Source: an uncultured Gammaproteobacteria bacterium (GTDB lineage: Bacteria; Patescibacteriota; Patescibacteriia; Magasanikbacterales; GWA2-37-8). Taken from it: a stretch of 64,000 bases of DNA. The notes beneath the pieces are model-generated. The model was given only the letters and a program-made list of their open reading frames with translations. It was not told the DNA's origin and searched no databases. The stretch covers positions 240,523-304,522 of the forward strand of contig CAYHBZ010000001.1 of NCBI GenBank assembly GCA_964355175.1, written 5' to 3'. The translations under genes and the position numbers were made by a program. How positions within the stretch are numbered: position 1 is the first letter of the stretch; each line of letters begins with the position of its first letter. Of this stretch, positions 1 through 64,000 are shown piece by piece.

Positions 1-714
1 CTTTGCTTTATAATTATGAGATAAATATTCTCCAAGTTTGGCAAAATTTTTCACGTCCCATTGTTTTATTTTATTCCCCGCACACGGCACTATACCAACT
101 AATAAATCCTTACCGGGCATTAAACCGTATTGGCCACATAATTGATCCACACTTTGTTTAGCAGACGGTGAAAAACCTAAATGTTTAGTGGTATCATCGG
201 TAAATATATTCAGCGGCTCCAATAAACGCAGATACTCCCGCGGGGCATATTTACCCATAGTGTGTGATTTATTAATTACAAATTTTCGTATTATATTATA
301 ATATAAAGTATTTAAAGGACTATATCCCCCATCCACCACTGGAGAAACTACGCAAGGAATACCAGCCAAATACAACAAAGATAAGCCTATAAAATTTGGC
401 GCGCACATACATCCAAAATCAATCTGTTCTGACCTGATAATTTTTAATAATTGAAAAAAATTTTTGTTATAAACAAAATATTTATCGACATCTTTGTTAT
501 CTTCCAAGATTAATCTATTTATCTCATTGCCAATAACAAAAAGTTGAGAATTTGGAAATTTATCCTTAACTGCTCTAAAAATAGGAGTTGTGCAAACCAT
601 ATCTCCCAACTTAGCAAACTGAGCAACAACCACCTTCTTTGGAGAAGTAATTTTTTTATTAGCCCGACCCTTAATTATATATAATCCAACAACTAGAAAC
701 AGCAGACTCACCAT
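1..714 (-). CDS. Glycosyltransferase family 9 (heptosyltransferase-like), N-terminal ~238 aa. The 3' end lies outside the window.
   Basis: Manual minus-strand translation from ATG (complement of 712-714) gives MVSLLFLVVGLYIIKGRANKK...VVVAQFAKLGDMVCTTPIFRAVKDKFPNSQLFVIGN, the GT9 N-terminal pattern. The reading frame is open to position 1. Confidence 0.5.
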   Translation of the reverse strand, partial: MVSLLFLVVGLYIIKGRANKKITSPKKVVVAQFAKLGDMVCTTPIFRAVKDKFPNSQLFVIGNEINRLILEDNKDVDKYFVYNKNFFQLLKIIRSEQIDFGCMCAPNFIGLSLLYLAGIPCVVSPVVDGGYSPLNTLYYNIIRKFVINKSHTMGKYAPREYLRLLEPLNIFTDDTTKHLGFSPSAKQSVDQLCGQYGLMPGKDLLVGIVPCAGNKIKQWDVKNFAKLGEYLSHNYKAK

Positions 715-829
715 CTTTACGTTTTTAAAAAATACTTTAAACATAAAAATATTTTTCTTTTAATATAAACTTTATTTTTTCATATTTATTCATACAACCT
801 AATAATTAAAGCACTGGATAAAAATCATA

Positions 830-1807
830 TTAAAAATATTTATTCCACTTGGAAACAGGGTAATTACCTACTGCTAAATCAGTCATATGGTCTCGAGAAA
901 ATACACTAGCCAATTTAATCAGAACTAACCATATTTTTTTAGAACCTCTAAATTTCAAAGATGTAGAACTCTTAGATGAGATCGCTTTTTCCATTATAGC
1001 AATTTCATCTTCCGATAGTACTTTTTTATCAATGGCCAAATTAAGTAATGCTCGCCCTAAATCTAAATAACCATAAGATAAGTAGCAACAAAAAGCACGG
1101 ACAATTTTATCATGACTGACTGACTCAGAAAAAATCTTTTCTGGACTCTTAAAGTACAAAGCATTACCAAAAACTAATTGCCCCTTGGACAACTCAGCTC
1201 TATTATCTCTTTGATAAAAACACTTCTGAATATCAAATAACTCAAAACCATTTTCTCTAATAAAACTATCAACATCAGCAAATAACGGCTGTTCTAAATA
1301 AATTGGCGCAAACTCCACCTCTACTTCCAACCCAACAGCGTTCTTTAGTGTATTTTTAGCACCAGCCAAAATTAATTTCTCACATCCTTGGGTATCAATT
1401 TTAATAAAATCCACATCATTAATACCAGCACCGCCCAATTGATTGTCCAGAGTGTCTGCTTCCATCACAATTTCTTTTATAATTTCAAATCTTTCTTTAT
1501 TTATAAATTTTTTTAAAAAATCGTAATTTGGCTTAAAAACAGAAGATACCTTCTGCTTTTTACACAAATAAAAGCTAATTGTTTTCTTAGCATCGGCAAG
1601 GGCTGAATTGAACAGAACTAAATTATTGTCTTTCATCTTAGAAAGAGATTCAAACGCTCTCTTGTCAGGCTCAAACATTATAAATTTTATATTATCAGTC
1701 AGCTGCGACCACCTCACATCAGACCCTCCCGAAGCTCCAATATCAACAACAACAATCGGATTATTATCCATCAACTTAACTTTTTTAGAAAACTTTAAAA
1801 AATTCAT
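830..1807 (-). CDS. FkbM-family SAM-dependent methyltransferase
   Basis: VVVDIGASGGSD ... FEPDKRAF ... LKKFINKE motif layout typical of Methyltransf_21/FkbM. Confidence 0.65.
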   Translation of the reverse strand: MNFLKFSKKVKLMDNNPIVVVDIGASGGSDVRWSQLTDNIKFIMFEPDKRAFESLSKMKDNNLVLFNSALADAKKTISFYLCKKQKVSSVFKPNYDFLKKFINKERFEIIKEIVMEADTLDNQLGGAGINDVDFIKIDTQGCEKLILAGAKNTLKNAVGLEVEVEFAPIYLEQPLFADVDSFIRENGFELFDIQKCFYQRDNRAELSKGQLVFGNALYFKSPEKIFSESVSHDKIVRAFCCYLSYGYLDLGRALLNLAIDKKVLSEDEIAIMEKAISSKSSTSLKFRGSKKIWLVLIKLASVFSRDHMTDLAVGNYPVSKWNKYF

Positions 1808-1819
1808 AGACTTGGGGTG

Positions 1820-2920
1820 TTAATTTAAAATTGAATTTAAAAAATTAATAATACTGCCAGATCTACTATGCCAAGTAAAATTTGCAGATTCTGTAATAGC
1901 TTGACTGGATTTGCGTTGAGCTAGATAATAATTCACCCTAATTAATTTTATTTTTGATATAAAATCATCCGTATCTTCTGGATTAAAAAGGAAAGAATTA
2001 TTATCGTTGAATATTTCAGTGATTGAACCTAGATTAGAGGCCAAAACCGGTGTGCCGCTAGCCAGATATTCAAACATTTTTAAAGCCGAATGATATTTGT
2101 AGGTTTTTAACTCCCTGGTAAACGGCAAAAGCAACAAATCGGCGGCTTTAAGATAAGCGGGAACTTCTTGGTAGGAAACACGAGAAATAAATATTATATT
2201 TTTTGGCTCTCCTCCAGCAAATCCATCGCCTCCCAAAAGCACGAAAATCATGTCCGGGCAGGCGCGGGCGGCTTTAATTATTAAATCAACTCCTTTGCCA
2301 CCAACTTTTAAATTTCCACTATACATCGCGATAAAACAATCATCTGAGAGAGACAACTGTTTTAATAATTTATTTCTGCAAATTTCTTTATCTAGATTAT
2401 CAAAATCTTTTTGGAAGAATCCATCATGAGCCACTAGCAACTTATCTTCATCGATATTATATTTACTCATTACGTAGCATTTGAGCGATTCGGAAATAGC
2501 CACAATCCTAATAACACCAACCAATCGACTAAATAAAAAATTACCAATCTTTGTTTCAAATGGCTTGTGGATTTCATAAATTGTCTTATATCCACAAAGA
2601 TAGTAGAAAAAAACTACCAGAATATCGCGGCTATATATATAGTCTGGCTTAAATTTTAAGATCTCAAACAAAGAAAAAACTATCAAAAATAAATACCTGG
2701 TTGGACGCGATAACCAAGCTGCACTCCAAACCTTAAACCATCTATAGTCAGTTTTTGGCTGATTGTTATTTTTGGGAGAAATCAATAAAAAATCTTCTTT
2801 TAAATTTTCAAAAAAAGCTTGGGCCATCGCCGCTACCTGGATACTCTGAGCGTCCTTTGCTGGTATAGTAATATTGGTTATATAGGCCAATTTCATAAAA
2901 TAATTATCTTTTGACAACAA
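1820..2920 (-). CDS. Glycosyltransferase family 4 (GT-B, retaining). The true start may be the internal Met near 2896.
   Basis: C-terminal EX7E-like region FEYLASGTPVLASNLGSITEIF and KAADLLLLPF. Confidence 0.7.
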   Translation of the reverse strand: MLSKDNYFMKLAYITNITIPAKDAQSIQVAAMAQAFFENLKEDFLLISPKNNNQPKTDYRWFKVWSAAWLSRPTRYLFLIVFSLFEILKFKPDYIYSRDILVVFFYYLCGYKTIYEIHKPFETKIGNFLFSRLVGVIRIVAISESLKCYVMSKYNIDEDKLLVAHDGFFQKDFDNLDKEICRNKLLKQLSLSDDCFIAMYSGNLKVGGKGVDLIIKAARACPDMIFVLLGGDGFAGGEPKNIIFISRVSYQEVPAYLKAADLLLLPFTRELKTYKYHSALKMFEYLASGTPVLASNLGSITEIFNDNNSFLFNPEDTDDFISKIKLIRVNYYLAQRKSSQAITESANFTWHSRSGSIINFLNSILN

Positions 2921-3902
2921 AATGCCAATACGGATTATTATCCGAAACAGTCGTCGTGCTAAAAGTATCGCTTAGAGATAAAATTTCTTTTCGACTGACG
3001 CGCTGCTCTATGCCAGTAAAAAATCTATCATACACATCCTGTTCTATTCTCTTAAATGTTTTATCTTTATAAGCTTCATATAAAGGAATAAATTTACCTT
3101 TGTTAAAAATTTGAAAAATACTGCCAATTAAAATTAACGGATAATAAATCAAATAAACACCTAGATGAGAAAATAATCTGCGAAATAATTTATTTTGCAC
3201 TCGACTTAAAACCAAACGGATACCGGTTACCAACTTCAATAAAATCTTGTAATAACCGGGTCTATTGTCAAGAGCATAATACAAATAGATCAGTAATTCC
3301 GGAGAAAATCTTTTTAAATTCCTCACCTCATTTAGACAATCAGTAGGTAAATGATGCAACACTCCCAAACAAAAAAGAAAATCAGTAAAATCGTTTTTAA
3401 AGGGGATGTCTTTGATATCACACATAAAGAACAGACAATTATTGGAGTTTTTTAAATTATTACGAGCTACAAAAATTGCGTCCGAAAAGTCCACCAACAC
3501 CATCTCTTTGCATTTGTCGCTCAGAAAAAAACTCCAACGGCCGCTACCACAACCCAAATCACACACCCTTTTGGAAAAAAACTTTTGTATATCCACCAAA
3601 TCAAAATATTCTTCAAATTCTTTATGGTGTTCTGGCAAAATATCCTTATACTCTTTCCACTCTTCCCCAAAGCTATATTGGATATCTTGGGCAAAATCCT
3701 TGATTTGTCCCCTATTACCAGCGGACGACGAAATTGATTGTTTGACAAAATTTGAATATTTTTCCGGCTTCAATAAAATTATCACATCGTTTACAATCGG
3801 AAATTCTTGGCCGCTAACCACCAATTTATTATCAAATAAAATAACATCATCTTTCCCAAAGATCTCTTTTAAACTTAAAATTTTATTTTGATAATAATTC
3901 AT
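2904..3902 (-). CDS. Class I SAM-dependent methyltransferase
   Basis: VCDLGCGSGRWSFFLS (motif I), LFCLGVLHHLP. Confidence 0.65.
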   Translation of the reverse strand: MNYYQNKILSLKEIFGKDDVILFDNKLVVSGQEFPIVNDVIILLKPEKYSNFVKQSISSSAGNRGQIKDFAQDIQYSFGEEWKEYKDILPEHHKEFEEYFDLVDIQKFFSKRVCDLGCGSGRWSFFLSDKCKEMVLVDFSDAIFVARNNLKNSNNCLFFMCDIKDIPFKNDFTDFLFCLGVLHHLPTDCLNEVRNLKRFSPELLIYLYYALDNRPGYYKILLKLVTGIRLVLSRVQNKLFRRLFSHLGVYLIYYPLILIGSIFQIFNKGKFIPLYEAYKDKTFKRIEQDVYDRFFTGIEQRVSRKEILSLSDTFSTTTVSDNNPYWHFVVKR

Positions 3903-3913
3903 ATTCTTAAAAA

Positions 3914-6091
3914 TTAATTGGATTCATAAATAGATATAATATTTTGAGCATATTTCTCCCAAGTAAAATGCTGGGCCAATTTACGCGCAGACTCGCCCAT
4001 TTCTTTTATTTTTTCCGGATTTTCATAAAAATATTTCATTTTATCCGCCAAAATTCCCGCATCAGCAACCGGGATTATAAAACCTTGCTTTCCATCTTCC
4101 ACCACTGAGCCGGCATTATAGGTAGTAATAACTGGAAGCCCTGAAGCCAGCGCTTCGTACACTGACTTGGACGATCCTTCCAAAATAGAAGGGAAAACAT
4201 ACACGTTATTTTTGGGCAATTCTTTGGCCATATCGCAAAAACCATATACCGCTATATTGCGCTGTGAAGCGTTTTCTAAATACGAACGCACTTCCGGATA
4301 AACACGACCATATAAATTTAGTTTTGCATTTTTAAAATTATTTTTTTTCCAGGCTTCAATTAAATAAGCAACGCCTTTTCTCTGATTAATGGCTCCGGCA
4401 AAGCAAAAATTTATTTCTTTATTATGTTTCTGCTGGGGCGTAAATTTATTTATATCTACCCCAAAAGGTACTACCGAAATTTTATTTGAATCGACTTCTT
4501 CATAAATCAAAGAATCCTTAACGAATAACGATGGCACTATAAATTGATCGACATGATTAAAACAATCTTTTACATAATCATCCACCTTTAGATTCACATT
4601 TTTATATAGCTCATCTTTACCTTCCAATATTTTACCAAGAAAAGAAGTGAGAGCCATCGGCACATCCTGATAAATTTTAATAGCGGGATTAATTTGTTTT
4701 ATATAAGCATAAACTTTTGGAGTAAAGTCCCAAGAATGTACAAAATCAATATTGGACAGGTCTAATTTCTTTAATTTTTTTAATAAAAAAAACTGAAAAA
4801 TTTCAATTTTAATTTTATTAAGATTAAAGTGTCTGGAAACAGAAAAATAAATATGAAAAAAATTAATCAACTTCATCAATATCTCACCCATTGGAATAAC
4901 TTTTTTTATAAGCGAGGTGGATTCTATATTTTTTAAAAAATTTCTACAAAAAACAAAAACACCATTTCGATAAGATAAATTTTTATAGATTTCAAAAGCG
5001 CGAGATCCAATAGTATTGCGTACACCAAAATCTGAATTTAAAATAAATATCCCCCTCTTCTTTTCAAACCCTCTAATAGCTTTTACCCATTCTGACACAT
5101 CATCTATATTTTTTAATACATGGACTTCTCGGTCATCTACATCTTTATCAATTACCGCTGAACTGGATATTACCGGTATTTTTAAACGACCGGCTTCTAA
5201 GCCAACTCTACCCGAAAAGGTGTTATTCCAACGTGAAATACTTATAGCAACTTTGGTAATTTCATATATTTTAGCCGCATCTTTTTGGACCGGCATAAAC
5301 GTTAGATTGCCTTTTACCAAACGATCGCTGCGATCTTCCACTAGCAAAAATTCATATTCCGGCAAAACTTTAGACACTTTGATAAATATCTCATAAGCCT
5401 TTTCAGAATTTCTACCACCGATAAAGGTGATATATTTTTGCTTCTTAGGATCTACTACAAAATTATTAATAGAAGCAATGTCGATTTTAGGATATTTTAT
5501 TTCATCCGCTTTTAAACCAATACGTTTGTGCAATAAGTCAGCCATCTTATCGGAATTTGCGATTATTCTTGAGGCGTGTTTTAATGCAACTTTATTACTA
5601 ATAATAAAATTTATAGTAAATGGCATTTCCACAATCATTCTAGCAAACTTAAATAATCTTCTTACCCCTCGGGAATAATTAACAAAAAGCATGCTAATAC
5701 TACTATTATCCCTTAGATAATAATGATATTTAATATTATTTTTTATACAGTATGCTGCTATAAAAGGCGAATAAGGTCCTTGCAACACCACAAACTCCGA
5801 TTCTTTAATGGACGATAAATTTTGATCCAAGATACTTTTTACCAAACCCCTGTTAAAAAATAAGAAAGCAAACCGCGAAATAGATAATAAAAACTTATAT
5901 TTTAAGAGAAAATTTTTACCCGCAACGACTCTGAAATCATACTCCGACTGATAATAGAGTATATCAAAAGAAATGGCCTTTATGTCATAACCATTTTTTG
6001 AATATATTTTAAATTCTTCCAAGATAGATTTTTCCGCTCCACCCGCAAACGAAGGGAAAAAAGCAGATAGAAAATAAATTTTTTTAATCAT
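3914..6091 (-). CDS. Large (725 aa) two-module glycosyltransferase with a C-terminal GT4 domain
   Basis: N-terminus MIKKIYFLSAFFPSFAGGAEKS (GT4-like start). C-terminus FPSILEGSSKSVYEALASGLPVITTYNAGSVVEDGKQGFII. Confidence 0.65.
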   Translation of the reverse strand: MIKKIYFLSAFFPSFAGGAEKSILEEFKIYSKNGYDIKAISFDILYYQSEYDFRVVAGKNFLLKYKFLLSISRFAFLFFNRGLVKSILDQNLSSIKESEFVVLQGPYSPFIAAYCIKNNIKYHYYLRDNSSISMLFVNYSRGVRRLFKFARMIVEMPFTINFIISNKVALKHASRIIANSDKMADLLHKRIGLKADEIKYPKIDIASINNFVVDPKKQKYITFIGGRNSEKAYEIFIKVSKVLPEYEFLLVEDRSDRLVKGNLTFMPVQKDAAKIYEITKVAISISRWNNTFSGRVGLEAGRLKIPVISSSAVIDKDVDDREVHVLKNIDDVSEWVKAIRGFEKKRGIFILNSDFGVRNTIGSRAFEIYKNLSYRNGVFVFCRNFLKNIESTSLIKKVIPMGEILMKLINFFHIYFSVSRHFNLNKIKIEIFQFFLLKKLKKLDLSNIDFVHSWDFTPKVYAYIKQINPAIKIYQDVPMALTSFLGKILEGKDELYKNVNLKVDDYVKDCFNHVDQFIVPSLFVKDSLIYEEVDSNKISVVPFGVDINKFTPQQKHNKEINFCFAGAINQRKGVAYLIEAWKKNNFKNAKLNLYGRVYPEVRSYLENASQRNIAVYGFCDMAKELPKNNVYVFPSILEGSSKSVYEALASGLPVITTYNAGSVVEDGKQGFIIPVADAGILADKMKYFYENPEKIKEMGESARKLAQHFTWEKYAQNIISIYESN

Positions 6092-6106
6092 ACTTAAATA
6101 GCCTTT

Positions 6107-7210
6107 TTAAGAACGCTGCTTAAAAAAATCTGTAAATATTTTAATCACATAATCTATTTGCGACTGGGTCATTTCCGGATATACCGGCAAACTGACGACC
6201 TCGTCACAAATTTGTTCTGAAACCGGAAAACTACCTTTGGTATAACCTAAATATTTAAAACAATCCTGTAAATGAAGTGCTAAGGGATAATAAATACCGG
6301 CTGCCACTCCATTTTTCTGTAAATGCTCTAGTAGATTATCTCTATTCTTGGTTAAAACAGCGTACTGGTGAAAAATATGTTTGCCCTTAGGTATTTCTGT
6401 GGGAGTTTTTACTAAATTAATAAATGCCTTATTATATTCACCCGCTATTTCTTTTCTCTTCTTATTCCACTCGTCAATATATCTCAGTTTTATACTCAAA
6501 ACTACCGCCTGCAGTGAATCCAGGCGAGAATTGACTCCCACAAGTTCATGGAAATATTTCTTTTTTGATCCGTGTATTTGTAACTTTTTAATTTTTTCCA
6601 AATCTTCTTGCGAGCGACAAGTTATCAAACCGCCATCACCCGCACCACCTAAATTCTTGGTGGGGAAAAAAGAAAAACAACCAAAATCTCCCATTGTCCC
6701 CGCCTTTTTGTCATTATACTCGGCCCCAAAGGCCTGACAAGCATCTTCAATTACTTTTAAATTATATTTTTTAGCCAGCATCATCACCTTATCCATATCG
6801 GTACACTGACCAAAAATATGAACCACTAAAATGGCTTTAGTTTTTTCGTTAATCGCTTTTTCTATTTTAGAACAATCAATATTAAAAGTATCAACGTCCA
6901 CATCCACAAACACCGGTACGGCACCCAATCTGGCTATTGCTCCCGCAGTAGCAAAAAAAGTAAACGGAGTAGTAATAATTTCATCTCCGGCTTTTATTTC
7001 CATTGCCAACAAAGACAAAAGCAAAGCGTCACTACCGGAAGCACAACCCAGAGATTCTTGTGCCAAATAATCAGAAACATTTTTTTCAAATTTTTTCACT
7101 TCATCACCCATAATAAAAGAACCTTCCTCAAAAACTTTTTCAACGGCCGGCATTATCTCTGTTTTTAGATCCTGATATTGTTTTTTTAAATCCACAAAAG
7201 GGATAATCAT
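6107..7210 (-). CDS. DegT/DnrJ/EryC1/StrS-family PLP-dependent sugar aminotransferase (WbpE/ArnB/PglE-like)
   Basis: FEKNVSDYLAQESLGCASGSDALLLSLLAM ... TTPFTFFATAGAIARLGAVPVFVDVD ... ILVVHIFGQ. Confidence 0.85.
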   Translation of the reverse strand: MIIPFVDLKKQYQDLKTEIMPAVEKVFEEGSFIMGDEVKKFEKNVSDYLAQESLGCASGSDALLLSLLAMEIKAGDEIITTPFTFFATAGAIARLGAVPVFVDVDVDTFNIDCSKIEKAINEKTKAILVVHIFGQCTDMDKVMMLAKKYNLKVIEDACQAFGAEYNDKKAGTMGDFGCFSFFPTKNLGGAGDGGLITCRSQEDLEKIKKLQIHGSKKKYFHELVGVNSRLDSLQAVVLSIKLRYIDEWNKKRKEIAGEYNKAFINLVKTPTEIPKGKHIFHQYAVLTKNRDNLLEHLQKNGVAAGIYYPLALHLQDCFKYLGYTKGSFPVSEQICDEVVSLPVYPEMTQSQIDYVIKIFTDFFKQRS

Positions 7211-7211
7211 A

Positions 7212-7922
7212 TTATTGATTTTCTAATAATTGATCGGTTGGAACATCCTTTAAATATTTGGCCGGAACACCCACCACTACATTTTTTGTCTCCACATCCT
7301 GAGTCACTACCGAACCCGCCCCAACCAGCGCGTCCTCGCCTACAGTAATTCCAGGCAACAACACAGCGCCCACACCAATCCTAGCACCTTTCTTAATATG
7401 AACACCTAAAAATTTAGAAAATCTTTCTTTGGTTCTACCCACATAAGCGTCATTAGACGTTAACACGCCAGGAGCAATAAAAACAAAATCTTCTATTTTT
7501 GAATAAGGCACGATATGAACATTGGACTGAATTTTACATTTATTTCCAATCTGGACTGAATTTTCTATTAATACCCGACTGCCGATTATTGTATTTTCCC
7601 CAATCACTACTTCTTCCCGAATAGTGGCATTATCGGCTAATAAACAGCCGTAACCGATCGTGGCACCCCGATAGACGGTTACACCAGAGCCGATAAGTAC
7701 ATCCGCACCAATTATCAATGGACCGAGTTCTCTATTTTCTGTAGTGGCCGAATTTTTGGAAACCAACGGCATTTTGCCAAGTATCGTATTATCATCAATA
7801 CGAACATTATTACCAATAACAACCTCGTCATAAATGACAACGTTATTTCCTATCACCACATTTTCCCCAATCATGGCACTCGGAGCTATTTTAAAATTAT
7901 TCATTTTTAAAAAAATTAACAA
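7212..7922 (-). CDS. Left-handed beta-helix (hexapeptide-repeat) sugar N-acetyltransferase (WbpD/PglD-like)
   Basis: Repeated [LIV]GxxxxI hexapeptides: IGENVVIGNNVVIYDEVVIGNNVRIDDNTILG. Confidence 0.75.
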   Translation of the reverse strand: MLIFLKMNNFKIAPSAMIGENVVIGNNVVIYDEVVIGNNVRIDDNTILGKMPLVSKNSATTENRELGPLIIGADVLIGSGVTVYRGATIGYGCLLADNATIREEVVIGENTIIGSRVLIENSVQIGNKCKIQSNVHIVPYSKIEDFVFIAPGVLTSNDAYVGRTKERFSKFLGVHIKKGARIGVGAVLLPGITVGEDALVGAGSVVTQDVETKNVVVGVPAKYLKDVPTDQLLENQ

Positions 7923-8853
7923 AATTATTTTCTATCTGGTTCACTACAACAGACTCTCTCATAGCATGAGCCAACTCAATAGCTGGCCGAACATCCTCTA
8001 GACCATAGCCTCCCCCTGTTAAAATCTGCTTATACACTTCAGTGTGCAGATCCGTAAAACCATCAGAAAATTCTACTTTCTCGCCATCAATAGTAATGGA
8101 ACGAAAAGATTTTATTTCTTTACCGTCGGCTTTAGGCAGATCATTTACATCCAAAGACAAAGCCCACTTTACCTTAGCGCGTTCGAGCTCTATGAAACCG
8201 GCCATCTTTTTGGGAGTTCGATAGTGGACTTCCTGCTTAATCACTTTGCCAAATATCCATATCAACATATCAAAAAAATGAATGCCGATATTTGATACTA
8301 CTCCACCTGATTTATTTATATCCCCTTTCCACGAACTCCAATACCAATTGCCCCGAGGAGTAATATAAACCAACTCCACCTCAAATTTCTTTTCGGATTG
8401 ATCATTCTCAATCTTTTCTTTTAAAGCGATAATGGCAGGATGAACCCTAAGCTGTAAAAGATTATAAACTTTTTTGCCACTTTCTTTTTCCATTTCAATT
8501 AAAGGATCAATATTCCAAGGGCTTAATACTAGAGGCTTTTCACAGATAATATCGGCGCCAATCCTAAGGCCAAAACGAATATGGGCGTCATGAAGATAAT
8601 TCGGCGAACAAATAGTGACATAATCTATTTTTTTGCCGGCTTTAGGATTCCTTTTATGCTTTTCCACGTATCGATCAAAGCGCTCAAATTCGGTAAAAAA
8701 ATCAACACCATAACTATAGCTATCAAGAATACCCACCGAATCATTTGGGTCATAAGCCGCCACCAAATTGTTTCCAGTTTCTTTTATGGCTTTTAGATGA
8801 CGTGGGGCAATATACCCTGCCACCCCGATTACCGCAAAATTTTTCGCAGTCAT
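7897..8853 (-). CDS. Gfo/Idh/MocA-family NAD-dependent sugar-nucleotide oxidoreductase (WbpB/GnnA-like)
   Basis: N-terminal Rossmann NFAVIGVAGYIAPRHLKAIKETGNNLVAAYDPN ... ICEKPL. Confidence 0.8.
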   Translation of the reverse strand: MTAKNFAVIGVAGYIAPRHLKAIKETGNNLVAAYDPNDSVGILDSYSYGVDFFTEFERFDRYVEKHKRNPKAGKKIDYVTICSPNYLHDAHIRFGLRIGADIICEKPLVLSPWNIDPLIEMEKESGKKVYNLLQLRVHPAIIALKEKIENDQSEKKFEVELVYITPRGNWYWSSWKGDINKSGGVVSNIGIHFFDMLIWIFGKVIKQEVHYRTPKKMAGFIELERAKVKWALSLDVNDLPKADGKEIKSFRSITIDGEKVEFSDGFTDLHTEVYKQILTGGGYGLEDVRPAIELAHAMRESVVVNQIENNFVNFFKNE

Positions 8854-8938
8854 AATATATGATTAAATAGTGATATAATTATACTGTCAGACCACTAATA
8901 TGTCAATAAATCCGGCTAATTACAGCGGAATTTTAAAT

Positions 8939-10654
8939 TTATTTTAGGATAATTTTATAAACTTTATACCCAGCATTACTGTATAAAACAGGAAAATTTA
9001 AATTCTTACCATCTTGGTTATTTACCAAAAATACATTGCTGGAGCTGTTTGATCTCTTCATCTCCTGCGCTATTTTAATAAAATCGAGCTCTGAAAGCTT
9101 ATCAAAACCCACACGCAAGTCTTCCCCTGGAACATAACCAAGATTTTTCATCCTTTCCAACCAATCAAAACCAAATTGAGGATTAAAATTCATTAGGGTG
9201 CCGTCTTTCCAATCAGCATAAATAGATCTTTGAGACTCCACTCTAAAACCATCCGAATTGGATGGAACAATAAACACATCTTTAATATCTGTATGGTCTT
9301 TGGCCCAATATTGGACATCCAACCAATCTTTGGATTGAGCATTTTTTATAACAAAATCTTTCTGGACAACTCCGGCTGAAGCACCTAGAAAAATAGCTAA
9401 CCCTACCATCGCATACACAAACTGATTGGCGCTCAAAGCCGGACGCTTAAATACCAACCTAGTGACATTTTCGGCCAATAAATAAAACAAGATAACTGAC
9501 AAAAAGGCTCCCAAAGAAAAAAAAGCGACATTCCAATCACGCGTATCATAAAAAAAAGCGATTATGCAAAAAATTGCCAACAACCTTTCCTGAATGTTGA
9601 ATTCGCCTTCAAATTTTTTTATTAAAAAATTGGAAAAATAAATTATGGCAAAATAGGTGATAAATTGAAAACCTCTCAAAAACTGTAATACCATAGCTAT
9701 GGCAAGCGGAATAAATTCGGTAAAAATCACACCGACCGCTCCCAAGATAACCAAGGCGACAGTAAAAATCATCATTTTTCTATGATTATCCGCTTCCGGT
9801 TTGTACTTACAACTAATAATAAAAACCAAAGATATAAATATCGCTTTTAATAATTGGCCAATGCCCCAAGAAAAAGGAAATATATGATGAGGGGAACGCA
9901 ATTTTAAAAGACTGATCCAAGCCGGGTCGGCATATAGAAAATTCATACTAACGGGAGCAGAAATCACTTTCCAGACAATTAACGGACTGATTATCAATAG
10001 AAATAAACCGACATACGACACCAGCCTACGTATCCTGATATTTCTTAGATCCAATAATAAAGAAAATACCGTAATAGCAAAGGGATAAAGAGCCGTAAGA
10101 GGATGTATTAAAAAACAAATGCCTTGTAAAATATAACTGGTATAGTATTTATTTTTAAGAAAAAAATAAATAGCGAACAGAGCCAACGGCAAAGCGACTG
10201 TGATAGTCAACAGCATATCGTTGACGGCTTCGGTCCCCGCCATTATCTGATTGGTAAAAATTAAAAAAAATAAAGATAGATAACCTACTTCTTTTCTTTT
10301 GAATAATAATTTGGCAATAAGATATATTGAAAAAAAAGAAAAAAATATAGAAATAAGATAGACAGTAAACAAAATAATAGGAGTACTGATCCCAGAAAAT
10401 TTGATTATTGCCGCCAACCCAAACCATAGAAAAGTATAATAGTAAGGAACTTGCGCCAAAAGATAATCGTGCGGATATAAACTCGGATTCAAAAAAAAAT
10501 TCAAGAATGCAACAGTGATGGACTGGTCTCCCCAACCATAGCGATATTGATTAATACCAAGAACCGACACAATCAAAAAAATAAGTATTATCAACAAGGG
10601 CGTTATCTGCTTATGAGCAAAAAACTTTTTTATAGATAGAAAAAAAAATTTCAT
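8939..10654 (-). CDS. Polytopic membrane protein (about 12 TM) with a soluble C-terminal domain. Putative GT-C-type glycosyltransferase.
   Basis: Hydrophobic periodicity in the first ~400 aa and a polar C-terminal ~170 aa. No specific motif recognised. Confidence 0.4.
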   Translation of the reverse strand: MKFFFLSIKKFFAHKQITPLLIILIFLIVSVLGINQYRYGWGDQSITVAFLNFFLNPSLYPHDYLLAQVPYYYTFLWFGLAAIIKFSGISTPIILFTVYLISIFFSFFSIYLIAKLLFKRKEVGYLSLFFLIFTNQIMAGTEAVNDMLLTITVALPLALFAIYFFLKNKYYTSYILQGICFLIHPLTALYPFAITVFSLLLDLRNIRIRRLVSYVGLFLLIISPLIVWKVISAPVSMNFLYADPAWISLLKLRSPHHIFPFSWGIGQLLKAIFISLVFIISCKYKPEADNHRKMMIFTVALVILGAVGVIFTEFIPLAIAMVLQFLRGFQFITYFAIIYFSNFLIKKFEGEFNIQERLLAIFCIIAFFYDTRDWNVAFFSLGAFLSVILFYLLAENVTRLVFKRPALSANQFVYAMVGLAIFLGASAGVVQKDFVIKNAQSKDWLDVQYWAKDHTDIKDVFIVPSNSDGFRVESQRSIYADWKDGTLMNFNPQFGFDWLERMKNLGYVPGEDLRVGFDKLSELDFIKIAQEMKRSNSSSNVFLVNNQDGKNLNFPVLYSNAGYKVYKIILK

Positions 10655-10799
10655 ATGATAAATTCTTATTTATTTTTTAACAAATTATTAACAAAATTTC
10701 CAAGATTTTATTATATCCATACCAAATCCTTTTTTGCATAATTCTACCATATATTTGATTTAATTTTCTATATACTTATAGAGAAAATTTAATAAACTA

Positions 10800-12713
10800 C
10801 TAATTGGCTAAATAATATACCACAAATACATTATTTTTATAAAGTATAGGAAACGGCAAAGAATGTAAGGCGTAGGTAACTATAAATTTTAACTGTGGTG
10901 TTTCTAATTTAATTTTCAAAAAATCTTTTTCTTTTAATTCTAGATACTTTTTGGTAAGTACCAAATTTGGATCACTACAATAAATGTTGTATTTCTTCCA
11001 AAAATCTTTTCCAAATAATAATTCTCCGCGATAGAGTATTCTTTGAGCCATATCTTTGTCATGTTGCAAAAGTCCCAGATCTTCATTTATGAAATAAACC
11101 GGTTTTTGAAAAACTCTACGAAAATCATTCATATGAGGAAGTACAACCCATAGTCCATCTTCGTTATTGTTTATCATAAATGCCTGCAATGAAGCCAATT
11201 CAGCATTTGTATTGAAGGGAACGGTTAACCCTCCTAAGAAATTCTGATATTGATTTCTCTCAAGAATAATATTCTTATTTAAAAATCTCATCAATTGCAG
11301 AGGGGGTATGCTTACATATGAGGAAATATCGGTATTTTGTGAATATGTTTTATCTAAATTGATAAAAACATCATAAGATAGATTTAGATTTTCAAAAGAA
11401 AATTTATTATTAACGCCACTAATAATGCTATAATCATTATTAGCGGCTTGACTCATTAAAATATTTTTTTTTATTATTATATGCCACACCGACAAAAAAA
11501 ATATGATTGTAAGAAAAATTCCAAAACGCTCCTCACATCTATTGGTTTTGAGGCTGTTTATAACAATTGCTAATTTTTTAAATTTATTATAAAAATAATC
11601 TTTCCTAACTTCCAAAAAAGTTAATAAATACCTGGATAAAAATACTAGAGATAAAAACAAAAAAAATCTTACCCAACCATAACTTCTTGGCAATTGAATA
11701 TTAATATAATTTTTCACTATAAAATTAGGCAGGATATTTGAATAAATTTCTATCAATGCGCCAAAAACTGGAAGCAGCAACAGAACAAAACTTGTTATCA
11801 AAAAAGGCAAAAAGTTGGTAGGATATGGCTTATAAGCTTTTTGTTTATAAGTAATTATAAATAATGATAAAGTAGTTAAGAAAAATAATCCGTAAACTAG
11901 ATAATGCACTGCTCTAAAAGAACGAACTACAGACCATTCAAATACCAGCTTATTGGCTACAAAAAAATATTCACTTGTGCTTAGGAAAATCGGTTTTAAA
12001 TCTCCCCACTCGGGTTTGAAATAAAGCAAAAATGCTATATTAAAAATGATGGTCAAAATAAAAAAGCCAAAAAACTTCCAGTTAATTTTTTTATTCAAAA
12101 CTAAATATATAAAATATGACAAAAATATAATATGAATATAAAAAGCATTTAGAGGATGGACAAAAGACTGAAAAATTACAATCAAAATGGCCGACCAATA
12201 CCTTTCGCTTAATACCAAAAATAGAAATAGAAGGTTTAAAAACGCACTAACAAGACGGTAATTTAATTCCAAGTTAGCACTATAATCCCATACAGAAAAT
12301 TCAATCCCCATCAAAATAACTACCGCGGTCGCTGCTAGTAATTTTATGTTAAAATTTTTAGAATATCTTCCTAAAAGGATATTGGCGATTTTAAAAGTAA
12401 ATAGGTAGTTAGCGGCCTGCAACAAAGAAACAAGAAATCTCTCAAAAAAAGGAACTTTTTGAATAAAAGGACTAATGAAAAAAAATATATTGAATCTAGA
12501 AACCATAAAACGATTTTTAATATCGCTTAAGCCTACCGAATCTGGATAGAATAATTTATCTACAAACGGCCACTTATAAATATGCAAGGCGAATAAAAAA
12601 TAAACCAAAAAAATAGATAAAAAAAATAATATATCAAAAATACGTTCCTTGCTTGGCGCAAAAACGGATAAAAAATATTTTAGATATTTATTTTTAATAA
12701 AATTTTGATTCAT
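10800..12713 (-). CDS. Polytopic membrane protein with a C-terminal soluble domain. Putative GT-C-type glycosyltransferase.
   Basis: Same architecture as the neighbour at 8939-10654. No specific motif recognised. Confidence 0.4.
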   Translation of the reverse strand: MNQNFIKNKYLKYFLSVFAPSKERIFDILFFLSIFLVYFLFALHIYKWPFVDKLFYPDSVGLSDIKNRFMVSRFNIFFFISPFIQKVPFFERFLVSLLQAANYLFTFKIANILLGRYSKNFNIKLLAATAVVILMGIEFSVWDYSANLELNYRLVSAFLNLLFLFLVLSERYWSAILIVIFQSFVHPLNAFYIHIIFLSYFIYLVLNKKINWKFFGFFILTIIFNIAFLLYFKPEWGDLKPIFLSTSEYFFVANKLVFEWSVVRSFRAVHYLVYGLFFLTTLSLFIITYKQKAYKPYPTNFLPFLITSFVLLLLPVFGALIEIYSNILPNFIVKNYINIQLPRSYGWVRFFLFLSLVFLSRYLLTFLEVRKDYFYNKFKKLAIVINSLKTNRCEERFGIFLTIIFFLSVWHIIIKKNILMSQAANNDYSIISGVNNKFSFENLNLSYDVFINLDKTYSQNTDISSYVSIPPLQLMRFLNKNIILERNQYQNFLGGLTVPFNTNAELASLQAFMINNNEDGLWVVLPHMNDFRRVFQKPVYFINEDLGLLQHDKDMAQRILYRGELLFGKDFWKKYNIYCSDPNLVLTKKYLELKEKDFLKIKLETPQLKFIVTYALHSLPFPILYKNNVFVVYYLAN

Positions 12714-12721
12714 GCTTTATA

Positions 12722-13759
12722 TTAAAAAAACATCTTAAAAAATGAAAGTGCGCCCTGTTTCCAAGGTACTCGATGAGATACGCCAGACTGACCTTTAAAT
12801 TTTTCTAAATTAGCCAAATACCAATCATAATTTCGCACCAATGCCTGCTTATTGGAAAATTTTGGTGCATACCCCAAGACTCTTTGGGCTTTTTCTATTG
12901 AAACAAAGCTGTCTTTTGAAGCGGTTTCATATACCCATTTATAAAGAGGAGACAGATGAAAAGCCTCAAGAAACCGCAACATCAGAATCATAGGCCAAGC
13001 AGGAAACCCAACTATTTTTTTATTAAAACCAGCCTTATCCAATACGGCCTGATAGTCTTCTTTCATGGTGGTAAATTCTTTGGCGCCAATATTAAAAGTA
13101 TCGTTGACTTTTTCTTTAGGCAAAGTAGCGCATAAGTAGATAGCGTCACAAAGATCTTCTACATCGAGCAGTTGATAACGGTTGTGACCACTTCCGATCA
13201 TTGGAAAATTTTTGCCGTCTTTGGCCCAATCATAAAATAAAGCAAATACGCCCAAACGTTCCGGTCCAATAAATGATTTAGGCCTGATAATTGGCACACA
13301 CATGCCCTGACGGGCCGATTCTAAACAGGCGATCTCAGCTAAAATTTTAGCCTGCCCATAAGGTCCTACCCCTTCTAGCTTATCATCTTCCGCGAGCGGA
13401 TGATGGTCAGGAATACCATAAACGGCCGTAGAAGAAACATGGATGACCCTGTCCACTTGGTGATTTTTGGCGCTAAGTAAAATATTTTTGGTGCCTTGAA
13501 CATCAGTAGAAAATATATCTTCTTCTTTATAAAGTGGCAAAGCCGCGGCGCAATGAATTACCACATCCACTCCGATCATTGCTTGGTCGACTTGTTCCAT
13601 ATTCCTAGTATCATATACAAGCGCTTCGATTTTATCTTTTTCAGGATAATCAAACGGCATAATATCAAGTGATCTTACCACGTGACCTTTACTCAATAAA
13701 TATCTAACTAAACTTATTCCTAAAAAGCCAGATCCACCTGTAATTAAATAACGAGACAT
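12722..13759 (-). CDS. NAD-dependent epimerase/dehydratase (extended SDR family)
   Basis: MSRYLITGGSGFLGISLVRYLL Rossmann motif ... YGQAK (YxxxK). Confidence 0.8.
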   Translation of the reverse strand: MSRYLITGGSGFLGISLVRYLLSKGHVVRSLDIMPFDYPEKDKIEALVYDTRNMEQVDQAMIGVDVVIHCAAALPLYKEEDIFSTDVQGTKNILLSAKNHQVDRVIHVSSTAVYGIPDHHPLAEDDKLEGVGPYGQAKILAEIACLESARQGMCVPIIRPKSFIGPERLGVFALFYDWAKDGKNFPMIGSGHNRYQLLDVEDLCDAIYLCATLPKEKVNDTFNIGAKEFTTMKEDYQAVLDKAGFNKKIVGFPAWPMILMLRFLEAFHLSPLYKWVYETASKDSFVSIEKAQRVLGYAPKFSNKQALVRNYDWYLANLEKFKGQSGVSHRVPWKQGALSFFKMFF

Positions 13760-13762
13760 AGA

Positions 13763-15064
13763 TTAAAAATAAAAAATACAAAACATAAATATTAACCAAG
13801 ATAACACACTTAAAAAAATAGTCTTGTCTTTATAAAATAATTTTTCAGGAAATTCTGCACCATGAGAAGTATGCACAATATTGAGATAGCGAAAGATGCC
13901 AATAATTACAAAAACGATGGAATAAACCGTAAGATCGGAAGTAACTCCCAAGATCGTATAGATCCCATATATCACTAAAGTCAACGAAGCGGCGATGGAT
14001 AATAGGTGGTCAAGAAGACTAAGGTTGTAACTTTTTAAAACCGTTCGAATATTAGAACCAGCTAACTCACTTCTTCTTTTACCCACCGTAATAAATAGCG
14101 CCACAAAAATTACCATTAGTATTAGCCAACGAGAAATAAAAGTGTCAGTGGCCAAACCACCAGCAACTACGCGCAAAAGATAACAGAGCGATACGCAAAT
14201 AAGATCAAAAATCGCTACATTTTTAATATAAAAAGAATAAACTAAATTTATAACCAGGTATAAAAATATAGGCAATATAATAGAAGCAGCAAACATATAT
14301 ACTACCCAAGCTCCCACCAAAAAAAGCACCGCGGCTATGCCTACCGCCTCTCTTAGAGAAACAGCGCCGCTGGCAATTGGTCGAACACATTTGAGCGGAT
14401 GACGAGCGTCTACTTCTCTATCCGCGATATCATTTACGACATAAACCAAGCTGGCAAAAAAACAGAAGGCTACAAAGGCTGCAAGCGCTTCTTCAAATTT
14501 TGATGAAAAAAATAATTCCTTGGCGAAAAAAATCGGTATAAATACGGCTAAATTCTTTATCCATTGTTGCGGCCTCATCAATAAAAGATAATTTCTAAAT
14601 TTACTAATAAATCCGATCATATATTTAAAAATATCGTCAATCAAATAAGTAATTTTGGTAAATACACTGTCGTTATCTGATTTTATTCTAGACACATAGA
14701 TAAAATCTGCTTCAATATTATAGGCAAACCGTGCATCAGTAAGATATTTATCCCCAATAACCAGGGAATCCAAATTTTGCTCATTTTTTACCAAATCTAA
14801 TATTTTTTTATTTGGTTTTCGGTAAGTGGTATCTAAAAAAATAGCGCCGCTTAGACTTTCAATTTTTAGATTTCTATTATTTTTATTTTTTTTATTTGAA
14901 CATAAATAAACTTTATTTTTGGTAACCAGCTCTTTGATTTTATTAATTAAATGAACTTCGACTTCATCGCGGCCATCGGAAGTAATAGTGCCGTCAATAT
15001 CCAAAAAAATAATTTTATTCTCAATCTTATTCGTATCTATATCCGCAAAAGAAGTTGGCTTCAT
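13763..15064 (-). CDS. Fusion of an N-terminal HAD-like phosphatase domain with a UbiA-family prenyltransferase (decaprenyl-phosphate phosphoribosyltransferase-like)
   Basis: IIFLDIDGTITSDG (HAD motif I DxDGT), then RPQQWIKNLAVF...YVVNDIADREVDARHP (UbiA NDxxDxxxD) and multiple TM helices. Confidence 0.65.
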   Translation of the reverse strand: MKPTSFADIDTNKIENKIIFLDIDGTITSDGRDEVEVHLINKIKELVTKNKVYLCSNKKNKNNRNLKIESLSGAIFLDTTYRKPNKKILDLVKNEQNLDSLVIGDKYLTDARFAYNIEADFIYVSRIKSDNDSVFTKITYLIDDIFKYMIGFISKFRNYLLLMRPQQWIKNLAVFIPIFFAKELFFSSKFEEALAAFVAFCFFASLVYVVNDIADREVDARHPLKCVRPIASGAVSLREAVGIAAVLFLVGAWVVYMFAASIILPIFLYLVINLVYSFYIKNVAIFDLICVSLCYLLRVVAGGLATDTFISRWLILMVIFVALFITVGKRRSELAGSNIRTVLKSYNLSLLDHLLSIAASLTLVIYGIYTILGVTSDLTVYSIVFVIIGIFRYLNIVHTSHGAEFPEKLFYKDKTIFLSVLSWLIFMFCIFYF

Positions 15065-15068
15065 AAAA

Positions 15069-15656
15069 TCATTTTTTAGCGACTATAAAAAAACTCAGGT
15101 AACCATCCGGCGAAGCATTCACTTCTTCAATAGTCATTTTTAATTCCGTGCTTAAAAAGGAAGTAATCACAGTTGGATCTGGCGCCCATAAATGTTGCTT
15201 ATTTATTCCCACGGCCCACATGGCGCAAACCGGATGCGGCAAGTAAAGACAAATATTTCCACCTATTTTAGTTACCCGATGCCATTCTCTAAGCGCCTCT
15301 TTCCAATCAGCCAGATGCTCCAAATTATGGGAAGAAAATACAAAATCCAAAGAGCTGTCTGCTTCTTTAATTTTATATGCGTTTTCATCTACATTATCCT
15401 CAATGGCTTTGGCGTTGTTAAAAGGCCATCTACCCGCCCCAACATCGACTCCCCTGCCTTGGCAATATTTCAAAGCTGACCACTTTACCGCTTCGGCCAT
15501 ATTACCTTTTTTTAAGTAATCAGGGTAAAACTTGCTGGCCTTGTAATAATCCAAACCACTAATTCTAGATCGAACATCTCCAAAGAAAAAGTAGTAAATA
15601 TCGTAAAAAAATGAAAGGATATAACTAATTAGATATTTAAAATATTTCATAGCCAC
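15069..15656 (-). CDS. Class I SAM-dependent methyltransferase (Methyltransf_11-like)
   Basis: GRGVDVGAGRWPF ... SSHNLEHLADW ... LKIGGNICLY. Confidence 0.55.
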   Translation of the reverse strand: MAMKYFKYLISYILSFFYDIYYFFFGDVRSRISGLDYYKASKFYPDYLKKGNMAEAVKWSALKYCQGRGVDVGAGRWPFNNAKAIEDNVDENAYKIKEADSSLDFVFSSHNLEHLADWKEALREWHRVTKIGGNICLYLPHPVCAMWAVGINKQHLWAPDPTVITSFLSTELKMTIEEVNASPDGYLSFFIVAKK

Positions 15657-16765
15657 TATTTAAGTAATAAATCTTGAATTGCCTTAACGACTTGCTCCAC
15701 AGTGATCCGGGAAATATATTTTTTCACCTCGCTTACCCTTACCGGACCCAAGCCGTTATAAAGGCACACAGGTGGAGGTGGATTCAGATAAACTGCTGAG
15801 AGTTTATTGGCTGAATTAGACAAAAATGGTAAACGTAATTTGGGATCTACCGTTATAAATATAGAAACTGATCTTGGAGCCAAAATATAAGCCAAATGAC
15901 TTGGGCCAGAATCCAAACCTAAATAAAATTTTGATCGCGCCAAGATATAAGCGGTTTGAGGCAAAGTGGTAATTCCAGATAGATTGACTACCCGATCACC
16001 AAATCTCTTTAGTAAGCTCATATAGGTATCGGCCAGATCTGTGTTTTCCTTACTACTATCACCAATAATTATCAATTTATCGACTAAATTTTTATCAAGC
16101 ACCAGACTAATTACTTCCACGAATTTTTCCACCGGCCATTGTCTGTCTGGCCATTTGGACAAAGCCCCCAAGACAAAATATTTATATCCACCCAATAGAT
16201 TATCAAATAAGTCCGGCTTGTCTTGTTTAATTTCTGGATAAATTAAATTATTTTCTTTAATAATTTTAGGATCTAATTCTCGTTTAGCAGCCTCTCCTAA
16301 CAGACCAACCAATTTGAGTGTTCTATGTAAATAATGTTCGCCGCGCAGATCGTATCCACATTTTTTTTGAAAAAAATTTGATTGGCTAATTGGCTTGACA
16401 AAATAACCAAACCAGTATCTCGATTTCAAAATATATTTAAGATGTTTTAAATTTAAAGTGGGAGAAATTACCAAGTCAAAATTTTCATCTTTCAACTTTT
16501 TATAATTTATAAATTCTATCCCTTCAAAATTCACTATTGGTGGCACCGTAGTTATTAGACTAATTTTTGCTTGTGGAAAAATATTTTTAATATATTGAAT
16601 GGCTGGAGATAACATAATCAGATCACCAATGCCAAGAGGTGGCAAAAAGAGGACACCAATATTACTAATTTCCCCCAATGTTTTTTTCTTAAATGAACAT
16701 AATTCCAAAAATATGAATAAAATATTCATCGCTAAAATTTTTATATACAATTTAATTTTATTCAT
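15656..16765 (-). CDS. Glycosyltransferase family 9 (heptosyltransferase). Start assigned to internal MNKIKLYI to avoid overlapping the upstream gene.
   Basis: VLFLPPLGIGDLIMLSPAIQYIKNIFPQAKISLITT (GT9 N-terminus) and C-terminal LSGITTLPQTAYILARSKFYLGLDSGPSHLA. Confidence 0.65.
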   Translation of the reverse strand: MNKIKLYIKILAMNILFIFLELCSFKKKTLGEISNIGVLFLPPLGIGDLIMLSPAIQYIKNIFPQAKISLITTVPPIVNFEGIEFINYKKLKDENFDLVISPTLNLKHLKYILKSRYWFGYFVKPISQSNFFQKKCGYDLRGEHYLHRTLKLVGLLGEAAKRELDPKIIKENNLIYPEIKQDKPDLFDNLLGGYKYFVLGALSKWPDRQWPVEKFVEVISLVLDKNLVDKLIIIGDSSKENTDLADTYMSLLKRFGDRVVNLSGITTLPQTAYILARSKFYLGLDSGPSHLAYILAPRSVSIFITVDPKLRLPFLSNSANKLSAVYLNPPPPVCLYNGLGPVRVSEVKKYISRITVEQVVKAIQDLLLK

Positions 16766-16772
16766 AACTAAA

Positions 16773-17822
16773 CTACGCATTTGAAATATATTTAGCAACA
16801 TCCAATAAATCATTTGCCATAAAATCTGCTTTTATTTCAAACTCTTTATCAGCACAAGCGTGGCCAGTTTTTACTCCAATGGTTTTACATCCCGCGGATT
16901 GACCAGCAAGAATATCCGAGGTTTTGTCGCCAACAATAAAACACTTACTAAAATCCAAATCCAACTCTTCTTTTCCTCTTTCCAATAAACCTGTTTTTGG
17001 CTTACGACAATTACAATTATCTCTTTTTGAATGTGGACAAAAATATATTTTATCAATTATGATTCCATTTTGATCACACTCTTTTAACATTACTCTATTA
17101 ACTTTATAAAAATCTTCTTTGGTGAAGTAACCTAGACCTATACCTGCTTGCGTTGTAATGACTATGATTTTATATCCTAAATCTTGCATTTTTTTCATTC
17201 CGGCTAAAGCATTTTTTTCAAAAACAAATTTTTCAGGTTCATGCAAATATTCGATTTCTTTGTTTATCACACCATCTCTATCCAAAAAAACGGCCTTTTG
17301 TTGAACGCGCTTATCTTCTTTAACACTAGTGTCGGTTACGCCAGTATATAATTTTAGAATTTTTTCGATCAACTTTGATGTAGAAATTCCATCTACAGCT
17401 GGCAATACAATTACTTCACCACCTTTATCTTTTATAATACCTGCGCTAGTCAATTGTTCTGGTGTATAATCTCCGGCTTTAAAGTAATAATCAGGCTGTA
17501 ATAGCTCCAAATTTTTTGCATTCCTTCTTTCTTCAAACAAAAAAACATAATCAATACTACTTAAAGCAGCCATAACTCTTAACCTGTCTTCTTCCCCCAC
17601 CAAAGGTCTTTTCTCTCCCTTATAAATTTTTACTGAGCTATCAGAGTTGATACCGGCCACTAAAACATCACACTGATTTTTTGCCTGCTCAAGAAAAGAA
17701 ACATGGCCGGCATGTAAAATATCAAAAACACCGCTGGTAAAACCTATTTTTTTACCGCCCTTTCTTTGTTCATCTAAAATTTTTACCAAATCTTCTCTAC
17801 TAACAATTTTACTTGCAATCAT
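16773..17822 (-). CDS. Bifunctional D-beta-D-heptose-1-phosphate adenylyltransferase (HldE domain II-like) fused to D,D-heptose-1,7-bisphosphate phosphatase (GmhB-like, HAD)
   Basis: FTSGVFDILHAGHVSFLEQAK (cytidylyltransferase HxGH). Then AVFLDRDGVIN ... CNCRKPKTGLL ... IVGDKTSDILAG (GmhB motifs). Confidence 0.75.
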   Translation of the reverse strand: MIASKIVSREDLVKILDEQRKGGKKIGFTSGVFDILHAGHVSFLEQAKNQCDVLVAGINSDSSVKIYKGEKRPLVGEEDRLRVMAALSSIDYVFLFEERRNAKNLELLQPDYYFKAGDYTPEQLTSAGIIKDKGGEVIVLPAVDGISTSKLIEKILKLYTGVTDTSVKEDKRVQQKAVFLDRDGVINKEIEYLHEPEKFVFEKNALAGMKKMQDLGYKIIVITTQAGIGLGYFTKEDFYKVNRVMLKECDQNGIIIDKIYFCPHSKRDNCNCRKPKTGLLERGKEELDLDFSKCFIVGDKTSDILAGQSAGCKTIGVKTGHACADKEFEIKADFMANDLLDVAKYISNA

Positions 17823-17837
17823 ATAAATACTGACTTT

Positions 17838-19142
17838 TTAATTTTCCATCTTTCTACTATCCTCCACACGATATGAATCAGATTCTTCATGATGGGTACT
17901 TATCTCCAAAATCTCAGAATCTTCCAAACCACCAAATCGATGTTTGACTCCCGGTAAAATTCTAATAAAATTACCGGCGGTCATTGTTAGTATTTCGGAG
18001 CCAGCTTCCACTCTTACTTTACCTTTTAATATTAAAAATGTCTCATCTTTATTTTTATGATAATGCAAACTACATTGATAACCCTTGTTTAAAACCAATA
18101 TTTTACTACAATATTTATCATTATTTTCTATCCATTTTTCATATCCCCATACTTTGGAATAAATATTGAGATCATCAATATGCATACCATCTCCACCAAG
18201 TAAAGTTCTAATTTCATCAATGGTCACAGTGGCGGTACCAATTTTTTGCACCACCAATTGCGCGCCGTAGTTAGCCAATTGGGCCGCTTCTACGAAGTTG
18301 GCTCCAGATAAAATTGCCAAAAAAGCCACCGCCACTACCGTATCACCTGCCCCAGAAACATCGCAAACCTTAACTTTATGGACCAACAGATGGTTTATAT
18401 TTTCCTGCTTATCTATCGCTAAAATACCATTACTACCCATAGTCAAAAGAATATTGGAATAGTTCATTTTTGATAATTTCAATCCAGCTTCCTGTGCCTC
18501 CTTGGCACCGGTTATTTCAAGAGCTTCTTTAAGATTGGGAGTGAGATAATCCACGCCCACAAAATTAGCACTATTTTGTGGTTTAATATCAGCGATAATA
18601 ATTTTATCTTTCTCTTTGATAGCTTTAATTATTTTAGAAGTAAAATCGGCGGAAAAAAGTCCTTTGGCATAATCCGACAATACTACACCATCACACCAAT
18701 CTATCTTTTCTAAAATTTTATTGAACAAAACAGACTCTTGTTCGGAATTAAAACCATCAACCACTTCTTCATCAGCCCGCAAAATCTGCTGATTGCCGGC
18801 TATATATCGGTGCTTAATGGTAGTAGTACGATTTTCAAGCATAATCACACAATCGTGATTTATTCCAAATTTTTCCAACATCCCTAATATTCTCTCCCCA
18901 CCCTCATCATCCCCCATAAAACCAGCCAGGCTTACTTGAGCTCCCAACGACAATAAATTATTTGAGACATTTGAAGCCCCACCTAAAATAAATTTATCCT
19001 CAGTATTGTTCAGAACTGGGACTGGCGCCTCCGGAGAAATTCTATTAACTTGGCCGTAAGTATACCAGTCCAACATAATATCACCGATGACCAAAACATT
19101 TTTTGTTTTAAATTTATCCACTATTTTAATTAGATTATTCAT
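17838..19142 (-). CDS. PfkB-family heptose-7-phosphate kinase (HldE domain I-like) fused to a C-terminal type-II PMI-like cupin domain
   Basis: VLVIGDIMLDWYTYGQVNRISPEAPVPV ... DVSGAGDT. C-terminal WGYEKWIENNDKYCSKILVLNKGYQCSLHYHKNKDETFLILKGKVRVEAG...ILPGVKHRF (cupin). Confidence 0.7.
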   Translation of the reverse strand: MNNLIKIVDKFKTKNVLVIGDIMLDWYTYGQVNRISPEAPVPVLNNTEDKFILGGASNVSNNLLSLGAQVSLAGFMGDDEGGERILGMLEKFGINHDCVIMLENRTTTIKHRYIAGNQQILRADEEVVDGFNSEQESVLFNKILEKIDWCDGVVLSDYAKGLFSADFTSKIIKAIKEKDKIIIADIKPQNSANFVGVDYLTPNLKEALEITGAKEAQEAGLKLSKMNYSNILLTMGSNGILAIDKQENINHLLVHKVKVCDVSGAGDTVVAVAFLAILSGANFVEAAQLANYGAQLVVQKIGTATVTIDEIRTLLGGDGMHIDDLNIYSKVWGYEKWIENNDKYCSKILVLNKGYQCSLHYHKNKDETFLILKGKVRVEAGSEILTMTAGNFIRILPGVKHRFGGLEDSEILEISTHHEESDSYRVEDSRKMEN

Positions 19143-19149
19143 ATCAACT

Positions 19150-21192
19150 TTATTTTTTCTTTATATTACTTACAGAGCTACTTGGTAAAATAAATTGATC
19201 AATAATTTGCTGACCCTGTTCATCAAAGATGACACCTCGGTCGTTGGCAAGCTTCAAAATATTTTTAGCCTTATCCAACTGATTATTAACTTTATAAAGA
19301 TAGGCCAAGCGCCAGTAACCCTCGCCAATTTTTGGATTATCCTCAATAGATTGTTCCAATAATCTGACCCCTTCTGTCATTTTATTTAATTGCATCTTAA
19401 CAGCGGCCAAACCATATATTATTTGTTGCCTTCTAGGCGATTTTCTCAAAGCATCTTCCAAAACACTTTCTGATTTAAAAACGTATGAACTATTATTATT
19501 TACAATCGCTCCTAGCTGATAAACTTGAGATAAAGTGAGTTGATTTCTGATATCCAGAGGATGCAACAATAAATTTTTCTCCAAATTTTGAATTACTAAA
19601 TCCAACAACTCGTTGGTTTTGTCTTTGCCGATCTTTTGCCAACCACTCGATAAAATTTGAATTATAGTGCGACTCATATCGCTTCTAATATCATCGACGT
19701 GCGGAGAAGAGAAGGCCAAAGCCTCACGAGCGGTCGGTATACCCACCACCGGGTCTTGAGATAAAGCCCGCACCGCGCTCAAAGTTTTATTATTGGCTCG
19801 AGCCGGTTGAATATTAAAAATAAAAATTATAATAAACAAACCCAAACCCATTGTAACCAATGTTCCTGGGCCAATATTTTTATCCGCTCTTATCGGAGCA
19901 TTGGCTGTAAACCCGTTTACCATGGCCGTCACTAAAGCCAACCAAAACATGAAATATAAATATGAAGTGGGATTTTCAAATACCGTAATGTTACTAACAA
20001 AATGAGCAACTAGAAAAGAGCCTCCAATTATCATAAAGTGATAATTTATCATATTTCTTTGCCAGGCTTTTACTAAGGCTAATATAGCCAACACAAACAT
20101 CCCTAAATAAGCCAGCAAGCCAACAAAACCTTGTACTGTTAAAGTATTGACCAAAATATTATGAGCGTTATCAAACCATGTTTCACCATATCCAAAGTTC
20201 AGAGACCTTGGATTATAATGAGCATTGAACGCATAAAAATAATTATTTGGACCCCACCCGAATATTGGCTTTTCCTTCCAACTTTGGATAGAAATTTCCC
20301 AAGCAATCCAACGCGGGCTGGCTTGAATTTCAGCCAAAGAAGTATTTACGGCGCGACCAATAGCCGGTAAATTAGTAACAAAATCACTATTTTTAAAAGT
20401 ATAAAGTAGAGAAACGCCAACCACACCCACAACTACTAGACCCACTAGCCCCCATCTAGCTTTGGGATTATTTTTTAAAACTATAATATAAAAAATACTA
20501 GCAAACACCGCGGCTGCGACCAAACCAAGCAAAGCGCCTCTGGTTCCACTCCAAAATATTCCCATAAAGCTAAAGAATACGCTTATGCCATAAAATATTT
20601 TCCATAAACTATTTTTCTCACGACTAAAGAGCAATATGGACAAAAAGGTCAAAAATAACCCGTATCCACCCACATAAATAGCATTTCCCAACGTACTAGC
20701 CACACGAATTGCCCCATTATTCAAAAGTAGATTTGGGTTCTCTGTCTGTAGCCAAGCGATAAACATGACCATACCCCCACCCAAAAGAAAGACTCTGCCA
20801 GCCCATTTCCAATCTTCCCAATCTTTCAAAACACTCGCCAAGATAATATAGTAAATAAAATAATGAATTAAAGTAAATAGCCCCAACATTCTTTCATGAT
20901 TATCCCAAAAACTATGATACACATCCACGCCAACAAAGGTGGAGACAGCAAAACTCAGAAGAAAAGCCGACAAACCAATAATTATATAATTAAGTTTTGG
21001 TTTGTATTGATCCCAATTGATATATAACAAAATCAAATAAGCAAATAACATTACTTCCACTATTGTTCTAAAAAAAATTATTTTCGGCACAATGAAGGGA
21101 AATATAAAAGAACTCGGAACAACCAATAATGGAAGAAAAAAGGTTGTGTAGATTAATAGCTTTAAAAAATTTTCCAATCTCGTTTTTAACAT
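19150..21192 (-). CDS. Wzy_C (O-antigen ligase/O-oligosaccharyltransferase-like) polytopic membrane protein with a C-terminal TPR domain
   Basis: SVFFSFMGIFWSGTRGALLGLVAAAVFASIFYII (Wzy_C core with SxTRG). C-terminal TPR-like LAYLYKVNNQLDKAKNILKLA. Confidence 0.6.
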   Translation of the reverse strand: MLKTRLENFLKLLIYTTFFLPLLVVPSSFIFPFIVPKIIFFRTIVEVMLFAYLILLYINWDQYKPKLNYIIIGLSAFLLSFAVSTFVGVDVYHSFWDNHERMLGLFTLIHYFIYYIILASVLKDWEDWKWAGRVFLLGGGMVMFIAWLQTENPNLLLNNGAIRVASTLGNAIYVGGYGLFLTFLSILLFSREKNSLWKIFYGISVFFSFMGIFWSGTRGALLGLVAAAVFASIFYIIVLKNNPKARWGLVGLVVVGVVGVSLLYTFKNSDFVTNLPAIGRAVNTSLAEIQASPRWIAWEISIQSWKEKPIFGWGPNNYFYAFNAHYNPRSLNFGYGETWFDNAHNILVNTLTVQGFVGLLAYLGMFVLAILALVKAWQRNMINYHFMIIGGSFLVAHFVSNITVFENPTSYLYFMFWLALVTAMVNGFTANAPIRADKNIGPGTLVTMGLGLFIIIFIFNIQPARANNKTLSAVRALSQDPVVGIPTAREALAFSSPHVDDIRSDMSRTIIQILSSGWQKIGKDKTNELLDLVIQNLEKNLLLHPLDIRNQLTLSQVYQLGAIVNNNSSYVFKSESVLEDALRKSPRRQQIIYGLAAVKMQLNKMTEGVRLLEQSIEDNPKIGEGYWRLAYLYKVNNQLDKAKNILKLANDRGVIFDEQGQQIIDQFILPSSSVSNIKKK

Positions 21193-21195
21193 ATA

Positions 21196-23409
21196 CTATC
21201 TATTAAATTTTAACTTAAAATTATTGGCTTCTTCTCTTCTGTTAGTTTTATTTAAATAATCAATATATTTATCTATCAAGTGTAAATTTTGCTTTTCGTC
21301 TTTATCCATTATAATCTTTACGATACTATCTTCTAGTAAATTAATACTACTATAAAGACTAAATAGATCAAAAACAGCGTCCAGCTCATCAGAGTTAAAT
21401 CGATAACCCAACTCTAAGGCTTTTTTAGCAGAATTAAAAGCGGATAAATTATCATTTTTATGACCGTAAATTATCGATTGCATCCAATAAGATGACGGAT
21501 AACTCGGGAAACGAATAATAAAATCAGCCGTAATTTTTAAAGCCTCGTCGTGCTTCCCTTGAAGCATTTTAACAGTGGCCAAACCAAATGTCAAAGCCGG
21601 TCTAGAGGGGCTGGTAGAAAGATAATATTTATAAATTTTTTCCGCTTCATTCAAGTAAACCGGATCTTTCCAAAATTTATATCCGTCTACATAAACCGTA
21701 CCCAAAAGCTTGCCCCCCCTGGTATCGGTTGGATAATCGGAAATAAATGATTGAATTGCTCCAACACCAAAATTATACATCTCTCTTGCTAAAGGACGGT
21801 GAGAGCTCACCACAAAATCCGGATGGGCGCTAATCCAGCTCAAAATAAACTGACCAAATTCAAAAGCAATATCGGGGCGATAAGGGTTTAAAATTTGTAC
21901 GGCTTTTCTATGAAACTCTACAGCTCCTTTGAAATCAACCATGGACTTTTTAACCGCCTGCGCTGCGTAATAATCAGCTTTAGCCGGCAGGTATACAAAT
22001 CTAAAAAGATACAGGCAGGACAAAAAAATTAAAACGCTTATAAATAAAAACTTTAACAACGGTCCAAAAAAAACTTTCAATGATCCTAAATATTTTTCAT
22101 GATTGTTCGCGCCAATATTATTTTTTGTTTTTAGATCAGTATTGCTCACATTATTGTTATATAGATCAATACCCGCCAATAACCAAAAGAAAACCAGGTA
22201 GGAGGAAAGATCTTCAAATACAAATAGATTTCTTATAAAGTGAGATAGCCAAAAGGCACCTAGGCCCAAAAATAGAAATCTTTCATTTTTATTCTTTTGT
22301 TTATAATTTTTAAAAATTAAATAAAAGGCATAAAAATAAATAAAAAGATACAAGCTAAGCCCGACTATTCCGGTAGTGGCCAATAAATTAAAAAAGACAC
22401 TGTGGGCATTGTCCTGCCAATCTTCAGTACGTCCGAAAAATTCGGGTAAATAGTTTTTGTTAAAAAGATCGTAGTAATTTTCCCAACCCCAACCCAGCAA
22501 AGGCTTTTGCTCCCAACCCACCACCGCGGTTTTCCACATCAACAAACGGCTGCCACCACTAGCCTCACTAAGCGGAGTGGTGACAAAGCGATTCAGGATC
22601 GGAATATTTTTTATGAAAGAAAAATTTCTAAAAGAAATCAATATAATCGGAGCTATTACCAACACAGAAAGTACAGACAAAAAAATCTTCCTTTGTCCTT
22701 GCCAATCCAAATCCTTTGCCAAAAAAATCAACAAAAATATTAGACCACCATAAAGACCAACCAAATCACCTCTGGTTTGAGAAGTAAAAATTGTTATCAA
22801 ACTGACTACCATCTCTATCAGCCACAAATATTTCAACTTGGTTTTGGTATTGTAATAAAAAATCAATGAAGAAAAAAATAAAAAACCGGCAAACCCAGCC
22901 AAAAAAATCGGGTTGCCTAGAGTAGAGCTCATACGAGCAGCCCCGGCATTAAGCAATAATCTGGAATTAAATACCTGCAACATCGCTATCAAAGGCGCAA
23001 CCATACCAATACCCACAAACCACTGCCACAACTTGTACCATTGCTCCTTGGAAAATACCGAACGCCAAACTAAAAATAATATGCCATAATGACACATTAT
23101 TACCAAACCGGTCATACGCTCGGTACGACTCCACAAACTACGATTAAAGTTTTCACTAAATATTGAAGCTATAAAAATAGCAACGTAAAACAATAATACG
23201 GAAAGGCTCAGCCAACTAAATCTTGGTTTCAAAAAACGCCAGTTGGAAAGCAGAGCAATTAGCCAAACAACCAAAATTAACAACGAAAATATCTGTAGTA
23301 AAAAGGCTTTGGGAGCGACAAATGGATATACTGAATTTTGCCAAACAATTATAGGCAATAAAAATAACCCCACGGTCAGATAGTATATTATGTTTTTTTC
23401 TCTTTGCAT
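21196..23409 (-). CDS. Paralog of the preceding gene: Wzy_C-like membrane protein with a C-terminal TPR domain
   Basis: ITIFTSQTRGDLVGLYGGLIFLLIF Wzy_C core. TPR-like C-terminus. Same length class as the neighbour. Confidence 0.6.
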   Translation of the reverse strand: MQREKNIIYYLTVGLFLLPIIVWQNSVYPFVAPKAFLLQIFSLLILVVWLIALLSNWRFLKPRFSWLSLSVLLFYVAIFIASIFSENFNRSLWSRTERMTGLVIMCHYGILFLVWRSVFSKEQWYKLWQWFVGIGMVAPLIAMLQVFNSRLLLNAGAARMSSTLGNPIFLAGFAGFLFFSSLIFYYNTKTKLKYLWLIEMVVSLITIFTSQTRGDLVGLYGGLIFLLIFLAKDLDWQGQRKIFLSVLSVLVIAPIILISFRNFSFIKNIPILNRFVTTPLSEASGGSRLLMWKTAVVGWEQKPLLGWGWENYYDLFNKNYLPEFFGRTEDWQDNAHSVFFNLLATTGIVGLSLYLFIYFYAFYLIFKNYKQKNKNERFLFLGLGAFWLSHFIRNLFVFEDLSSYLVFFWLLAGIDLYNNNVSNTDLKTKNNIGANNHEKYLGSLKVFFGPLLKFLFISVLIFLSCLYLFRFVYLPAKADYYAAQAVKKSMVDFKGAVEFHRKAVQILNPYRPDIAFEFGQFILSWISAHPDFVVSSHRPLAREMYNFGVGAIQSFISDYPTDTRGGKLLGTVYVDGYKFWKDPVYLNEAEKIYKYYLSTSPSRPALTFGLATVKMLQGKHDEALKITADFIIRFPSYPSSYWMQSIIYGHKNDNLSAFNSAKKALELGYRFNSDELDAVFDLFSLYSSINLLEDSIVKIIMDKDEKQNLHLIDKYIDYLNKTNRREEANNFKLKFNR

Positions 23410-23480
23410 AGCCTAAAATCCCTCTATAAATAGAATGATCTAAACCTAAATTACAATATAATTATACCTAAACTTACATA

Positions 23481-23513
23481 AAAAAACAACCCCTCCGTTT
23501 TGCAACGGAGGGG
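23481..23513 (-). terminator. Rho-independent terminator of the surface-protein gene
   Basis: 10-bp GC stem CCCCTCCGTT/AACGGAGGGG with a TTGC loop, followed on the minus strand by TTGTTTTTTT. Confidence 0.6.
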
Positions 23514-23551
23514 CATGTCTCTTTCAGAACTAGATCTGTTAAGCTAACAGA

Positions 23552-26500
23552 TTAGTACTGGTAAGTCTTGCCATAAACTGGAATTCCAGTAACTGGCGCA
23601 ACGTTCGTGTAAGCAGACGAACCGTCACCCCAACTAAAGGTAACCAATTGTGTGGTCAATTTCTCAACGCTAGCGGCAGTGTCGCTAAAGTCAGCATCAG
23701 TAGTATCAGCTACGAGATAAACCTGTTTAGCACCGGACCATTCATTTTGGGCGGTTAAAACAATGCTTACCTGATCACTGGTACTAGTAGCCATACTGGT
23801 AAGATACACGCTACCCATGAGATGGGCGCTATCAAATGTACTACCACTATAGGCATAGATAGTGACCGATCCGTTGCCGTTTCCGTCGCCAGCAATCAAG
23901 TTGCCGGTCAATTTCACAGCCAAGGTACCAAGAGTGGAGTTCTGGTTGCTTCCAGCTTCAGGAGAGGAAGTGAAGGTAAATACACCTACAGTATCCTGAG
24001 CCTTGGTGGAGTGTACAACAGAAGCTGTATCACCTTCAGCAACAGCAACGTTAGTCTTGCGAATAGTCTTAGCAGTTACACTGCTATCAACTAAAGCAAC
24101 GGAGTCAACTATACCGTACTGCTTGGAGTTGGAACCTTCACCCAACAAAATGAAATCGTTGGTCAAGTTAGCAGTAGTGCTAAATTGAGCAGATACTTTC
24201 TTGAAACCAATTTTTACAGCGTCGCCAGACACAGCACCATCATTGATAGTGTTGAATAAAGCGCTAACAGTAATTAGATTGCTCTGATCTTTGATCAAGT
24301 AAGCATCCAATTGACCATCGCTGAAAGTACATTCACCAGAGCTGTTCAAGAAACATTCCTTGTTAACAGTTTCGCCAGCTTTGTTCTTATAGGTTACAAT
24401 TGCTTTCTTAACATCTACATACTGGGCAGCAGTACCGAGAGCCAAAGCAGCACCGGTCAATGTGAAGCTTTCTTTGGTAGGAGTCAATTTATAAGTGGTC
24501 ATAGCTACTGGAGTAGCGGAACCAGAAATAACGACATCAGCCAAAGGAGTGGAACCATCCACAGCTACAGTCACAGAACCGCCAGTAGTTACAGTCAAGT
24601 AGATTGGAGAAGAGTCATTAATAACTGAAGTAGAATTCTCAGTTACACTCTTACCGTCGGCAAATGTCTCAACATCGATATCATCATCTGGATCAACATC
24701 TACATTAACATAACGAGTGGCAGTAAGACTGTCTTTGATTACCAACTGAGCTACCAATTTCTTGCTGTCACCAGCTTTCAATTTGTAATTCAAGCTAGAG
24801 AAAGTTACATAATAGTAACCACCACTACCAATCGTACCAGAAAGGTCAGAAAGGTTCTTAGTCATCAAAGGAGTAGTCGCGCCATCTTCCCACAAAGATA
24901 CAGTGTTTACTACAGCATTAGCAGCAGTATCACCAAGATCATTGCTAATAGCGGTGGTGGAAGCAAATACGCGCAATTTCAAACTAGTAATTTTGAGATC
25001 ATCGGAAGTGCCAGCAGTCAACAATAGACCTAAGGCATTCTGAGTAGATCCTTTTACTACAGAAGCTGAAGCTGGAGGAGTTGCGCGGGTTACGGTCAAC
25101 TGAGCTCCAGTAACAGTCATGCTGTTACCAGTCAAAGTGTTTGGAACGATCACAGAAGCGCTCACATATTGTGAGTTATCTACGTATTTTACGTAGTTAG
25201 AACCGCTGTAATCAACTTTGGAGACAACTTTCATGCTGGAAGGCATGCTGGTATCAATATCGGCAACCACGGCAAAGTGACGGGTCTTACCGGCAGCGAT
25301 GTCGTAAGAATCGGTAAACACCTTGTAATAGCTGTTAGCGGAAACTGTAGTACCAGTACCAAAGTCAGATTGAGGTCCAACCATAGTCTGATTGCTGTTG
25401 TCCAAATCTACGATTTTTACATTCTTTACAAATGCATAGTTAGTAGAAGTGCTCAAAGCGTTAGAAACAGAATCTGTCAAAAAGATAGATACTTTAGTGC
25501 TTTTTACAGTTACATTGTTGGAAGAGCTGAAAGAGAACTTCTGCAATATAACGTTGGTTACATTCTTACCAATATTAGTGGCGGCAGGACCATTGTTAGA
25601 CAAGGTCAAATCACCACCAGTAACAGTATAAGTCTGGTTACCAGTAGCAAAACTGTTGGTCAAGTTAACACCGGCATTATATTGAGTGTCTAGGATTCTT
25701 ACATCGCTAGTTTCGTCAACATAAAATGCCACGGTATCAGCTACGCGACCACCAGTGTTGTCAGCGTATACTACGAAAGTCTTAGTATCACCTTTAGTAA
25801 TAGTGTATGGAGTAGCCAAGGTGAAAACAACATGATCGCCAGTCATAGTTGCAGCCGAAGCTACATCAGAGCTGCCGAGAGTCAATTTCAAGTTAGCCAA
25901 GTAATCATTGGATAAAGTACCACCGTTGGTCAAAGTCATATTAACAACTTTAACATCGTTGGTAGCAGAGCTAGCACTAATAGTACCACGAGCCACTTCT
26001 ACTTTAGAAGCACCCAAGCCAAAAGAACCGGTAGAACCAGAGTTATCTACTGTAATAGCAGATACTGAGGAAGCACCAATGCTCATAATAGAACCAACTA
26101 CGCCAGATACAGTAGCATTGTTAGCACTGACAACTTCAAAACCATCGGCATCACCAGAAACAGCAAGAGTAGTATCTAAATCAGCTACTACGCGCAAAGT
26201 TTTTGGAGTGCTGGACAAAGCCACTTTCAAATTACTAAAAGTAACTACGTTAGTATCAGAAGCTACAGTGCGACCACTGGTCAAACGGTTGTTACCATCG
26301 TAAATATATACGCTGGCCAAGTCGTTATAAGCACCCAAACCGATACGGTGTAATTTCAAGTCATTCAATGTGCCGGAACCGGAAACATTGAAGTGCATGA
26401 AGTCAACGCCAGTAGCGTCTTGTGGTAATGGTGTGGCAGCTGGAGAATCAGAAGCCAAGGAAACAGTAACTGGACCAGAAGAAACTGGAGGAACTACAAC

Positions 26501-27268
26501 AGTTCCAGGAACAGCTTTAAATCCAAAAGTTACATCAACCAAAGCAGCTTCCATAGCAGTAACTTGAGTACCAGTGGAGTAACCAGTGGTAGAAGCCATA
26601 GCTACAGCAAATTTAGCTTGGAATTTGTTGGCAGTGAAACCAGTAGCAGTAACTTCGCGTAGGCTCTTGTTTGTAGCCACTACGTAAAATTTACCACCAT
26701 TGGAAACCAAAGCGCCTTCAGAAGGAGCAGCTTCAGTTACTTTCACAGTGCTCATGTTTTTAGCATGAAGTACCATGTCAGCGCTGGAAGCAGGAATTGT
26801 GCGGCCACCTTTTGCAGGTAAAGCAGCATAATTTGCACCATATAGACCAGTAGCGGCAGCAACAGACATTTCTGCCAATTTGCCGTCAGCCATAGTCACA
26901 TACAATTTTTCGGTTGAGCTATCTTTCAAAAGATAGGCGCCTGGGCGAGGAGCAACTACCCCAGCGGCTGGGAAAGAAGCCAAGCAGTCACCAGTAACAT
27001 ACTTGAAAGTATATTTGCTGTCGGCTGTCCAGGATTTAAAAATATCACCTTGTGGGAAATAAGATCTTGATTTGTCGGAGTTTACTACCCAGATATCGGC
27101 ACCGTTAGCTTTGACGAAATCGCCGGCAACAACGGTAGCGCAGTCAACCTGTGTAGCAGCTGTAGCAACAGCTGGTACCAAAGCAGCAACGCCCAAAGAC
27201 CAGAAAATGGTTGTAGAAGCAACACCTACAGTGAAGATCTTCTTACCCAATTTTAATAAATTGTTCAT
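23552..27268 (-). CDS. Secreted, Thr/Ser/Val/Ala/Gly-rich cell-surface protein (S-layer-like; 1239 aa from MNNLLKLGKK)
   Basis: N-terminal signal peptide KIFTVGVASTTIFWSLGVAALVPAVATAA. Low-complexity beta-rich composition. Elevated GC and codon bias relative to neighbours. Strong terminator. Sits beside the glycosylation genes. Confidence 0.55.
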   Translation of the reverse strand: MNNLLKLGKKIFTVGVASTTIFWSLGVAALVPAVATAATQVDCATVVAGDFVKANGADIWVVNSDKSRSYFPQGDIFKSWTADSKYTFKYVTGDCLASFPAAGVVAPRPGAYLLKDSSTEKLYVTMADGKLAEMSVAAATGLYGANYAALPAKGGRTIPASSADMVLHAKNMSTVKVTEAAPSEGALVSNGGKFYVVATNKSLREVTATGFTANKFQAKFAVAMASTTGYSTGTQVTAMEAALVDVTFGFKAVPGTVVVPPVSSGPVTVSLASDSPAATPLPQDATGVDFMHFNVSGSGTLNDLKLHRIGLGAYNDLASVYIYDGNNRLTSGRTVASDTNVVTFSNLKVALSSTPKTLRVVADLDTTLAVSGDADGFEVVSANNATVSGVVGSIMSIGASSVSAITVDNSGSTGSFGLGASKVEVARGTISASSATNDVKVVNMTLTNGGTLSNDYLANLKLTLGSSDVASAATMTGDHVVFTLATPYTITKGDTKTFVVYADNTGGRVADTVAFYVDETSDVRILDTQYNAGVNLTNSFATGNQTYTVTGGDLTLSNNGPAATNIGKNVTNVILQKFSFSSSNNVTVKSTKVSIFLTDSVSNALSTSTNYAFVKNVKIVDLDNSNQTMVGPQSDFGTGTTVSANSYYKVFTDSYDIAAGKTRHFAVVADIDTSMPSSMKVVSKVDYSGSNYVKYVDNSQYVSASVIVPNTLTGNSMTVTGAQLTVTRATPPASASVVKGSTQNALGLLLTAGTSDDLKITSLKLRVFASTTAISNDLGDTAANAVVNTVSLWEDGATTPLMTKNLSDLSGTIGSGGYYYVTFSSLNYKLKAGDSKKLVAQLVIKDSLTATRYVNVDVDPDDDIDVETFADGKSVTENSTSVINDSSPIYLTVTTGGSVTVAVDGSTPLADVVISGSATPVAMTTYKLTPTKESFTLTGAALALGTAAQYVDVKKAIVTYKNKAGETVNKECFLNSSGECTFSDGQLDAYLIKDQSNLITVSALFNTINDGAVSGDAVKIGFKKVSAQFSTTANLTNDFILLGEGSNSKQYGIVDSVALVDSSVTAKTIRKTNVAVAEGDTASVVHSTKAQDTVGVFTFTSSPEAGSNQNSTLGTLAVKLTGNLIAGDGNGNGSVTIYAYSGSTFDSAHLMGSVYLTSMATSTSDQVSIVLTAQNEWSGAKQVYLVADTTDADFSDTAASVEKLTTQLVTFSWGDGSSAYTNVAPVTGIPVYGKTYQY

Positions 27269-27338
27269 AATATATTTATAAGACTCCATTGTTTTGCGCG
27301 CGGCATGTAAACACACCGGTCAAACGCAATGGAATTTG

Positions 27339-27359
27339 TTTCCCGACTAAGTCGGGAAA
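27339..27359. promoter_or_regulatory. Perfect 9-3-9 palindrome TTTCCCGAC-TAA-GTCGGGAAA in the surface-protein upstream region
   Basis: Read directly from sequence. A second imperfect CCCGACA...TGTCGGG stem-loop lies at 27432-27470. Confidence 0.35.
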
Positions 27360-27489
27360 CGTACAAAGATTTTGCAGGCCCGTATGGACCCTCGACTTTT
27401 GGCAAAACCGAACTAAGTTACTTTTCCCTCTCCCGACAATATTTGTCTCACGCTGACAAGTGCTGTCGGGAAAAGAAAAACCCTGCTTA

Positions 27490-28809
27490 TTATCTTTTAA
27501 CCGGATTGGTGGTAGTGACTGGTGTCACTATTACTTTTATTTCCGGAGTGGACGAAGTGGAAGTGGTAATAATTACTTTTATATCTTTTGAGTTGTCAGT
27601 AGCCGCTACCACTACCGGCGATACCGGTACGAGTTGAGCGGCACTCACTATAGTCTTGTCGTAAATTTTTTCCGCTTCTTTGGTCACCGTATTTACATCT
27701 TTCATCGCTTGCACGGCTTGAGTGAGATCACCTTTATTGAGAGAATCTACCGCTTTGGCCACAGCCTGATCAGTAGTTTGGACAGCGGTTTTGGTTTGAG
27801 CCACTGCGACATTAGTAGCGGTGGAAATTTCAGAAATTTTTTGAGTCAAAGCGGCCGTGGTGCTAGCGCTGTTTGTTTTGTCGGCAGACAGATCAGCGGC
27901 CTGAGTCTTGGCGGCGTTTATTACATCTTTTATTTTACCTACGCTCTGACTAGACTGAGCGGCATCGGTAGCACTGGATTGAAGAGTAGTATTAATTTCT
28001 TTTTTTACATCCGCTGCGGAAACGCTGTTGTCCCCTTCTAAGTGTTTGGTCACCATTACTTCCATGGCTTTCACGGAAGCATCTTTGGCCAAGTCTTTTA
28101 CTTCACTCACTGCTTGTACGGTCTGCACGGCGGCATCGGTGGCTGGAGTAGTAGAAGTATTTTGAGCGGCGATACTGAGCAAGCTGGTCTTTACTTCTTG
28201 CAAAGTGTTTTTTACCGCATCGGTGTCTTGTTTTACATCTTTTACCACATCGGCGGACAGAGTTTTATTTGGATCGTTTTTTATTTCATCCAATTTCTGA
28301 TTGACATTGGCGATTTCAATTTTTAAATCATTGACCATCTCCTGAGCCCTGGCTTGTTTGGATGGATCGTTGCCTACTAGGATCTGCTTGGTTTCGTCAG
28401 CGCGGCGTTTGGCAAACTCGGCGTGCAATTTGGTTTCGGCTTTACTGGCACCCACCATCGCGGCCATTGTGACCTGAGTTTTTTCAGCGGCGCGTTTGGC
28501 CGGATACAACCAGTCACCAGGCAATGTATTGTAAGCCGCGTCGACACCGGTAATCCAACCGCTGGTGGCCACCACACTTACTATTAATAGTACGGCCATC
28601 GGACGCACTATATTGAAGACTACCGGACGAGGCATAAAGAGAGCCATCGCGTTCCAGACATTTTCGAGATTAATTTTAGGAGTTTGGCTGCCGACAGTAT
28701 TTTTTATTTGGGATAGCAAAAGGGCGCGGTTGTTTTTCAACCACGCTTCAGACGGCTTTACTTCGCCGTGTTTGAGCTGTTTAAGTTGTGAGATTAATTT
28801 TTTTGGCAT
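27490..28809 (-). CDS. Putative membrane-anchored anti-sigma factor (single TM, Ala/Thr/Gln-rich coiled extracytoplasmic region)
   Basis: Gene immediately 3' of the ECF sigma gene. One TM (MAVLLIVSVVATSGWI) followed by LPGDWLYPAKRAAEK. Confidence 0.45.
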   Translation of the reverse strand: MPKKLISQLKQLKHGEVKPSEAWLKNNRALLLSQIKNTVGSQTPKINLENVWNAMALFMPRPVVFNIVRPMAVLLIVSVVATSGWITGVDAAYNTLPGDWLYPAKRAAEKTQVTMAAMVGASKAETKLHAEFAKRRADETKQILVGNDPSKQARAQEMVNDLKIEIANVNQKLDEIKNDPNKTLSADVVKDVKQDTDAVKNTLQEVKTSLLSIAAQNTSTTPATDAAVQTVQAVSEVKDLAKDASVKAMEVMVTKHLEGDNSVSAADVKKEINTTLQSSATDAAQSSQSVGKIKDVINAAKTQAADLSADKTNSASTTAALTQKISEISTATNVAVAQTKTAVQTTDQAVAKAVDSLNKGDLTQAVQAMKDVNTVTKEAEKIYDKTIVSAAQLVPVSPVVVAATDNSKDIKVIITTSTSSTPEIKVIVTPVTTTNPVKR

Positions 28810-28817
28810 ATCCCAAC

Positions 28818-29378
28818 TTATTTTTTATCTCCCAAAATTTGTTTTAATTTTTTCAAAGCGCGATGCATAGTGACTCGCACGGACAATTGGCTCTTGCCAG
28901 TGATCTCGGCGATCTCACTGATATCGAGCTCATCAACATATTTCAAAGTCAGCACTTCCTGATATTCTTGTTTTAATTTTTTTATCGCTTCGATTATTTT
29001 TCCGGTTTCCATTTTATTGGCCAACTCGTCGTACCATTTACCTTCGTCCCCTACCTCGATATTTTCATCCAGGGTGACTTCTGGTTTGGCAGCGCGAGCG
29101 CGATAAAAATCGATAATACTGTTGCGTGCGATTTTATAGAGCAAGCCACTGAAACTTTTTATCTCCGGCTGTTCTTCGCTATTAGTAATTAGAAACTGCC
29201 AGGCCTTCAAAAAAACTTCTGAAGTGATATCCTCGGCATTCTCATGACTACTAACTTTAAAAAAAACGAAGCGGTAGATTCGTTGTACATATATATCGTA
29301 AAGTTCCGTGTAAGCTTCTGGATCCTTTTTTGTGAATATCCTATATAGTAGGATTTTCTCGGTAAGGAAGTTGCTCAT
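28818..29378 (-). CDS. ECF-type RNA polymerase sigma-70 family factor
   Basis: Region 2 YRFVFFKVSSHENAEDITSEVFLKAWQ. Region 4 LTLKYVDELDISEIAEITGKSQLSVRVTMHRALKKLKQIL. Confidence 0.85.
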   Translation of the reverse strand: MSNFLTEKILLYRIFTKKDPEAYTELYDIYVQRIYRFVFFKVSSHENAEDITSEVFLKAWQFLITNSEEQPEIKSFSGLLYKIARNSIIDFYRARAAKPEVTLDENIEVGDEGKWYDELANKMETGKIIEAIKKLKQEYQEVLTLKYVDELDISEIAEITGKSQLSVRVTMHRALKKLKQILGDKK

Positions 29379-29509
29379 TATAGAAGACGAAAGAAAGTTA
29401 AAATTGTTACACTACTGCCTAACTACCTATTTAGACCTTTTCTGTCCTGCAAGCGATTTGCATATATTACCAAAAAAGGCATGAACGGTCAAATATGATA
29501 GTAGCGGTA

Positions 29510-29686
29510 TTGGCTAATAAAATGCTTTTTCAAACTGTGAAAATATTCGCACAATTTGCAACCCACTCGGCTCTGTCCCTGAACTCGTCGCTTGACGCTC
29601 CTCAGACAGCAGGGACAGACACGCCTCGTGGCTCACAAATTGTCTGCTCGTATTTTCAATGTTTTCAAAATCATTTTATTAGCCAA
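29510..29686 (+). repeat. Copy A of a ~176-nt conserved GC-rich inverted-repeat element (candidate structured RNA or cis-element)
   Basis: 15-bp terminal helix TTGGCTAATAAAATG/CATTTTATTAGCCAA. Internal core AATTTGCAAC...CCCTGAACTCG...CAGCAGGGACAG...CTCACAAATT is shared with 45486-45661. Confidence 0.5.
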
Positions 29687-29696
29687 TACCTTTACA

Positions 29697-29720
29697 TTTG
29701 TATACACTAGTCTATACAAA
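29697..29720. promoter_or_regulatory. 24-bp near-palindrome TTTGTATACACTAGTCTATACAAA (operator-like), copy 1
   Basis: Arms TTTGTATA/TATACAAA around an ACTAGT core. An identical copy lies at 29795-29818. Confidence 0.45.
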
Positions 29721-29769
29721 ACTAGCACGAAACTATACCAAATAAAACTCAAAAAGTCAATGATTACCC

Positions 29770-29818
29770 TTGACAGAACCTTAAAAATAAGGTAGTTTGT
29801 ATACACTAGTCTATACAA
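29770..29818 (+). promoter_or_regulatory. Putative sigma70 promoter (TTGACA-17-TAGTTT) overlapped by near-palindrome copy 2 (29795-29818)
   Basis: TTGACA at 29770-29775. The palindrome spans the -10 and TSS region of the downstream HTH gene. Confidence 0.35.
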
Positions 29819-29823
29819 ATTTT

Positions 29824-30249
29824 ATGGATAGCTCCAAAGGTCAACTAGCCAACAATGAACAAAAACCAAAAGAAATGATCCGCGTCTCTGTGTCAGAGGC
29901 GGCTAGACTTTTTGGTGTAAACTCTCAGACTATTCGTCGCGCTATCGCCGCTCAAGAGATAACCTATGTGATAGTAGCCGGACGCTATAAAGTAAACTTT
30001 GAGAGTTTGGTAAAGTGGTCACAACAACACACTACCGTAAAGAATAAATTAGCCAATCGTGGTATCGGTCAATTTGTTGAAAAGTGGAAAATAAAAAACC
30101 CTCTATACTCCCCCAACCCAAAATCGCTTTCCAAACCAACCGCACCAGCCGCCAAAAAAGTAGAAAAAATAGAACCGGAAAAAATCGAAAACAAACCCAC
30201 CGAAGACAACGAAACCAACCTGCCAAGCACTTACCTCAAACCCGATTAA
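29824..30249 (+). CDS. Small helix-turn-helix DNA-binding protein (Xis/MerR-like HTH). Start may be ATG 29824 or 29874; the ORF-track TTG start at 29797 is unlikely.
   Basis: IRVSVSEAARLFGVNSQTIRRAIAAQEITYV HTH. Lys/Pro-rich C-terminal tail. Confidence 0.55.
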   Translation: MDSSKGQLANNEQKPKEMIRVSVSEAARLFGVNSQTIRRAIAAQEITYVIVAGRYKVNFESLVKWSQQHTTVKNKLANRGIGQFVEKWKIKNPLYSPNPKSLSKPTAPAAKKVEKIEPEKIENKPTEDNETNLPSTYLKPD

Positions 30250-30266
30250 CAGTCGGGTTTTTTATT
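30238..30266 (+). terminator. Rho-independent terminator (AAACCCGA-TTAACAG-TCGGGTTT + T-run)
   Basis: Stem-loop contains the stop codon, followed by TTTTTTATTT. Confidence 0.55.
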
Positions 30267-30302
30267 TGACCATAACACTAATAATGGAGTAAAATAACTG
30301 AT

Positions 30303-32045
30303 ATGTTAAAAACTATCCATAAATCTTTAAATAACCATTACCACAAGAACTACCATAATCAGTACGAGCACGCCAAAAAATTATTTGTCTTTGATATTTT
30401 CTTGTTGGCCGTGGCGGTCGTAATGTTTGGTAGTACTCTTTATTTTTTATTTTGGAATCCCGGACTCACCGACCAAATTGATTTAAAAATTTCTTTGGGA
30501 GAGAGTCGTATCAAAAGCGGTGAAGAAGTCAGACTGACAGTGGATTATAAAAACCGTAGTAAATACGCTCTGCGTGACGCGGTAATCGCCCTACACTTAC
30601 CGGCCGGTTTTGTGATAGATAGAGAAAAGACCCCGACTGATATTTTTTCCGATCAATCTACTTTTTCCGTACAAAATATTCGACCGGGAGCCAAGGGCCA
30701 GCTAGAGGTGTATGGCTACGTCTGGATCACTCCCAAAACCGACCAAGATATCACTGCCCTACTTTCTTATATCCCAGAAAATTCCAAATATAAAGAACAG
30801 AAACTAGGAAAATTTTTGATGAATTTGCCTGAGAGTGTGGTGCAAGGAAATTTACAAATGGTGACGACTTCTTTTGCCAACAACACCATACCATTTGCTT
30901 TGACTCTCAAAAATACTTCCGACCGCAAGCTCGACAACTTGAATATACAACTCAGCTTCCCTGGAAAAATAAACACAGACGATGGCGTCCTGCAAAACAT
31001 TGCTTTGGAAAAAAATACTGAAAAAATTGTGACCGGCACTATCATCATGCCGACCAAATCCGGACAATACAATCTATTGGCCATATTAAATGGTATATTT
31101 AATAATACAAAAATAGAAATATTGAAAACTCAAAATAGTGTTAAAACCTTTTCTCCTGAGGTAGCTACCCGGGCTTCCATAAACGACTCCCTAAACTACG
31201 GCGAACCAAACAAAGAAATTAACGCTTCCGTAACTTGGAAAAATAACGGCCAACTCCAACTCCAAAATCAGACGGTGCATATTGCCTTTACTCCTGGAGT
31301 CGTAGATCTCAAAGCCACCGCTCGAGCCAACAACTTTAAATTGGACAATAACGGACTGCTCGTAGACAGCTCAATACGCACCGCTCTTGCCAACGGCGCT
31401 CCCGGTGCCACCGAACAATTCAATTTTAAAGTAATTTTATTACCATCTTTTTCTTTGGGAAATTCGGAAAGCCCGTCGCTAGAAATCAAACCATCCTTTA
31501 CGGCTGAATTAAAAGATATGGCTGGTCAAAAATTTGAAGTGTACGGACAAAGTGCTAAACTACCATTAGCAACTGAGCTCTACCTTACACCTAGCGTGCG
31601 TTATTATTCCGACGATGGCGACCAGCTCGGTCGCGGCCCTCTACCTCCTGCTGTTGGTCAAACTACCAAATATTGGATCTTCATACAGCTCAACAACACT
31701 ACGAATCCAATCAAAGACGCGACTCTCCAAATTTCTCTAAATAGCGACGCTACTTTCACCGGTAAACAAAGCGTCACCATCGGCTCAGCCCTTGCTCACA
31801 ACAACGGAAATATTTCCTGGAATTATCGCGAACTACCAGCTCACAGCCAAACCGGTTGGTATTTTGAAGTGGCCGTGACTCCGACCACCGAACAACTTGG
31901 ACAAAATATCAGCCTGGTGAACAATATTAAATTTACAGCTACCGACAAAACTACCGGCAAAGAATTTTCTTTGACAAAATCCTCGCTAAAGAATTCTTTA
32001 CCGAACGCCGATAGAGGTAGTGACAAAAGCAATCTGGTAGAATAA
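30303..32045 (+). CDS. Membrane-anchored extracytoplasmic protein with repeated beta-sandwich (DUF11/CARDB-like) modules
   Basis: N-terminal TM FVFDIFLLAVAVVMFGSTLYFLFW. Repeat-like VRLTVDYKNRSKYALRDAVIALHLPAGFVI. Confidence 0.45.
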   Translation: MLKTIHKSLNNHYHKNYHNQYEHAKKLFVFDIFLLAVAVVMFGSTLYFLFWNPGLTDQIDLKISLGESRIKSGEEVRLTVDYKNRSKYALRDAVIALHLPAGFVIDREKTPTDIFSDQSTFSVQNIRPGAKGQLEVYGYVWITPKTDQDITALLSYIPENSKYKEQKLGKFLMNLPESVVQGNLQMVTTSFANNTIPFALTLKNTSDRKLDNLNIQLSFPGKINTDDGVLQNIALEKNTEKIVTGTIIMPTKSGQYNLLAILNGIFNNTKIEILKTQNSVKTFSPEVATRASINDSLNYGEPNKEINASVTWKNNGQLQLQNQTVHIAFTPGVVDLKATARANNFKLDNNGLLVDSSIRTALANGAPGATEQFNFKVILLPSFSLGNSESPSLEIKPSFTAELKDMAGQKFEVYGQSAKLPLATELYLTPSVRYYSDDGDQLGRGPLPPAVGQTTKYWIFIQLNNTTNPIKDATLQISLNSDATFTGKQSVTIGSALAHNNGNISWNYRELPAHSQTGWYFEVAVTPTTEQLGQNISLVNNIKFTATDKTTGKEFSLTKSSLKNSLPNADRGSDKSNLVE

Positions 32046-32047
32046 AT

Positions 32048-33190
32048 ATGAGCAATAAAAATTTGATTTTATTTTGCGGTTTTTTCACGACGCTAATTTT
32101 GGCGATTCACCTGATTTTCCCGAGCATCCTCAATGGGATGAACTCGCTGGGACAAGGACCAATTCTTTCATACGAATTCAATGAGTCTATTTGGAGACTT
32201 CACAAAGTTCACCCTACCTTTGCCGGCAGATTTACAACTACCAGTTTATTGTCAATTTTAAATAGTCTAGGCCTACCATTTGCCTGGTCTTTTTTGATCA
32301 TCAACTTTTCCCTGTTGTTTCTGAATGGAATATTGATAGCCAAAATATCAAATAATTTTGGATTTAACGCGAAACAAGAAAAAATCAGCCTGCTGTTATT
32401 TTATTTAAGCTTTAGCATCTTATTCGCTTTCTTCCGTAGTATTGATACCTACGACGATCTGATACAATATTTCTTCTTATTTGGATCCGTCCTAGCATTT
32501 CTAAAAAATAAAAATTTGGTTGGATCCACTTTTTTCCTAGCCTCGCTAATGACTCGAGAAACTGGCTTACTACTAATACCGGGATTATTTTTGATAATAA
32601 AAAACCGCTCGATATTTTATAAATTTTGTGCTGTAATAATTCCGGCCGTTATTTTTGAAATAATTAATTTATTTATTTTTTACAGATTAAATTTACTACA
32701 CCAAAACAAGACTTACCTGGAAAATTCCCGGTTCGCTCACTTTATCTATAATTTCCAAAACTTAAATTTTTCAATCGAAACCATAGTGTCCGCCTTTTTA
32801 GTTTTAGCAATACCAATTTATTTAGTTTATAAAATATATAAGAAAAATTTAATCGAAGAATCACACTCTGATCTCCTAAAAGCCGGTGCCATCTCAATAT
32901 TAATAAACACCCCGATTGTTTTACTAAGCACTCGGGCTCGCGAAGCCAGACTTTTTGCCCTACCTTTAGTTTTTCTATGGCCACTGCTCGGATACTATTT
33001 TGAAAAATTAAAAATTAGATTTTCTTTCGCGGAAAAAAAGATTTTTTATATCAATTTATTTTTAATCGCGATTTTATCGGCATTTATTTATAAACCCACC
33101 TACTCCGGCGGTTTTGACTACGGCTATCGTCTGTATTTATTTTTATTTATAATTTTTTTCGGAATTATAATAAAAAATTCAAAAAAATAA
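32048..33190 (+). CDS. Polytopic membrane protein (EpsG/Wzy-like or GT-C-like). Function unknown.
   Basis: About 10 predicted TM helices. No diagnostic motif recognised. Confidence 0.45.
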   Translation: MSNKNLILFCGFFTTLILAIHLIFPSILNGMNSLGQGPILSYEFNESIWRLHKVHPTFAGRFTTTSLLSILNSLGLPFAWSFLIINFSLLFLNGILIAKISNNFGFNAKQEKISLLLFYLSFSILFAFFRSIDTYDDLIQYFFLFGSVLAFLKNKNLVGSTFFLASLMTRETGLLLIPGLFLIIKNRSIFYKFCAVIIPAVIFEIINLFIFYRLNLLHQNKTYLENSRFAHFIYNFQNLNFSIETIVSAFLVLAIPIYLVYKIYKKNLIEESHSDLLKAGAISILINTPIVLLSTRAREARLFALPLVFLWPLLGYYFEKLKIRFSFAEKKIFYINLFLIAILSAFIYKPTYSGGFDYGYRLYLFLFIIFFGIIIKNSKK

Positions 33191-33194
33191 AAAC

Positions 33195-33226
33195 AAAAAA
33201 TCCCGACCAAATGATCGGGATTTTTA
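33195..33226. terminator. Bidirectional rho-independent terminator between convergent genes
   Basis: A-run, AATCCCGA-CCAAATGA-TCGGGATT, T-run. Confidence 0.55.
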
Positions 33227-33233
33227 AATTTAA

Positions 33234-34388
33234 TTATTTTACTCCGGCGGCTTTTTTCAATTCCTTTACTTTGTCTACTTTCTCCCACGGGAACTGAACG
33301 CGACCAAAGTGACCATAGGCCGAAGAAGCGCGATAGATGGGGCGAAGTAAATTGAGGTGCTGAATAATTTTACCCGGACGGAAATCAAATACTTTTTTCA
33401 CGGCGGATTCCAGAGTGTCATCACTAACTACACCAGTACCAAAGGTATCGACATGAACAGAAGTAGGTTCGGCACGTCCGATAACATACGCTACCTGCAC
33501 TTCACATTTATCAGCAAGTCCAGCGGCTACGATGTTTTTGGCCACGTAGCGAGCCATATAAGCGCCGGAGCGGTCTACCTTGCTTGGATCCTTACCGGAG
33601 AAACAACCGCCGCCATGACGGCCCATGCCGCCATAAGTATCCACAATAATCTTGCGACCGGTCAAACCAGTATCACCTTGTGGACCGCCGATTACAAAAC
33701 GGCCGGTCATGTTGATAAATAACTCGGTATTTTTGTCCATATACTCACCGCAAACCGGTTTGATCACCTTTTTGGCGATATCAGCGCGCAATTTTTCGGT
33801 AGACACCGTGTCGTGGTGCTGAGCGGAAATAACCACATTTTTCAATACGGTTGGTTTGCCGTCTACATACTCTACCGCTACCTGGGATTTACCATCTGGG
33901 CGCAGATATGGAATTTCTCCACTCTTGCGCACTTCAGTGAGGCGTAGCGCCAATTTATGGGCCAAGCTAATTGGCAATGGCATTAATTCCGGTGTTTCAT
34001 TACAGGCATAACCAAACATCAAACCCTGATCACCAGCGCCCTGCTCTTCCACTTTTTTCTTACTGACACCTTGAGCAATATCTGGAGATTGCTCATGGAT
34101 TGAAATCAAGACACCGGCATGTTCACTATCAATACCATAAGCCGGATCGGTATAACCGATATCGAGCAAAACATCACGCACTATTTTTTGAACATCGGCA
34201 CTGGCCGTGGTAGTAACTTCACCACCCACAATTACCAAACCGGTAGTGGTAAAACATTCTACCGCTACGCGAGATTTTGGATCTTGAGATAAAAATTTAT
34301 CCAAGACCGCGTCAGAGATCTGATCACAAATTTTATCCGGGTGACCTTCGGTCACCGACTCGGAAGTAAATACAAATTTATTAGACAT
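33234..34388 (-). CDS. metK: S-adenosylmethionine synthetase
   Basis: [24 protein letters not shown] ... [34 protein letters not shown]. Confidence 0.95.
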
Positions 34389-34465
34389 AATCTAAAATGA
34401 TATAGAAGACAGAAGGAAGTTGCTGATATGTAATCGACCCTTAACATAATAACAACCAACACCGT

Positions 34466-35641
34466 CTAGTAATTAACAAGATTAAGTATACTAGCGATTG
34501 TGACAGTTGTAAATACCAAAAAAATTGTGATTGCCACCCAATTACTATGGCGCAAACCATATTTCGCCGCTGGCAAATGTCCGTAATGTTGGGCGCGCAG
34601 ATAGATAAAAACCAAAAGCATGGCGTCCAGACCGGACAATAGACCACCAATTAGGCCAATTACTTTAAGAAAATCATGCCAACCAATCATATAAAAAGTA
34701 AGTGGCGCGGTAATGACCAAAACTACCGCCAAAAATGGCGAGACTTTCCAGTCCCAAATCAAAGTCTGTTTCATAGCCAAACCCAAACCCAAAAACCCGG
34801 TACCCATCGCAAAAATAGCAAAGGTGTTGATCAAAAATTTGATCCACATGCCGAATTTTTCGCCAAGACCGGTACTAGCTATCGGCGTAGTACTAAGCCC
34901 AAGCACTCCCACTGTCGCCACCGCAAACAACATATACACAAATATAGGGATCAGGGTACCGATGATCAAAGCCTTTTTAAATTTCTTGGGATCTCCCGGC
35001 AATAGAGCGTGCGCTTCGGCGATAGCCGGAGACGCCTGCAGAGCAAATAAAATTACACCCAGCGGCAAAAATAAATTACCCGGATCATAATAATGAAAAT
35101 TCGCAATATTAATTTGCGGCAAAATTCCAAAAGACAAACCGATTATAATACTTAAAACAACAATACTAAAAACTTTTTCCAAAACTTTCACTGTTTGCAA
35201 ACCGCGCCATACCGAAAAACTGGCAATTGTCCAAAAAATTACCGCCCAAACTTCGGGGGTACCACCAAATAAATTGGACAAAGCTTCGCCTTCGCCAATC
35301 AGGTAAGCGAGTAGAGCGCCCAAACCACCCATTACGACCATGATAGACATCAAAACTTTGGCCCAACCACCAATATATTTCCCCGCCAAACCCGGCAATT
35401 GAAAACTGGCTTTGGTACGCACCACGATTTCACCAATCATTAAATTTAATAACAAAACCACGGCGCCTAATATTGCGATATATCCCAAGCCCATCACCAA
35501 CCCCACTCTAGAAACAACATAAGGAATACCAAGAATACCAGCACCAATTGTCATGCCGGTAATCATAAATACAGCACTACTGACACTCACCTTTTCTTTG
35601 TATACTCCCTGATGAAAAACTAAATTATTTTTTGATTGCAT
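34466..35641 (-). CDS. Amino-acid permease (aromatic/Aa_trans-like, about 11 TM)
   Basis: SVSSAVFMITGMTIGAGILGIPYVVSRVGLVMGL N-terminal signature. Polytopic. Confidence 0.65.
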   Translation of the reverse strand: MQSKNNLVFHQGVYKEKVSVSSAVFMITGMTIGAGILGIPYVVSRVGLVMGLGYIAILGAVVLLLNLMIGEIVVRTKASFQLPGLAGKYIGGWAKVLMSIMVVMGGLGALLAYLIGEGEALSNLFGGTPEVWAVIFWTIASFSVWRGLQTVKVLEKVFSIVVLSIIIGLSFGILPQINIANFHYYDPGNLFLPLGVILFALQASPAIAEAHALLPGDPKKFKKALIIGTLIPIFVYMLFAVATVGVLGLSTTPIASTGLGEKFGMWIKFLINTFAIFAMGTGFLGLGLAMKQTLIWDWKVSPFLAVVLVITAPLTFYMIGWHDFLKVIGLIGGLLSGLDAMLLVFIYLRAQHYGHLPAAKYGLRHSNWVAITIFLVFTTVTIASILNLVNY

Positions 35642-35722
35642 AAAATAAAATTGGATATATTATATCACAAAAAATGCAAAATAAAAAACAGAGAGGTGTC
35701 TCTGTTTAAAAATTTAAATCGT

Positions 35723-35796
35723 GGGCAGTAAAGGATTCGAACCTTTGACCCCCTCGGTGTAAACGAGGTGCTCTAACCAACTGAGCTAACTGCCCA
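35723..35796 (-). tRNA. tRNA-Val (anticodon TAC). No encoded CCA.
   Basis: Minus-strand transcript GGGCAGUUAGCUCAGUUGGUUAGAGCACCUCGUUUACACCGAGGGGGUCAAAGGUUCGAAUCCUUUACUGCCCA. Cloverleaf folds with anticodon loop UUUACAC. Confidence 0.9.
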
Positions 35797-35846
35797 AAAC
35801 TGTGATTAATATACTAGAAAATTTAATTTTAGTCAATGGCCGGTAA

Positions 35847-36842
35847 TTATTTTTGTAGACCGGATACATAATCCGCAATTTCGCTATCACCGTGAAGCTC
35901 GAGCCAATACCACCACTCTACCCCCCAAAAATAAGAACGACTAAAACCGGTCTTTTGGGCAAACTCCAAATTTTTCTTCAAACGATCCAGATTCATGGAT
36001 TTAAATTGTTCGGTGATGTTTTCAACTGTCACAATATTTTGCGGCAACCAAGGCTCGGCCTGCAATTCGGCCACCCAAGTACTAGCGAGAGAGCGTCCAT
36101 GGCCCAGAGCGCGCCAGCGGTAATATATCGCCGGCACCCAATCATACCCTACATATCCCAAATCTGGATTCCATACGACACGATAAACTGTGCTACCAAA
36201 TAGATCGCCGGCCATAGCGGTCTTATTCCAAAAACTCAGCTCACCACTATCGGTCACCAACACTTGGCGAGACGAATCGATTTTTTTGACGGTCGCAATT
36301 TCAGCTTGAAGCTTATCCGTGGTCATTTTACGACAGACCGCGCCAAAGGCTAAAAATGGCTCATTTTCTACCTGCCAAATTTCCACCGCTGGATTATTTT
36401 TATAACGCTCGGTGACGACGCTCAAATAATTATTCAAAGCGGAAAAATATTTACCTTCCGGCAAATTCTGAGTCCAGGCCGGCACATTGCATTCCGGCCA
36501 ACGGGGAGTCTTTTGTCCCATCGCCAGTACTACTTTGGCATTGCGTTTGGCCGCCTCGGCAATAAAATAATCAACTTGCGTGAAATCAAATTTTCCTTTT
36601 TGTGTTTCCACCACATCCCAACGTGCGGTGAGACGCAAATATTTAAATTTATATTTATCCAAAATTACCTGGTAAGTTTCTTTGGGATCTAGTCCCAGAT
36701 ATTGGGCATATTCAGGACTAAAAGAAACACCCAAGAGCATATCTTTATTGGGCCGAGAAAATATTTTTTCGGCGCAATACAAAAATAATATTATCACCGC
36801 CAAAATAATTAAAATTATAAAAAATATTTTTGTAAATTTCAT
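35847..36842 (-). CDS. Membrane-anchored TIM-barrel glycoside hydrolase (GH5/GH113-like)
   Basis: N-terminal TM. VEIWQVENEPFLAF (NEP catalytic acid motif). Confidence 0.5.
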   Translation of the reverse strand: MKFTKIFFIILIILAVIILFLYCAEKIFSRPNKDMLLGVSFSPEYAQYLGLDPKETYQVILDKYKFKYLRLTARWDVVETQKGKFDFTQVDYFIAEAAKRNAKVVLAMGQKTPRWPECNVPAWTQNLPEGKYFSALNNYLSVVTERYKNNPAVEIWQVENEPFLAFGAVCRKMTTDKLQAEIATVKKIDSSRQVLVTDSGELSFWNKTAMAGDLFGSTVYRVVWNPDLGYVGYDWVPAIYYRWRALGHGRSLASTWVAELQAEPWLPQNIVTVENITEQFKSMNLDRLKKNLEFAQKTGFSRSYFWGVEWWYWLELHGDSEIADYVSGLQK

Positions 36843-37756
36843 ACTAATAAAATTAAACCCACACCAATTAATACTACCGCCAAAAATTCTTGAATCATTT
36901 CTGCCGGCGTATAATCTTCCTTAAAGACTTTTGGCCAAAAGCGGCTGAGCAACATTACGCCCAATATTAAAACCGCATATTGCAGACCACCCAGAGCGCT
37001 GACCAGCGACACACTGCCTATCGCCGTAGCGTATTGAATGAATAATACCGCGACTACCGCCAATATCTTATTAAAAATAATCAATCCGGTATGCTTATTT
37101 TTTTGAACCGCGAATTTATTTTTTATTTTATCCAGCCAGGTAGGACGCAGGAGAGATTTCAAAGTTTCAGGACTAAATAAAAAAAACAAACCGGATATAC
37201 CAATGAAAAATCGGCTCCAAACAAAGCCGGTCATAAATCCATATTTGTCATACAAATATTTGGCGCTCACATAAGATACGGCAAAAAATAATCCGGACAA
37301 AATCCCATAGACCACTCCCAAATGCAGACCATTATGTTTTTTACTTTTTTCAAACGCTATTAATACCGAACCAATAATCAGCAATCCCACCGCCCACAAT
37401 TCCGACGAAATCAAAGCTTCGCCCAAAAATAAATTACTAAAAATAAGCACAAACAATGGTGAAGCCGCTCCCACGAGCGGACCAACATGACTGACTTCAC
37501 TTTTTTCAAAACCCAAAAACATCATCCACATCGCCAAGGTGTAGGTGGTGCCGCAAATGATCGCCCATCCCCAATCCTCCCAACCGGATACCAATCCGGG
37601 ATAAAAAAAATAAAGAATAACAATTGCCAATAACGGGGCCGAAGAATAAAAAGTATAAAGTGCCGGTTTCACTTTCGCAGAAGACAATAAAAATTTATCA
37701 ACAATACAAACCAAAGCCAAAAGAATATAACCAGCCGCTGAAAATAAAAACCACAT
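36839..37756 (-). CDS. EamA/DMT-superfamily transporter (10 TM)
   Basis: Two 5-TM halves. Start overlaps the upstream stop (ATGA). Confidence 0.55.
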   Translation of the reverse strand: MWFLFSAAGYILLALVCIVDKFLLSSAKVKPALYTFYSSAPLLAIVILYFFYPGLVSGWEDWGWAIICGTTYTLAMWMMFLGFEKSEVSHVGPLVGAASPLFVLIFSNLFLGEALISSELWAVGLLIIGSVLIAFEKSKKHNGLHLGVVYGILSGLFFAVSYVSAKYLYDKYGFMTGFVWSRFFIGISGLFFLFSPETLKSLLRPTWLDKIKNKFAVQKNKHTGLIIFNKILAVVAVLFIQYATAIGSVSLVSALGGLQYAVLILGVMLLSRFWPKVFKEDYTPAEMIQEFLAVVLIGVGLILLV

Positions 37757-37872
37757 AAATATTTAAAATAAATTCTTTTATTATTATAACACAAAAAAAC
37801 ATCCGAATCTAATCGAATGTTTTTTGTTTTACCATATCCACTGTCTACTTTTTCAAATAAACATTGGACATG

Positions 37873-38397
37873 GAGAGTAGCGCGCGACTACCAACCCCAG
37901 AGGTCAGGTACGCGATGCGACGCAGACTACACGAGGCCAGCCTACTTCGGCCAGACACTCGGTGCGACGGCCGGCTGGACGGCGTGAATCCGGGGCGAAG
38001 ACGGACTGCGACTGGTCGTCCAGCGATCAGGATTGGCTTCGGGATGTACGAAGCCCTCCTCCTCGCCGACAGGCGACGTCAGGAGCGACGCAGCCGCCGG
38101 CTTGGGCTCAGCGCCACCGAGGCCACCGTGTCCGGACGGGAGGAAGTGCAAGGACTCGGGACCACCGCACTGGGCGCGGCTGAAATTTCGGACTGCCAAG
38201 GGATGTTGTGGATGGGAACGACCGTCGGACATGACTGCCTCCTTCTCTTGCGAGAAGTGTTGCGAGCTCTCTGCGATTGGCATTGAGCTGGCCTCCCACC
38301 ATAAAGCGAAGTTGCCAAAGAGCGGGGAAAGATTATCCAAACTTTAGATATTCTTTCCCCACTCTTTGCACAAACTTGCTGTTTGCGCGCTACTCTA
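37873..38397. repeat. ~525-bp GC-rich non-host-like block bounded by 13-bp terminal inverted repeats AGAGTAGCGCGCG / CGCGCGCTACTCT
   Basis: Abrupt jump to GC-rich composition versus ~35% flanks. Exact inverted repeat read from sequence. Only overlapping low-quality ORFs inside. Confidence 0.4.
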
Positions 38398-38562
38398 ATT
38401 TATAAAGAACAATCTCTCAAAGTAAATATATTTAAAAAAATAAAAATATATTTGCCTTGGGCATCGTCGTGGCTGTATGAAAACAACCACGACAATGTAA
38501 ATGTGAATATGAAATTCGCGCCAAAGCGCAAAGCTCATAAATACGAAAGAGCAAACTACCTG

Positions 38563-38601
38563 CCGCGGGTGGGCTACACAATCGAAACTGCGTAGCCCAC
38601 C
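38563..38601 (-). terminator. GC-rich 12-bp stem-loop downstream of the high-GC minus-strand ORF
   Basis: CGGGTGGGCTAC-(14 nt)-GTAGCCCACCCG, followed on the minus strand by a T-rich stretch. Confidence 0.4.
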
Positions 38602-38646
38602 CGGATGGCTGTCACGGACTCGATCTTCCCAGACTTCCTGCGCTAG

Positions 38647-39012
38647 CTACGCTGCCATGATCTTCACGATCGCGAGCTGGCACTTGGCGGCCAGCGGATC
38701 GTGTTCACGCTCGAGCGCCTTGCTCTCCCAGACCACCACGCGGGCGATCTGGGCGTGCGGCTTGATGGACTCGACGGCCGTGTGGACGGCAGGAATGCGG
38801 AACCGGTCGGCGGCGACTTCCACGACGTGGGTGTGCTGGAAGCGGCCGGGGCGCAGCTTCGTGCTGTCCTTCAGGGACTCGAGCACGATATGCGCAAGCT
38901 CTTCATCCGTCCCTTCGAAGTGGGGGCGGCTGTTGCTGGTCGGGCTGTACTTGCGCACGGTGGGGTGGAGTTTGATGCCTTGAATGCCATCGGGCACGGG
39001 GACAACGGTCAT
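38647..39012 (-). CDS. Hypothetical 121-aa protein encoded with strong GC3 codon bias (foreign-like)
   Basis: Codons overwhelmingly NNC/NNG (e.g. ACC GTT GTC CCC GTG CCC GAT GGC), unlike every neighbouring gene. Overlapping plus-strand ORFs are probably shadows. Confidence 0.45.
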   Translation of the reverse strand: MTVVPVPDGIQGIKLHPTVRKYSPTSNSRPHFEGTDEELAHIVLESLKDSTKLRPGRFQHTHVVEVAADRFRIPAVHTAVESIKPHAQIARVVVWESKALEREHDPLAAKCQLAIVKIMAA

Positions 39013-39451
39013 GGCGATACCTTTTCCTTGGCAAAAATCAATCTGTAGTCCTGGAGACTACTCTTCGCTCCGCGGTAGAGCGACCCCGGCCGATTGACAA
39101 TTTTTGTGCACTCCGGGAAATTATATCCAAATCATTAGATATATTTCCCCGGAATACACTTTTTTAAAAGAACTCTTTTTATAAAAAATCACCCTAATCT
39201 TTCGATTTAGGGTGATTGTTATAAATTTTATTTTATACAATTTTACCCTAAATCATTTACCCAAACAAAAGCATAGCGTACCAAGGTAGCTGTCTTCAAT
39301 GTCTTGCGAATGTTTAGATGGTTAAATTGCATACAAAAATAATCTTATCAGAAATTCAGAAAAAGTCAACTGGTCTATCCACATTGCGACCAAAACGCTT
39401 TTGGCCAATGACATTATTTGGCTTATTTTAGCCAAGATTTGCCCAAAGGCC

Positions 39452-39480
39452 TTGACAAAATCCTGTACTTGTGGTATCCT
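39452..39480 (+). promoter_or_regulatory. Putative sigma70 promoter TTGACA-17-TATCCT for the GT4 gene
   Basis: TTGACA 39452-39457. TGgTATCCT 39472-39480. About 33 nt upstream of ATG 39513. Confidence 0.4.
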
Positions 39481-39512
39481 TTAGAGTTTTAATTACTAAG
39501 TCAACGCCCAAT

Positions 39513-40676
39513 ATGCGTATAGCCATGATCGGACAAAAAGGTATCCCAGCCATCTACGGTGGCGTGGAGCGCCACGTGGAAGACTTGTCTCTGGAGTTGA
39601 CCAAACAAGGCCATGATATTTTGGTATACGCTCGCGCTTGGTACACCCCAACTGCTCTGAAAAATTACCACGGTGTACGCGTAATTCATACCCCTACTAT
39701 TCATACCAAAAATCTTGATGCCATTGTCGGTACTTTTACTGCCACTGTTCATGCCCTGTTTCAAAACTATGATGTAATTCATTATCATGGTGTTGGTCCG
39801 GCTTTACTTTCTTGGATTCCAAGATTGTTTGCGCCGAAAACAAAAGTGATTGTAACTTTCCATTGTATTGATCGCTACCACCAAAAATGGGGACCAGTGG
39901 CCAGACTGATGTTGTGGCTCGGTGAAAAAGCCGCTTGTACTTTCCCCCACCAGACTATCGTGGTATCTCGCACTATCCAAAGTTATTGTCTCAACGAATT
40001 CCAACGCAAAACCGATTTCATTCCAAATGGTGTAAGCATGGCCAAAAATATTGGCGATAGCTTGTTGCACAAATTTGATATCAAAAAGAACAAATATATT
40101 TTGATGGTCGCGCGTCTCGTGCGCCACAAAGGCGCTCACTATTTGCTAGAAGCTTGGCAGATTGCCCGTCAGCAATATCCACATTTGCTCAAAGACCATA
40201 AATTGGTAATTGTGGGTGGCAGTACTTTTACTGATAGTTATGTAAAAGAATTACGCCATATTGCGCGCGGTGATAAAAGTATTGTCTTTACCAACTGGCA
40301 GAATGGTCAGATACTCGAAGAGCTTTACAAAAATTGTGAGCTCTATGTAAACCCATCTGAAAATGAAGGGTTGCCAATCTCAGTACTGCAAGCCATGGCT
40401 TATGGTAAACCAGTATTGCTTTCCAACATTCCTGAACACTTGGAACTGATTGAAAATCCAAATTTTTTCTTTCACAATGCCAGCATCACTTCTTTGGCTG
40501 ATAAAATTGTGCAATTGATGAAAGATAAAGCCGCTCTATCCGAGCAAGGTGAAATCAATAAAACGCTCACAATCAAAAAATACGATTGGAAAAAATTGAG
40601 TCGTCAGACTTTGGCGGTGTATCACACCGGTGAAGATAAAATAAAAAAAGCACAATATAAAATCAGGCAAGCTTAA
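39513..40676 (+). CDS. Glycosyltransferase family 4 (GT-B). Start at MRIAMIGQKG rather than the ORF-track 39471.
   Basis: MRIAMIGQKGIPAIYGGVERHVEDL (GT4 N-terminus) ... NPSENEGLPISVLQAMAYGKPVLLSN (EX7E). Confidence 0.75.
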   Translation: MRIAMIGQKGIPAIYGGVERHVEDLSLELTKQGHDILVYARAWYTPTALKNYHGVRVIHTPTIHTKNLDAIVGTFTATVHALFQNYDVIHYHGVGPALLSWIPRLFAPKTKVIVTFHCIDRYHQKWGPVARLMLWLGEKAACTFPHQTIVVSRTIQSYCLNEFQRKTDFIPNGVSMAKNIGDSLLHKFDIKKNKYILMVARLVRHKGAHYLLEAWQIARQQYPHLLKDHKLVIVGGSTFTDSYVKELRHIARGDKSIVFTNWQNGQILEELYKNCELYVNPSENEGLPISVLQAMAYGKPVLLSNIPEHLELIENPNFFFHNASITSLADKIVQLMKDKAALSEQGEINKTLTIKKYDWKKLSRQTLAVYHTGEDKIKKAQYKIRQA

Positions 40677-40706
40677 ACTACACTACTACCCATTGTGTAG
40701 TTTTTG
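40675..40706 (+). terminator. Rho-independent terminator of the GT4 gene
   Basis: AAACTACAC-(11 nt)-GTGTAGTTT + TTT. The stem includes the stop codon. Confidence 0.55.
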
Positions 40707-40830
40707 CTATAAAATATATTTTTGATACTCACCTTTATTTTTAAATAGAGGTGATTTAAAAAGTATATTGAATTGTTCTTTTAAAAAAATGTCATTCCCG
40801 CGAAAGCGGGAATCTATATGTACTGATACA

Positions 40831-40891
40831 AGAGGCAAAAGGTATTATTTTTTTCTAAATTTTAGGAATACATAATACCCTTTGCCTCTGG
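40831..40891. repeat. 18-bp inverted repeat with a 25-nt loop at the left edge of GC island 2
   Basis: AGAGGCAAAAGGTATTAT ... ATAATACCCTTTGCCTCT. Confidence 0.35.
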
Positions 40892-40948
40892 AATTTTCTC
40901 CTGAGGCATCCGTCGGTTGGGCCCGACATTTCCCTCTGGAGGTATCCC

Positions 40949-41458
40949 ATGCGCCACAAGCGCTTCGTTCCCGTGTTCGTGGTTCTGGCCATTGTAGCCG
41001 CGCAACTCTTCACCGGGACCGCCAAGGCCGAGCCGGCCGTCGGCAAGGACATGCGCAAGCTGCACGTGATGAACAATTGTTCCGACGAGCAGTGCTTCTA
41101 CACCGAAATCCCCAAGGGCTGGCACGCCCCCAAGGAAAAACCAAACCCCGCGCAAGTCCGCCAAGTCTACTACCTGGCAGACGACCGCTCGAACCAGAAG
41201 AAGCTCTCGGTCGTTTCGATCACCCCGACCGACCAGGAAAAGAGCGACTTCAAGGAGAAGATGCATCAACAGTGCGAAGCGCAGTCGGCCCGGTACGGTT
41301 GGGACAAGAAAACCTGCCTGAACAACCGGCAAGAACTCAAGCAGACGATGTACGCGATCTGTACGCCCAGCATCAAGGGCTGCGACAAGTTCGAGTGCTT
41401 GAAGGACTGCTACGAGCCGTACCCGACCAAGCCGCCGGCGCGCAACGCCAAGAAGTAG
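40949..41458 (+). CDS. Secreted cysteine-rich 169-aa protein encoded in a high-GC, high-GC3 island
   Basis: Signal peptide MRHKRFVPVFVVLAIVAAQLFTGTAKA. Ten Cys. GGAGG RBS 7 nt upstream. Codon usage is NNC/NNG-dominated. Confidence 0.55.
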   Translation: MRHKRFVPVFVVLAIVAAQLFTGTAKAEPAVGKDMRKLHVMNNCSDEQCFYTEIPKGWHAPKEKPNPAQVRQVYYLADDRSNQKKLSVVSITPTDQEKSDFKEKMHQQCEAQSARYGWDKKTCLNNRQELKQTMYAICTPSIKGCDKFECLKDCYEPYPTKPPARNAKK

Positions 41459-41591
41459 ACGGGGGTGCTACCGTCGACGCGTGTCCCACTCGCCAACAAG
41501 CGGGCAGTGGGACGCAGGCAGTATAAAATATCACTCGCCGCGCAATTTGAAAATAACATATTTGTTTTCAGATTGTGCGAGTGATATAAAC

Positions 41592-41624
41592 GCTTAAATA
41601 TAAAAACATCCGAATTTTCGGGTG
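41592..41624 (+). terminator. Rho-independent terminator (ACATCCGAA-TT-TTCGGGTGT + T-run)
   Basis: A-run, 9-bp stem with one G-U pair, TTTTTTG. Confidence 0.5.
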
Positions 41625-41695
41625 TTTTTTGTTTATGATTGACTGCCTTGCCTATATTTTGTATACTAGGATTATTAAATAAAATAATAATTTAT

Positions 41696-42058
41696 ATGGA
41701 GGAAATTATTAAAAAATTAGATGTGCTTGATACCAAGGTCGAAAAAATCGACCAGAGGTTAGACGAGCACGGCGGTAAGTTCGAAAAGTTTTTCAACACC
41801 CTTGATGAGCATACAAACATACTAGATGAGCACACTGAACAATTGGATATTATCGCTCGTACGGTAGCAGAACATAGCGGACGCCTGGATAGAATCGAAT
41901 ACAAACTCGAAGGAATGGAAACTAAGATAGACAAAGTGATAAATATTTTGGATGATGTGGCTGGGTTGGTCAAAAAGCACGATGAAGAAATAGTGATAAT
42001 TAATCACAATCACAGAACATTGGATCGACGCGTAGAGATACTAGAACAGAAAGTTTAA
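41696..42058 (+). CDS. Small coiled-coil protein with repeated LDEH heptad-like motifs. Start at MEEIIKK.
   Basis: KIDQRLDEHGGKFEKFFNTLDEHTNILDEHTEQLDIIARTVAEHSGRLDRIEYKLEGME. Confidence 0.45.
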   Translation: MEEIIKKLDVLDTKVEKIDQRLDEHGGKFEKFFNTLDEHTNILDEHTEQLDIIARTVAEHSGRLDRIEYKLEGMETKIDKVINILDDVAGLVKKHDEEIVIINHNHRTLDRRVEILEQKV

Positions 42059-42062
42059 ACAA

Positions 42063-42100
42063 ATAAAATATCCCGAATTTATCGGGATATTTTTTATTTA
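42063..42100. terminator. Bidirectional terminator between convergent genes
   Basis: A-run, ATATCCCGA-ATTTA-TCGGGATAT, TTTTTT. Confidence 0.6.
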
Positions 42101-42103
42101 AAA

Positions 42104-42805
42104 TTATTTTGTCGCGATCGCCACCAAATTACGGCCGGTCTTGCCAGTAAACTTTACATTACTATCATAAGACATTTTAATATTTTTAAATCCGGCTCTT
42201 TTTAAAAGTGATTTTAATTCCTCTTGGCTAAAATGATGATAATACCTTTTTACTATCGACTCCCCTTTTCCATTTTTCCAAGGAACAATAAAATCATTCT
42301 CATTAATTTTTTCCCAATCTGTTTTCAATTTACTTTGCGCCCAATCGGATTCAAAATTCCAATTCCTTAAAATTATTTTCCCTTTTGGTTTTAATTCCTG
42401 ATAAATTTTTTTGAGCGTATCCAGGCGAGTGGCATCATCTGGCAAATGATGAAAAGAGGCTATAAAAAATGCCAAATCGAAAAATTCATTTGAAAATTTT
42501 TTTGGTCGGGCGGCGGTAGAAAAAAATTTAACTTGGCCAGATTTAATTTTATCGGCCCATTGTTTCTTGGCCTCGCTGAGCAATCCAATACTTTGATCCA
42601 AACCAAAATAGTTTACTTTTTTACCTTCAAGTAAATAAATAAGCCGTCCATTGCCGCAGCCCCAATCCAAAATATTTTGACCATTTTTAAGAAGTTTTTT
42701 AAACGGTTTGAGGTCGTCTCCAAGCTTGTAACGGGTAGCGGCATATAGGGGGGCGATAAGGTTGTAATCTTCCCGGGTTTTGTGTATAATGGCCTTTGAA
42801 TCCAT
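42104..42805 (-). CDS. Class I SAM-dependent methyltransferase (start MDSKAIIHK at complement of 42803-42805)
   Basis: ILDWGCGNGRLIYLL motif I. FFIASFHHLPDD. Confidence 0.65.
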   Translation of the reverse strand: MDSKAIIHKTREDYNLIAPLYAATRYKLGDDLKPFKKLLKNGQNILDWGCGNGRLIYLLEGKKVNYFGLDQSIGLLSEAKKQWADKIKSGQVKFFSTAARPKKFSNEFFDLAFFIASFHHLPDDATRLDTLKKIYQELKPKGKIILRNWNFESDWAQSKLKTDWEKINENDFIVPWKNGKGESIVKRYYHHFSQEELKSLLKRAGFKNIKMSYDSNVKFTGKTGRNLVAIATK

Positions 42806-44416
42806 ATGGAAAAAATCAAGAGTATTGAAGAAAAAATTATCCGGGAGTGCTATAAAAAACCTCCAAAAAAACCAGACGATATCAATGTGATAAAGCGTCG
42901 AATTTTGCGCGCCCATTTTGGCGGCGGCACACCACCGACTTCGACACAATTGCTTAAAGCATATCATAAACTAGTCAAAGAAAACAAGCTCAAACCCAAC
43001 CTGGCTCTGGAAAATGTGCTCCAGCGCCGCGCGGTGCGCACCATGTCCGGTGTGACTATCGTCACTGCTCTCACCAAGCCATATCCATGCCCAGGTCTCT
43101 GCACCTACTGCCCCACCGAAGCGCGCATGCCCAAGAGTTATATTTCCGACGAGCCGGCGGCGGCCCGGGCTTTGGCTTTGGAATTTGATCCTTATGAACA
43201 AACTTGGCGCCGTCTCGAGGCGCTACGCAAAAATGGCCATCCGATTGATAAGGTAGAATTAATTATCAAAGGTGGTACTTGGAATTCTTATCCGATTACT
43301 TATCAATACTGGTTTATCGCCCGCTGTTTTGAAGCCTGCAATCGCGTACGCAAAACCAAAGTATCGGAAAAAATGACGTTGGATGAATTGCGAGCGGCGA
43401 TGGTAAAAATTCAAAATAAAAATGAAACGGCTAAACATCGTATTATTGGTTTAACTTTGGAAACTCGTCCGGATTTTATTACTCATAAAACAATTCTCGC
43501 GATGCGTGAAATGGGTACCACTCGTATTGAAATCGGTGTGCAGCATATCGACGAAAAAATAATGAAGATGACCAAACGCGGACATGGACTGAAAGAAACC
43601 GTAGACGCAAGTAAACTTTTGCGCCAATACGGATTTAAAGTAGATTATCATTTGATGCCGCAACTGCCATTTAGCACTCCAGCCAAAGATCTCAAAATGT
43701 TACGCCAAATTTTTACCGACAATCGTCTGCGTCCCGACATGATTAAAATTTATCCATGTACGGTCGTAAAAAATTCCGAATTATACGAATGGGTAAAAAC
43801 CGGACAGTTCAAACCTTACGCCGACAAACATCTTCTGCGAATTCTCAAAGAATTTAAATCTGATGTCCCCCGCTATCTACGCATCTCGCGCCTGATTCGT
43901 GACATTCCATCTCATCATATCGTGGCGGGAAATATGGTCACCAATTTACGCCAAGTAATTCAAGCGGAAATGAAAGCCGAAGGAAACACTTGTCGCTGTT
44001 TGCGTTGTCGCGAAGTGGGCCACCAGACCGAGATTGATTGGAAAAAAGAAAAAATAAAAAAATTCGTAGACCAATACGAAACCAGCGGTGGCCAAGAATA
44101 CTTTATGAGTTTTGAAAATGAAACGCGTGACGCGGTGTTGGCTTTTTGTCGCTTCCGTATTGATCCGTCCGGCATCTATCCGGCCTTTGTGCGCGAGCTA
44201 CATGTATACGGACAGTCCGTAGAAATCGCTGGACACAAAAAAGGCGCTTCTCAACACACTGGCTTTGGAAAAGAACTGGTAAAAACCGCGATGGAAATTT
44301 GTAAACAAAATAAAATACCGCGCTTGGCGGTAATTTCGGGTGTGGGCGTGCGTGATTACTATCGCAAACAAGGTGCGAAGCTGGATGGAAATTATATGGT
44401 CTTTGATGTTAAATAA
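42806..44416 (+). CDS. Elp3-like tRNA-modifying radical-SAM + GNAT acetyltransferase
   Basis: KPYPCPGLCTYCP (Elp3-type CX9CX2C radical-SAM cluster) ... IEIGVQHIDEKI ... C-terminal GNAT QHTGFGKELVKTAMEIC. Confidence 0.8.
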   Translation: MEKIKSIEEKIIRECYKKPPKKPDDINVIKRRILRAHFGGGTPPTSTQLLKAYHKLVKENKLKPNLALENVLQRRAVRTMSGVTIVTALTKPYPCPGLCTYCPTEARMPKSYISDEPAAARALALEFDPYEQTWRRLEALRKNGHPIDKVELIIKGGTWNSYPITYQYWFIARCFEACNRVRKTKVSEKMTLDELRAAMVKIQNKNETAKHRIIGLTLETRPDFITHKTILAMREMGTTRIEIGVQHIDEKIMKMTKRGHGLKETVDASKLLRQYGFKVDYHLMPQLPFSTPAKDLKMLRQIFTDNRLRPDMIKIYPCTVVKNSELYEWVKTGQFKPYADKHLLRILKEFKSDVPRYLRISRLIRDIPSHHIVAGNMVTNLRQVIQAEMKAEGNTCRCLRCREVGHQTEIDWKKEKIKKFVDQYETSGGQEYFMSFENETRDAVLAFCRFRIDPSGIYPAFVRELHVYGQSVEIAGHKKGASQHTGFGKELVKTAMEICKQNKIPRLAVISGVGVRDYYRKQGAKLDGNYMVFDVK

Positions 44417-45410
44417 AAAACTCTCGTGCTGATCGGATCAGAGCAATATTATTCGCGCCGGCAGCATACAGCTCCGGTGCGTTTTCTTTATTTATTCCAC
44501 CGATAGCTACCCATGGAATAAATATTTCTTTTTTAATTTTCTTGATTGCTTCCACGCCGACCGGTATGCGATCTTTTTTTATTGGGGTTGGGAAAATTGG
44601 GCCAATACTTACATAGTCCGCGCCCTCTGCTACTGACACTTTCATCTGATCCAAATTATTATTGGACTTACCAATAATTTTCGCGCTGCCCAAAATTTTT
44701 CTGGCTTGCAATAGCGGCATGTCTGCTTGGCCAATATGAATACCAGCCACTGGTAATTTAGCGGCGACTTCGGCACAATCGTCGATGATCAAAAGTATCG
44801 GCGTATAATCAAACGCGGTTTTATCTTTTTTATCTATATATTCGCAAAGAAATTTAGCTTGATTATAAATTTCATTTTTGTCCCCGGTTTTATTTCTGAG
44901 TTGCAACACTTTGGCACCATGATCCATGAGCCAAATTAATTCATCCGTGCTATCACTGACCGGATACACAATTCCAGATTCAAAATATAATTGGAGCCAA
45001 TAATGCGGGGTCGCGGACAACACTTCAAACTCTAGACGATAAACATCGTGGCGTAATTTCTCAAAGTATGAAAAATGGTGAGGAAGGTAAATTTTGGAGT
45101 ATTCTTCGAGCACGCGCAAAGCCTCCTCTAGACGAGAAAAATTGGCTTTCATTAAACCCCAGAAATTGCGTCTAGCGGCCAAGTTGTTCTCTTCACTACC
45201 TTTGCCCACATCCTGTCCAAAATCGCGCCCAGTCAATCTAGTGGCTGAACCTAACAAATACTCCAGCTGTGCCAAAAGATGTCGTAACGGTCGAATTTTG
45301 GCGTACAGAGCCTCATTGCGTAACACAAATCTAGCGGTATCTTCTACCACTCTCATTCCCTCTTTTGCCCTACTTAAATTGGCATCAATTAGCGAAAAAT
45401 CTGTATTCAT
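44409..45410 (-). CDS. thiE: Thiamine-phosphate synthase (ThiE) domain with an N-terminal ~150-aa uncharacterised domain
   Basis: C-terminal half HIGQADMPLLQARKILGSAKIIGKS ... VSIGPIFPTPIKKD ... WVAIGGI (TMP-TPase). N-terminal half unassigned. Confidence 0.7.
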   Translation of the reverse strand: MNTDFSLIDANLSRAKEGMRVVEDTARFVLRNEALYAKIRPLRHLLAQLEYLLGSATRLTGRDFGQDVGKGSEENNLAARRNFWGLMKANFSRLEEALRVLEEYSKIYLPHHFSYFEKLRHDVYRLEFEVLSATPHYWLQLYFESGIVYPVSDSTDELIWLMDHGAKVLQLRNKTGDKNEIYNQAKFLCEYIDKKDKTAFDYTPILLIIDDCAEVAAKLPVAGIHIGQADMPLLQARKILGSAKIIGKSNNNLDQMKVSVAEGADYVSIGPIFPTPIKKDRIPVGVEAIKKIKKEIFIPWVAIGGINKENAPELYAAGANNIALIRSAREFFI

Positions 45411-45485
45411 AAGGCATTTGCCTGGTTATTGGCGTTATGGTATCATAAATATCACTAAAAGCAAGTTACAATATGATCTAGTATC

Positions 45486-45661
45486 ACTCGCGAATACATC
45501 CCTTTCACTCACCTAGAAAACACTCGGATAATTTGCAACTCCCTGAGCCTCTGGCCCTGAACTCGCCTGTGGGCTCAAACAGCAGGGCCAGCCACGACTC
45601 TGGGACTCACAAATTATTTCCTCGTGTTTTCACGGTTCGTTACAGGGATATATTCGCGAGT
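45486..45661 (+). repeat. Copy B of the ~176-nt conserved inverted-repeat element, immediately upstream of glyA
   Basis: 18-bp terminal helix ACTCGCGAATACATCCCT/AGGGATATATTCGCGAGT. Core AATTTGCAAC...CCCTGAACTCG...CAGCAGGGCCAG...CTCACAAATT. Confidence 0.5.
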
Positions 45662-45693
45662 TCTTTATTTTTATAAAATTTTTTATCTATCCT

Positions 45694-46941
45694 ATGTACA
45701 CTCATACACTAAAAGAGTTCGATCCGATTGTTTTGGAAAGTATTAAAAAAGAACAACAACGCCAAGAAGAAGGACTGGAAATGATCCCGTCTGAAAATTT
45801 TGTTTCCCCGGCTGTGCTTGAAGCACTTGGATCTGTGCTTACCAATAAATATTCAGAAGGTTATGCTGGCAAACGCTATTATGGTGGTTGTGAATTTATT
45901 GATGAAGTGGAAACTTTGGCGATCGAACGCGCTAAATTACTTTTTGGTGCGGAACATGTGAATGTCCAGCCGCTTTCTGGTGCACCGGCAAATGTGGCTG
46001 TCTATTTTGCTTTATTGCAACCAGGTGATACGGTACTTGGCATGGACCTATCTCACGGCGGACACCTGACTCACGGACACCCGGTGACCTACATGGCAAA
46101 AATTTTTAATTTCATTAGGTACAAAACTAACGCCGAGGGAAAAATTGATTTGGATAATTTGCGCACTATGGCACTGGAGCACAAACCAAAAATTATTTTG
46201 GTTGGATACAGTGCGTATTCACGCGAAATTGAATATGAAAAAATAAAAGCAATCGCGGATGAAGTTGGCGCTATCACTATGGCCGACATTGCGCACATCG
46301 CTGGCTTGATTGCCGGCGGACAGATGAACAATCCGGTGCCACTTTTTGATGTCGTCACTACCACTACCCACAAAACTTTGCGCGGTCCTCGTGGTGGTAT
46401 GATTATGTGTAAAGAAAAATTTGCCAGCGCAATTGATAAAGCGGTATTCCCTGGTCTGCAAGGCGGGCCACACGAAAATAATATTGCAGCTAAGGCAGTT
46501 GCTTTCAAAGAAGCACTGTTACCTGAATTCAAAGAATATACTGCTCAGATAAAAAAGAACGCCAAAGTACTCGAATCTAAATTTAATGAATTTGGTTACA
46601 AACTTTGTTTTGGTGGCACTGACAACCACCTGCTTTTGATTGATGTGACTATGAAAGGTATTGGCGGTAAACAGGCTCAAATCGCGCTTGATAAAGCTGG
46701 TATCACGGTGAACAAAAATATGATTCCAGATGATACTCGTTCTCCTTTTGATCCTAGCGGTATCCGCCTAGGCACTCCTGCTCTGACCACTCGTGGCATG
46801 AAAGAAGCTGAGATGGAAACAATCGCCACCTGGATAAATGAAGTGATAATAAATCATGATAACGAAACAAAATTGGCTGAGATAAAAAACCAGGTGAAAG
46901 AATTAACCAAAAAATTCCCTCTTTACCCGACATTGGTCTAA
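45694..46941 (+). CDS. glyA: Serine hydroxymethyltransferase
   Basis: [41 protein letters not shown] ... [18 protein letters not shown] (PLP-Lys motif). Confidence 0.95.
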
Positions 46942-46945
46942 AGGG

Positions 46946-46974
46946 TTGACAAAAACTAAAAAAACCTCTATAAT
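46946..46974 (+). promoter_or_regulatory. Perfect-consensus sigma70 promoter TTGACA-17-TATAAT overlapping the glyA terminator stem
   Basis: TTGACA 46946-46951. Spacer aaaactaaaaaaacctc (17 nt). TATAAT 46969-46974. Confidence 0.4.
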
Positions 46975-46997
46975 GAAATGTTTATAGAGGTTTTTTC
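46955..46997 (+). terminator. Rho-independent terminator of glyA
   Basis: CCTCTATAA-(8 nt)-TTATAGAGG + TTTTTT. Confidence 0.55.
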
Positions 46998-47137
46998 ATT
47001 CTATAAAATTGTTCTTTGATAAGTTTCGCTTACCAATAGCAAAAAGGAAGTATATAATGCTTCTTATTTGCTGTTGGGAGGTGAACGAAACTTTTCGTTC
47101 TGTTTCACTTCAGTAAACCCGAGCCCAAGGAAAGAAA

Positions 47138-47440
47138 GTGCAGATCCTATTTACGATCTTGGTCCCGTCTGTTTTGGCCTACCTTCTCTTCATTTTCGGG
47201 CGGCGACAACTCCGCAAGAGGGAGTGGGCGCGCCTCACCGGGAAGCGGTGGCAGGAACCGAGCAGCGAGTTCGAAAACACCTGGTCATTCCAGGACACGA
47301 TCCTCACGGTCATCGCCAAGTCCGGCGATCATGACCGCTTCGAAGCTACTCGCAAGCTTGCTAGCCAATTGGAGCTCGGACATCCGTGGACCAGCCGTCC
47401 GCGCGAGATTCCGCAATTCGGGGTCTACGCCAACCGATGA
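47138..47440 (+). CDS. Small (100 aa) high-GC membrane protein with a GTG start
   Basis: AAGGAAAG SD 5 nt upstream of GTG. N-terminal TM ILFTILVPSVLAYLLFIFG. GC-rich codons, in contrast to flanks. Confidence 0.4.
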   Translation: MQILFTILVPSVLAYLLFIFGRRQLRKREWARLTGKRWQEPSSEFENTWSFQDTILTVIAKSGDHDRFEATRKLASQLELGHPWTSRPREIPQFGVYANR

Positions 47441-47539
47441 ATCCGACGAGACAGAACGAAGACGGCGACGGAGTGCAAACTCCGCCGCCTGCTTCAATGA
47501 AATACTTTTGCAAAAAGGTAAAGGTACTTGATTAAAGCA

Positions 47540-47580
47540 AATTTAAAAAATAAAAAAGAACTAAAATTTTTTAGTTCTTT
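47540..47580. terminator. AT-rich bidirectional hairpin terminator between island 3 and pyk
   Basis: AAGAACTAA-AATTTT-TTAGTTCTT flanked by A- and T-runs. Confidence 0.4.
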
Positions 47581-47593
47581 TTTATTTTTTAAA

Positions 47594-49024
47594 TTAAATT
47601 TCTCTTACTTCTACCAAATTTACTTTACTTTCCTGCCCTATCGGATCACCGGCTACCACCACAATCTTATCACCTTTTTTAGCCAGCTTATTCTTTTTTA
47701 TATACTCGGTCGCTTTTTTTATAAAATCTTCAATGTGCTTCACGCGTGGAATAATAAAAGGCACTACTCCCCAAGATAAATTTAGTTGTCTTTGCACACG
47801 CAAAGAATTGGTTGCTACCAAAATTGGCACTTGCGGACGCACACGGGCAATCATACGGGCAGTTTCTCCAGACACTGAATCCGCCACAATTAATTTGGAA
47901 CCGACTTCAAAAGAAAGAGTGCGGGATAATTCAGTAATCGCCGACGGAGCCGAACCTTTGATAGAAGTCGGCATCGCCAAGTCATCAAACGGCGAGGCTT
48001 CGGTAGTAATTACAATATCACTCATCGTTTTGACGGTCAAAACCGGAAACTCTCCGGAAGCAGTTTCGTTGGATAACATCACCGCATCGGCATGATCGAT
48101 GACCGCATTGGCAACATCGGAAACCTCCGCGCGAGTAGGACGACGATTATGTTGCATGGAATCAAGCATCTGAGTAGCCACAATTACCGGTTTGGACAAA
48201 GCGTTGGCTTTGGCAATCATCGCTTTTTGCAACAAAGGTACTTCGGCGGCTTTCATCTCCAGACCCAAATCGCCGCGGGCGACCATAATACAATCCACCG
48301 CTTGTAAAATAGCGTCCATATTTTCTACCGCTTCATGTTGTTCTATTTTGGCAATAATTAAAATTGGCGCTTGTTTTTTTAGTTTTAATTTTTTTTCAAA
48401 CTTTTTTATCAAAGCGCGCAAACGGATAATATCCTGCGCGGCATGCACAAACGACAGAGCGACAAACTCCACGCCAATCTTTACGCCAAATTCCAAATCT
48501 TCAATATCCTTTTTGCTAAGCGCCGGAATTTTCAAAACACTATCCGGAAAATTTAGGCCTTTGTGAGAAGACAATAATTCCCCTTCAATTACCTGCCCAA
48601 AAATTTTGCTACCTACGATCTTTTCAATCTTTACTTCCATATGACCGTCATCAAGCAAAAAGTGTTGGCCTTTTTTCAAAAATTTCTGCAAACCAGGATA
48701 AGAGACCGGCAATTCTTTGCCTTTGTATTCTTTTAAGTTAGTATCAAAAATAATTTTTTCTCCAGCTTTTATCAGCAGACCTTTTTCCGGCAAAATACCC
48801 AAACGAATTTTTGGTCCCTGCAAATCCTGCAAAATCGCCACCGGCATACCAGTCTTTTTTTCTACCTTTCGGATATTGTTTATCAATTTTTTGTGGCTGG
48901 CGTAAGTACCGTGAGAAAAATTCAGCCTGGCTACATTCACTCCGGCCTTTACCATTTGGGTCAAGGTTTTTTCATCAGCACAAGCCGGACCAATAGTCGC
49001 TACGATCTTGGTAGATTTATACAT
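47594..49024 (-). CDS. pyk: Pyruvate kinase
   Basis: KIVATIGPACADEKTLTQMVKAGVNVARLNFSHGTYASHKKLI ... MVARGDLGLE. Confidence 0.95.
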   Translation of the reverse strand: MYKSTKIVATIGPACADEKTLTQMVKAGVNVARLNFSHGTYASHKKLINNIRKVEKKTGMPVAILQDLQGPKIRLGILPEKGLLIKAGEKIIFDTNLKEYKGKELPVSYPGLQKFLKKGQHFLLDDGHMEVKIEKIVGSKIFGQVIEGELLSSHKGLNFPDSVLKIPALSKKDIEDLEFGVKIGVEFVALSFVHAAQDIIRLRALIKKFEKKLKLKKQAPILIIAKIEQHEAVENMDAILQAVDCIMVARGDLGLEMKAAEVPLLQKAMIAKANALSKPVIVATQMLDSMQHNRRPTRAEVSDVANAVIDHADAVMLSNETASGEFPVLTVKTMSDIVITTEASPFDDLAMPTSIKGSAPSAITELSRTLSFEVGSKLIVADSVSGETARMIARVRPQVPILVATNSLRVQRQLNLSWGVVPFIIPRVKHIEDFIKKATEYIKKNKLAKKGDKIVVVAGDPIGQESKVNLVEVREI

Positions 49025-49027
49025 AAT

Positions 49028-49462
49028 TTATTTTAATAACGCCTTTAGCTGTTCTTGTTTGGCAGCATCGAGGGGTAAAATTTTAAACAGTTGCTCCATA
49101 GAATTGGCGGACGAAGCGGTGCTAGTCGCGGACTTGGCACCAAAAAAACCGCCATAATTATTTTGAAAATCCTGAATAATTCCTGGCAGATACCACAGCG
49201 CCCAAATTAATGGGAGCAGAATCAAAAACACTCGAATCCAACCAGCTACTGCTGTCCACATCATCTTACTGTGAATTTTACGATTTTGCTCATAGATGAT
49301 CTGTGACCACTTGAGATTTTTTTCGAGCAAATCTTTTATTACATCGTGTTCGGTTTTGGTTACTACTGGAGTTGATTTTTCGGCTACGGATTTATTTTCC
49401 ACCGCCGGGGCGGCTTCAGCATTCTTTTCAACCGATACATTTTTATCTTGATGTCTAAACAT
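49028..49462 (-). CDS. Hypothetical small membrane protein
   Basis: Single TM WTAVAGWIRVFLILLPLIWALWYL. No motif recognised. Confidence 0.45.
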   Translation of the reverse strand: MFRHQDKNVSVEKNAEAAPAVENKSVAEKSTPVVTKTEHDVIKDLLEKNLKWSQIIYEQNRKIHSKMMWTAVAGWIRVFLILLPLIWALWYLPGIIQDFQNNYGGFFGAKSATSTASSANSMEQLFKILPLDAAKQEQLKALLK

Positions 49463-49463
49463 A

Positions 49464-49913
49464 TTATTTAGCTAAACGTTTTAATTCGCTTTCAAAATTT
49501 TTAACATCTTTGAAATCACGATAGATGCTGGCAAAACGAATATAGGCAACTTTATCAAAAGTGCGTAAATTTTTCATCACAAATTCACCAAGTTCGGCAC
49601 TGCTCAATTCGCGTTTTTTCCTTTTTTGGATATCGCGTTCGATAGCGTGCACTAAATGGTGAAAATCTTCCTGAGTAAAAGCCCGTTTGGTAAGCGAACG
49701 ACGAATTCCGCTTTCTAGCTTATCGCGCATATAAGCTTCACGCTTGCCGTCGCGCTTCACCACAATCAAATCCAAAAGCTCGGTTTCCTCAATAGTAGAA
49801 AAACGATATTCACATTTATCACACTCGCGTCGACGCCTAGTAGACAGGTCATTCTCGACCGGTCTGGTATCGACTACGCTAGTATTTTTATGGTTACAAA
49901 CAGGACAACGCAT
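49464..49913 (-). CDS. nrdR: Transcriptional repressor NrdR
   Basis: MRCPVCNHKNTSVVDTRPVENDLSTRRRRECDKCEYRFSTIE zinc ribbon + ATP-cone. Confidence 0.9.
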   Translation of the reverse strand: MRCPVCNHKNTSVVDTRPVENDLSTRRRRECDKCEYRFSTIEETELLDLIVVKRDGKREAYMRDKLESGIRRSLTKRAFTQEDFHHLVHAIERDIQKRKKRELSSAELGEFVMKNLRTFDKVAYIRFASIYRDFKDVKNFESELKRLAK

Positions 49914-50003
49914 ATTTTTGTTATATAAATGATAACATTTTGACCGATAAAAAACAAGACAAAAATACCTAGGTATTTTTGTCTTGTTTTTTAGTGATGA
50001 ATT

Positions 50004-51245
50004 TTATATACCCATTTTCTTACGGATAAACGCCGGGATCTCGAGCTCATCATCAGCTGATTTTGGCTTGGTCGTTACAATCGGCTGAGCTTTTGTCTCT
50101 TCCCTAAAAGCGTTTATTACTACCGGAGCGATCTGAGGCTCTTTGGCTACCGGCTTTTGGACAAACTGTTTAAATTTCTTTTCTTCCTCTTCATCATCTC
50201 TCTGCGCTTTGCGGGCAAAGGCATTGTTGGTAAATTTGGACGCGCTAAAGAATGAAGTTTCCTCATCAGCGGCTAGCAAAGCGCTTGGTCGGCGGCCATC
50301 AAAGCCAGTGGCGATTACGGTGATACGAATACCATCAGTAAGAGTTTCGTCGATAGTAGCACCAAAAATAACTTTGGCATCTTCGGAAGCGGAACTGGTA
50401 ATAATCTTGGCGGCTTCACTGACTTCATTCATAGTAAGATCAGTGCCACCGGTGATAGTAAATAGAATGCCGTTGGCGCCATCAATAGACAGATCAAGGA
50501 GCGGACTGGAGATGGCCATCTTGGCGGCTTCAACCGCCCGATTTTCACCACTGCCGTTACCGATACCCATCAAAGCAGAGCCGGTGTCGCGCATAATAGT
50601 TTTGACATCGGCGAAGTCCACATTAATAAGCGAAGGAGTGGTAATAATTTCCGAGATCCCTTGCACACCCTGGCGCAAAACATCATCGACAATTTTAAAG
50701 GCATCCAGCAAACTGGTTTTTTTATCAATCACTTGTAAAATACGATCATTTGGAATAGTGATAATAGCGTCCACACTGCGAGCCAATTTTTCCCAAGCGG
50801 CTTCACCTACTTCTTTTCTTTTTGGCCCTTCAAAACCAAATGGCTTGGTGACCACCGCCACAGTAAGCGCGCCTAATTCTTTGGCCACTTCAGCCACTAC
50901 CGGAGAAGCTCCCGATCCGGTGCCACCACCCAAACCACAGGTGATGAAAACCATATCGGAATCTTTCAAAATTTCTCTGATTTCATTTTGACTTTCCTCG
51001 GCGGCTTTGCGTCCAATTTCCGGATCCATACCGGCTCCCAAACCACGAGTAACACTTTTTCCAATATGTAATTTTTGGGAAGCTGAACTATGGTGCAAAG
51101 CCTGCACATCAGTATTCATTGCGATAAAATCAATGCCGCGAATTTTTGAAGCCACCATCCGATTGACGGCACTGCCGCCGGATCCTCCCACTCCGACTAC
51201 TTTAATTTTTGCAAAGGTTTCCATTTCAGGTTTTACTTGAGGCAT
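50004..51245 (-). CDS. ftsZ: Cell division GTPase FtsZ
   Basis: [17 protein letters not shown] ... [24 protein letters not shown] (GGGTGTG tubulin signature). Confidence 0.95.
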
Positions 51246-51375
51246 AAACTTCTTTGATTAACTTGAACACTTTTTGTATTCAACACACTTTAATAAAAAA
51301 ATAGCGATCCGTTATCGCTACCTAGTTTATATTACCTATGAGCTACTGTCAAGCAATAGAACTTAGCCAAAATTA

Positions 51376-52644
51376 TTATGGTAACAAGGCTTTAAACCAG
51401 TCTTTGATAGCTCCGGCTGAGCCACCAACTTTTTTCAGACCATCAAATAATTTGGCATTTTTAGCGCTGTGTCCTGAGCTCATCATACTACCCCATTTGA
51501 GCAGACCCACCACATTTACAAAACCAAGATCATTAATTTTATCCGTGGCACTAATAAAATTTAGCGGGTATCCCAGCGTGGCCGGCAAACGCAAATATTT
51601 TTTACCGGCTTCGGTAATGCCCGGCAATTTGGCGCCACCGCCGGTAAATACCACGCCAGATGGGAGCATACCACTGCGTCCAACTTTGCGTAATTCATCA
51701 TCAATTTTTTGCATGATTTCTTCGACACGAGCTTCAATGATTTCACTGAGGTATTTACGCTTTACGGTTTCATGTTCGCTGGCTCCGAGTTCATACAAAT
51801 CAATTTCTTCTTTCTTGGAAACAGTGTTTGAAAAACAATCACCATACTCTATCTTCACACGCTCAGCCACATCTATCGCGGTACGCAGACCAATCGCGAT
51901 ATCATTGGTAATATGTTCGGAACCAATCGGTAAGATGGTGGAATGCAATATTTCTCCTTCTTCGTATACGGCCAAGCTGGTAGTGGAAGCGCCAAAATCT
52001 ACCACCGCCACTCCAAGATCTTTTTGTCTGTTAGTCACCGCGGCTTCACTACTAGCCAAAATTGAAAGCACCAAATCCTCTATTTCGAGGCCAGAACGAT
52101 AGATAGCTTTGGTAAGATTTTTTATCTGGGCAGAAGCTCCAAGTATTATTTGCGCATCCACCTCTAGGCGAATACCGGTCATGCCTACTGGATCCTTAAT
52201 CCCGGTTTGACCGTCCACCGAAAATCTTTTTGGCAAGACGTGTAATACCTCGTAGTTGAGAGGTGTAGAAATAGAGCGAGCAGCCTCAAGAGCGCGATCC
52301 ACATCGGTTTCGGATATTTCACTATCGGCCTTGGATACGGCCACTACCCCTTTACTATTTTGTGACATAATATGCAAACCAGAGACACCTGTCCAAACTC
52401 TGTCTATCGGCAATCCCACAGTGCGTTCCATTTTTTCCAAACAAGAAGATACCGCGGATACCAAATCCTCGATACTATTGATGGAGCCTTTATGCATACC
52501 TTCGGATGGCACTTCGGCGGCTCCCAAAATCTGCATTTCCGCCTGAGTTTCATCACCGCGATAAACCATCTGTCCAACGGCCATGCGCACCATACTGGAA
52601 CCAATATCAAGACCGGCAATTATATTTTGTTTTCCTTTGGACAT
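51376..52644 (-). CDS. ftsA: Cell division protein FtsA
   Basis: IIAGLDIGSSMVRMAVGQ ... actin-like ATPase motifs VVDFGASTTSLAVY, VVFTGGGAKLPGI. Confidence 0.9.
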   Translation of the reverse strand: MSKGKQNIIAGLDIGSSMVRMAVGQMVYRGDETQAEMQILGAAEVPSEGMHKGSINSIEDLVSAVSSCLEKMERTVGLPIDRVWTGVSGLHIMSQNSKGVVAVSKADSEISETDVDRALEAARSISTPLNYEVLHVLPKRFSVDGQTGIKDPVGMTGIRLEVDAQIILGASAQIKNLTKAIYRSGLEIEDLVLSILASSEAAVTNRQKDLGVAVVDFGASTTSLAVYEEGEILHSTILPIGSEHITNDIAIGLRTAIDVAERVKIEYGDCFSNTVSKKEEIDLYELGASEHETVKRKYLSEIIEARVEEIMQKIDDELRKVGRSGMLPSGVVFTGGGAKLPGITEAGKKYLRLPATLGYPLNFISATDKINDLGFVNVVGLLKWGSMMSSGHSAKNAKLFDGLKKVGGSAGAIKDWFKALLP

Positions 52645-52679
52645 ACTAACATTCTAAATAAGAGAAACTATATTATACC

Positions 52680-53045
52680 TTATTTTAACAAAGCGATAAA
52701 GTGGGGTAAAAAAATAATGAGACCAATAGCCAAAGCTCCGATAGAAGTGACCAAAACAGCGGCCGCCATAACATCTTTAATTATCGATACATAATGATTG
52801 AGACGCGGCTTGAGCAAATCAGCTACATATTCCAAGGCGGTATTGAGCAACTCCACGGTCAAAACACTGACTACCAATAAAATTAAAAGAATAATTTCCC
52901 AAATCTTTAAAGGAAATATTAAAGTCAAACACAAAACCACCAAAGCCAAAAAAACCTGAATACGAAAATTTTGTTCATGCCAAAAAGCGTATCGCAAACC
53001 GCGAAAAGCATCCCTAAAACTCTTTAATAATCTTTTAAGCGACAT
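52680..53045 (-). CDS. dgkA: Diacylglycerol/undecaprenol kinase (DgkA family)
   Basis: Three TM helices. ELLNTALEYVAD motif. Confidence 0.7.
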   Translation of the reverse strand: MSLKRLLKSFRDAFRGLRYAFWHEQNFRIQVFLALVVLCLTLIFPLKIWEIILLILLVVSVLTVELLNTALEYVADLLKPRLNHYVSIIKDVMAAAVLVTSIGALAIGLIIFLPHFIALLK

Positions 53046-53496
53046 ATTTTAAATTCTTTAAAACACCTTCTTGCAAACCAAACATTTTTTTTGCCTCCAC
53101 CACTTCGTGATGTTCATGACCGGCCAGATGCAGCAGACCGTGCACCAGCATACGAGCAAACTCTTGTTTCTGCGGTATGCCAAGCTCTTTTGACTGGCGC
53201 TGAATCTGCTGTGGACAGATATATATCTGTCCAAGATACGGAGTTTTGATAAACTCATCTTCAGACCAAGCAAAGGAAAGCACATCGGTCGGATATTTTT
53301 TGCCGCGAAATTGAAAATTTAATTTAGTCATTTCGCTATCCCCTACCAAATTTATTTCCACTATGCCTTTTATCTTCTTCTCTTTTTTTGCCGCGACGGT
53401 GGCTATTTTTTGCAGTTCACTGTCCGACAATAAACTATTTTTTGTTTTAAAATTTATTTCAATTTTTATCATAATACTAGGGGGTGCTGGAGGCAA
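53035..53496 (-). CDS. ybeY: Endoribonuclease YbeY (rRNA maturation)
   Basis: MLVHGLLHLAGHEHHE (HxxxHxxGxxH zinc motif). Confidence 0.85.
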   Translation of the reverse strand: MPPAPPSIMIKIEINFKTKNSLLSDSELQKIATVAAKKEKKIKGIVEINLVGDSEMTKLNFQFRGKKYPTDVLSFAWSEDEFIKTPYLGQIYICPQQIQRQSKELGIPQKQEFARMLVHGLLHLAGHEHHEVVEAKKMFGLQEGVLKNLKYVA

Positions 53497-54577
53497 ATGG
53501 GTTAACTTCCACTACTCTATTTGGCACATCTTCAGAATTTCCAAACTGAAAACTACGCATGAATAATTTATTTACAATACGATAATTCAGCGGGCTGGAA
53601 TTGGCAGCGTGATAAATAATAGCAAAAACCTGATTATCAACTGGGAAAAAGTAAACCATATTATCTTTACGCCCAAATCCGGGCTGTTTGAAAACAGATT
53701 CGATTGGCGCGTAATCGGCATAGCTTTCGGTGGGGACAAATCTCGCAAACCAATCAACAAAACTTTCATCCGCATTTTTAGCAATTACTCTTACCTCAAT
53801 ATTTTCTCCCGTAAAGGTACTAAACAAGACATCTTTATATCCCGAATCTACACTACCTACTGCCCAGCTTTTTGGATAATATAATTTGTAGCCAAATACC
53901 GGATTGGTATATACACTAACCAGTCCAGAATCAATAAGCTTCATCGGCTCTTTACCGACCGGATTGTAAAGATGATAAATTTCGTGATTATCCGGGTATT
54001 TATCAACATCGGTGTCTGGCAATGTAGCATCGGTGGTAAATAATTCCTCTGCCGGATCCGCCAATTCATCTTTATCGGTATCAGTGGTATCACCCAATAA
54101 AGTAGAGGGCAAATCAAGCGGAGCCTCTCCCAAAGAAGGGGTGACCTTGGCAAGCGGTTGCTGAGTTTCATTAATTACCGGCGCAACTGGCGTTTCACTT
54201 GGTGCTGGTTCCACATTTGTCACCACCGGCGCGACTGGCGCTGGAGCCGGTTTATTTTTTTGATACTGCCAAAAATAATAAACACCGCCTACGATACTGA
54301 CCAAGGCAATAATAATCAAAAAAGTAAAAAATAAAAACTTGGAATTGGCCATTAAATTTACCGGATGTAATTTATTGCCGGCACCTACACTAGTTTGCTT
54401 ATCCAATAATTTTTTTTCCGTGGTTGATAAAACCATGGGTTTGACTTCTTTAGGAGCCACCACGGTTTCAACTGTCATAAATTTTACCACCGGATTACTG
54501 CCACCATAAAAATCATCTGGAATTTTATTCAGATTTATTTCCGGCAATGATTCAATTGGCGCTTTTTTACCAAACAT
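53477..54577 (-). CDS. Hypothetical membrane-anchored protein with a Pro/Ala-rich linker and an extracytoplasmic domain
   Basis: TM FLFFTFLIIIALVSIVGGVYYFW, then PAPAPVAPVV. Confidence 0.4.
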   Translation of the reverse strand: MFGKKAPIESLPEINLNKIPDDFYGGSNPVVKFMTVETVVAPKEVKPMVLSTTEKKLLDKQTSVGAGNKLHPVNLMANSKFLFFTFLIIIALVSIVGGVYYFWQYQKNKPAPAPVAPVVTNVEPAPSETPVAPVINETQQPLAKVTPSLGEAPLDLPSTLLGDTTDTDKDELADPAEELFTTDATLPDTDVDKYPDNHEIYHLYNPVGKEPMKLIDSGLVSVYTNPVFGYKLYYPKSWAVGSVDSGYKDVLFSTFTGENIEVRVIAKNADESFVDWFARFVPTESYADYAPIESVFKQPGFGRKDNMVYFFPVDNQVFAIIYHAANSSPLNYRIVNKLFMRSFQFGNSEDVPNRVVEVNPFASSTP

Positions 54578-54586
54578 AATTATAAA

Positions 54587-55372
54587 CTATTTTTTAGTGG
54601 CGGTAGCTGATACACCGGCAGTAGTAGAAGCGGAAGTGGCGGTACTGGTAGGCACATTAAATAATTTTCCAGAACCAAGTGGATTGTATCCATGGAATAC
54701 CTCTGAACCATCAGCATAGGTATCACCATCCGTATCGGAATTCAAAGGATTGGTTTTCCAGATTATCACTTCATCACCGTCGTTTAGACCATCACTATCA
54801 CTGTCGGCTTTGCGTGAATCGGTGCCCAATTGTTTTTCGCGGACATCATCAAGCCCATCATGATCACTGTCAACAGATTCGCCAAATAAAATTTTATCAT
54901 TATTCATGCTAGCGCTCACTTCGCTACTACTGACTGTACTGTTTGTTACCGGTTCGTTAGGCTGATTATTTTCAACGACTGGCTCTGTGACAACCGGTGT
55001 GATATTAGTGTTTTTAGTTTCGGTAACAGCCGGCGATTTGGCCGCGGTGAATTTATTATAAAAATACCAACCACCAAATCCAAGACCACCGAGCGCCGCT
55101 ACCAAAAATACCAATAATAAAATCTTACCGAGAACAGGCTGTTTCATTTCGTACATTGAACCAGACACCGTGGCTGGCGCGGCATTATTCATATCAGAAG
55201 CCGAGCTATCTTTTTTCTTCAGCAAACCGGCGCTCAGAGCATTCGGAGTCTGAGGTATCTCAGGTGGCAAATCTTCGCCACCAAGATCTTTTTCCGTACC
55301 GGCGAACATATCCACCGGCTCCATTGGCAAATTACCAGGAACGCCGCCAGCATTTTGTTGATCATCAAACAT
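54587..55372 (-). CDS. Membrane-anchored protein with thrombospondin type-3-like Asp-rich Ca-binding repeats
   Basis: DSDHDGLDDVREKQLGTDSRKADSDSDGLNDGDEV ... NSDTDGDTYADGSEV. Confidence 0.55.
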   Translation of the reverse strand: MFDDQQNAGGVPGNLPMEPVDMFAGTEKDLGGEDLPPEIPQTPNALSAGLLKKKDSSASDMNNAAPATVSGSMYEMKQPVLGKILLLVFLVAALGGLGFGGWYFYNKFTAAKSPAVTETKNTNITPVVTEPVVENNQPNEPVTNSTVSSSEVSASMNNDKILFGESVDSDHDGLDDVREKQLGTDSRKADSDSDGLNDGDEVIIWKTNPLNSDTDGDTYADGSEVFHGYNPLGSGKLFNVPTSTATSASTTAGVSATATKK

Positions 55373-55404
55373 AGAAATAAAATTAGGATTATTTTTAAAT
55401 AAAA

Positions 55405-55842
55405 TTATTTTTTAAGTTTTCCCGGACCAAGCGGATCGTAATCACGACGCAATTCAGCTCCGTCGCTATAGCTATCACCATCGGTATCGTACTTGAGCGG
55501 ATTAGTATGATAAGTCTGCACCTCATCATAATCAGTAAGGCCGTCGCCATCGGTATCAATCCTGGATGGATCGGTGCCGAGTTGTTTTTCCTGGGCATCA
55601 CTGACTCCATCCAAATCAGAATCATTTTTTTGTTTTTCATCCAAAACTTTCTGCAAATCCACCAAATCACTTTCTATTTTTTGACTTTCCTGCTGAATTA
55701 CTTCAGGGGAAGATGACGGTGTCGCCTCGGAATTTGAAAGTTTATTTATATTATTAGTTTTATATTTAAACCAAGCAAAGCCGCCGGCCAGCAAAACCAG
55801 TATCACCACCAAAGCTATAATCAAAAATTTTTTATTTATCAT
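55405..55842 (-). CDS. Paralogous small membrane-anchored TSP3-repeat protein
   Basis: DSDLDGVSDAQEKQLGTDPSRIDTDGDGLTDYDEV ... DTDGDSYSDGAEL. Confidence 0.55.
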   Translation of the reverse strand: MINKKFLIIALVVILVLLAGGFAWFKYKTNNINKLSNSEATPSSSPEVIQQESQKIESDLVDLQKVLDEKQKNDSDLDGVSDAQEKQLGTDPSRIDTDGDGLTDYDEVQTYHTNPLKYDTDGDSYSDGAELRRDYDPLGPGKLKK

Positions 55843-55845
55843 ATT

Positions 55846-58800
55846 CTAATAAACTAATTTTATATCGGTACGAACGCTGTTGTATTGTTTATCCTTAGGC
55901 AGATTGGTTCCAACATAAAAATGATTGGCGTATTCTGCGATTGGACTATTGTCTTTTAGCACGTTGAAAACATGCCAATACTGTGCGCCATTATTGGAAG
56001 ATGGAATCGCCTGTGAAAAATAGAAGGTCTTTATCGGACGGGCGAAGTGGCGGTACACATCATTATTTTCCTGCGCACGCTGAGGTTCGGCGGCATAAAT
56101 TTCTACCTTTAATTTGGCGTCTTTCCCTACCTGAGCAATTGGCAAAGACGAAGAACTTATTTGCACAAAAAATGCGTAGGAGCTGACACTCATCCTGGTG
56201 GTATCAATAGTAAAAGCTTCTTCGTTTATATTAAATTCCGGAACAGAACCAAAACCGTGGAACCAAACCGTATCATCGTTATTTAAATAATAACTGGAAT
56301 AACCATCAACATTACTTTTATTTGGCACCCACTTAGAAGGTACAAAATCCGAACCTAATAAACCAGCAGAAAATTGAGACACATCCTTTCCTACCCAGCT
56401 GACTACGATACGAATATCGTTGGGACGAGCTACGGTATTTACTACACTGTTTACATTATTTTGAGGAATAACTGGCGACAATAACAAATTATAACTATCT
56501 GGCGCAGAGGCGGTAAATACCGGGAAATCAACCAAATGTTCCTTGGACAAATCCGCATTCAGAGATAAACGATAATAACGATCTTGGGAAGTGTCCGAAC
56601 AGACTGGATTGGAAGCAATTTTTGCATCCACAGTGCCGGAATTGCTATCAGTCTGAAATTTATATGAAACAACTTCACTACCAAAAGCATACCGATCAAA
56701 AGCTACTGCATATGCAGCTGCATTTCCGGTAATGGCGGAATCTTTTTTAGGGTATAATAGACCCATATAGCCTAAATGCTGCCCGGGAATCACACTCTCC
56801 GGTTCGGCGATCAACGGATTTTTTCCTGTTGGATCCAACACATTTACTATACCTCCGGAAACAACCACACCTTTATCACTCAAACCACAGGCCACACAAC
56901 TACTCTGGATTGGACTATTGGATCCAATACCACAATTGGCCGCGCAAGATTTTTCACCGATTTTACCGATTAAATTATTCTTTGCATCGGGATCGCCTGC
57001 CAAAAACTGGCTATACCAATAAGAGCTAGTAGCGTTTAAAGTAGTATTAAATTCAGCATAGCATTGAAGCACTTTATATCCGCCATGATTAGTATAAATA
57101 CTGTTAAATGTACTTAACCCTTTACTATTTACATAATCATTGCCGGTACCGGATGAAGTAGCAATAGAAACCAGACTTCCAATACTATCGACTTCACATT
57201 TTTCTGGGCCATTGATAATAGTATCACCACAATAACCAGCCGCATTTACGGTTATTACATTTTCACAATCAAATGAGCAGTAAGTACAGGATTGATTATA
57301 ACTAGACACACAAGGTTTGCCATTTTCACTGCCTTTATCACAAACTTCACCATTTTCGATTTCAACCTTGCCATTGTTACAGCTGCCAGCAATAGCAACT
57401 TCTTTTGGAGCGCTGCTTAGCTCACAAAAATTGGCCGAATTTGCATATAAATCTTTTATTTCAATGGCAGATAGAGCGCGTCCATACAACTGCACTTCGT
57501 CCATGCCACCTTTAAAGAAACTGGTATCGTCATGACCAAGTTTAATTGGATAATTGTGGTCAGCTTTTAAAGTAGCACTGCCATTAGTGGCGCCTACACC
57601 TATGAGATTGCCATCCACATAATAATTGGTATTACGCATAGCATCGACAGTAACCGCTACAAAATGCCATTCATTTGTTGACATTTTCAAATCCACACCA
57701 TTACTACCAAAAATTGGTACGGACGAAGAATTTATAGCACTATAATTGTTTGAAAAAACACGAGATGAGAGATGTAGTTTGCTTACAAACTTTTCTGGGC
57801 CACTCGTAGTCTTTACTAGATACAAATTATAATCACGATTATGATCATAGGTCCTACCATCGCCAGCCACTCCTCCAAAACCATCTTTACTGTTTTCTTT
57901 GCTTACAATAGTGTGATAACCATCAGATATTGTGGGATCCACATTAATCCAAGCGGAAAAAGTGAGCTCATTTATATTAAATTTATTTTGATGATCGACG
58001 ATAAAATAATTACTGGTGCCATTGAAAGACATTGCCTGTTTTTTGGATACTGACAGTGAAGGAACTGGTATTGGACAACCCTGAGCGCCGTTGCCTGAAC
58101 AATAAGCTTTATAAGGTACCAAATTATCACCGGTACTAGACGCCGAATTTGGAACATAGCTATTATTTGCTGGCACATACGCGACATTGCTCACCCAAAC
58201 ATCATCAAACTTATAATATAAAATCGCCGTATTATTTTTCCATTTACACTCATTACTGCATAATCTACTTCCAGAAACATCAGCAATGGAACAGCTTTGA
58301 TTGCCGTCACACTCTTCGCCAAATTCTGTCTGTGCTATACCATCACCACAATAAGGACCGTATTTTTGACAATCAGAAGCACAGGAATCGACTTTCTTTA
58401 AACTATATTTATTTTTATTTAAATTCAAACTTTCCAATTTACCATCATTGCTGAGAAACGGAGAACTAAGCCAAAAATTACAGAAGGTATCATTGGTAGC
58501 CGTACCGTTGTTCGATTGCATAAACCACATAAGACCATCCACACACCACCCAAAATAATTATTAGACTTTGTATCACAAACTTCATTGGCCTGATCGACT
58601 GCTCCATCGCCACAAGTAGAAGAAAAACCAGTACAAGTAGCATTACAGTGTCCATACTGACCATTCAATACACCCTCATCGCAGGTCTCGCCTACCTCCA
58701 CGATACCATTTTTACATTTGGAAAGTTTTGCTCCACAGCTGGTAGAAGTAGCGCTTACCTGCCATTGGCAACTCTTGGAACAAATATCGCCGTGCAAAAC

Positions 58801-61800
58801 AGTGATGGCTATAGCGCCTTGCACACTACACTCGGATAAATTCCATTTCACACCACCAGGTGGATCACACTGTTCGTTCTTTCCTACTTTTCCATCACCA
58901 CAGGTACCCATTACCAAACTGGAAATTTCTTTACTTTGATTACAGATGCCGCTGTCACTATTGAATTTGGAAGCGTTGCCCGATGGGACAAAATCATCAA
59001 AGAGATTGGCTTTGTTTAAAATATTCAAACCTTGACCAAGCCCAATGATTTCCCAATTCATTTTAACTACATAATTATTGGCTCCAGGAACAGTGGATGA
59101 AGTAGAGGTGGCGATATAGCGATAAGCCAAAGAACTTGGCGCACAGGCAAAACTGAAGCGCTGATTTTCCGTACTCCAGCCGGTATTTGCATCATGTAAA
59201 ACACATTTCTGATCAGCTGGAATTTGGGTACCACAATCGGCGTCTTTCACACAGAAAACTCCAGTAGATACAGCACAGGTGCCGGCTATACCAAGCTTAT
59301 TAATAGGATCAACCGGTAAAGAATTGCCTGGACTACTGACGGCATTGGCCAATACGGACCAAGATGGCCAAGTGCTGATAGTTTGACCAGTGAGATAGGT
59401 GCCGGCTTTCAAATCCGGATAAGTAGCGCCATGGGTTTTATAATAACTATCCAGAGCGTTAAAAATTTTACCGGTATCCTGCAGTCTCTTGAAGTCGCGT
59501 TGTAATTTATCTTTTTGGGCGGAACATACCGGTGTGGAGGTGGCCGTAGCCAGACAATCAAAATCCGATACACAGGCAGGAGCATCCGCGGCCGGACCAT
59601 TACCCGGCACTATACAGCGCCTATCGTTTGTCAGGTTCAAATTAAATTTAAGATTCTTTATGAATTGATCAAAAACTTTTCTAGTCTCCTGATTGGCGTT
59701 TGGATTAATACTAAATAAATAAGTATTAGTATACAAATTACCGCTATTAACATTTATAGTAGAGGCAGTGAAATTGAGAGCATTTACATAAATATTATTG
59801 CCATCGCTGACCGCGTCATAGCCGTCTACCGAAATATCTTGCAACCCACCACTAGATTTGAATCCTTGTCCGCCCAACTTTTTATCCAACTCAAACCACT
59901 GTCTGGCAGTAAGATGATTTGGATTGGATAATATTTGTACACCGATAGCATCGCTATTTTTTGTACTAGTAAAGAAGAAGCGTTTAAGGGCGTTAAATGG
60001 TTTGGCCAAAGATTGCTCTACACTAGAAGTAACCACTTTGGTATGAGGAACACAGGTCGATAAAACTTTTACCGGGCTATAATTATTTAGACCATTACAT
60101 TTCATTGTCTTGGTAGCGTCTAAATTATTATAAAAATTACCAAAAGGTTGGTTAGTGCCTAGAGCATCCAAACAATCTTGAACGACATCACAGTTCACCG
60201 GATGATTATTGGCATCAAAATAATAATTAATATTGGTGGCGGTACTTGGCACACACATACCAGTTTTCCCAGTAATAAAGGTCTGCTTGCCACCAAACAT
60301 ACTTAAAGTATAATTTGTACAATCGCCATCAGCAGCACATTGTAGACCAACATCATTGGCACAAGTGCTTTTATCAGGAACAGTCTGACTAATTTCCGTA
60401 ACCGCGTTAACAAAACTACCACTACCTAAAGTAGTAGAAGCCACTTGTACAGCCGGTTTCAAATACGGTAAATCATCAATATTATTTCCCGAAGTGCCAC
60501 TATCAGCACAATAATAAGTACTAAAATTGAAGTAACCGGCACTTACTACCTGTGAAGCCGGAATAGCCGTATTATCAAAAATATTTTGAGAAAGATTAAA
60601 ATTATCATTGTTCCCTACTTTATCTTCATAAGGAAAAATGGTAAACGGACCATTTGTTCCCACTTTCTGTTTGAGCGGTGGCCAAGGATTTTCACACAAA
60701 AATACTATTATGTGAGATCGGCCGGTACCCACCAAACCAGTTTGTTTAGTGAATTTATTATCGACTATGTTCGCGCTGGCATATACATCCAATTCGCCAT
60801 TTCTGTTTTGAGAAACGATATTATTGATACTACTGCTGGTATTATTTACAGTAATAAAATCATTTACTTTTGGGCCCCAGACATAATTCCAAGCATAACC
60901 AGGCACTGATTGAATTATCTGATTATTTTGAGTACGAGCCTCGGCGACCAAAGTGGTACTAACATTAGCCACATTGAAAGCATAATGATCCGGAGCCACA
61001 GTTACCGAAGATACTTCACAAATATTGCCACCAGTAGTAAATTTCCAGCCAAGCGGTTTACCGCCGACACCATTTCTAATACTTACGCCTCGGATATCTT
61101 TAATTCCAGTCTTGAGCACTACTGCGTAAGTAGTATTCACAGCCAAAGCCTTATTTAACTGTAAAATAACTTTTGAACCCCCATTGCCATCTGGCACCAC
61201 CGCTGGAGTGGCTAGATCGGCACCCGCGCACCAAACACTGGCCTGAGCATATTTATTACCAAAAATATTTTTTACTACTGATACCGCTTTGTACCAGATT
61301 TTCTTATACCAAGCCAAATTTTGATTATTAACAGAAGAAGCGATCAGATCGTTACTTACCATTTCCGTGCCGGTTGCGCAGACATTACTCTTGTCGTCAT
61401 ATTTGGCCAGGAGCAAATTACCGGCTAAAGTATTAATATTGATCACACTATCAAAATCAGCCTGGATATAAGTATTGATACAAATATTACTGATTGTTTC
61501 AACGGTACTGCCCGGATAAACTTTGGTCAATTGCGGACGAGCATAGCAACAAGTATCATCACCTACGCCACGGTTTAGATCATTAAATTTACCCGAACAT
61601 TCGGCGTCACTTTGCCAACCACATTCTACCTGGTATTTACCGGAACCGGATTTAGCGTTGGTAGTGCCGGTGATATTACTAAATTGTACCGGCGGCACAC
61701 CGCTTGGCTGACCTCCACCCTCACCAATGGCCAAAACCCACGGATCGACAAAAGTCTTAATTACGCCAACAAAATTCGCTACATCATCACACTGCGCGTC

Positions 61801-64000
61801 TTCACCAGCACCCGCCACACCATCTCCACATACGGATGGCCCTGGCCCTGGAGGCATTGGATACATTAAAGAAGAGCCTTGTTTTTGACCACTATCACTA
61901 CATCCCACTTCACCGGCAACACATCGCACCAATTTCAAACAACGATCATTACAAGAATTGTCATGATTTCCGTTTCCAATATCACAGCCAACATCTTCGT
62001 TATAATCCACCACACCATCACCACAGCGACTAAAGGCTCCAGCACAGGCTTGATTGAATTCTTCGGTAGAAAATCCACCTTTATCCACTTTGTGATCTTT
62101 ACACCAAGCTGATGATAATGATGTGCCGGAATGCAAACAATTAGCATTGCAGTACATGGCCGAAGTAGTAACAGTGGAAGACGGAGCAATTCCCAAATCA
62201 CAATCTTCATCTATTCCCAACAATCCATTTCCACAAATAGAAGCGTTTACATCTTTTGCGTCTGTATTTATCTGTGAACCTTTTTTAGTTTTTCCAATAG
62301 TTAAACAATTCAAACTGCAATTGGCCAATTTATTCGGTGCTAAACAATCTTCACCTGCTTCAATCACATTATTACCACAAACAGGATAACTAGCGGACGC
62401 TGATCCCGCAGGAATATTACTACCGGTCAACAAACAATTACTGGTACAATAAGGATTGTGGCCTTTGGTAGTGAAAGATTTAATCGAAGCAACCTGAAGA
62501 TTGCTTGAAGCCCAATTCCAAGTCGATTTATATGGATTTAATTTTTGACCACTAACACTGCAGGCGTCTGGAGCAGAATATGGCTGAGCGGTAAACACGG
62601 CGCGATCATCTAATTTTTGCGCGGTAAATATTTTTGGTGCTACTTCTACTCTATCGATAGCGCAAGCTTCTTTTTTGGTACGAAAACGCCATGAGAATTC
62701 TTGATTAAAAGGTTTGGAAAAACTAGTGGGATCACTGGCTTTGCCCAAAGACCAAAGTTGCGATAGACCAGCAAGGTCTGGTGAGGAGGTAGAAGACAAT
62801 ACTACTTTATACATAGTATTTGGCAACAAACTCTGACCATTAACATTATTAAAAATTTTTAACCAGCGACGATCGTTGATAGATTTACTATCAATTGATT
62901 GCGAATTAACAGCTACCAATACAGGTGCCAGACAATTCTCATCATTATCGGCGCACTTATAAAGTTTTGCGGCAGTCACTTTATTCTTATCAGACATACT
63001 AACATTAAATGTAGCCGATACGAGCGCATCGGTACAAGCCTCCAAACATTTTGGCTCATAGTCTACTACTTTTGGATTGGACAAATCTATAGTGAGAGAA
63101 CTGGTGCCGGTTTTGGAAGTTACCACACCATTGCTAGTGGTAGCCGCAGTCGCATTAATATATACGCTGTTATCCGGCAAACCAATTCCTACAGTATTGG
63201 CTTCAGAGCCAAACTGAGCCAAACGGTTGCTTGGACCAAAGGTACTAAGACGCTTCACATACTGTGTAACGGCAGGACTCCAGGTCCAAGCAAAACCATT
63301 TACATTCATCATAATACAACGCTGAGTGCTCAAACCATTACCAGAATAAGTAATGTCGTAAGCATCACCGCCGACTGTGTGATATCTGATAGGCTCTTCT
63401 AGAACACTGGTCCAAAATTGACTAGGAGTAACTATTACTTGTTTTAATTTACAATCACCTTGCCCAGCGCGGAAAGAAAAACAGTAAGCCGTGCCATCCC
63501 CGCAAGGTTTGTTAGCGGCCAAATCAAATTGAATGCTTTCATTATATTTATTTTTAGAAACCAGTGATTTTATACCAGAATTTAAAACTACCTGATACCA
63601 AGTATTTGGCGTCCATTTCTGATTATCCTTTAAAGAAATTTCCAGATAATGGTGCGGGGTATTATTGGAATTACTATTGGAAACTTTTAATTCGTAACTT
63701 TTTTGATTAATCTGAGCATTATCTATAAGTTTTTGATCCACACATTTGTTACCATTGATAGAGCTACAAGTAAAAATTTTAACCGTGTTAGCGTTTACCG
63801 TGGCCTGATCTAGTGTGGCGGTAAATTCCACGGTGGCCACAGCTGTCTGACAAACATTGCTAGCGTCCACCGAGCCGCCTGTATTCCAAAGTGTGGATGG
63901 TGATGGTGAAGGAATAAAGTTCCCAGCTTCAGTGGTGGCATCACAGCGCTCTACCACCTGAGGGATAGATGAAATGCCGCCGGTAGAAAATAACCAGACA
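55846..64000 (-). CDS. Giant (>2715 aa) extracellular protein with Myxococcus-type Cys-rich repeats and a LamG/ConA-like lectin domain. The N-terminus lies beyond the window.
   Basis: At least 10 CG(D/N)GxxxxxE.CD repeats (CGDGKVGKNEQCD, CKNGIVEVGETCDEG, CGDGIAQTEFGEECDGN ...). LamG-like block FNGTSNYFIVDH...LHLSS...WHFVAVTVD...GGMDEVQLYGRALS. Frame open to position 64000. Confidence 0.7.
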   Translation of the reverse strand, partial: VWLFSTGGISSIPQVVERCDATTEAGNFIPSPSPSTLWNTGGSVDASNVCQTAVATVEFTATLDQATVNANTVKIFTCSSINGNKCVDQKLIDNAQINQKSYELKVSNSNSNNTPHHYLEISLKDNQKWTPNTWYQVVLNSGIKSLVSKNKYNESIQFDLAANKPCGDGTAYCFSFRAGQGDCKLKQVIVTPSQFWTSVLEEPIRYHTVGGDAYDITYSGNGLSTQRCIMMNVNGFAWTWSPAVTQYVKRLSTFGPSNRLAQFGSEANTVGIGLPDNSVYINATAATTSNGVVTSKTGTSSLTIDLSNPKVVDYEPKCLEACTDALVSATFNVSMSDKNKVTAAKLYKCADNDENCLAPVLVAVNSQSIDSKSINDRRWLKIFNNVNGQSLLPNTMYKVVLSSTSSPDLAGLSQLWSLGKASDPTSFSKPFNQEFSWRFRTKKEACAIDRVEVAPKIFTAQKLDDRAVFTAQPYSAPDACSVSGQKLNPYKSTWNWASSNLQVASIKSFTTKGHNPYCTSNCLLTGSNIPAGSASASYPVCGNNVIEAGEDCLAPNKLANCSLNCLTIGKTKKGSQINTDAKDVNASICGNGLLGIDEDCDLGIAPSSTVTTSAMYCNANCLHSGTSLSSAWCKDHKVDKGGFSTEEFNQACAGAFSRCGDGVVDYNEDVGCDIGNGNHDNSCNDRCLKLVRCVAGEVGCSDSGQKQGSSLMYPMPPGPGPSVCGDGVAGAGEDAQCDDVANFVGVIKTFVDPWVLAIGEGGGQPSGVPPVQFSNITGTTNAKSGSGKYQVECGWQSDAECSGKFNDLNRGVGDDTCCYARPQLTKVYPGSTVETISNICINTYIQADFDSVININTLAGNLLLAKYDDKSNVCATGTEMVSNDLIASSVNNQNLAWYKKIWYKAVSVVKNIFGNKYAQASVWCAGADLATPAVVPDGNGGSKVILQLNKALAVNTTYAVVLKTGIKDIRGVSIRNGVGGKPLGWKFTTGGNICEVSSVTVAPDHYAFNVANVSTTLVAEARTQNNQIIQSVPGYAWNYVWGPKVNDFITVNNTSSSINNIVSQNRNGELDVYASANIVDNKFTKQTGLVGTGRSHIIVFLCENPWPPLKQKVGTNGPFTIFPYEDKVGNNDNFNLSQNIFDNTAIPASQVVSAGYFNFSTYYCADSGTSGNNIDDLPYLKPAVQVASTTLGSGSFVNAVTEISQTVPDKSTCANDVGLQCAADGDCTNYTLSMFGGKQTFITGKTGMCVPSTATNINYYFDANNHPVNCDVVQDCLDALGTNQPFGNFYNNLDATKTMKCNGLNNYSPVKVLSTCVPHTKVVTSSVEQSLAKPFNALKRFFFTSTKNSDAIGVQILSNPNHLTARQWFELDKKLGGQGFKSSGGLQDISVDGYDAVSDGNNIYVNALNFTASTINVNSGNLYTNTYLFSINPNANQETRKVFDQFIKNLKFNLNLTNDRRCIVPGNGPAADAPACVSDFDCLATATSTPVCSAQKDKLQRDFKRLQDTGKIFNALDSYYKTHGATYPDLKAGTYLTGQTISTWPSWSVLANAVSSPGNSLPVDPINKLGIAGTCAVSTGVFCVKDADCGTQIPADQKCVLHDANTGWSTENQRFSFACAPSSLAYRYIATSTSSTVPGANNYVVKMNWEIIGLGQGLNILNKANLFDDFVPSGNASKFNSDSGICNQSKEISSLVMGTCGDGKVGKNEQCDPPGGVKWNLSECSVQGAIAITVLHGDICSKSCQWQVSATSTSCGAKLSKCKNGIVEVGETCDEGVLNGQYGHCNATCTGFSSTCGDGAVDQANEVCDTKSNNYFGWCVDGLMWFMQSNNGTATNDTFCNFWLSSPFLSNDGKLESLNLNKNKYSLKKVDSCASDCQKYGPYCGDGIAQTEFGEECDGNQSCSIADVSGSRLCSNECKWKNNTAILYYKFDDVWVSNVAYVPANNSYVPNSASSTGDNLVPYKAYCSGNGAQGCPIPVPSLSVSKKQAMSFNGTSNYFIVDHQNKFNINELTFSAWINVDPTISDGYHTIVSKENSKDGFGGVAGDGRTYDHNRDYNLYLVKTTSGPEKFVSKLHLSSRVFSNNYSAINSSSVPIFGSNGVDLKMSTNEWHFVAVTVDAMRNTNYYVDGNLIGVGATNGSATLKADHNYPIKLGHDDTSFFKGGMDEVQLYGRALSAIEIKDLYANSANFCELSSAPKEVAIAGSCNNGKVEIENGEVCDKGSENGKPCVSSYNQSCTYCSFDCENVITVNAAGYCGDTIINGPEKCEVDSIGSLVSIATSSGTGNDYVNSKGLSTFNSIYTNHGGYKVLQCYAEFNTTLNATSSYWYSQFLAGDPDAKNNLIGKIGEKSCAANCGIGSNSPIQSSCVACGLSDKGVVVSGGIVNVLDPTGKNPLIAEPESVIPGQHLGYMGLLYPKKDSAITGNAAAYAVAFDRYAFGSEVVSYKFQTDSNSGTVDAKIASNPVCSDTSQDRYYRLSLNADLSKEHLVDFPVFTASAPDSYNLLLSPVIPQNNVNSVVNTVARPNDIRIVVSWVGKDVSQFSAGLLGSDFVPSKWVPNKSNVDGYSSYYLNNDDTVWFHGFGSVPEFNINEEAFTIDTTRMSVSSYAFFVQISSSSLPIAQVGKDAKLKVEIYAAEPQRAQENNDVYRHFARPIKTFYFSQAIPSSNNGAQYWHVFNVLKDNSPIAEYANHFYVGTNLPKDKQYNSVRTDIKLVY

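What the first reader, a model, noticed from the sequence alone, without database searches (positions are those of the whole stretch)
40893..41535. High-GC island 2 encodes a secreted, 10-Cys protein with a canonical GGAGG RBS
A ~640-bp block of about 58% GC sits between the terminator of the GT4 gene and an AT-rich terminator. It carries a 169-aa ORF with a clear signal peptide, a cysteine-rich mature part, a GGAGG Shine-Dalgarno at the ideal spacing, and codon usage dominated by NNC/NNG, completely unlike the host genes. The left boundary coincides with an 18-bp inverted repeat with a 25-nt loop (40831-40891). The right flank has two further GC stem-loops (41481-41511, 41532-41590). It looks like an acquired, expressed cargo gene (secreted effector, bacteriocin-like or adhesin fragment?) from a high-GC donor.
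Basis: seen in the sequence. Interest (0 to 1): 0.65.

Follow-up and report, generated by a model that had tools for sequence, protein, structure and literature searches.

The report
GC-rich secreted-protein cassette with shared UTRs
The high-GC block is a real gene for a small exported, disulfide-rich protein, but rather than a one-off foreign import it is one member of an apparently undescribed family of GC-rich single-gene cassettes, each wrapped in the same structured leader and trailer sequences, scattered through the AT-rich genomes of Magasanikbacteria (candidate phyla radiation).

Summary
Window 40893-41535 is 59% GC in a 39% GC Magasanikbacteria genome. The 169-aa ORF (40949-41458) has GC3 0.86 against 0.23-0.45 for host genes, a Sec-type signal peptide and 8 cysteines, not 10. 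An independent Logan assembly matches it 100% across the junctions.

Homologs with 50% and 34% identity sit in the same GT4-methyltransferase slot of other AT-rich relatives. Where DNA is available, the homolog has GC3 0.79, all 8 Cys conserved and dN/dS 0.41. No donor homolog exists in 5.8 billion proteins.

The gene lies in a complete transcription unit:
- a promoter and a leader box GTTCTTTTAAAA;
- a long 5' hairpin and an SD-sequestering helix;
- the ORF;
- a GC hairpin, a 26-bp bulged hairpin favoured on the sense strand, and a terminator.

The same 3' module follows unrelated GC-rich ORFs (GC3 0.60-0.91) at 13 other metagenomic loci. The window holds three more cassettes of this class.

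Relatives carry other cargo, two cassettes or an empty remnant in this slot. The window encodes no recombinase. Why the bodies are GC-rich remains unexplained.

The parts
40740..40769 (+). sigma-70-like promoter (TTTAAA-18-TATATT) upstream of the cassette
   Evidence: Consensus scan, 9/12 matches. The region is conserved in L070 and L084. Other cassettes have near-consensus TTGACA-17-TATACT or GATACT promoters; in L083 and L085 these sit at the same place relative to the leader box. Function is predicted only.
40775..40786 (+). leader box GTTCTTTTAAAA at the predicted 5' end of the transcript
   Evidence: The same box (GTTCTTTWWAAA) precedes all four cassettes of the window and those of L083, L084, L085, L094, L097 and L098. 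In 1.28 Mb of related loci, 14 of 69 boxes are followed by a GC-rich body, against 3.4% of random positions. It is also the left end-point of the L070 deletion and of the cargo swap relative to L084.
40794..40813 (+). small hairpin ATTCCCGCGAAAGCGGGAAT
   Evidence: Unique in the window. L097 has ATTCCCATGAAAATGGGAAT at the same place, which is a compensatory change in the stem.
40829..40891 (+). long 5' leader hairpin (about 24 bp, AT-rich apex)
   Evidence: -27.1 kcal/mol, z -7.65. The structure is shared by two sequence types (A and B) and by cassettes 1a and 1b. Eleven of 15 consensus pairs show compensatory changes.
40898..40942 (+). GC-rich proximal 5'UTR
   Evidence: CUCC (40898-40901) and GAGG are paired with CCUC and the GGAGG Shine-Dalgarno (40938-40942), around the small hairpin GUCGG/CCGAC (40912-40927). 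This pairing appears in both the MFE and the centroid structure; the leader z-score is -6.3. The small hairpin is present in 8/8 aligned leaders. SD pairing is also predicted in L097c2 and L085.
40949..41458 (+). ORF for a 169-aa pre-protein with 8 Cys
   Evidence: GC3 0.86. Four relatives were found in 1.84 billion representative proteins. Against the L097 homolog: 50% identity, dN/dS 0.41, 8/8 Cys aligned. No Pfam, PHROG, NCBIfam or PDB match. The AF2 model has pLDDT 68.5 and no fold match.
40949..41026 (+). signal-peptide coding part (residues 1-26, predicted cleavage AKA|EP)
   Evidence: Sequence features and hydropathy. SignalP was not run, so this is inferred.
41481..41516 (+). conserved GC hairpin GTCCCACTCGCCAACAAGCGGGCAGTGGGAC with a bulged C
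   Evidence: Folded. Present after unrelated ORFs in L083, L084, L085, L088, L090, L091, L094, L096, L097 and L002.
41528..41587 (+). 26-bp hairpin with a 3-nt bulge (imperfect palindrome ATCACTCGCCGCGCAATTTGAAAA...TTTTCAGATTGTGCGAGTGAT)
   Evidence: The left arm is at least 95% conserved in 13 loci that were found through the right arm only. It has three G.U pairs on the + strand, and all three one-sided changes keep pairing. The + strand folds at -30.8 kcal/mol and the - strand at -20.0. Loop length varies between 9 and 15 nt.
41586..41595 (+). conserved single-stranded linker ATAAACGCTT
   Evidence: Nearly invariant in alignments A2 and A5. Function unknown.
41602..41630 (+). intrinsic terminator closing the unit
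   Evidence: Terminator scan. The stem covaries among the 14 aligned modules.
38425..39173 (-). sister cassette 1b
   Evidence: Contains a box, a 5' hairpin (39106-39159), a 121-aa ORFan (38647-39012, GC3 0.86), a GC hairpin (38566-38603) and a terminator. The protein has no homolog other than itself.
37795..38410 (-). sister cassette 1a (slot conserved in relatives)
   Evidence: Contains a box, a 5'/3' closing helix AGAGTAGCGCGC/GCGCGCTACTCT, a 5' hairpin (38316-38368), a variable GC-rich body, a 3' hairpin and a terminator. The flanks are conserved in the seven aligned sequences (window plus six relatives) while the body is variable and 52-61% GC. The whole unit has z -10.5 and the closing helix is in the MFE structure.
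47011..47590 (+). fourth cassette of the class
   Evidence: Contains the box GTTCTTTGATA, a 5' hairpin (47033-47077), a 100-aa ORF (47138-47440, GC3 0.74) with an N-terminal hydrophobic helix, a GC hairpin and a terminator.

Best explanation
Island 2 is a self-contained accessory transcription unit spanning about 40740-41630. It belongs to a family of small-gene cassettes endemic to Magasanikbacteria-like CPR genomes.

The unit, in order (structures are predicted; expression is inferred):
- a sigma-70-type promoter, driving a transcript that begins at a conserved leader box;
- a long 5' stem-loop;
- a GC-rich proximal 5'UTR in which the Shine-Dalgarno is sequestered;
- the ORF;
- a three-hairpin 3' trailer: a GC hairpin, a 26-bp bulged hairpin and an intrinsic terminator.

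The ORF encodes a 169-aa precursor. It is exported through Sec and matures to a protein of about 143 aa with 8 conserved cysteines. I infer a disulfide-stabilised extracellular or cell-surface protein. Its molecular function is unknown.

The leader and trailer most likely act as RNA, protecting the mRNA ends, gating translation and terminating transcription.

The same modules flank unrelated ORFs elsewhere. Cargo at a given slot therefore turns over by recombination within the shared modules and by deletion, without a dedicated recombinase nearby.

The high GC content is a regional, long-standing property of the cassette bodies as a class. It is not the footprint of a recent transfer from a high-GC donor. 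What maintains it is not established.
For: Real and coding:
- The GC1/2/3 periodicity is 0.54/0.38/0.86.
- Against the L097 homolog, dN/dS is 0.41 and 8/8 Cys are conserved.
- The family is small: exhaustive HMM search found four relatives. Three (P0003, P0004, P0005) lie in CPR cassette contexts. The fourth, P0002, is on a short 63% GC contig whose host is unknown.

Not chimeric: a 100% identical independent contig spans the junctions.

Family membership:
- An exact 19-mer from the right arm of the palindrome found 13 true metagenomic loci, most in other gene neighbourhoods.
- Of the eleven loci long enough to judge, each has a body of 300-700 bp that is more GC-rich than its surroundings, peaking at 53-66% GC. 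Each holds an ORF of GC3 0.60-0.91. Only two pairs of these ORFs are homologous.
- Shared 5' modules are shown. Covariation in the 5' hairpin is shown.
- The box is associated with a downstream GC-rich body in 14 of 69 cases, against 3.4% at random.

RNA-level modules:
- The 3' hairpin strongly prefers the sense strand (-30.8 against -20.0 kcal/mol).
- G.U pairs and one-sided changes keep pairing, and the terminator stem covaries.
- z-scores are -6.3 for the leader and -8.6 for the trailer, but only -1.8 for the ORF body.
- The variable loop length argues against a fixed recombinase spacer.

Slot turnover at GT4-MT:
- homolog in L097 and in the ERZ1426829 contig;
- other cargo in L084, L094 and L006;
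- two cassettes in tandem in L097;
- an empty remnant in L070, keeping only the loop and right arm of the palindrome.

Long residence: 4-fold identity is 67% for the cargo against 54% for GT4, and dS is 1.04 against 1.91.

Regional GC: the non-coding segment between the stop codon and the palindrome is 55% GC over 13 cassettes.

No recombinase, transposase or reverse transcriptase was found among the ORFs of 80 aa or more that were scanned, which is all but metK.
Against: - Everything is in silico. The promoter, transcript ends, SD sequestration and secretion are predictions.
- The family was sampled through one exact 19-mer, so only close variants of one 3' module type were seen. The right arm is invariant by construction.
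- The palindrome's sequence conservation, bulge and sense-strand preference would also fit a folded single-stranded DNA site.
- Both the L070 junction and the cargo-swap boundary coincide with the leader box. The box shares TTTKAAAA with the palindrome arm, which leaves room for site-specific recombination.
- Retention of GC3 at about 0.8 exceeds my rough neutral-decay expectation of about 0.7 only moderately. An old import with slow amelioration, or repeated re-import, is therefore not excluded.
- P0002 lies on a 63% GC contig of unknown origin.
- The cause of the GC-richness is unexplained.
Confidence: 0.68

Rival explanations
1. Classical horizontal transfer. A single gene recently acquired from a high-GC donor was inserted between GT4 and the next gene and has not yet ameliorated.
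For: GC3 is 0.86 in a genome with GC3 of about 0.4. The gene is absent from the two closest relatives at this site, L070 and L004. One family member, P0002, lies on a 63% GC contig.
Against: Homologs lie in the same slot of other AT-rich relatives, with the same leader and trailer where DNA is available and GC3 0.79. Divergence is comparable with the neighbouring gene. No homolog was found in any other context in 5.8 billion or 1.84 billion proteins. The GC-rich block is bounded by conserved AT-rich modules shared with unrelated cassettes. L070 looks like a deletion remnant that retains half of the palindrome.
Confidence: 0.07
2. Integron-like or other site-specific cassette system. The conserved bulged palindrome, possibly together with the leader box, would be a DNA recombination site folded as single-stranded DNA. 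A recombinase encoded elsewhere in the genome would insert and excise the cassettes.
For: The imperfect palindrome has extrahelical bases, strong strand asymmetry and sequence conservation across loci. The same site holds different cargo, and tandem cassettes occur. In the L070 empty site the junction falls exactly in TTTTAAAA/TTTGAAAA, which is shared by the box and the palindrome arm. The cargo is small and mostly of unknown function.
Against: The palindrome has no RYYYAAC/GTTRRRY core sites (read). Its loop or spacer length varies from 9 to 15 nt. The favoured strand is the sense strand and a covarying terminator follows at once. Several cassettes show their own predicted promoter. No integrase or transposase is encoded in 64 kb. 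The cargo-swap right boundary lies at the GC hairpin, not in the palindrome. An 8-11 nt microhomology deletion explains L070 equally well.
Confidence: 0.15
3. Reservoir model. The cassettes live mainly on an unsampled GC-rich replicon or organism that carries the same modules. They are repeatedly copied into CPR chromosomes by homologous recombination in the modules, and then ameliorate.
For: GC3 ranges from 0.91 down to 0.60 among cassettes, which could be an age series. L002 is 63% GC yet carries the same 3' GC hairpin after a family member. The 3' module is 95% identical between the window and L084, while adjacent host DNA is 81% identical.
Against: The old, syntenic families are among the most GC-rich: the P0001 family, and slot 1a, which is found in the window and eight relatives. 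The modules were not found on viral contigs, and neither the protein in phage records nor the cassette DNA in plasmid records gave a match. The outer modules are AT-rich, as expected of the CPR host.
Confidence: 0.1
4. Artefact or non-coding. The block would be an assembly chimera, or a GC-rich structured RNA with a chance ORF.
For: GC-rich DNA has few stop codons. Cassette 1a shows little codon periodicity.
Against: An independent assembly is identical. For island 2 the periodicity is strong, dN/dS is 0.41 and all cysteines are conserved. The body's folding z-score is only -1.8. There is no Rfam hit.
Confidence: 0.02

Closest known systems
Phage 'morons' (autonomous promoter-ORF-terminator units of atypical composition; Cumby et al. 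2012, PMC3594210)
   Same: A single small ORF with its own predicted promoter and intrinsic terminator. Its base composition differs from the surroundings, it lies between unrelated genes, and it is an accessory found in some relatives only.
   Different: The context is chromosomal housekeeping and envelope genes, not a prophage, and there are no PHROG hits. Unrelated cargos share conserved structured leader and trailer modules, which is not a feature of morons.
Integron gene cassettes with attC sites (including CALIN/SALIN-type attC sites without an integrase)
   Same: Small, mostly orphan ORFs, each followed by an imperfect palindrome with extrahelical bases. Cargo is variable at one site, and short tandem arrays occur.
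   Different: There are no R''/R' core motifs and no intI or attI. Several cassettes have their own predicted promoter and terminator. The palindrome favours the sense strand and behaves like an RNA hairpin with variable loop length. Copies are dispersed as single or double units.
Intergenic repeat palindromes in transcribed 3' regions (REP/BIME, ERIC, Correia-type elements)
   Same: A multi-copy, sequence-conserved imperfect palindrome lies downstream of genes. It plausibly acts on mRNA stability or termination.
   Different: Here the palindrome is coupled to a GC hairpin, a conserved linker and a terminator. It is specifically associated with GC-rich ORFs that also share a 5' leader.
Neisseria 'minimal mobile elements' and other replacement islets exchanged by homologous recombination (from my own knowledge)
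   Same: One slot between conserved genes (GT4 and the methyltransferase/Elp3 pair) holds different genes in different lineages, with no recombinase.
   Different: Homology for exchange could lie in the cassette's own modules as well as in the flanking genes. The same modules occur at many unrelated loci.
SD-sequestering leaders and fold-back mRNAs (RNA thermometers; hok-type 5'-3' fold-back; from my own knowledge)
   Same: The Shine-Dalgarno is paired in a conserved helix. Sister cassette 1a has a conserved 12-bp 5'-3' closing helix.
   Different: The cargo is exported or membrane proteins of 75-240 aa, not toxins. No trigger or antisense RNA was identified.

Membership tests
Integron gene cassette | attC site with R'' (RYYYAAC) and R' (GTTRRRY) core sites flanking an imperfect palindrome | tested here: not met
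   Direct reading of 41528-41587 on both strands gives only GTTTTCA and GTTATTT, neither of which fits GTTRRRY. The alignment of 14 modules shows no such cores.
Integron gene cassette | intI tyrosine recombinase with attI and Pc next to the array | tested here: not met
   Pfam scan of all ORFs of 80 aa or more in the 64-kb window except metK found no integrase or recombinase. The rest of the roughly 954-kb genome was not available.
Integron gene cassette | promoterless cassettes expressed from a common Pc | tested here: not met
   Near-consensus TTGACA-17-TATACT or GATACT promoters lie immediately upstream of the cassettes in L083, L085 and L090. A weaker promoter-like site lies at 40740-40769.
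Integron gene cassette | different cassettes at the same site in related genomes; tandem arrays | tested here: met
   The GT4-MT slot holds a 169-aa family member, a 115-aa protein, a 178-aa lipoprotein, two cassettes, or nothing.
Phage moron | independent transcription unit (own promoter and terminator) with atypical composition | tested here: met
   These are predictions, not expression data.
Phage moron | located within a phage or prophage genome | tested here: not met
   The neighbours are GT4, EamA, a methyltransferase, Elp3-like, SHMT and pyruvate kinase. There is no PHROG hit and no match in phage records or viral contigs.
Recently transferred genomic islet from a high-GC donor | homologs in candidate donor lineages; absence from relatives of the recipient | tested here: not met
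   The only homologs are P0002-P0005. Three of the four lie in CPR cassette contexts, including the same slot. The context of P0002 is unknown.
Recently transferred genomic islet from a high-GC donor | atypical composition relative to the host | tested here: met
   GC is 59% against 39%. GC3 is 0.86 against 0.23-0.45.
MITE / IS200-IS605-type (PATE) non-autonomous element | terminal inverted repeats or subterminal hairpins at both ends, defined target or duplication, cognate transposase in the genome | tested here: inconclusive
   Hairpins are present near both ends. An imperfect 8-11 nt direct repeat, TTTTAAAAAAA/TTTGAAAATAA, lies at the L070 deletion end-points. No terminal inverted repeats were found and no transposase is encoded in the window.
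REP/ERIC-like intergenic repeat | multi-copy conserved imperfect palindrome in transcribed intergenic DNA | tested here: met
   Thirteen loci carry the module. The covariance model found weaker second matches within L006 and L090. The coupling to GC-rich ORFs and 5' modules goes beyond this family.
Known RNA families (Rfam 15) | match to a curated covariance model | tested here: not met
   The whole window at gathering score gave only tRNA-Val. Positions 37700-41700 at E<=1 gave only chance-level hits, all far below the gathering scores.

The most novel reading that the evidence does not exclude
Magasanikbacteria, and perhaps other CPR bacteria, may run a dedicated gene-cassette system. Expression-ready slots would each consist of a promoter, a leader box, a 5' hairpin, a gated SD, 3' hairpins and a terminator. 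These slots would hold a fast-turning-over repertoire of orphan, mostly exported proteins. Their bodies would be kept GC-rich by a local process not described before, such as GC-biased conversion or RNA-mediated copying bounded by the hairpins, or exchange with a hidden GC-rich reservoir. This would amount to a new mechanism for generating and shuffling a variable secretome in episymbiotic ultra-small bacteria.
Probability: 0.25. Interest if true: 0.88.

Novelty: new variant of a known kind. Interest (0 to 1): 0.72.

Why it matters
CPR bacteria depend on other cells, and their exported proteins are the likely interface. Most of those proteins are orphans of unknown origin.

This locus shows that at least part of that orphan secretome is organised in modular cassettes with shared regulatory RNA structures. 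The cassettes have a compositional signature that standard methods would misread as foreign DNA or contamination.

That has four consequences:
- It gives a handle for finding such genes genome-wide, using covariance models of the leader and trailer.
- It warns against GC-based HGT or contamination calls in CPR MAGs.
- It raises a testable question about what keeps a 600-bp tract at GC3 of about 0.8 in a genome at about 0.4.
- It offers a natural system for studying how new small proteins are expressed, exchanged and lost.

Tried and rejected
- Donor search found no donor. The 169-aa protein, the 121-aa island-1b protein and the Bax1-I fragment of L092 have no close homologs.
- Phage or plasmid origin was not supported. 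The protein had no match in phage records, the cassette DNA had none in plasmid records, and the 3' module motifs had none in viral contigs.
- Rfam matched neither the islands nor the modules.
- The small hairpin at 40794-40813 fits the ATTCCC-N8-GGGAAT pattern that I recalled for Neisseria dRS3. It is single-copy in the window and rare in the loci, so I dropped the idea.
- Hypermutation or DGR-like diversification of the body was rejected. dS of the cargo is lower than that of the neighbouring gene, and 4-fold identity is higher. The sense strand is not depleted of adenine (AT skew is positive).
- Selection for overall mRNA body structure was rejected, since the ORF z-score is only -1.8.
- A conserved 5'-3' closing helix for island 2, like the one in cassette 1a, was rejected. 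A 7-bp helix appears in the MFE structure, but I found no conserved counterpart in L084, L085 or L097 by inspection.
- Island 1a as RNase P, tmRNA or another known RNA was not supported.
- Literature searches for CPR with GC-rich cassettes or integrons found nothing relevant.
Full report
**1. The observation**

The window comes from a Candidatus Magasanikbacteria (CPR) genome. The best relatives of its GT4 gene are Magasanikbacteria MAGs. The gene for the 169-aa protein is recorded on a 953,736-bp contig.

The window is 38.9% GC overall. Positions 40893-41535 are 59.1% GC. Only three blocks of 500 bp or more reach this level in 64 kb: 37826-38338, 38510-39103 and 40865-41581.

The ORF 40949-41458 encodes 169 aa with GC1/GC2/GC3 of 0.54/0.38/0.86. 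Host-like ORFs in the window have GC3 of 0.23-0.45. The protein has 8 cysteines, not 10.

GGAGG lies at 40938-40942, six nt before the ATG. The N-terminus, MRHKR / FVPVFVVLAIVAAQLF / TGTAKA|EP, has the shape of a Sec signal peptide. I base this on sequence features and hydropathy, because SignalP was not available.

The flanking hairpins are real and far beyond chance. z is -7.65 for 40826-40894 and -8.40 for 41526-41590.

A Logan contig assembled independently from SRR24858484 equals window 38177-41555 at 100% identity. Chimerism is therefore excluded.

**2. The protein**

No Pfam, PHROG, NCBIfam or PDB sequence match was found. An AlphaFold2 model built from a five-sequence alignment reached pLDDT 68.5. 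It has no PDB fold match with E below 1.

The word-indexed search of 5.8 billion proteins found only the protein itself and P0002. An exhaustive profile search of 1.84 billion representatives found four relatives, P0002 to P0005.

Against the L097 homolog (P0003):
- amino-acid identity is 50% and all 8 Cys align;
- dN/dS is 0.41.

This is a real protein under purifying selection, but an orphan family.

**3. Where the relatives are**

- **P0003** lies in L097, downstream of a GT4 ortholog. It has the same 5' hairpin, 5'UTR and 3' GC hairpin plus palindrome as the window gene. Its GC3 is 0.79, while the GT4 next to it has GC3 of 0.39.
- **P0005** (34% identity) lies on an 84.9-kb contig between GT4 and the methyltransferase/Elp3 pair. 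This is the same slot.
- **P0004** (L098) is a truncated mosaic. It joins another leader type and signal peptide to the N-terminal domain of this family.
- **P0002** (L002) is followed by the same 3' GC hairpin but lies on a 63% GC, 853-bp contig.

Shared 4-fold sites are 67% identical for the cargo and 54% for GT4 between the window and L097. Between L084 and L094 the figures are 63% and 47%. dS is 1.04 against 1.91 in the first pair.

The cassette has thus diverged about as much as its neighbour, without hypermutation, and has stayed GC-rich.

**4. The slot**

Synteny of glycosyl hydrolase, EamA, [gap], GT4, [gap], (coiled-coil gene), methyltransferase and Elp3 is conserved across dozens of relatives.

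Downstream of GT4 the slot holds:
- the 169-aa gene in the window;
- two cassettes in L097;
- a 115/116-aa secreted Cys protein in L084 and L094;
- a 178-aa lipoprotein in L006;
- nothing in L004, L003 and L009.

L070, the closest relative (GT4 90% identical), has an 'empty' remnant. It keeps the promoter region, gttgTTTTAAAA, and then the loop and right arm of the palindrome plus a terminator.

The two homology blocks between the window and L070 overlap by 11 nt in L070. This corresponds to window 40779-40789 (TTTTAAAAAAA) and 41546-41556 (TTTGAAAATAA). It fits either a microhomology deletion or recombination at a short shared core.

**5. The family**

A metagenome scan with the 19-mer TTTCAGATTGTGCGAGTGA, taken from the right arm of the palindrome, returned 14 loci. 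Thirteen are genuine.

All 13 also carry:
- the left arm ATCACTCGCCGCGCAATTTGAAAA;
- a conserved linker ATAAACGCTT;
- a terminator whose stem covaries.

Nine of the 13, plus L097 and L002, also carry the GC hairpin CCCACTCGCC-AACAA-GCGGGCAGTGGG.

Most of these loci lie in other gene neighbourhoods, for example next to lysyl-tRNA synthetase or PNPase.

Of the eleven loci long enough to judge, each has a body of 300-700 bp that is more GC-rich than its surroundings. The bodies peak at 53-66% GC in backgrounds of 36-43%. The ORFs they hold have GC3 of 0.60-0.91. Only two pairs among these ORFs are homologous. About half have an N-terminal signal-like or transmembrane segment. One is the C-terminal part of a Bax1-I/YccA-type membrane protein.

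The non-coding stretch between the stop codon and the palindrome is also 55% GC. The GC-richness is therefore regional and not a matter of codon choice.

On the 5' side, the aligned cassettes share:
- a leader box GTTCTTTWWAAA, which in L083 and L085 lies 9 nt after a near-consensus promoter (TTGACA-17-TATACT or GATACT);
- a 24-30-bp hairpin in two sequence types, with compensatory changes in 11 of 15 consensus pairs;
- a small GUCGG/CCGAC hairpin and an SD.

L090 and L086 carry a near-consensus promoter but lack the box and the long hairpin.

Across 1.28 Mb of related loci, the box is followed by a GC-rich body in 14 of 69 cases, against 3.4% for random positions.

The window itself holds three more cassettes of this class:
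- 1a at 37795-38410 (-);
- 1b at 38425-39173 (-), carrying a 121-aa ORFan;
- a fourth at 47011-47590 (+).

**6. How the modules probably work**

The 3' palindrome folds into a 26-bp helix with a 3-nt bulge.
- It contains three G.U pairs on the sense strand.
- The three one-sided substitutions seen among 14 copies all preserve pairing.
- The sense strand folds at -30.8 kcal/mol and the antisense strand at -20.0.
- The loop varies from 9 to 15 nt.
- A covarying intrinsic terminator follows.

These features point to an RNA structure in the 3'UTR rather than a double-stranded recombinase site. A folded sense-strand DNA cannot be excluded.

The leader (z -6.3) is predicted to pair the GGAGG with an upstream CUCC in both the MFE and the centroid structure. 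The same arrangement is predicted in L097c2 and L085.

Cassette 1a also has an SD-containing hairpin, plus a conserved 12-bp 5'-3' closing helix that shows a compensatory change in L008.

I infer that the modules have three roles:
- they protect the mRNA ends;
- they gate translation;
- they may be processing sites, since stems of this length are typical RNase III substrates (from my own knowledge).

The ORF body is not unusually structured, with z -1.8.

**7. What it is not**

- **Integron.** The palindrome has no GTTRRRY/RYYYAAC cores. Several cassettes have their own predicted promoter. Pfam scans of the ORFs of 80 aa or more, all but metK, found no integrase, transposase or reverse transcriptase.
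- **Phage or plasmid.** There were no matches.
- **Known RNA families.** None matched.
- **Literature.** Searches found no description of such cassettes in CPR bacteria.

The nearest concept is the phage 'moron', an autonomous promoter-ORF-terminator unit of atypical composition (PMC3594210). This unit, however, sits in a chromosomal setting, and its structured UTR modules are shared among unrelated cargos.

**8. What remains open**

The cause of the GC-richness is not explained.

Against simple import followed by decay:
- the oldest, syntenic cassettes are still GC-rich. These are the P0001 family in three lineages and slot 1a in the window and eight relatives, where a shared internal motif shows common descent;
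- no donors exist in the databases.

Against certainty:
- my rough neutral-decay estimate of about 0.7 is not far below the observed 0.79-0.86;
- GC3 varies from 0.60 to 0.91 among cassettes;
- L002 hints at a GC-rich context.

Three explanations remain open: GC-biased conversion in recombination-prone cassettes, selection for nuclease-resistant long-lived mRNAs, and a hidden GC-rich reservoir.

**9. Verdict**

The sequence-level observation is real, with minor corrections. The 'foreign cargo from a high-GC donor' reading is largely wrong.

What is there is more interesting. The block is one member of an apparently undescribed family of GC-rich, mostly exported orphan-protein cassettes with shared structured leaders and trailers in Magasanikbacteria.

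Interest is 0.72. Novelty: a new variant of a known kind (autonomous accessory gene cassettes). I put about a one-in-four chance on it reflecting a genuinely new cassette-maintenance mechanism.

Noticed in passing
Its flanks (leader box, 5' hairpin 38316-38368, 3' hairpin and terminator) are conserved in the window and eight relatives, while the GC-rich body of 311-571 nt is highly variable. A 12-bp helix AGAGTAGCGCGC/GCGCGCTACTCT joins the 5' and 3' ends and shows a compensatory change in L008. The whole unit has z -10.5. It shows little codon periodicity, so it may be partly or wholly non-coding.
   Followed up: partly
window 38425-39173 (- strand): Cassette 1b carries a 121-aa ORF (38647-39012) with GC3 0.86. 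It has no homolog other than itself in 5.8 billion proteins and no family match. It lies in tandem with cassette 1a on the same strand.
   Followed up: partly
window 47011-47590 (+ strand): A fourth GC-rich cassette lies between the SHMT and pyruvate kinase genes. It has the box GTTCTTTGATA, a 5' hairpin at 47033-47077, a 100-aa ORF (47138-47440, GC3 0.74) with an N-terminal hydrophobic helix, a GC hairpin and a bidirectional terminator.
   Followed up: partly
L070 640-740: The closest relative has an 'empty' slot that keeps only the loop and right arm of the 3' palindrome. The junction falls in TTTTAAAATAA, an 11-nt overlap of the two homology blocks. This is either a microhomology deletion or a site-specific excision scar.
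   Followed up: partly
L098 1-400 and L084/L094 cargo starts: These cassettes are mosaics. The type-B leader and the signal peptide MRSDRKLQL... are joined to a 115-aa cargo in L084 and L094, but to the N-terminal domain of the 169-aa family in L098. This implies recombination inside cassettes.
   Followed up: no
L086 (oriented) 9011-9035 and 9682-9706: Two consecutive cassettes begin with an identical 25-bp promoter segment, GTATTGACAAAAATGAACTTTTGTG, and similar 5'UTRs. They carry different cargo and different long 3' palindromes.
   Followed up: no
L092 (oriented) 1846-2073: The cargo here is only the C-terminal quarter of a Bax1-I/YccA-type membrane protein (Pfam positions 155-207 of 207), with GC3 0.91. 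It lacks a 5' module and abuts a host gene start, so it is a truncated cassette.
   Followed up: partly
window 42104-42967 (-) and 42806-44416 (+): The methyltransferase ORF, as called from its first ATG, overlaps the divergently oriented Elp3-like radical-SAM/GNAT gene by about 160 nt. Its true start is probably further in. An Elp3 homolog in a CPR bacterium is itself notable.
   Followed up: no
window 23552-29378 and 55846-63957: An ECF-type sigma factor (28818-29378) lies next to a DUF5667 protein and a 1254-aa protein with no Pfam domain. Separately, a 2703-aa protein carries Laminin_G_3 and Big_5 domains, next to two small proteins with TSP3 repeats. These are probably large surface proteins.
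   Followed up: no
window 41586-41595: The decamer ATAAACGCTT, between the 3' palindrome and the terminator, is nearly invariant in the 14 aligned modules and is predicted to be single-stranded. It could be a seed or protein-binding site of a 3'UTR-derived small RNA.
   Followed up: no

Follow-up and report, generated by a model that had tools for sequence, protein, structure and literature searches.

A long imperfect palindrome in front of glyA in a Magasanikbacteria genome: a probable member of a dispersed repeat family with a widely distributed apical module

Interspersed palindromes of bacterial genomes, such as REP, ERIC and MITE elements, are normally lineage-specific. ERIC/IRU elements are imperfect intergenic palindromes of approximately 127 bp in Enterobacteriaceae and Vibrio; they are dispersed and non-coding, often co-transcribed with their neighbours, best conserved at the centre and variably present at orthologous sites, and have no identified transposase. 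REP and REPIN sequences are multi-copy extragenic hairpins without TSD, which are presumed to function in folded single-stranded form and whose copy number varies widely among related genomes; they are mobilised by RAYT (Y1 HUH) transposases, whose genes often have REPs on either side. MITEs (such as Correia, RUP and Nezha) possess conserved TIRs and TSDs, while PATEs of the IS200/IS605 type lack TIR and TSD, are strand-specific, carry subterminal hairpins at both ends and depend on TnpA(Y1) provided in trans.

Here, we have analysed a long hairpin located in front of glyA in a DNA stretch of 64,000 nt (referred to as the window), together with its relatives in genomic and metagenomic datasets. 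By analogy, the element appears to work most like the ERIC/IRU, REP/REPIN and MITE elements. It appears to share the general ERIC properties listed above, but there is no sequence relation between the two, ERIC is restricted to a few related families whereas the module of the present element occurs in at least seven major groups, and the element has longer arms, the outer parts of which are copy-specific. It is also similar to REP/REPIN sequences in the features mentioned; however, REPs are 20-40 nt long with a GTAG/CGTC tag and conserved stems, whereas the element measures 150-280 nt and combines a conserved asymmetric tip with variable stems, and no RAYT was seen near any copy in approximately 1.3 Mb around the copies. 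Compared to PATEs, the lack of TIR and TSD and some strand asymmetry would fit, but the conserved part of the element is central and there is no TnpA nearby (approximately 1.3 Mb of flanks). MITEs share its size range, hairpin potential, intergenic location, multi-copy occurrence and presence/absence polymorphism, whereas the termini of the element are its least conserved part and no flanking duplication accompanies it.

Two further kinds of structured sequence were compared. Integron attC sites also rely on structure over sequence, having paired boxes, an unpaired central spacer, a variable terminal hairpin and strand specificity, but in the element the conserved part is the unpaired loop, and its copies do not form same-orientation arrays after cassettes. 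As a candidate class, attC was rejected because the RYYYAAC/GTTRRRY boxes are absent (GTTCAGG lies opposite CCTGCTG) and the copies are solitary or in opposite orientation. The ZTP/pfl, THF-I, THF-II and glycine riboswitches resemble the element solely in position upstream of glyA; the element matches none of their models at E<=10, is multi-copy and orientation-independent, and is dispensable at the locus. In place of the one gene class and fixed orientation of a riboswitch, it has unrelated neighbours in all arrangements. A near-identical tip of 30 nt across at least seven major groups sets the element apart from all of the families compared.

The hairpin in front of glyA and its counterpart in the window

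The features of the two loci are summarized in Table 1. The hairpin in front of glyA (copy B) is 176 nt long and folds as one single imperfect hairpin, which on the minus strand is a near-continuous rod without a large bubble. Its MFE is −78.7 kcal/mol on the plus strand (z −8.2) and −101.7 kcal/mol on the minus strand (z −12.2), and none of 200 shuffles was as good in either case, which agrees with the initial annotation in that the structured element is real. It lies within the divergent thiDE-glyA spacer of 283 nt, and 32 nt separate its 3′ edge (45661) from the glyA ATG (45694), within one base of the 33 nt given initially. These AT-rich 32 nt are kept but diverged in every filled relative and are missing from the empty site.

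Table 1. Positions of the features discussed, in coordinates of the window
Feature	Position	Strand	Basis or remark
Copy B, complete long imperfect hairpin	45486..45661	−; module antisense to glyA	folds on both strands
Copy B apical module	45542..45600	−	covariance model R1, 61.0 bits, E 3.7e-16
Copy B module string CCCTGAACTCG	45555-45565	read on +	
Copy B P2	45565-45574	read on +	
Copy B module string CTCAAACAGCAGGG	45574-45587	read on +	
AT-rich 32-nt spacer, copy B to glyA ATG	45662..45693		filled/empty site alignment
glyA (serine hydroxymethyltransferase)	45694..46941	+	Pfam SHMT, E 1.4e-159
thiD2-thiE fusion gene (thiDE), divergent from glyA	44409..45410	−	Pfam ThiD2 + TMP-TENI
glyA promoter-like site, TTGCCT-17-TATCAT with TG	45418..45446	+	consensus scan; prediction
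thiDE promoter-like site, TTGTAA-18-TATGAT, between copy B and thiDE	45442..45471	−	consensus scan; prediction
Copy A, second complete hairpin of the family	29501..29695	−	inverted repeat, alignment with copy B, folds
Copy A apical module	29564..29627	−	covariance model R1, 52.5 bits, E 1.3e-13
Copy A module string CCCTGAACTCG	29577-29587	read on +	
Copy A module string CTCAGACAGCAGGG	29601-29614	read on +	
Copy A promoter-like site, TTGACT-17-TATAGT with TG, 10/12	29732..29760	−	consensus scan; prediction
ECF-type sigma factor gene beside copy A	28818-29378	−	Pfam
HTH_17 gene beside copy A	29797-30249	+	Pfam

The likeliest glyA promoter is a promoter-like sequence upstream of copy B, which is recognizable by eye in an empty-site relative (L222) as well. 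If this site is used, the 5′ UTR of the glyA mRNA would contain the hairpin in the orientation present in the respective genome, and the glyA leader thus probably carries an insertion of copy B. It had been proposed that the structure might be promoter-embedded; since copy B stands between this predicted promoter and the start codon, being embedded in the leader is the fair part of that proposal. The promoter-like site of thiDE lies between copy B and thiDE, and the thiDE mRNA, if that site is used, is predicted to be free of copy B.

Copy A occupies the intergenic region between the divergently oriented ECF-type sigma factor and HTH_17 genes, as expected from the earlier remark that the same element also precedes an unrelated HTH gene. 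Its folds have energies of −85.1 (plus strand) and −92.7 kcal/mol (minus strand). Alignment of copies A and B revealed a common inner core, outside of which the outer stems are unrelated in sequence and yet both fully paired. The promoter-like site of copy A lies approximately 35 nt upstream of it, on the module strand. When the entire 64,000 nt of the window were scanned for the apical module with covariance model R1, exactly two copies and no third one were detected, and plus-strand scores were about 10 bits for both (9.6 bits for copy B).

Rfam 15 (4227 families) was searched with cmscan over the whole window, which gave a single tRNA at the gathering score. At E<=10, the interval 45380-45720 yielded a chance lncRNA match only on either strand, without any match to the ZTP, THF or glycine models whose use had been suggested in the initial annotation; its opinion that the element is not ZTP, THF or another known riboswitch was therefore upheld. 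In addition, there was no match at the gathering score on 6 genome loci and 20 metagenome loci of the family, or at a relaxed E-value on a groundwater copy. Searches of full-text literature with the tip strings returned nothing relevant, and no description of the family was found in the literature on repeats in Azoarcus or on structured RNAs in CPR. The family appears to be undescribed in Rfam 15 and the searchable literature.

The apical module and its distribution

On the strand that is the minus strand of the window, the module reads 5′-(4-5 variable paired nt)-CCUG-CUGUYNGA-G(variable hairpin)C-GAGUU-CAGG-(variable paired nt)-3′ and consists of a helix (P1), an asymmetric internal loop and a small hairpin (P2). 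In copy B, the 8-nt 5′ strand of the loop, CUGUUUGA, faces the 5-nt 3′ strand GAGUU; in the family as a whole, CUGUYNGA lies opposite GAGUU, with both strands (8 nt and 5 nt) fixed while the helices covary strongly. This tip of approximately 30 nt is almost unchanged among bacterial groups and caps long hairpins whose arms are lineage-specific in sequence near the tip and copy-specific further out, with pairing kept throughout.

Covariation was examined in 36 diverse tips. All four Watson-Crick pairs occur at the five variable pairs around CCUG/CAGG, paired cells amount to 94.4% versus 71.3% in shuffles, and 118 cells show double changes versus 35 in shuffles, a number that none of 500 shuffles reached. 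Shifting the 3′ partner by 1-3 columns reduced pairing to 27-51%. The constancy of the tip is partly imposed by the search patterns and is checked by only five independently found variants, all of which (5/5) were located without the tip pattern and keep the loop strands while the otherwise "invariant" helix is altered with compensation. These are an Azoarcus-type copy located via its arms (helix UCCCG/CGGGA), a Polyangiaceae copy located by covariance model, in which the loops are likewise kept and the helix change is compensated, and three orthologues of copy B located via the thiDE protein (helices CCGUG/CACGG and CUCUG/CAGAG).

P2 ranges from 7 to approximately 28 nt and is frequently a C(GNA)G triloop or the heptamer GCGNAGC; GNRA or UUCG loops were never present in P2 of the copies examined. 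For the full hairpin of Magasanikbacteria, 7 copies (four loci, five genomes) were aligned, and compensatory double changes are seen at 30 of the 66 pairs of the consensus. The arms in this lineage keep asymmetric internal loops, such as GAACGAAC opposite GUGAGUGAAAG, and a tandem U-G/G-U step is conserved. Conserved CGAG/CGAG segments also face each other in these arms, which may represent tandem G-A pairs when read by eye.

In 79 of 105 copies, the module strand is the one with the lower folding energy, and G-U positions outnumber A-C positions in the arms (487 versus 389), a weak strand asymmetry. With regard to the type of nucleic acid, the conserved tandem G-U pairs and the energy difference between strands favour RNA, the C(GNA)G triloops and GCGNAGC mini-hairpins together with the lack of GNRA/UUCG favour ssDNA, and the absence of any rule tying orientation to transcription favours DNA.

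A collection containing one genome per species was scanned with the pattern CCCTGAACTCG-N(5-30)-ACAGCAGGG, a string common to copies A and B, and 94 loci were obtained, approximately 67 of which are genuine; in the genuine matches the string is always located at the tip of a long hairpin. The hosts include Azoarcus, Rhodocyclaceae, two Polyangiaceae MAGs, Tindallia, Desulfobacula, another delta MAG, gamma MAGs, an Acidobacteriota MAG and two Magasanikbacteria MAGs; Azoarcus taiwanensis NSC3 and Rhodocyclaceae SMB388 are carriers that can be cultivated. A metagenome scan with a looser pattern gave at least 120 rows, and at least 133 distinct copies were collected in total from genomes and metagenomes. 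Thus, the idea that the element is genome-specific has to be abandoned: the module is present in Magasanikbacteria, Clostridia, Beta- and Gammaproteobacteria, Desulfobacterota, Myxococcota and Acidobacteriota, that is, in at least seven major bacterial groups. Copy number varies from one to about 20 per genome, with approximately 20 loci in one Azoarcus MAG and 2 in Magasanikbacteria. Two subfamilies came from metagenomes. One is an element of approximately 270 nt in an uncultured clostridial bacterium of the human gut (among the metagenome matches listed), whose neighbouring protein has its nearest named relatives in Blautia (57-58% identity), and the other, from groundwater, is approximately 190 nt long and has a conserved three-way-junction fold with a variable side hairpin. 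Apart from one probable chance match among IMG/VR viral contigs, no real family match was found in these contigs, 72,556 plasmids, 50,697 phages or 5,426 E. coli genomes, and a phage or plasmid origin was ruled out on the basis of these scans.

By gene arrangement, 13 copies are located in divergent and 20 in convergent spacers, and 15 and 8 in the two tandem configurations. Neighbouring genes are of the housekeeping type (sigma factor, smc, clpP, groEL, gatB, recR, ftsW, RNase J, an aminoacyl-tRNA synthetase, MTHFR and others), and Pfam searches of the 30 nearest neighbours and 24 ORFs of the window detected housekeeping genes only. When all nearby ORFs were clustered by blast, no protein family recurred near copies across subfamilies; this clustering and the Pfam search of the 30 neighbours revealed no recurrent reverse transcriptase either. 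No Y1 HUH transposase was detected in approximately 1.3 Mb of flanking DNA by motif search and by tblastn. The copies showed no association with tRNAs or integration sites, no consistent promoter or terminator, no TSD and no conserved TIR, and the collected loci contained no isolated half-motifs flanking a gene, which might represent an autonomous form. Orientation was not biased relative to the sign of GC skew (31:29), although this is a weak test based on 8-kb pieces.

State of the locus in relatives

Contigs of related Magasanikbacteria with the same gene order were found through homologues of the thiDE protein of the window. The site is filled in the window's orientation in L093 (thiDE identity 93%), with many compensated changes in the outer stem, and is also filled in L218 (92%), L220 (84%) and L226 (83%), where the whole element is inverted in place. 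L225 (86%), which comes from the same sample as L220, has a remnant consisting of the outer stem only, the central ~120 nt including the module being missing. The site is empty in L222 (82%), with a spacer of 83 nt, and an outgroup (L224, 52%) has no element. The three inverted copies are 60-66% identical to the window copy as read and 69-79% identical when reverse-complemented, and the covariance model matches the opposite strand in them. In all three, the T-run next to the junction is paired to an A-run from the opposite end of the hairpin.

An inversion also affects copy A in the relative L011, in which the outer stem has diverged while the sigma-side flank is nearly identical to that of the window; only this flank was compared, as the contig stops inside the element. 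L011 and L093 belong to the same MAG, and the glyA and sigma loci have therefore flipped independently. The window itself is assigned to Magasanikbacteria by the close identity of its proteins to those of the LacPavin MAG (glyA 97%, sigma factor 95%, thiDE 93%). Taken together, the inverted, gutted and empty states imply that the element is not a dedicated regulator of glyA, thiDE or the sigma factor gene. Accordingly, the initial suggestion of a regulatory RNA did not withstand comparison as far as glyA and the HTH gene are concerned: copy B is inverted three times, centrally deleted once and absent once, and copy A is inverted next to an almost identical sigma-side flank.

Comparison of the filled sites with L222, the single empty site, which could be a deletion and not the ancestral state, revealed no direct repeat at the insertion junctions, and MITE membership was rejected on this count. 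It was also rejected with regard to TIRs, as copies A and B have unrelated outer stems; variability among the Azoarcus copies is highest in the outer 20-25 nt, and the termini are likewise most variable in the 7 Magasanikbacteria copies.

Alternative readings and significance

In our opinion, copy B is best explained as one copy of a dispersed, unstable, non-coding palindromic repeat that landed in the glyA leader, and not as a metabolite sensor or dedicated regulator; we assign this reading a probability of roughly 0.65. According to this model, the family would spread within genomes and between phyla, and each copy would endure as an unstable palindrome. The arms may stay complementary via intrastrand templating, in which template switching copies a mutation of one arm to the other, a process of the sort described for quasi-palindromes; such switching would explain outer stems that are perfect but wholly different between copies. 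Recombination or strand switching between the arms, or in the outer stem, could flip the interior in place. The conserved loops would be the docking or processing site of a trans-acting factor encoded elsewhere, acting on the folded single strand, and the apical module probably docks such a factor. Any effect on glyA would be incidental; in either orientation, the start codon is separated from the likely promoter by a hairpin of −79 to −102 kcal/mol. Since no mobilising enzyme, TSD or conserved terminal repeat was found, movement is deduced from distribution and presence/absence and not from mechanism.

Several other readings were weighed against this one. A cis-acting leader controlling glyA or thiDE, either a novel riboswitch or a protein-binding attenuator, would account for a strongly structured sequence between the predicted glyA promoter and the ATG, but no riboswitch model matches, no expression platform (terminator or SD-sequestering helix) is present, and the same module is found beside sigma factor, smc, clpP, groEL, gatB, recR and other genes. 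Relatives with a thiDE identity of 82-92% have the element inverted, gutted or not at all, and this comparison of orthologous loci already contradicts such a leader, which hardly deserves any credence. Little more can be said for a BoxA/BoxB-like Nus-factor site (UGCUGUYUGAG followed by a hairpin) that would mediate antitermination on read-through transcripts, which we consider very improbable. The universal occurrence of NusB and NusE could account for the cross-phylum conservation, and there is a loose likeness to the BoxA of rrn and nut sites followed by a hairpin; nevertheless, the 3′ loop strand is equally conserved, which this proposal leaves unexplained, and orientation relative to genes is random. 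The gamma-proteobacterial BoxA consensus is GYUCUUUAANA, in which mutations of C4 and U6 abolish function (PMC5725501), and the element differs from it at 3-4 positions. BoxA was thus rejected, as the corresponding GCUGUYUGAGN of the element has G for C4 in all copies and C for U6 in approximately 40% of them when compared with this consensus (PMC5725501). A non-autonomous derivative of an ssDNA transposon (REP/RAYT or the IS200/IS605 "PATE" type), mobilised by a Y1 HUH transposase encoded elsewhere in the genome, would be compatible with the lack of TIR and TSD, with hairpins that have conserved irregularities and some strand specificity, and with the DNA-type GNA triloops and GCGNAGC mini-hairpins. 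Against it are the approximately 1.3 Mb of flanking DNA devoid of a Y1 transposase, a conserved part that is central instead of subterminal, the absence of a GTAG or CGTC tag, a length far above that of REPs, and an orientation unbiased with respect to GC skew (31 vs 29), and we regard this origin as improbable.

A family of structured small-RNA genes, acting in trans or as an RNA module, deserves more attention, although it too seems unlikely. In such a family the apical loop would serve as sponge, scaffold or processing signal by binding a protein that is widely conserved, and copies would have been duplicated and exchanged between phyla. Loops that stay invariant while helices covary would be expected, and the lower folding energy of the module strand, the conserved tandem U-G/G-U pairs, the good promoter-like site that closely precedes copy A on the module strand and the conserved ~190-nt fold with its variable side hairpin in the groundwater subfamily all point in this direction. 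However, promoter and terminator are inconsistent among copies, convergent spacers also contain copies, one and the same site can have either orientation, and a strain variant (L225) lacks the whole module. Moreover, about 20 copies per genome in the Azoarcus type versus 2 in Magasanikbacteria would be unusual for a cellular RNA, and the P2 loops are GNA triloops of the DNA type, without GNRA or UUCG.

Several known structures were also considered as candidates and rejected. 6S RNA is encoded by a single-copy gene and has a closing stem, a large central bubble and an apical stem, whereas no Rfam 6S match was obtained at E<=10 for copy B or a groundwater copy, approximately 20 copies are present in one Azoarcus MAG, and copy B shows no large bubble. 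A fold similar to domain 5 of group II introns requires a pair that is contradicted by the covariation of the 36 tips. Hammerhead, K-turn and SRP domain IV, as well as the sigma-54 promoter, LexA box and Neisseria DUS, fail on defining positions or covariation when compared by eye. A retron or RT-associated ncRNA was dismissed because no RT family recurs beside the copies, whose 30 nearest neighbours are housekeeping genes.

Returning to the dispersed repeat, the conservation of its loops across phyla, the conserved asymmetric loops along its arms in Magasanikbacteria and the three-way junction of the groundwater subfamily point to purifying selection, which would be equally expected of functional RNA genes. 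It is a tentative and rather doubtful extension of this reading that the apical module (P1, CUGUYNGA opposite GAGUU, and P2) is a new functional motif, namely the docking or cleavage site of a broadly distributed protein or a small self-processing RNA, carried on self-maintaining hairpins that crossed at least seven groups, the Candidate Phyla Radiation with its reduced genomes among them.

For annotation, these results mean that a strong structure upstream of this glyA does not indicate a folate or glycine riboswitch, which removes a false lead. Patescibacteria, Proteobacteria, Myxococcota and gut Clostridia all have the module of 30 nt in nearly letter-perfect form, which implies that they either share a trans-acting partner or have recently exchanged the module across phyla; to our knowledge, neither has been described for such elements. 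In addition, the in-place inversions, the central deletion and the compensated turnover of stems constitute a natural series on the upkeep and loss of long palindromes, a subject of special interest where genomes encode little repair machinery. If the module is indeed a functional motif carried on self-maintaining hairpins, the family would represent a new class of mobile structured element and not another lineage-specific REP or MITE.

Subfamily-specific arms and folds

The dispersed palindromic hairpin repeat, whose copies share a conserved apical module (the tip), differs in its arms and overall fold between subfamilies. Among the copies of Azoarcus and Rhodocyclaceae (e.g., L009, L020, L064, L073, and L076), the stem segment of about 13-16 bp that adjoins the conserved core on its outer side is perfectly paired but hypervariable from copy to copy, and a loosely conserved GCGAGTCGNCGAYGG / CCATCGNCGACTCGC segment lies outward of it; the stem of this subfamily therefore carries a 'variable window'. 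The groundwater subfamily, in which about 190-250 nt are conserved across about 20 distinct contexts, folds into more than a plain hairpin: its closing stem is formed by CCGAGC...GCUCGG, the module is directly preceded on its 5' side by a variable side hairpin, and the 3' strand (AAAAGAGAGAC) is conserved. GGACA-type short repeats and an additional GCUCGG are present upstream, the latter of which could serve as an alternative pairing partner for the closing stem.

The human gut element is about 270 nt long, and its fold is highly stable, at about -130 to -155 kcal/mol for most copies in a 228-nt window. Across gut loci, a single left flank is joined to three different right flanks, and at one locus (L098) to one of these three in reverse-complemented form, combinations that reflect either inter-copy recombination or joins made at the repeat during assembly. 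Two proteins, one MotA-like (553 aa) and the other of 381 aa, are encoded in one of the flanks and are suspected to form a putative Zorya (ZorAB)-like pair.

Features and element copies (L-numbers, loci from other genomes or metagenomes)
Feature	Locus	Position	Strand
Convergent glyA-pyruvate kinase spacer	window	46942-47593	
GC-rich core of this spacer	window	about 47100-47480	
100-aa ORF in this spacer	window	47138-47440	+
HTH_17-domain gene adjoining copy A	window	29797-30249	+
CAA(A)TATGAT(C)TAGTA-type string, copy B	window	45462-45481	+
CAA(A)TATGAT(C)TAGTA-type string, copy A	window	29479-29495	+
Gut subfamily copies (human gut metagenomes)	L098, L115, L123, L126, L133, L145, L147, L148, L183, L197, L199		
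Groundwater subfamily copies	L105, L109, L112, L114, L139, L171, L195, L206, L208 and others		
Groundwater subfamily copy	L013	about 2355-2580	minus
Copy pair	L013	about 2424-2497 and 2644-2702	
Copy pair	L205	two copies, about 300 nt apart	
Copy pair	L077/L069	one contig, 1.2 kb apart	
Deletion derivative of copy-B orthologue	L225	405-600	

Surroundings of the two window copies

Similar short strings precede both window copies, copy B in the glyA-thiDE spacer and copy A between the sigma factor and HTH_17 genes. Since part of the string at the glyA locus (TAGATCATA, other strand) is also found in the empty site, the string before copy B is probably flank rather than element, and its likeness to that at copy A could hint at a preferred target. 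The HTH_17 domain encoded beside copy A is of the excisionase type; no integrase gene adjoins this gene, and no HTH_17-like gene was found next to the other copies examined.

On its other side, glyA converges with the pyruvate kinase gene across a spacer of about 650 nt, in which the GC content reaches 0.62 compared with 39% for the genome. The spacer had no Rfam match, and its 100-aa ORF had no Pfam match. At the equivalent position in relatives, L220 and L222 are empty, L218 has a 181-aa ORF, and the P0002 contig carries ALGX and MBOAT genes; the spacer looks like a hot spot for strain-variable insertions.

Paired copies and a natural deletion derivative

Element copies often occur in close pairs of opposite orientation, at times belonging to different subfamilies, and in the Magasanikbacteria MAG Ike-150m-44 such a pair flanks a single gene between smc and clpP. 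The orthologue of copy B at L225, from the same sample as L220, is a natural deletion derivative that retains the outer stem and has lost the conserved tip together with the rest of the central ~120 nt. This derivative shows loss of the palindrome from the centre outwards and that the conserved tip is not needed by the cell.

Follow-up and report, generated by a model that had tools for sequence, protein, structure and literature searches.

A GC-rich intergenic island of Magasanikbacteria is probably an old gene module that encodes a small membrane protein in a predicted closed-loop mRNA

The analyzed window, i.e., the whole stretch of 64,000 nucleotides taken from a chromosome of Candidatus Magasanikbacteria with a GC content of about 39%, contains a GC-rich block (47100-47510, 56-62% GC) in the spacer between the convergent genes glyA and pyk. 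In 200-nt segments covering positions 47100-47499 the GC content is 0.555-0.62, compared with a median of 0.39 for the window. The relatives of glyA are found in metagenome-assembled genomes of Magasanikbacteria (CPR/Patescibacteria). The genomes of CPR bacteria are tiny, and most of the small proteins that they encode are unannotated; the bacteria themselves are believed to live on other cells. An earlier note on this DNA had counted three such islands, whereas a scan of the window gave four intergenic GC-rich blocks, located approximately at 37850-38310 (I1, also given as extending to 38400), 38550-39100, 40880-41540, and 47100-47510 (I4, the island described here). What the note had said about the content of this island, namely a GC-rich block with a 100-aa ORF, a GTG start, an AAGGA ribosome-binding site, and an N-terminal transmembrane (TM) helix, was confirmed in the sequence in every point.

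The glyA-pyk spacer (652 bp) was recovered with 100% identity in the Logan assembly of run ERR3856787. The island is thus not an assembly artefact. The island and its flanking elements, hereafter the module, stand alone between the terminators of the two convergent genes; the window has one copy, and so does each of the other loci. At locus L001, the gene caller left the glyA-pyk spacer without any gene. On the pyk side, the spacer is closed by a bidirectional terminator formed by a perfect 27-bp inverted repeat (47540-47595), within which pyk, encoded on the minus strand, ends at 47594. This palindrome would presumably terminate the transcript of the module as well as that of pyk.

The module is preceded by a sigma-70-type promoter, TTGACAAAA-N14-TATAAT, on the plus strand (46946-46974; TTGACA-17-TATAAT, 12/12 consensus positions), with a predicted transcription start near 46981. 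The string TTGACAAAA-N14-TATAAT occurs once in the window and in none of 100 shuffles. Both the -35 and the -10 hexamers are invariant or nearly so in 7/7 homologous modules, including those in the other genomic context, and the proposal of the earlier note that a consensus promoter overlapping the glyA terminator serves the ORF was retained. The same extended promoter consensus is also found upstream of ordinary genes in these genomes, and the idea that TTGACAAAA marks an island-specific promoter was dropped in favor of a general strong promoter of these genomes.

The intrinsic terminator of glyA is a hairpin of 17 pairs (46957-46998) with A and T runs at its flanks, the 5' arm of which holds the -10 hexamer. 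A strong housekeeping-type promoter would thus start transcription within the glyA terminator. Since the predicted start lies inside this terminator, the transcript cannot form it and would instead fold a 5'-terminal hairpin, H1 (TTTATAGAG.../...TCTATAAA; 46981-47007, plus strand), which re-uses the 3' arm of the terminator. The loss of the 5' arm from such transcripts had been foreseen in the earlier note; in the window and in locus L092, the remaining 3' arm TTTATAGAGG would pair alternatively with TCTATAAA, and H1 is present in both the minimum free energy (MFE) and the centroid structures of the full predicted transcript. The glyA terminator shows one compensatory change, CCTC/GAGG in the window versus CTTC/GAAG in L092, and this change preserves both helices, that of the terminator and that of H1. 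A hairpin is found at the position of H1 in every homologue, each time with a different sequence.

The AT-rich leader of approximately 155 nt would consist of H1, a GTTCTTT box, and a second hairpin, H2, followed by the Shine-Dalgarno sequence and the GC-rich CDS of 303 nt. The GTTCTTT box (47011-47017, plus strand), located between the two hairpins, has the form G(T/C)TCTTT in 7/7 modules. H2 is a long AT-rich hairpin (47027-47082, plus strand), for which RNAalifold on seven sequences gave 25 pairs, eight of them with compensatory double changes. A promoter-like element in the loop of H2 (TTACCA-17-TATAAT, 47030-47058, 10/12 match) was rejected as a second promoter, because its hexamers differ among the homologues. 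The Shine-Dalgarno sequence AAGGA (47127-47131, plus strand) is located 6 nt upstream of the GTG codon, and all homologues have GGAG, GAGGAGG, or AAGGAGG at this position.

The CDS (47138-47440, plus strand) starts with GTG and encodes a protein of 100 aa composed of an N-terminal TM helix and a helical domain of approximately 75 aa. Its GC content by codon position is 0.56/0.46/0.74, which fits coding in this frame. The TM helix spans residues 3-21 (Kyte-Doolittle value of 2.44), with no charge before it and seven K/R in the next 15 residues, and the AlphaFold2 model of the protein (pLDDT of 84.4) contains four helices. By the positive-inside rule, the N terminus would be outside the cell, and the four-helix domain of approximately 75 residues would be cytoplasmic.

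The family was searched for with phmmer in 1.84 G representatives and with a profile (HMMER) in 5.8 G clusters, combined with context look-ups. As a result, six further distinct members were found (P0003, P0006, P0007, P0008, P0010, and P0011). Two candidates, P0004 and P0005, were set aside since their matches were driven by repeats, and P0009 has in common with the family only a short helical-repeat motif, SGDHDR..A..LA..L. All seven members are 100-102 aa long and have one TM helix each, and the TM segment is followed by a K/R cluster in 7/7 members. Their alignment contains 17 invariant residues (including W30, T34-G35, W38, R67-F68, R72, L74-A75, G81, F94, and Y97), and its indels are in multiples of three. 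In related species the gene occupies the same glyA-pyk spacer (loci L084, L085, L090/L091, and L092); a second genomic context, between UvrD and gdh genes, was observed for L086-L088 and L089, and both L086 and L089 have no genes in common with the other loci. The dN/dS ratio is 0.16 for the pair L084-L090, 0.20 for the window and L090, and 0.29 for the window and L084, and for the closest pairs overall it varies between 0.16 and 0.4, while dS between homologues ranges from 0.7 to more than 2, i.e., is near saturation.

Neither the protein nor the family matched any entry of Pfam, NCBIfam, PHROGs, or PADLOC, and comparisons with PDB by sequence and by fold gave no significant match (the best Foldseek E-value being 4.7). 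No homologue was found by a word-indexed protein search, the gene being uncalled in the source genome, or among JGI metagenomes (protein and DNA pattern), IMG/VR, plasmids, and phages; a literature search yielded no earlier description. Judged from sequence conservation, the ORF is a real small membrane-protein gene and belongs to an unannotated family of Magasanikbacteria-like (CPR) bacteria.

The CDS is flanked by two complementary boxes. The leader box (47092-47106, plus strand) has the core TTCGTTCTGT at 47094-47103, which is a 10-nt perfect complement of 47451-47460, the core ACAGAACGAA of the 3' box (47448-47462, plus strand) located 10 nt past the stop codon; the two boxes form the 5' and 3' halves of a predicted long-range stem. 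This stem is present in the MFE structures of 7/7 full-length predicted transcripts. Each of the 10 core pairs can form in 7/7 sequences, with two GC-to-AU pair changes in L086 and G.U changes in L092 and in the window. Four core pairs change on both sides, compared with 1.1 in shuffles (1/500 shuffles reach four), in a comparison made on a short alignment. The covariation comes mainly from one lineage (L086-L088), the remaining six sequences differing very little within the boxes. When the partner was slid by 1-3 columns in either direction, pairing fell from 84% to 38-50%. In L092, the pairing is kept through G.U, which is possible in the sense RNA only. The Shine-Dalgarno sequence is located 24-37 nt downstream of the leader box (24 nt in the window) and is not touched by the stem, and its MFE partners vary among the homologues.

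Downstream of the CDS, a GC-rich hairpin in the 3' UTR, GAAG-ACGGCGACGGAG/CTCCGCCGCCTG-CTTC (47458-47495, plus strand; 14 pairs by RNAalifold, three of them compensatory), has no U tract after it, and its pattern was found in module-bearing loci only. It is followed by a conserved tail (47496-47530, plus strand) composed of AATGAAATAC, an AT hairpin (TACTTTTGCAAAAAGGTA), and TTGATTAAAG. The 3' UTR is 89% identical to those of L084 and L090, whereas the identity of the 300 nt upstream of the promoter, i.e., the 3' end of glyA, is 83 and 72%, respectively. The promoter, the leader blocks, and the 3' element align across both genomic contexts. The full predicted transcript folds at -207.8 kcal/mol (z = -6.6), whereas the CDS alone (z = -1.5) is not more structured than shuffled sequence. 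The only Rfam 15 family detected in the whole window is tRNA-Val, the sub-threshold matches within 46900-47620 being far below gathering scores.

In the predicted fold, the leader box TTCGTTCTGT would pair with ACAGAACGAA, so that the CDS would be enclosed in a loop of approximately 350 nt with the GC hairpin directly after it. By analogy with the hok and aapA mRNAs, this closed 5'-3' conformation, together with the leader hairpins, may control translation and/or decay of the mRNA post-transcriptionally. A long-distance 5'-3' interaction is a hallmark of both these mRNAs (PMC6733600), and its covariation in the module is also consistent with a type I toxin-antitoxin-like unit, in which the product would be a toxic membrane protein, the full-length mRNA would be silenced by its 5'-3' fold-back until 3' processing activates it, and an antisense RNA over the 3' UTR would act as the antitoxin. 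Several other features point in the same direction: the product is basic and membrane-anchored, the promoter is a strong consensus one, the gene is intergenic and missed by gene callers (as in L001), no other segment is as conserved as the 3' UTR, which recalls convergent antitoxin overlaps, and the GC hairpin read on the minus strand has a T-rich run after it that was scored as terminator-like. Nonetheless, we consider such a unit unlikely. The protein has 100 aa with a folded domain of 75 aa, whereas type I membrane toxins are typically shorter than 60 aa; the long-range stem does not sequester the Shine-Dalgarno sequence; only one copy per locus is present; and the databases PADLOC, Pfam, and NCBIfam gave no match. 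Furthermore, a consensus scan of the module and the 110 nt after it in seven loci, which is blind to weak or atypical promoters, found no conserved minus-strand promoter with at least 9/12 matches.

The composition of the module differs from that of its host in all seven lineages, with GC3 of 0.54-0.84 in the modules versus 0.31-0.42 in host genes. In the window, the CDS has a GC content of 0.59 and GC3 of 0.74, whereas these values are 0.40-0.44 and 0.35-0.43 for neighboring and host genes. All true homologues are located on contigs with 36-43% GC. The carriers of the module at the glyA-pyk locus, in which the 3' end of glyA (last ~400 nt) has 81-87% nucleotide identity to that of the window and dS is 0.7-1.5, fall in one genus-level clade. 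L003, the closest GTDB relative, lies inside this clade and has a glyA-pyk spacer of 138 bp without the module, and hence one loss or several gains are needed. Cross-species conservation, purifying selection, and near-saturated dS indicate an old selected module rather than a recent capture. We infer, with a probability of roughly 60%, that the island is an autonomous, long-resident gene module with its own promoter and a predicted closed-loop mRNA, and that its GC excess is not a mark of recent insertion. Two origins of the high GC content are considered: an ancient high-GC source with only slow amelioration since then, or selection acting on the mRNA. Since the CDS alone is not extra-structured, selection on RNA structure does not obviously explain it; in turn, given an ancestral GC3 near 0.95 and dS of ~1, amelioration could reach 0.7 in the glyA-pyk clade, so that active upkeep of GC is not proven.

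The earlier note had suggested recurrent capture of foreign DNA or mobile mini-cassettes as the origin of the islands. For the island between glyA and pyk, this would mean a recent capture of high-GC DNA, possibly from the host organism as a donor, or a mobile mini-cassette, with the nearby promoter being a lucky coincidence. Such an origin agrees with the GC3 contrast to the neighboring genes, with the short spacer of L003 that lacks the island, and with the relative L013, in which the glyA-pyk spacer is occupied by another GC-rich ORF; island ORFs in relatives are mostly singletons. However, at least four other species have an orthologous module at this locus, AT-rich promoter and UTRs included, and two further genomes carry it elsewhere, and the promoter belongs to the conserved unit. 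The search for a high-GC donor gave no homologue in high-GC organisms, plasmids, phages, IMG/VR, or JGI contigs, and the examination of the junctions revealed neither a direct repeat nor a target-site duplication outside the 10-nt inverted boxes. We therefore hold a recent capture of this island to be improbable. The idea fits the neighboring islands I2 and I3 better, as both show clean presence/absence differences from the closest relative, and the homologue of I3, including its 3' hairpin, is located on a contig that is high in GC throughout.

A related possibility is that the islands form an exchangeable class of GC-rich cassettes that have the same order of 5' elements (a hairpin, the GTTCTTT box, and a long hairpin). 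Recombination at the box, or at the inverted boxes on either side of the GC-rich segment, would insert or exchange them. The box, in the form GTTCTTT(T/A), was found upstream of I1, I2, I3, I4, L013, L047, and L051, and was counted upstream of 7/24 island ORFs compared with 14/455 control ORFs; it is thus missing from most islands, and the empty-site junctions of I3 lack it. I2 is inserted exactly between two copies of AAAGAAC, on the promoter-proximal side of I1, and L003 has a single copy; this is the one junction analyzed, and it could as well be due to a microhomology-mediated deletion in L003. The inverted boxes of I1 and I4 lie right at the GC boundary, and members of the I1 family have conserved boxes and flanks around a cargo ORF that has almost fully diverged. 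Yet a long 5'-3' inverted repeat was observed for the I4 and I1 families, and perhaps for L017, and is not general to GC-rich islands, and the sense-strand changes, being G.U-compatible, suggest paired RNA and not DNA sites. We accordingly assign a low probability to such a cassette class. An insertion of the MITE or transposon type, with the boxes as terminal inverted repeats, was rejected: there is one copy in the window and no flanking direct repeat, conservation extends past both boxes in the second genomic context, and the G.U change fits RNA pairing only.

The reading of I4 as a long-resident module might be extended to a wider proposal, which we consider doubtful, for Magasanikbacteria and perhaps other CPR bacteria. 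These genomes would carry a hitherto undescribed class of autonomous small-protein units. Each unit would have a strong host-type promoter, an AT-rich leader with the GTTCTTT box between a first and a long second hairpin, and a GC-rich ORF, in many cases for a secreted or membrane-anchored product. Two unrelated families at least, those of I4 and I1, would have a covarying 5'-3' closing stem exactly at the GC boundary. Recombination at the common box or stem would add or remove such units, or exchange their cargo, at fixed intergenic sites; expression would be gated by the closed-loop mRNA, and an active process would maintain the GC excess.

It is very improbable that the ORF arose by chance, in a region that is either a non-coding structured RNA or an assembly chimera: the L001 spacer is empty of called genes and the full region folds far better than shuffles, but the codon-position GC pattern, dN/dS below 1, the conserved residues, the in-frame indels, the confident AlphaFold2 model, and the lack of an Rfam family match argue against a non-coding RNA, and the identical sequence in independent assemblies, together with homologues in several independent runs and assemblies, against a chimera.

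A block resembling fresh foreign DNA thus appears to be a conserved gene under selection, from a new protein family, and its mRNA would combine a covarying predicted 5'-3' interaction with conserved leader hairpins. To our knowledge, most documented cases of such post-transcriptional control are so far type I toxins of Proteobacteria and Epsilonproteobacteria. The persistence of the GC excess through near-saturated dS in seven lineages may reflect amelioration that is slow, biased conversion, or selection that acts on the mRNA. The island region, together with its neighbors, may offer a starting point for studying the acquisition and regulation of small envelope proteins in streamlined symbionts.

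Among known systems, the module resembles hok/sok and aapA/IsoA in its small membrane-targeted product, its strong and constitutive-looking promoter, and its highly structured mRNA with successive leader hairpins, in which predicted long-range 5'-3' pairing encloses the CDS. In contrast to these systems, its protein of 100 aa has a folded soluble domain, the pairing is located 24-37 nt upstream of the Shine-Dalgarno sequence, not over it, and not at the extreme ends of the RNA, and no promoter of an antisense RNA was detected in the module by the consensus scan.

Phage morons are reportedly promoter-gene-terminator units of deviant composition inserted between conserved genes. The module is moron-like in being a single gene with its own promoter between the terminators of convergent conserved genes, with a GC content far from that of the surroundings, and in the different cargo found at the same spot in L013. 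Unlike morons, it is located in a bacterial chromosome between housekeeping genes and not in a prophage, is old and orthologous across species, and has elaborate conserved UTRs.

The islands also share features with integron cassettes: they contain small, mostly orphan ORFs, often for secreted or membrane proteins and of host-unlike composition, imperfect palindromes lie beside each ORF, and I2 is inserted promoter-proximal to I1, beside a short repeated core. However, the palindromes precede the ORFs and belong to the transcribed leader as hairpins (H2 in the module), the R''/L''-L'/R' organization of attC is absent, and the 3' GC hairpin lacks GTTRRRY/RYYYAAC cores. Moreover, the islands lie scattered between housekeeping genes, with promoters of their own, the module being alone between glyA and pyk.

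Finally, the horizontally acquired islets of Patescibacteria (e.g., PMC12455944) are similar in their anomalous composition, patchy distribution, and products without an assigned function, as well as in the high-GC relative of I3. The module differs from such islets in being a single gene with host-type regulatory RNA elements, in the purifying selection acting on it across species, and in a GC excess kept despite near-saturated synonymous divergence.

The I4 island (47100–47510) occupies the centre of the 652-bp spacer between the convergent genes glyA (45694–46941, plus strand) and pyk (47594–49024, minus strand), where the GC content rises to 0.56–0.62 within a chromosome segment of ~39% GC. 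The nearest relatives of the 415-aa glyA product (96–73% identity) are found in Candidatus Magasanikbacteria/Patescibacteria MAGs. The island holds up in an independent assembly: the spacer recurs with 100% identity in a Logan assembly from another run (L001:5374–6025, window 46942–47593), and a chimera is therefore ruled out. An earlier note had counted three islands, whereas four intergenic GC-rich blocks (I1–I4) are present between 37.8 and 47.5 kb. A candidate fifth block at 42950–43200 (GC 0.54–0.59) was rejected, as it lies within the conserved ELP3-like radical-SAM/acetyltransferase gene (42806–44416) and aligns with relatives, which marks it as native coding sequence. Immediately upstream of glyA, the thiE-glyA intergenic region (45486–45661) contains a 43-nt inverted repeat (79% complementary, arms 90 nt apart) and matches itself in reverse orientation in the relative L003; it yielded no Rfam family at gathering score, and its possible roles include leader, riboswitch-like element and divergent promoter.

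I4 is a conserved, autonomous gene for a small membrane protein of a new family. The GTG start, AAGGA Shine-Dalgarno site (6 nt before the ORF), N-terminal transmembrane segment and high-GC codons described earlier are all present at 47138–47440 (100 aa; GC of 0.56/0.46/0.74 by codon position), with residues 3–21 being hydrophobic and followed by seven K/R. An exhaustive phmmer search recovered true homologues of 100–121 aa, and a profile search added two more. The gene is located in the same glyA-pyk spacer in related genomes (L084, L085, L090/L091, and L092); in L086–L088 and L089 (contigs with 36–38% GC), its neighbors are gdh on one side and a gene for a UvrD-type helicase on the other. 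The alignment of seven distinct family proteins contains 17 invariant residues and only in-frame indels, and the closest pairs demonstrate dN/dS of 0.16–0.4 at dS from 0.7 to >2. Every member has an N-terminal hydrophobic segment with zero charge ahead of it and 3–7 K/R behind, and the positive-inside rule would thus predict an N-out, C-in topology. The AlphaFold2 model of the I4 protein (pLDDT 84) includes helices at residues 2–34, 48–61, 65–79, and 94–99. No relatives were found in Pfam, NCBIfam, PHROG, PADLOC, or PDB. The initial protein search gave no matches because gene calling on the matching Logan contig had skipped the ORF; a collection of 5.8 billion protein clusters lacks the protein of the window itself, and for the L085 orthologue the called start is misplaced by 66 nt in the upstream direction. 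Such families are therefore under-represented in protein databases.

The non-coding parts of the I4 module are kept in both genomic contexts. These are the promoter (TTGACAAAA ... TATAAT/TATTAT/TATACT), a hairpin directly after the predicted transcription start, a G(T/C)TCTTT box upstream of the long AT-rich leader hairpin H2, H2 itself, the leader box TTCGTTCTGT, a good Shine-Dalgarno site, and, past the stop codon, ACAGAACGAA followed by a GC hairpin and AATGAAATAC. In the window, the promoter TTGACA-17-TATAAT (46946–46974) has a consensus score of 12/12, and its -10 hexamer falls in the glyA terminator hairpin (17 pairs, 46957–46998), on the 5' arm, the overlap reported in the earlier note. 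The TTGACAAAA promoter was rejected as an island-specific feature, being simply the usual strong promoter in these genomes; a weaker promoter-like site (47030–47058), situated in the H2 loop and lacking conservation, was also discarded. In both the window and L092, the terminator 3' arm has two alternative partners, its own 5' arm or the downstream TCTATAAA. In glyA read-through RNA it would pair with the 5' arm, while in RNA initiated at the module promoter it would pair with TCTATAAA to form the 5'-terminal hairpin H1. The change from CCTC/GAGG to CTTC/GAAG between the window and L092 preserves both helices, and this comparison supports the earlier proposal that promoter-derived transcripts would lack the 5' arm.

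Covariation and folding predictions point to a closed-loop architecture of the I4 mRNA. Compensatory double changes were observed at 8 of the 25 predicted pairs of H2 and at three pairs of the 3' GC hairpin. The leader box is the exact complement of the 3' box, and their stem (8–15 bp) encloses the CDS in the minimum-energy fold of all seven transcripts (~550 nt). Ten core pairs of this long-range stem are formed in 7/7 sequences of the curated alignment. Two pairs are changed from G-C to A-U in L086 (TTCATTCTAT / ATAGAATGAA), and G.U variants, which can pair in the sense RNA only, are present in L092 and in the window. Both-side changes affect four pairs, compared with 1.1 expected (reached in 1 of 500 shuffles), and sliding the partner by ±1–3 columns lowers the pairing from 84 to 38–50%. 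Relative to shuffled sequences, the whole transcript folds with z = -6.6, whereas the CDS alone (z = -1.5) shows no comparable excess of structure. We infer a regulatory role for this RNA structure.

The GC excess of I4 is persistent: GC3 of the module is 0.74, 0.69, 0.84, 0.62, 0.54, 0.69, and 0.74 across seven lineages vs. 0.31–0.43 in the adjoining host genes. The genomes with the module in the glyA-pyk spacer group in a single clade of genus rank; the module is therefore older than the split of several species, which rules out recent capture. L003 belongs to the same clade, lacks the module and has a glyA-pyk spacer of 138 bp. This spacer (L003:7243–7380) consists of a single long terminator that is bidirectional (AAAAAACAAAAATACCGGC ... 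GCCGGTATTTTTGTTTTTT), with a ~75-nt GC-richer insert nested in its loop between TATAATTACC and GGTAATTAT. No I4 homologue was found in high-GC genomes, plasmids, phages, or IMG/VR or JGI contigs. The GC excess may be either a slowly decaying relic or maintained, and the UvrD/gdh context may have arisen by rearrangement or by transfer of the whole unit.

Among the neighboring islands, I2 (38414–39166) and I3 (40686–41593) are clean presence/absence differences relative to L003, the closest relative, whereas I1 is common to both. The I2 ORF (121 aa, 38647–39012, minus strand, GC3 0.86) is missing in L003; the insertion, on the promoter-proximal side of I1, is bounded by AAAGAAC (about 38404–38410 and 39169–39175), present there as a single copy, and its leader palindrome (GGGAAA..TATCYAA..TTTGGATA..TTTCCCC) is similar to that of I1. 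The 908-bp I3 segment, also missing in L003, encodes a 169-aa Cys-rich signal-peptide protein (40949–41458, GC3 0.86), whose single homologue P0002 shares 59% identity over the C-terminal half of the I3 protein. P0002 is encoded on an 853-bp contig of high GC throughout (L082, GCA_040960315.1), and the similarity continues as far as the 3' hairpin; this is good evidence that I3 has a high-GC source and is suggestive of horizontal transfer. A perfect inverted repeat of 12 nt (37874–37885, AGAGTAGCGCGC; 38385–38396, GCGCGCTACTCT) delimits I1 (37850–38400). This closing stem is kept in three relatives (L003:1–420, L004:1–560, and L007:500–860), with a compensatory C-G to T-A change in L007 and a change in L004 that is G.U-compatible in the sense orientation, here the minus strand. 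Conservation extends to the flanks and to a palindrome of 53 nt (38316–38368), while the GC-rich cargo ORF has diverged almost completely; I1 has the I4 architecture in an unrelated family. The long 5'-3' stem was rejected as a general island trait, as it is not common to the islands.

Approximately 0.9 Mb of sampled relatives contain about two dozen GC islands, the majority of their ORFs being singletons, and L013 has a different GC-rich ORF (204 aa) in the same glyA-pyk spacer. Together with the I2/I3 differences and the high-GC match of I3, this establishes recurrent gain of GC-rich single genes in this group; the previously proposed recurrent capture of foreign DNA fits these neighbors better than I4 itself, for which the age of the module rules out a recent event. 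I1–I4, L013, L047, and L051 have in common a 5' arrangement in which a hairpin is followed by a GTTCTTT(T/A) box and then by a long hairpin. The extended GTTCTTT(T/A)AAA box precedes all four window island ORFs, in ORF orientation and between the first and long leader hairpins (38403–38412 and ~39160–39176, minus strand; 40773–40782 and 47010–47019, plus strand). In relatives, GTTCTTT(T/A) lies upstream of 7/24 island ORFs vs. 14/455 control ORFs. Candidate roles for the box are RNA motif, operator and recombination core. Other Magasanikbacteria-like genomes have different GC-rich single ORFs with the same strong promoter type (L013:7300–8270; L026:7250–7900; L021, minus strand, 1135 to ~300; L047:5387–6250; L051, minus strand, 2490 to ~1900), many with a signal peptide or transmembrane segment and two immediately downstream of glyA. 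L021 contains two tandem GC-rich ORFs; between them lie an AT-rich palindrome and a hairpin with TTCGTTCTGTC, an 11-mer identical to the I4 leader box.

On membership criteria, I4 was rejected as an integron cassette and as a TIR element. In its genomic organization it is reminiscent of a phage "moron," here placed in a chromosome. Functionally, the long-range stem of I4 has its nearest analogue in the long-distance 5'-3' interaction found in mRNAs of the type I toxins hok and aapA (PMC6733600). Assignment of I4 to the type I systems fails or is doubtful on three points: the size of its product (100 aa), the antisense RNA, for which a conserved promoter was not found at the module, and occlusion of the Shine-Dalgarno site, which the predicted stem does not itself cover.
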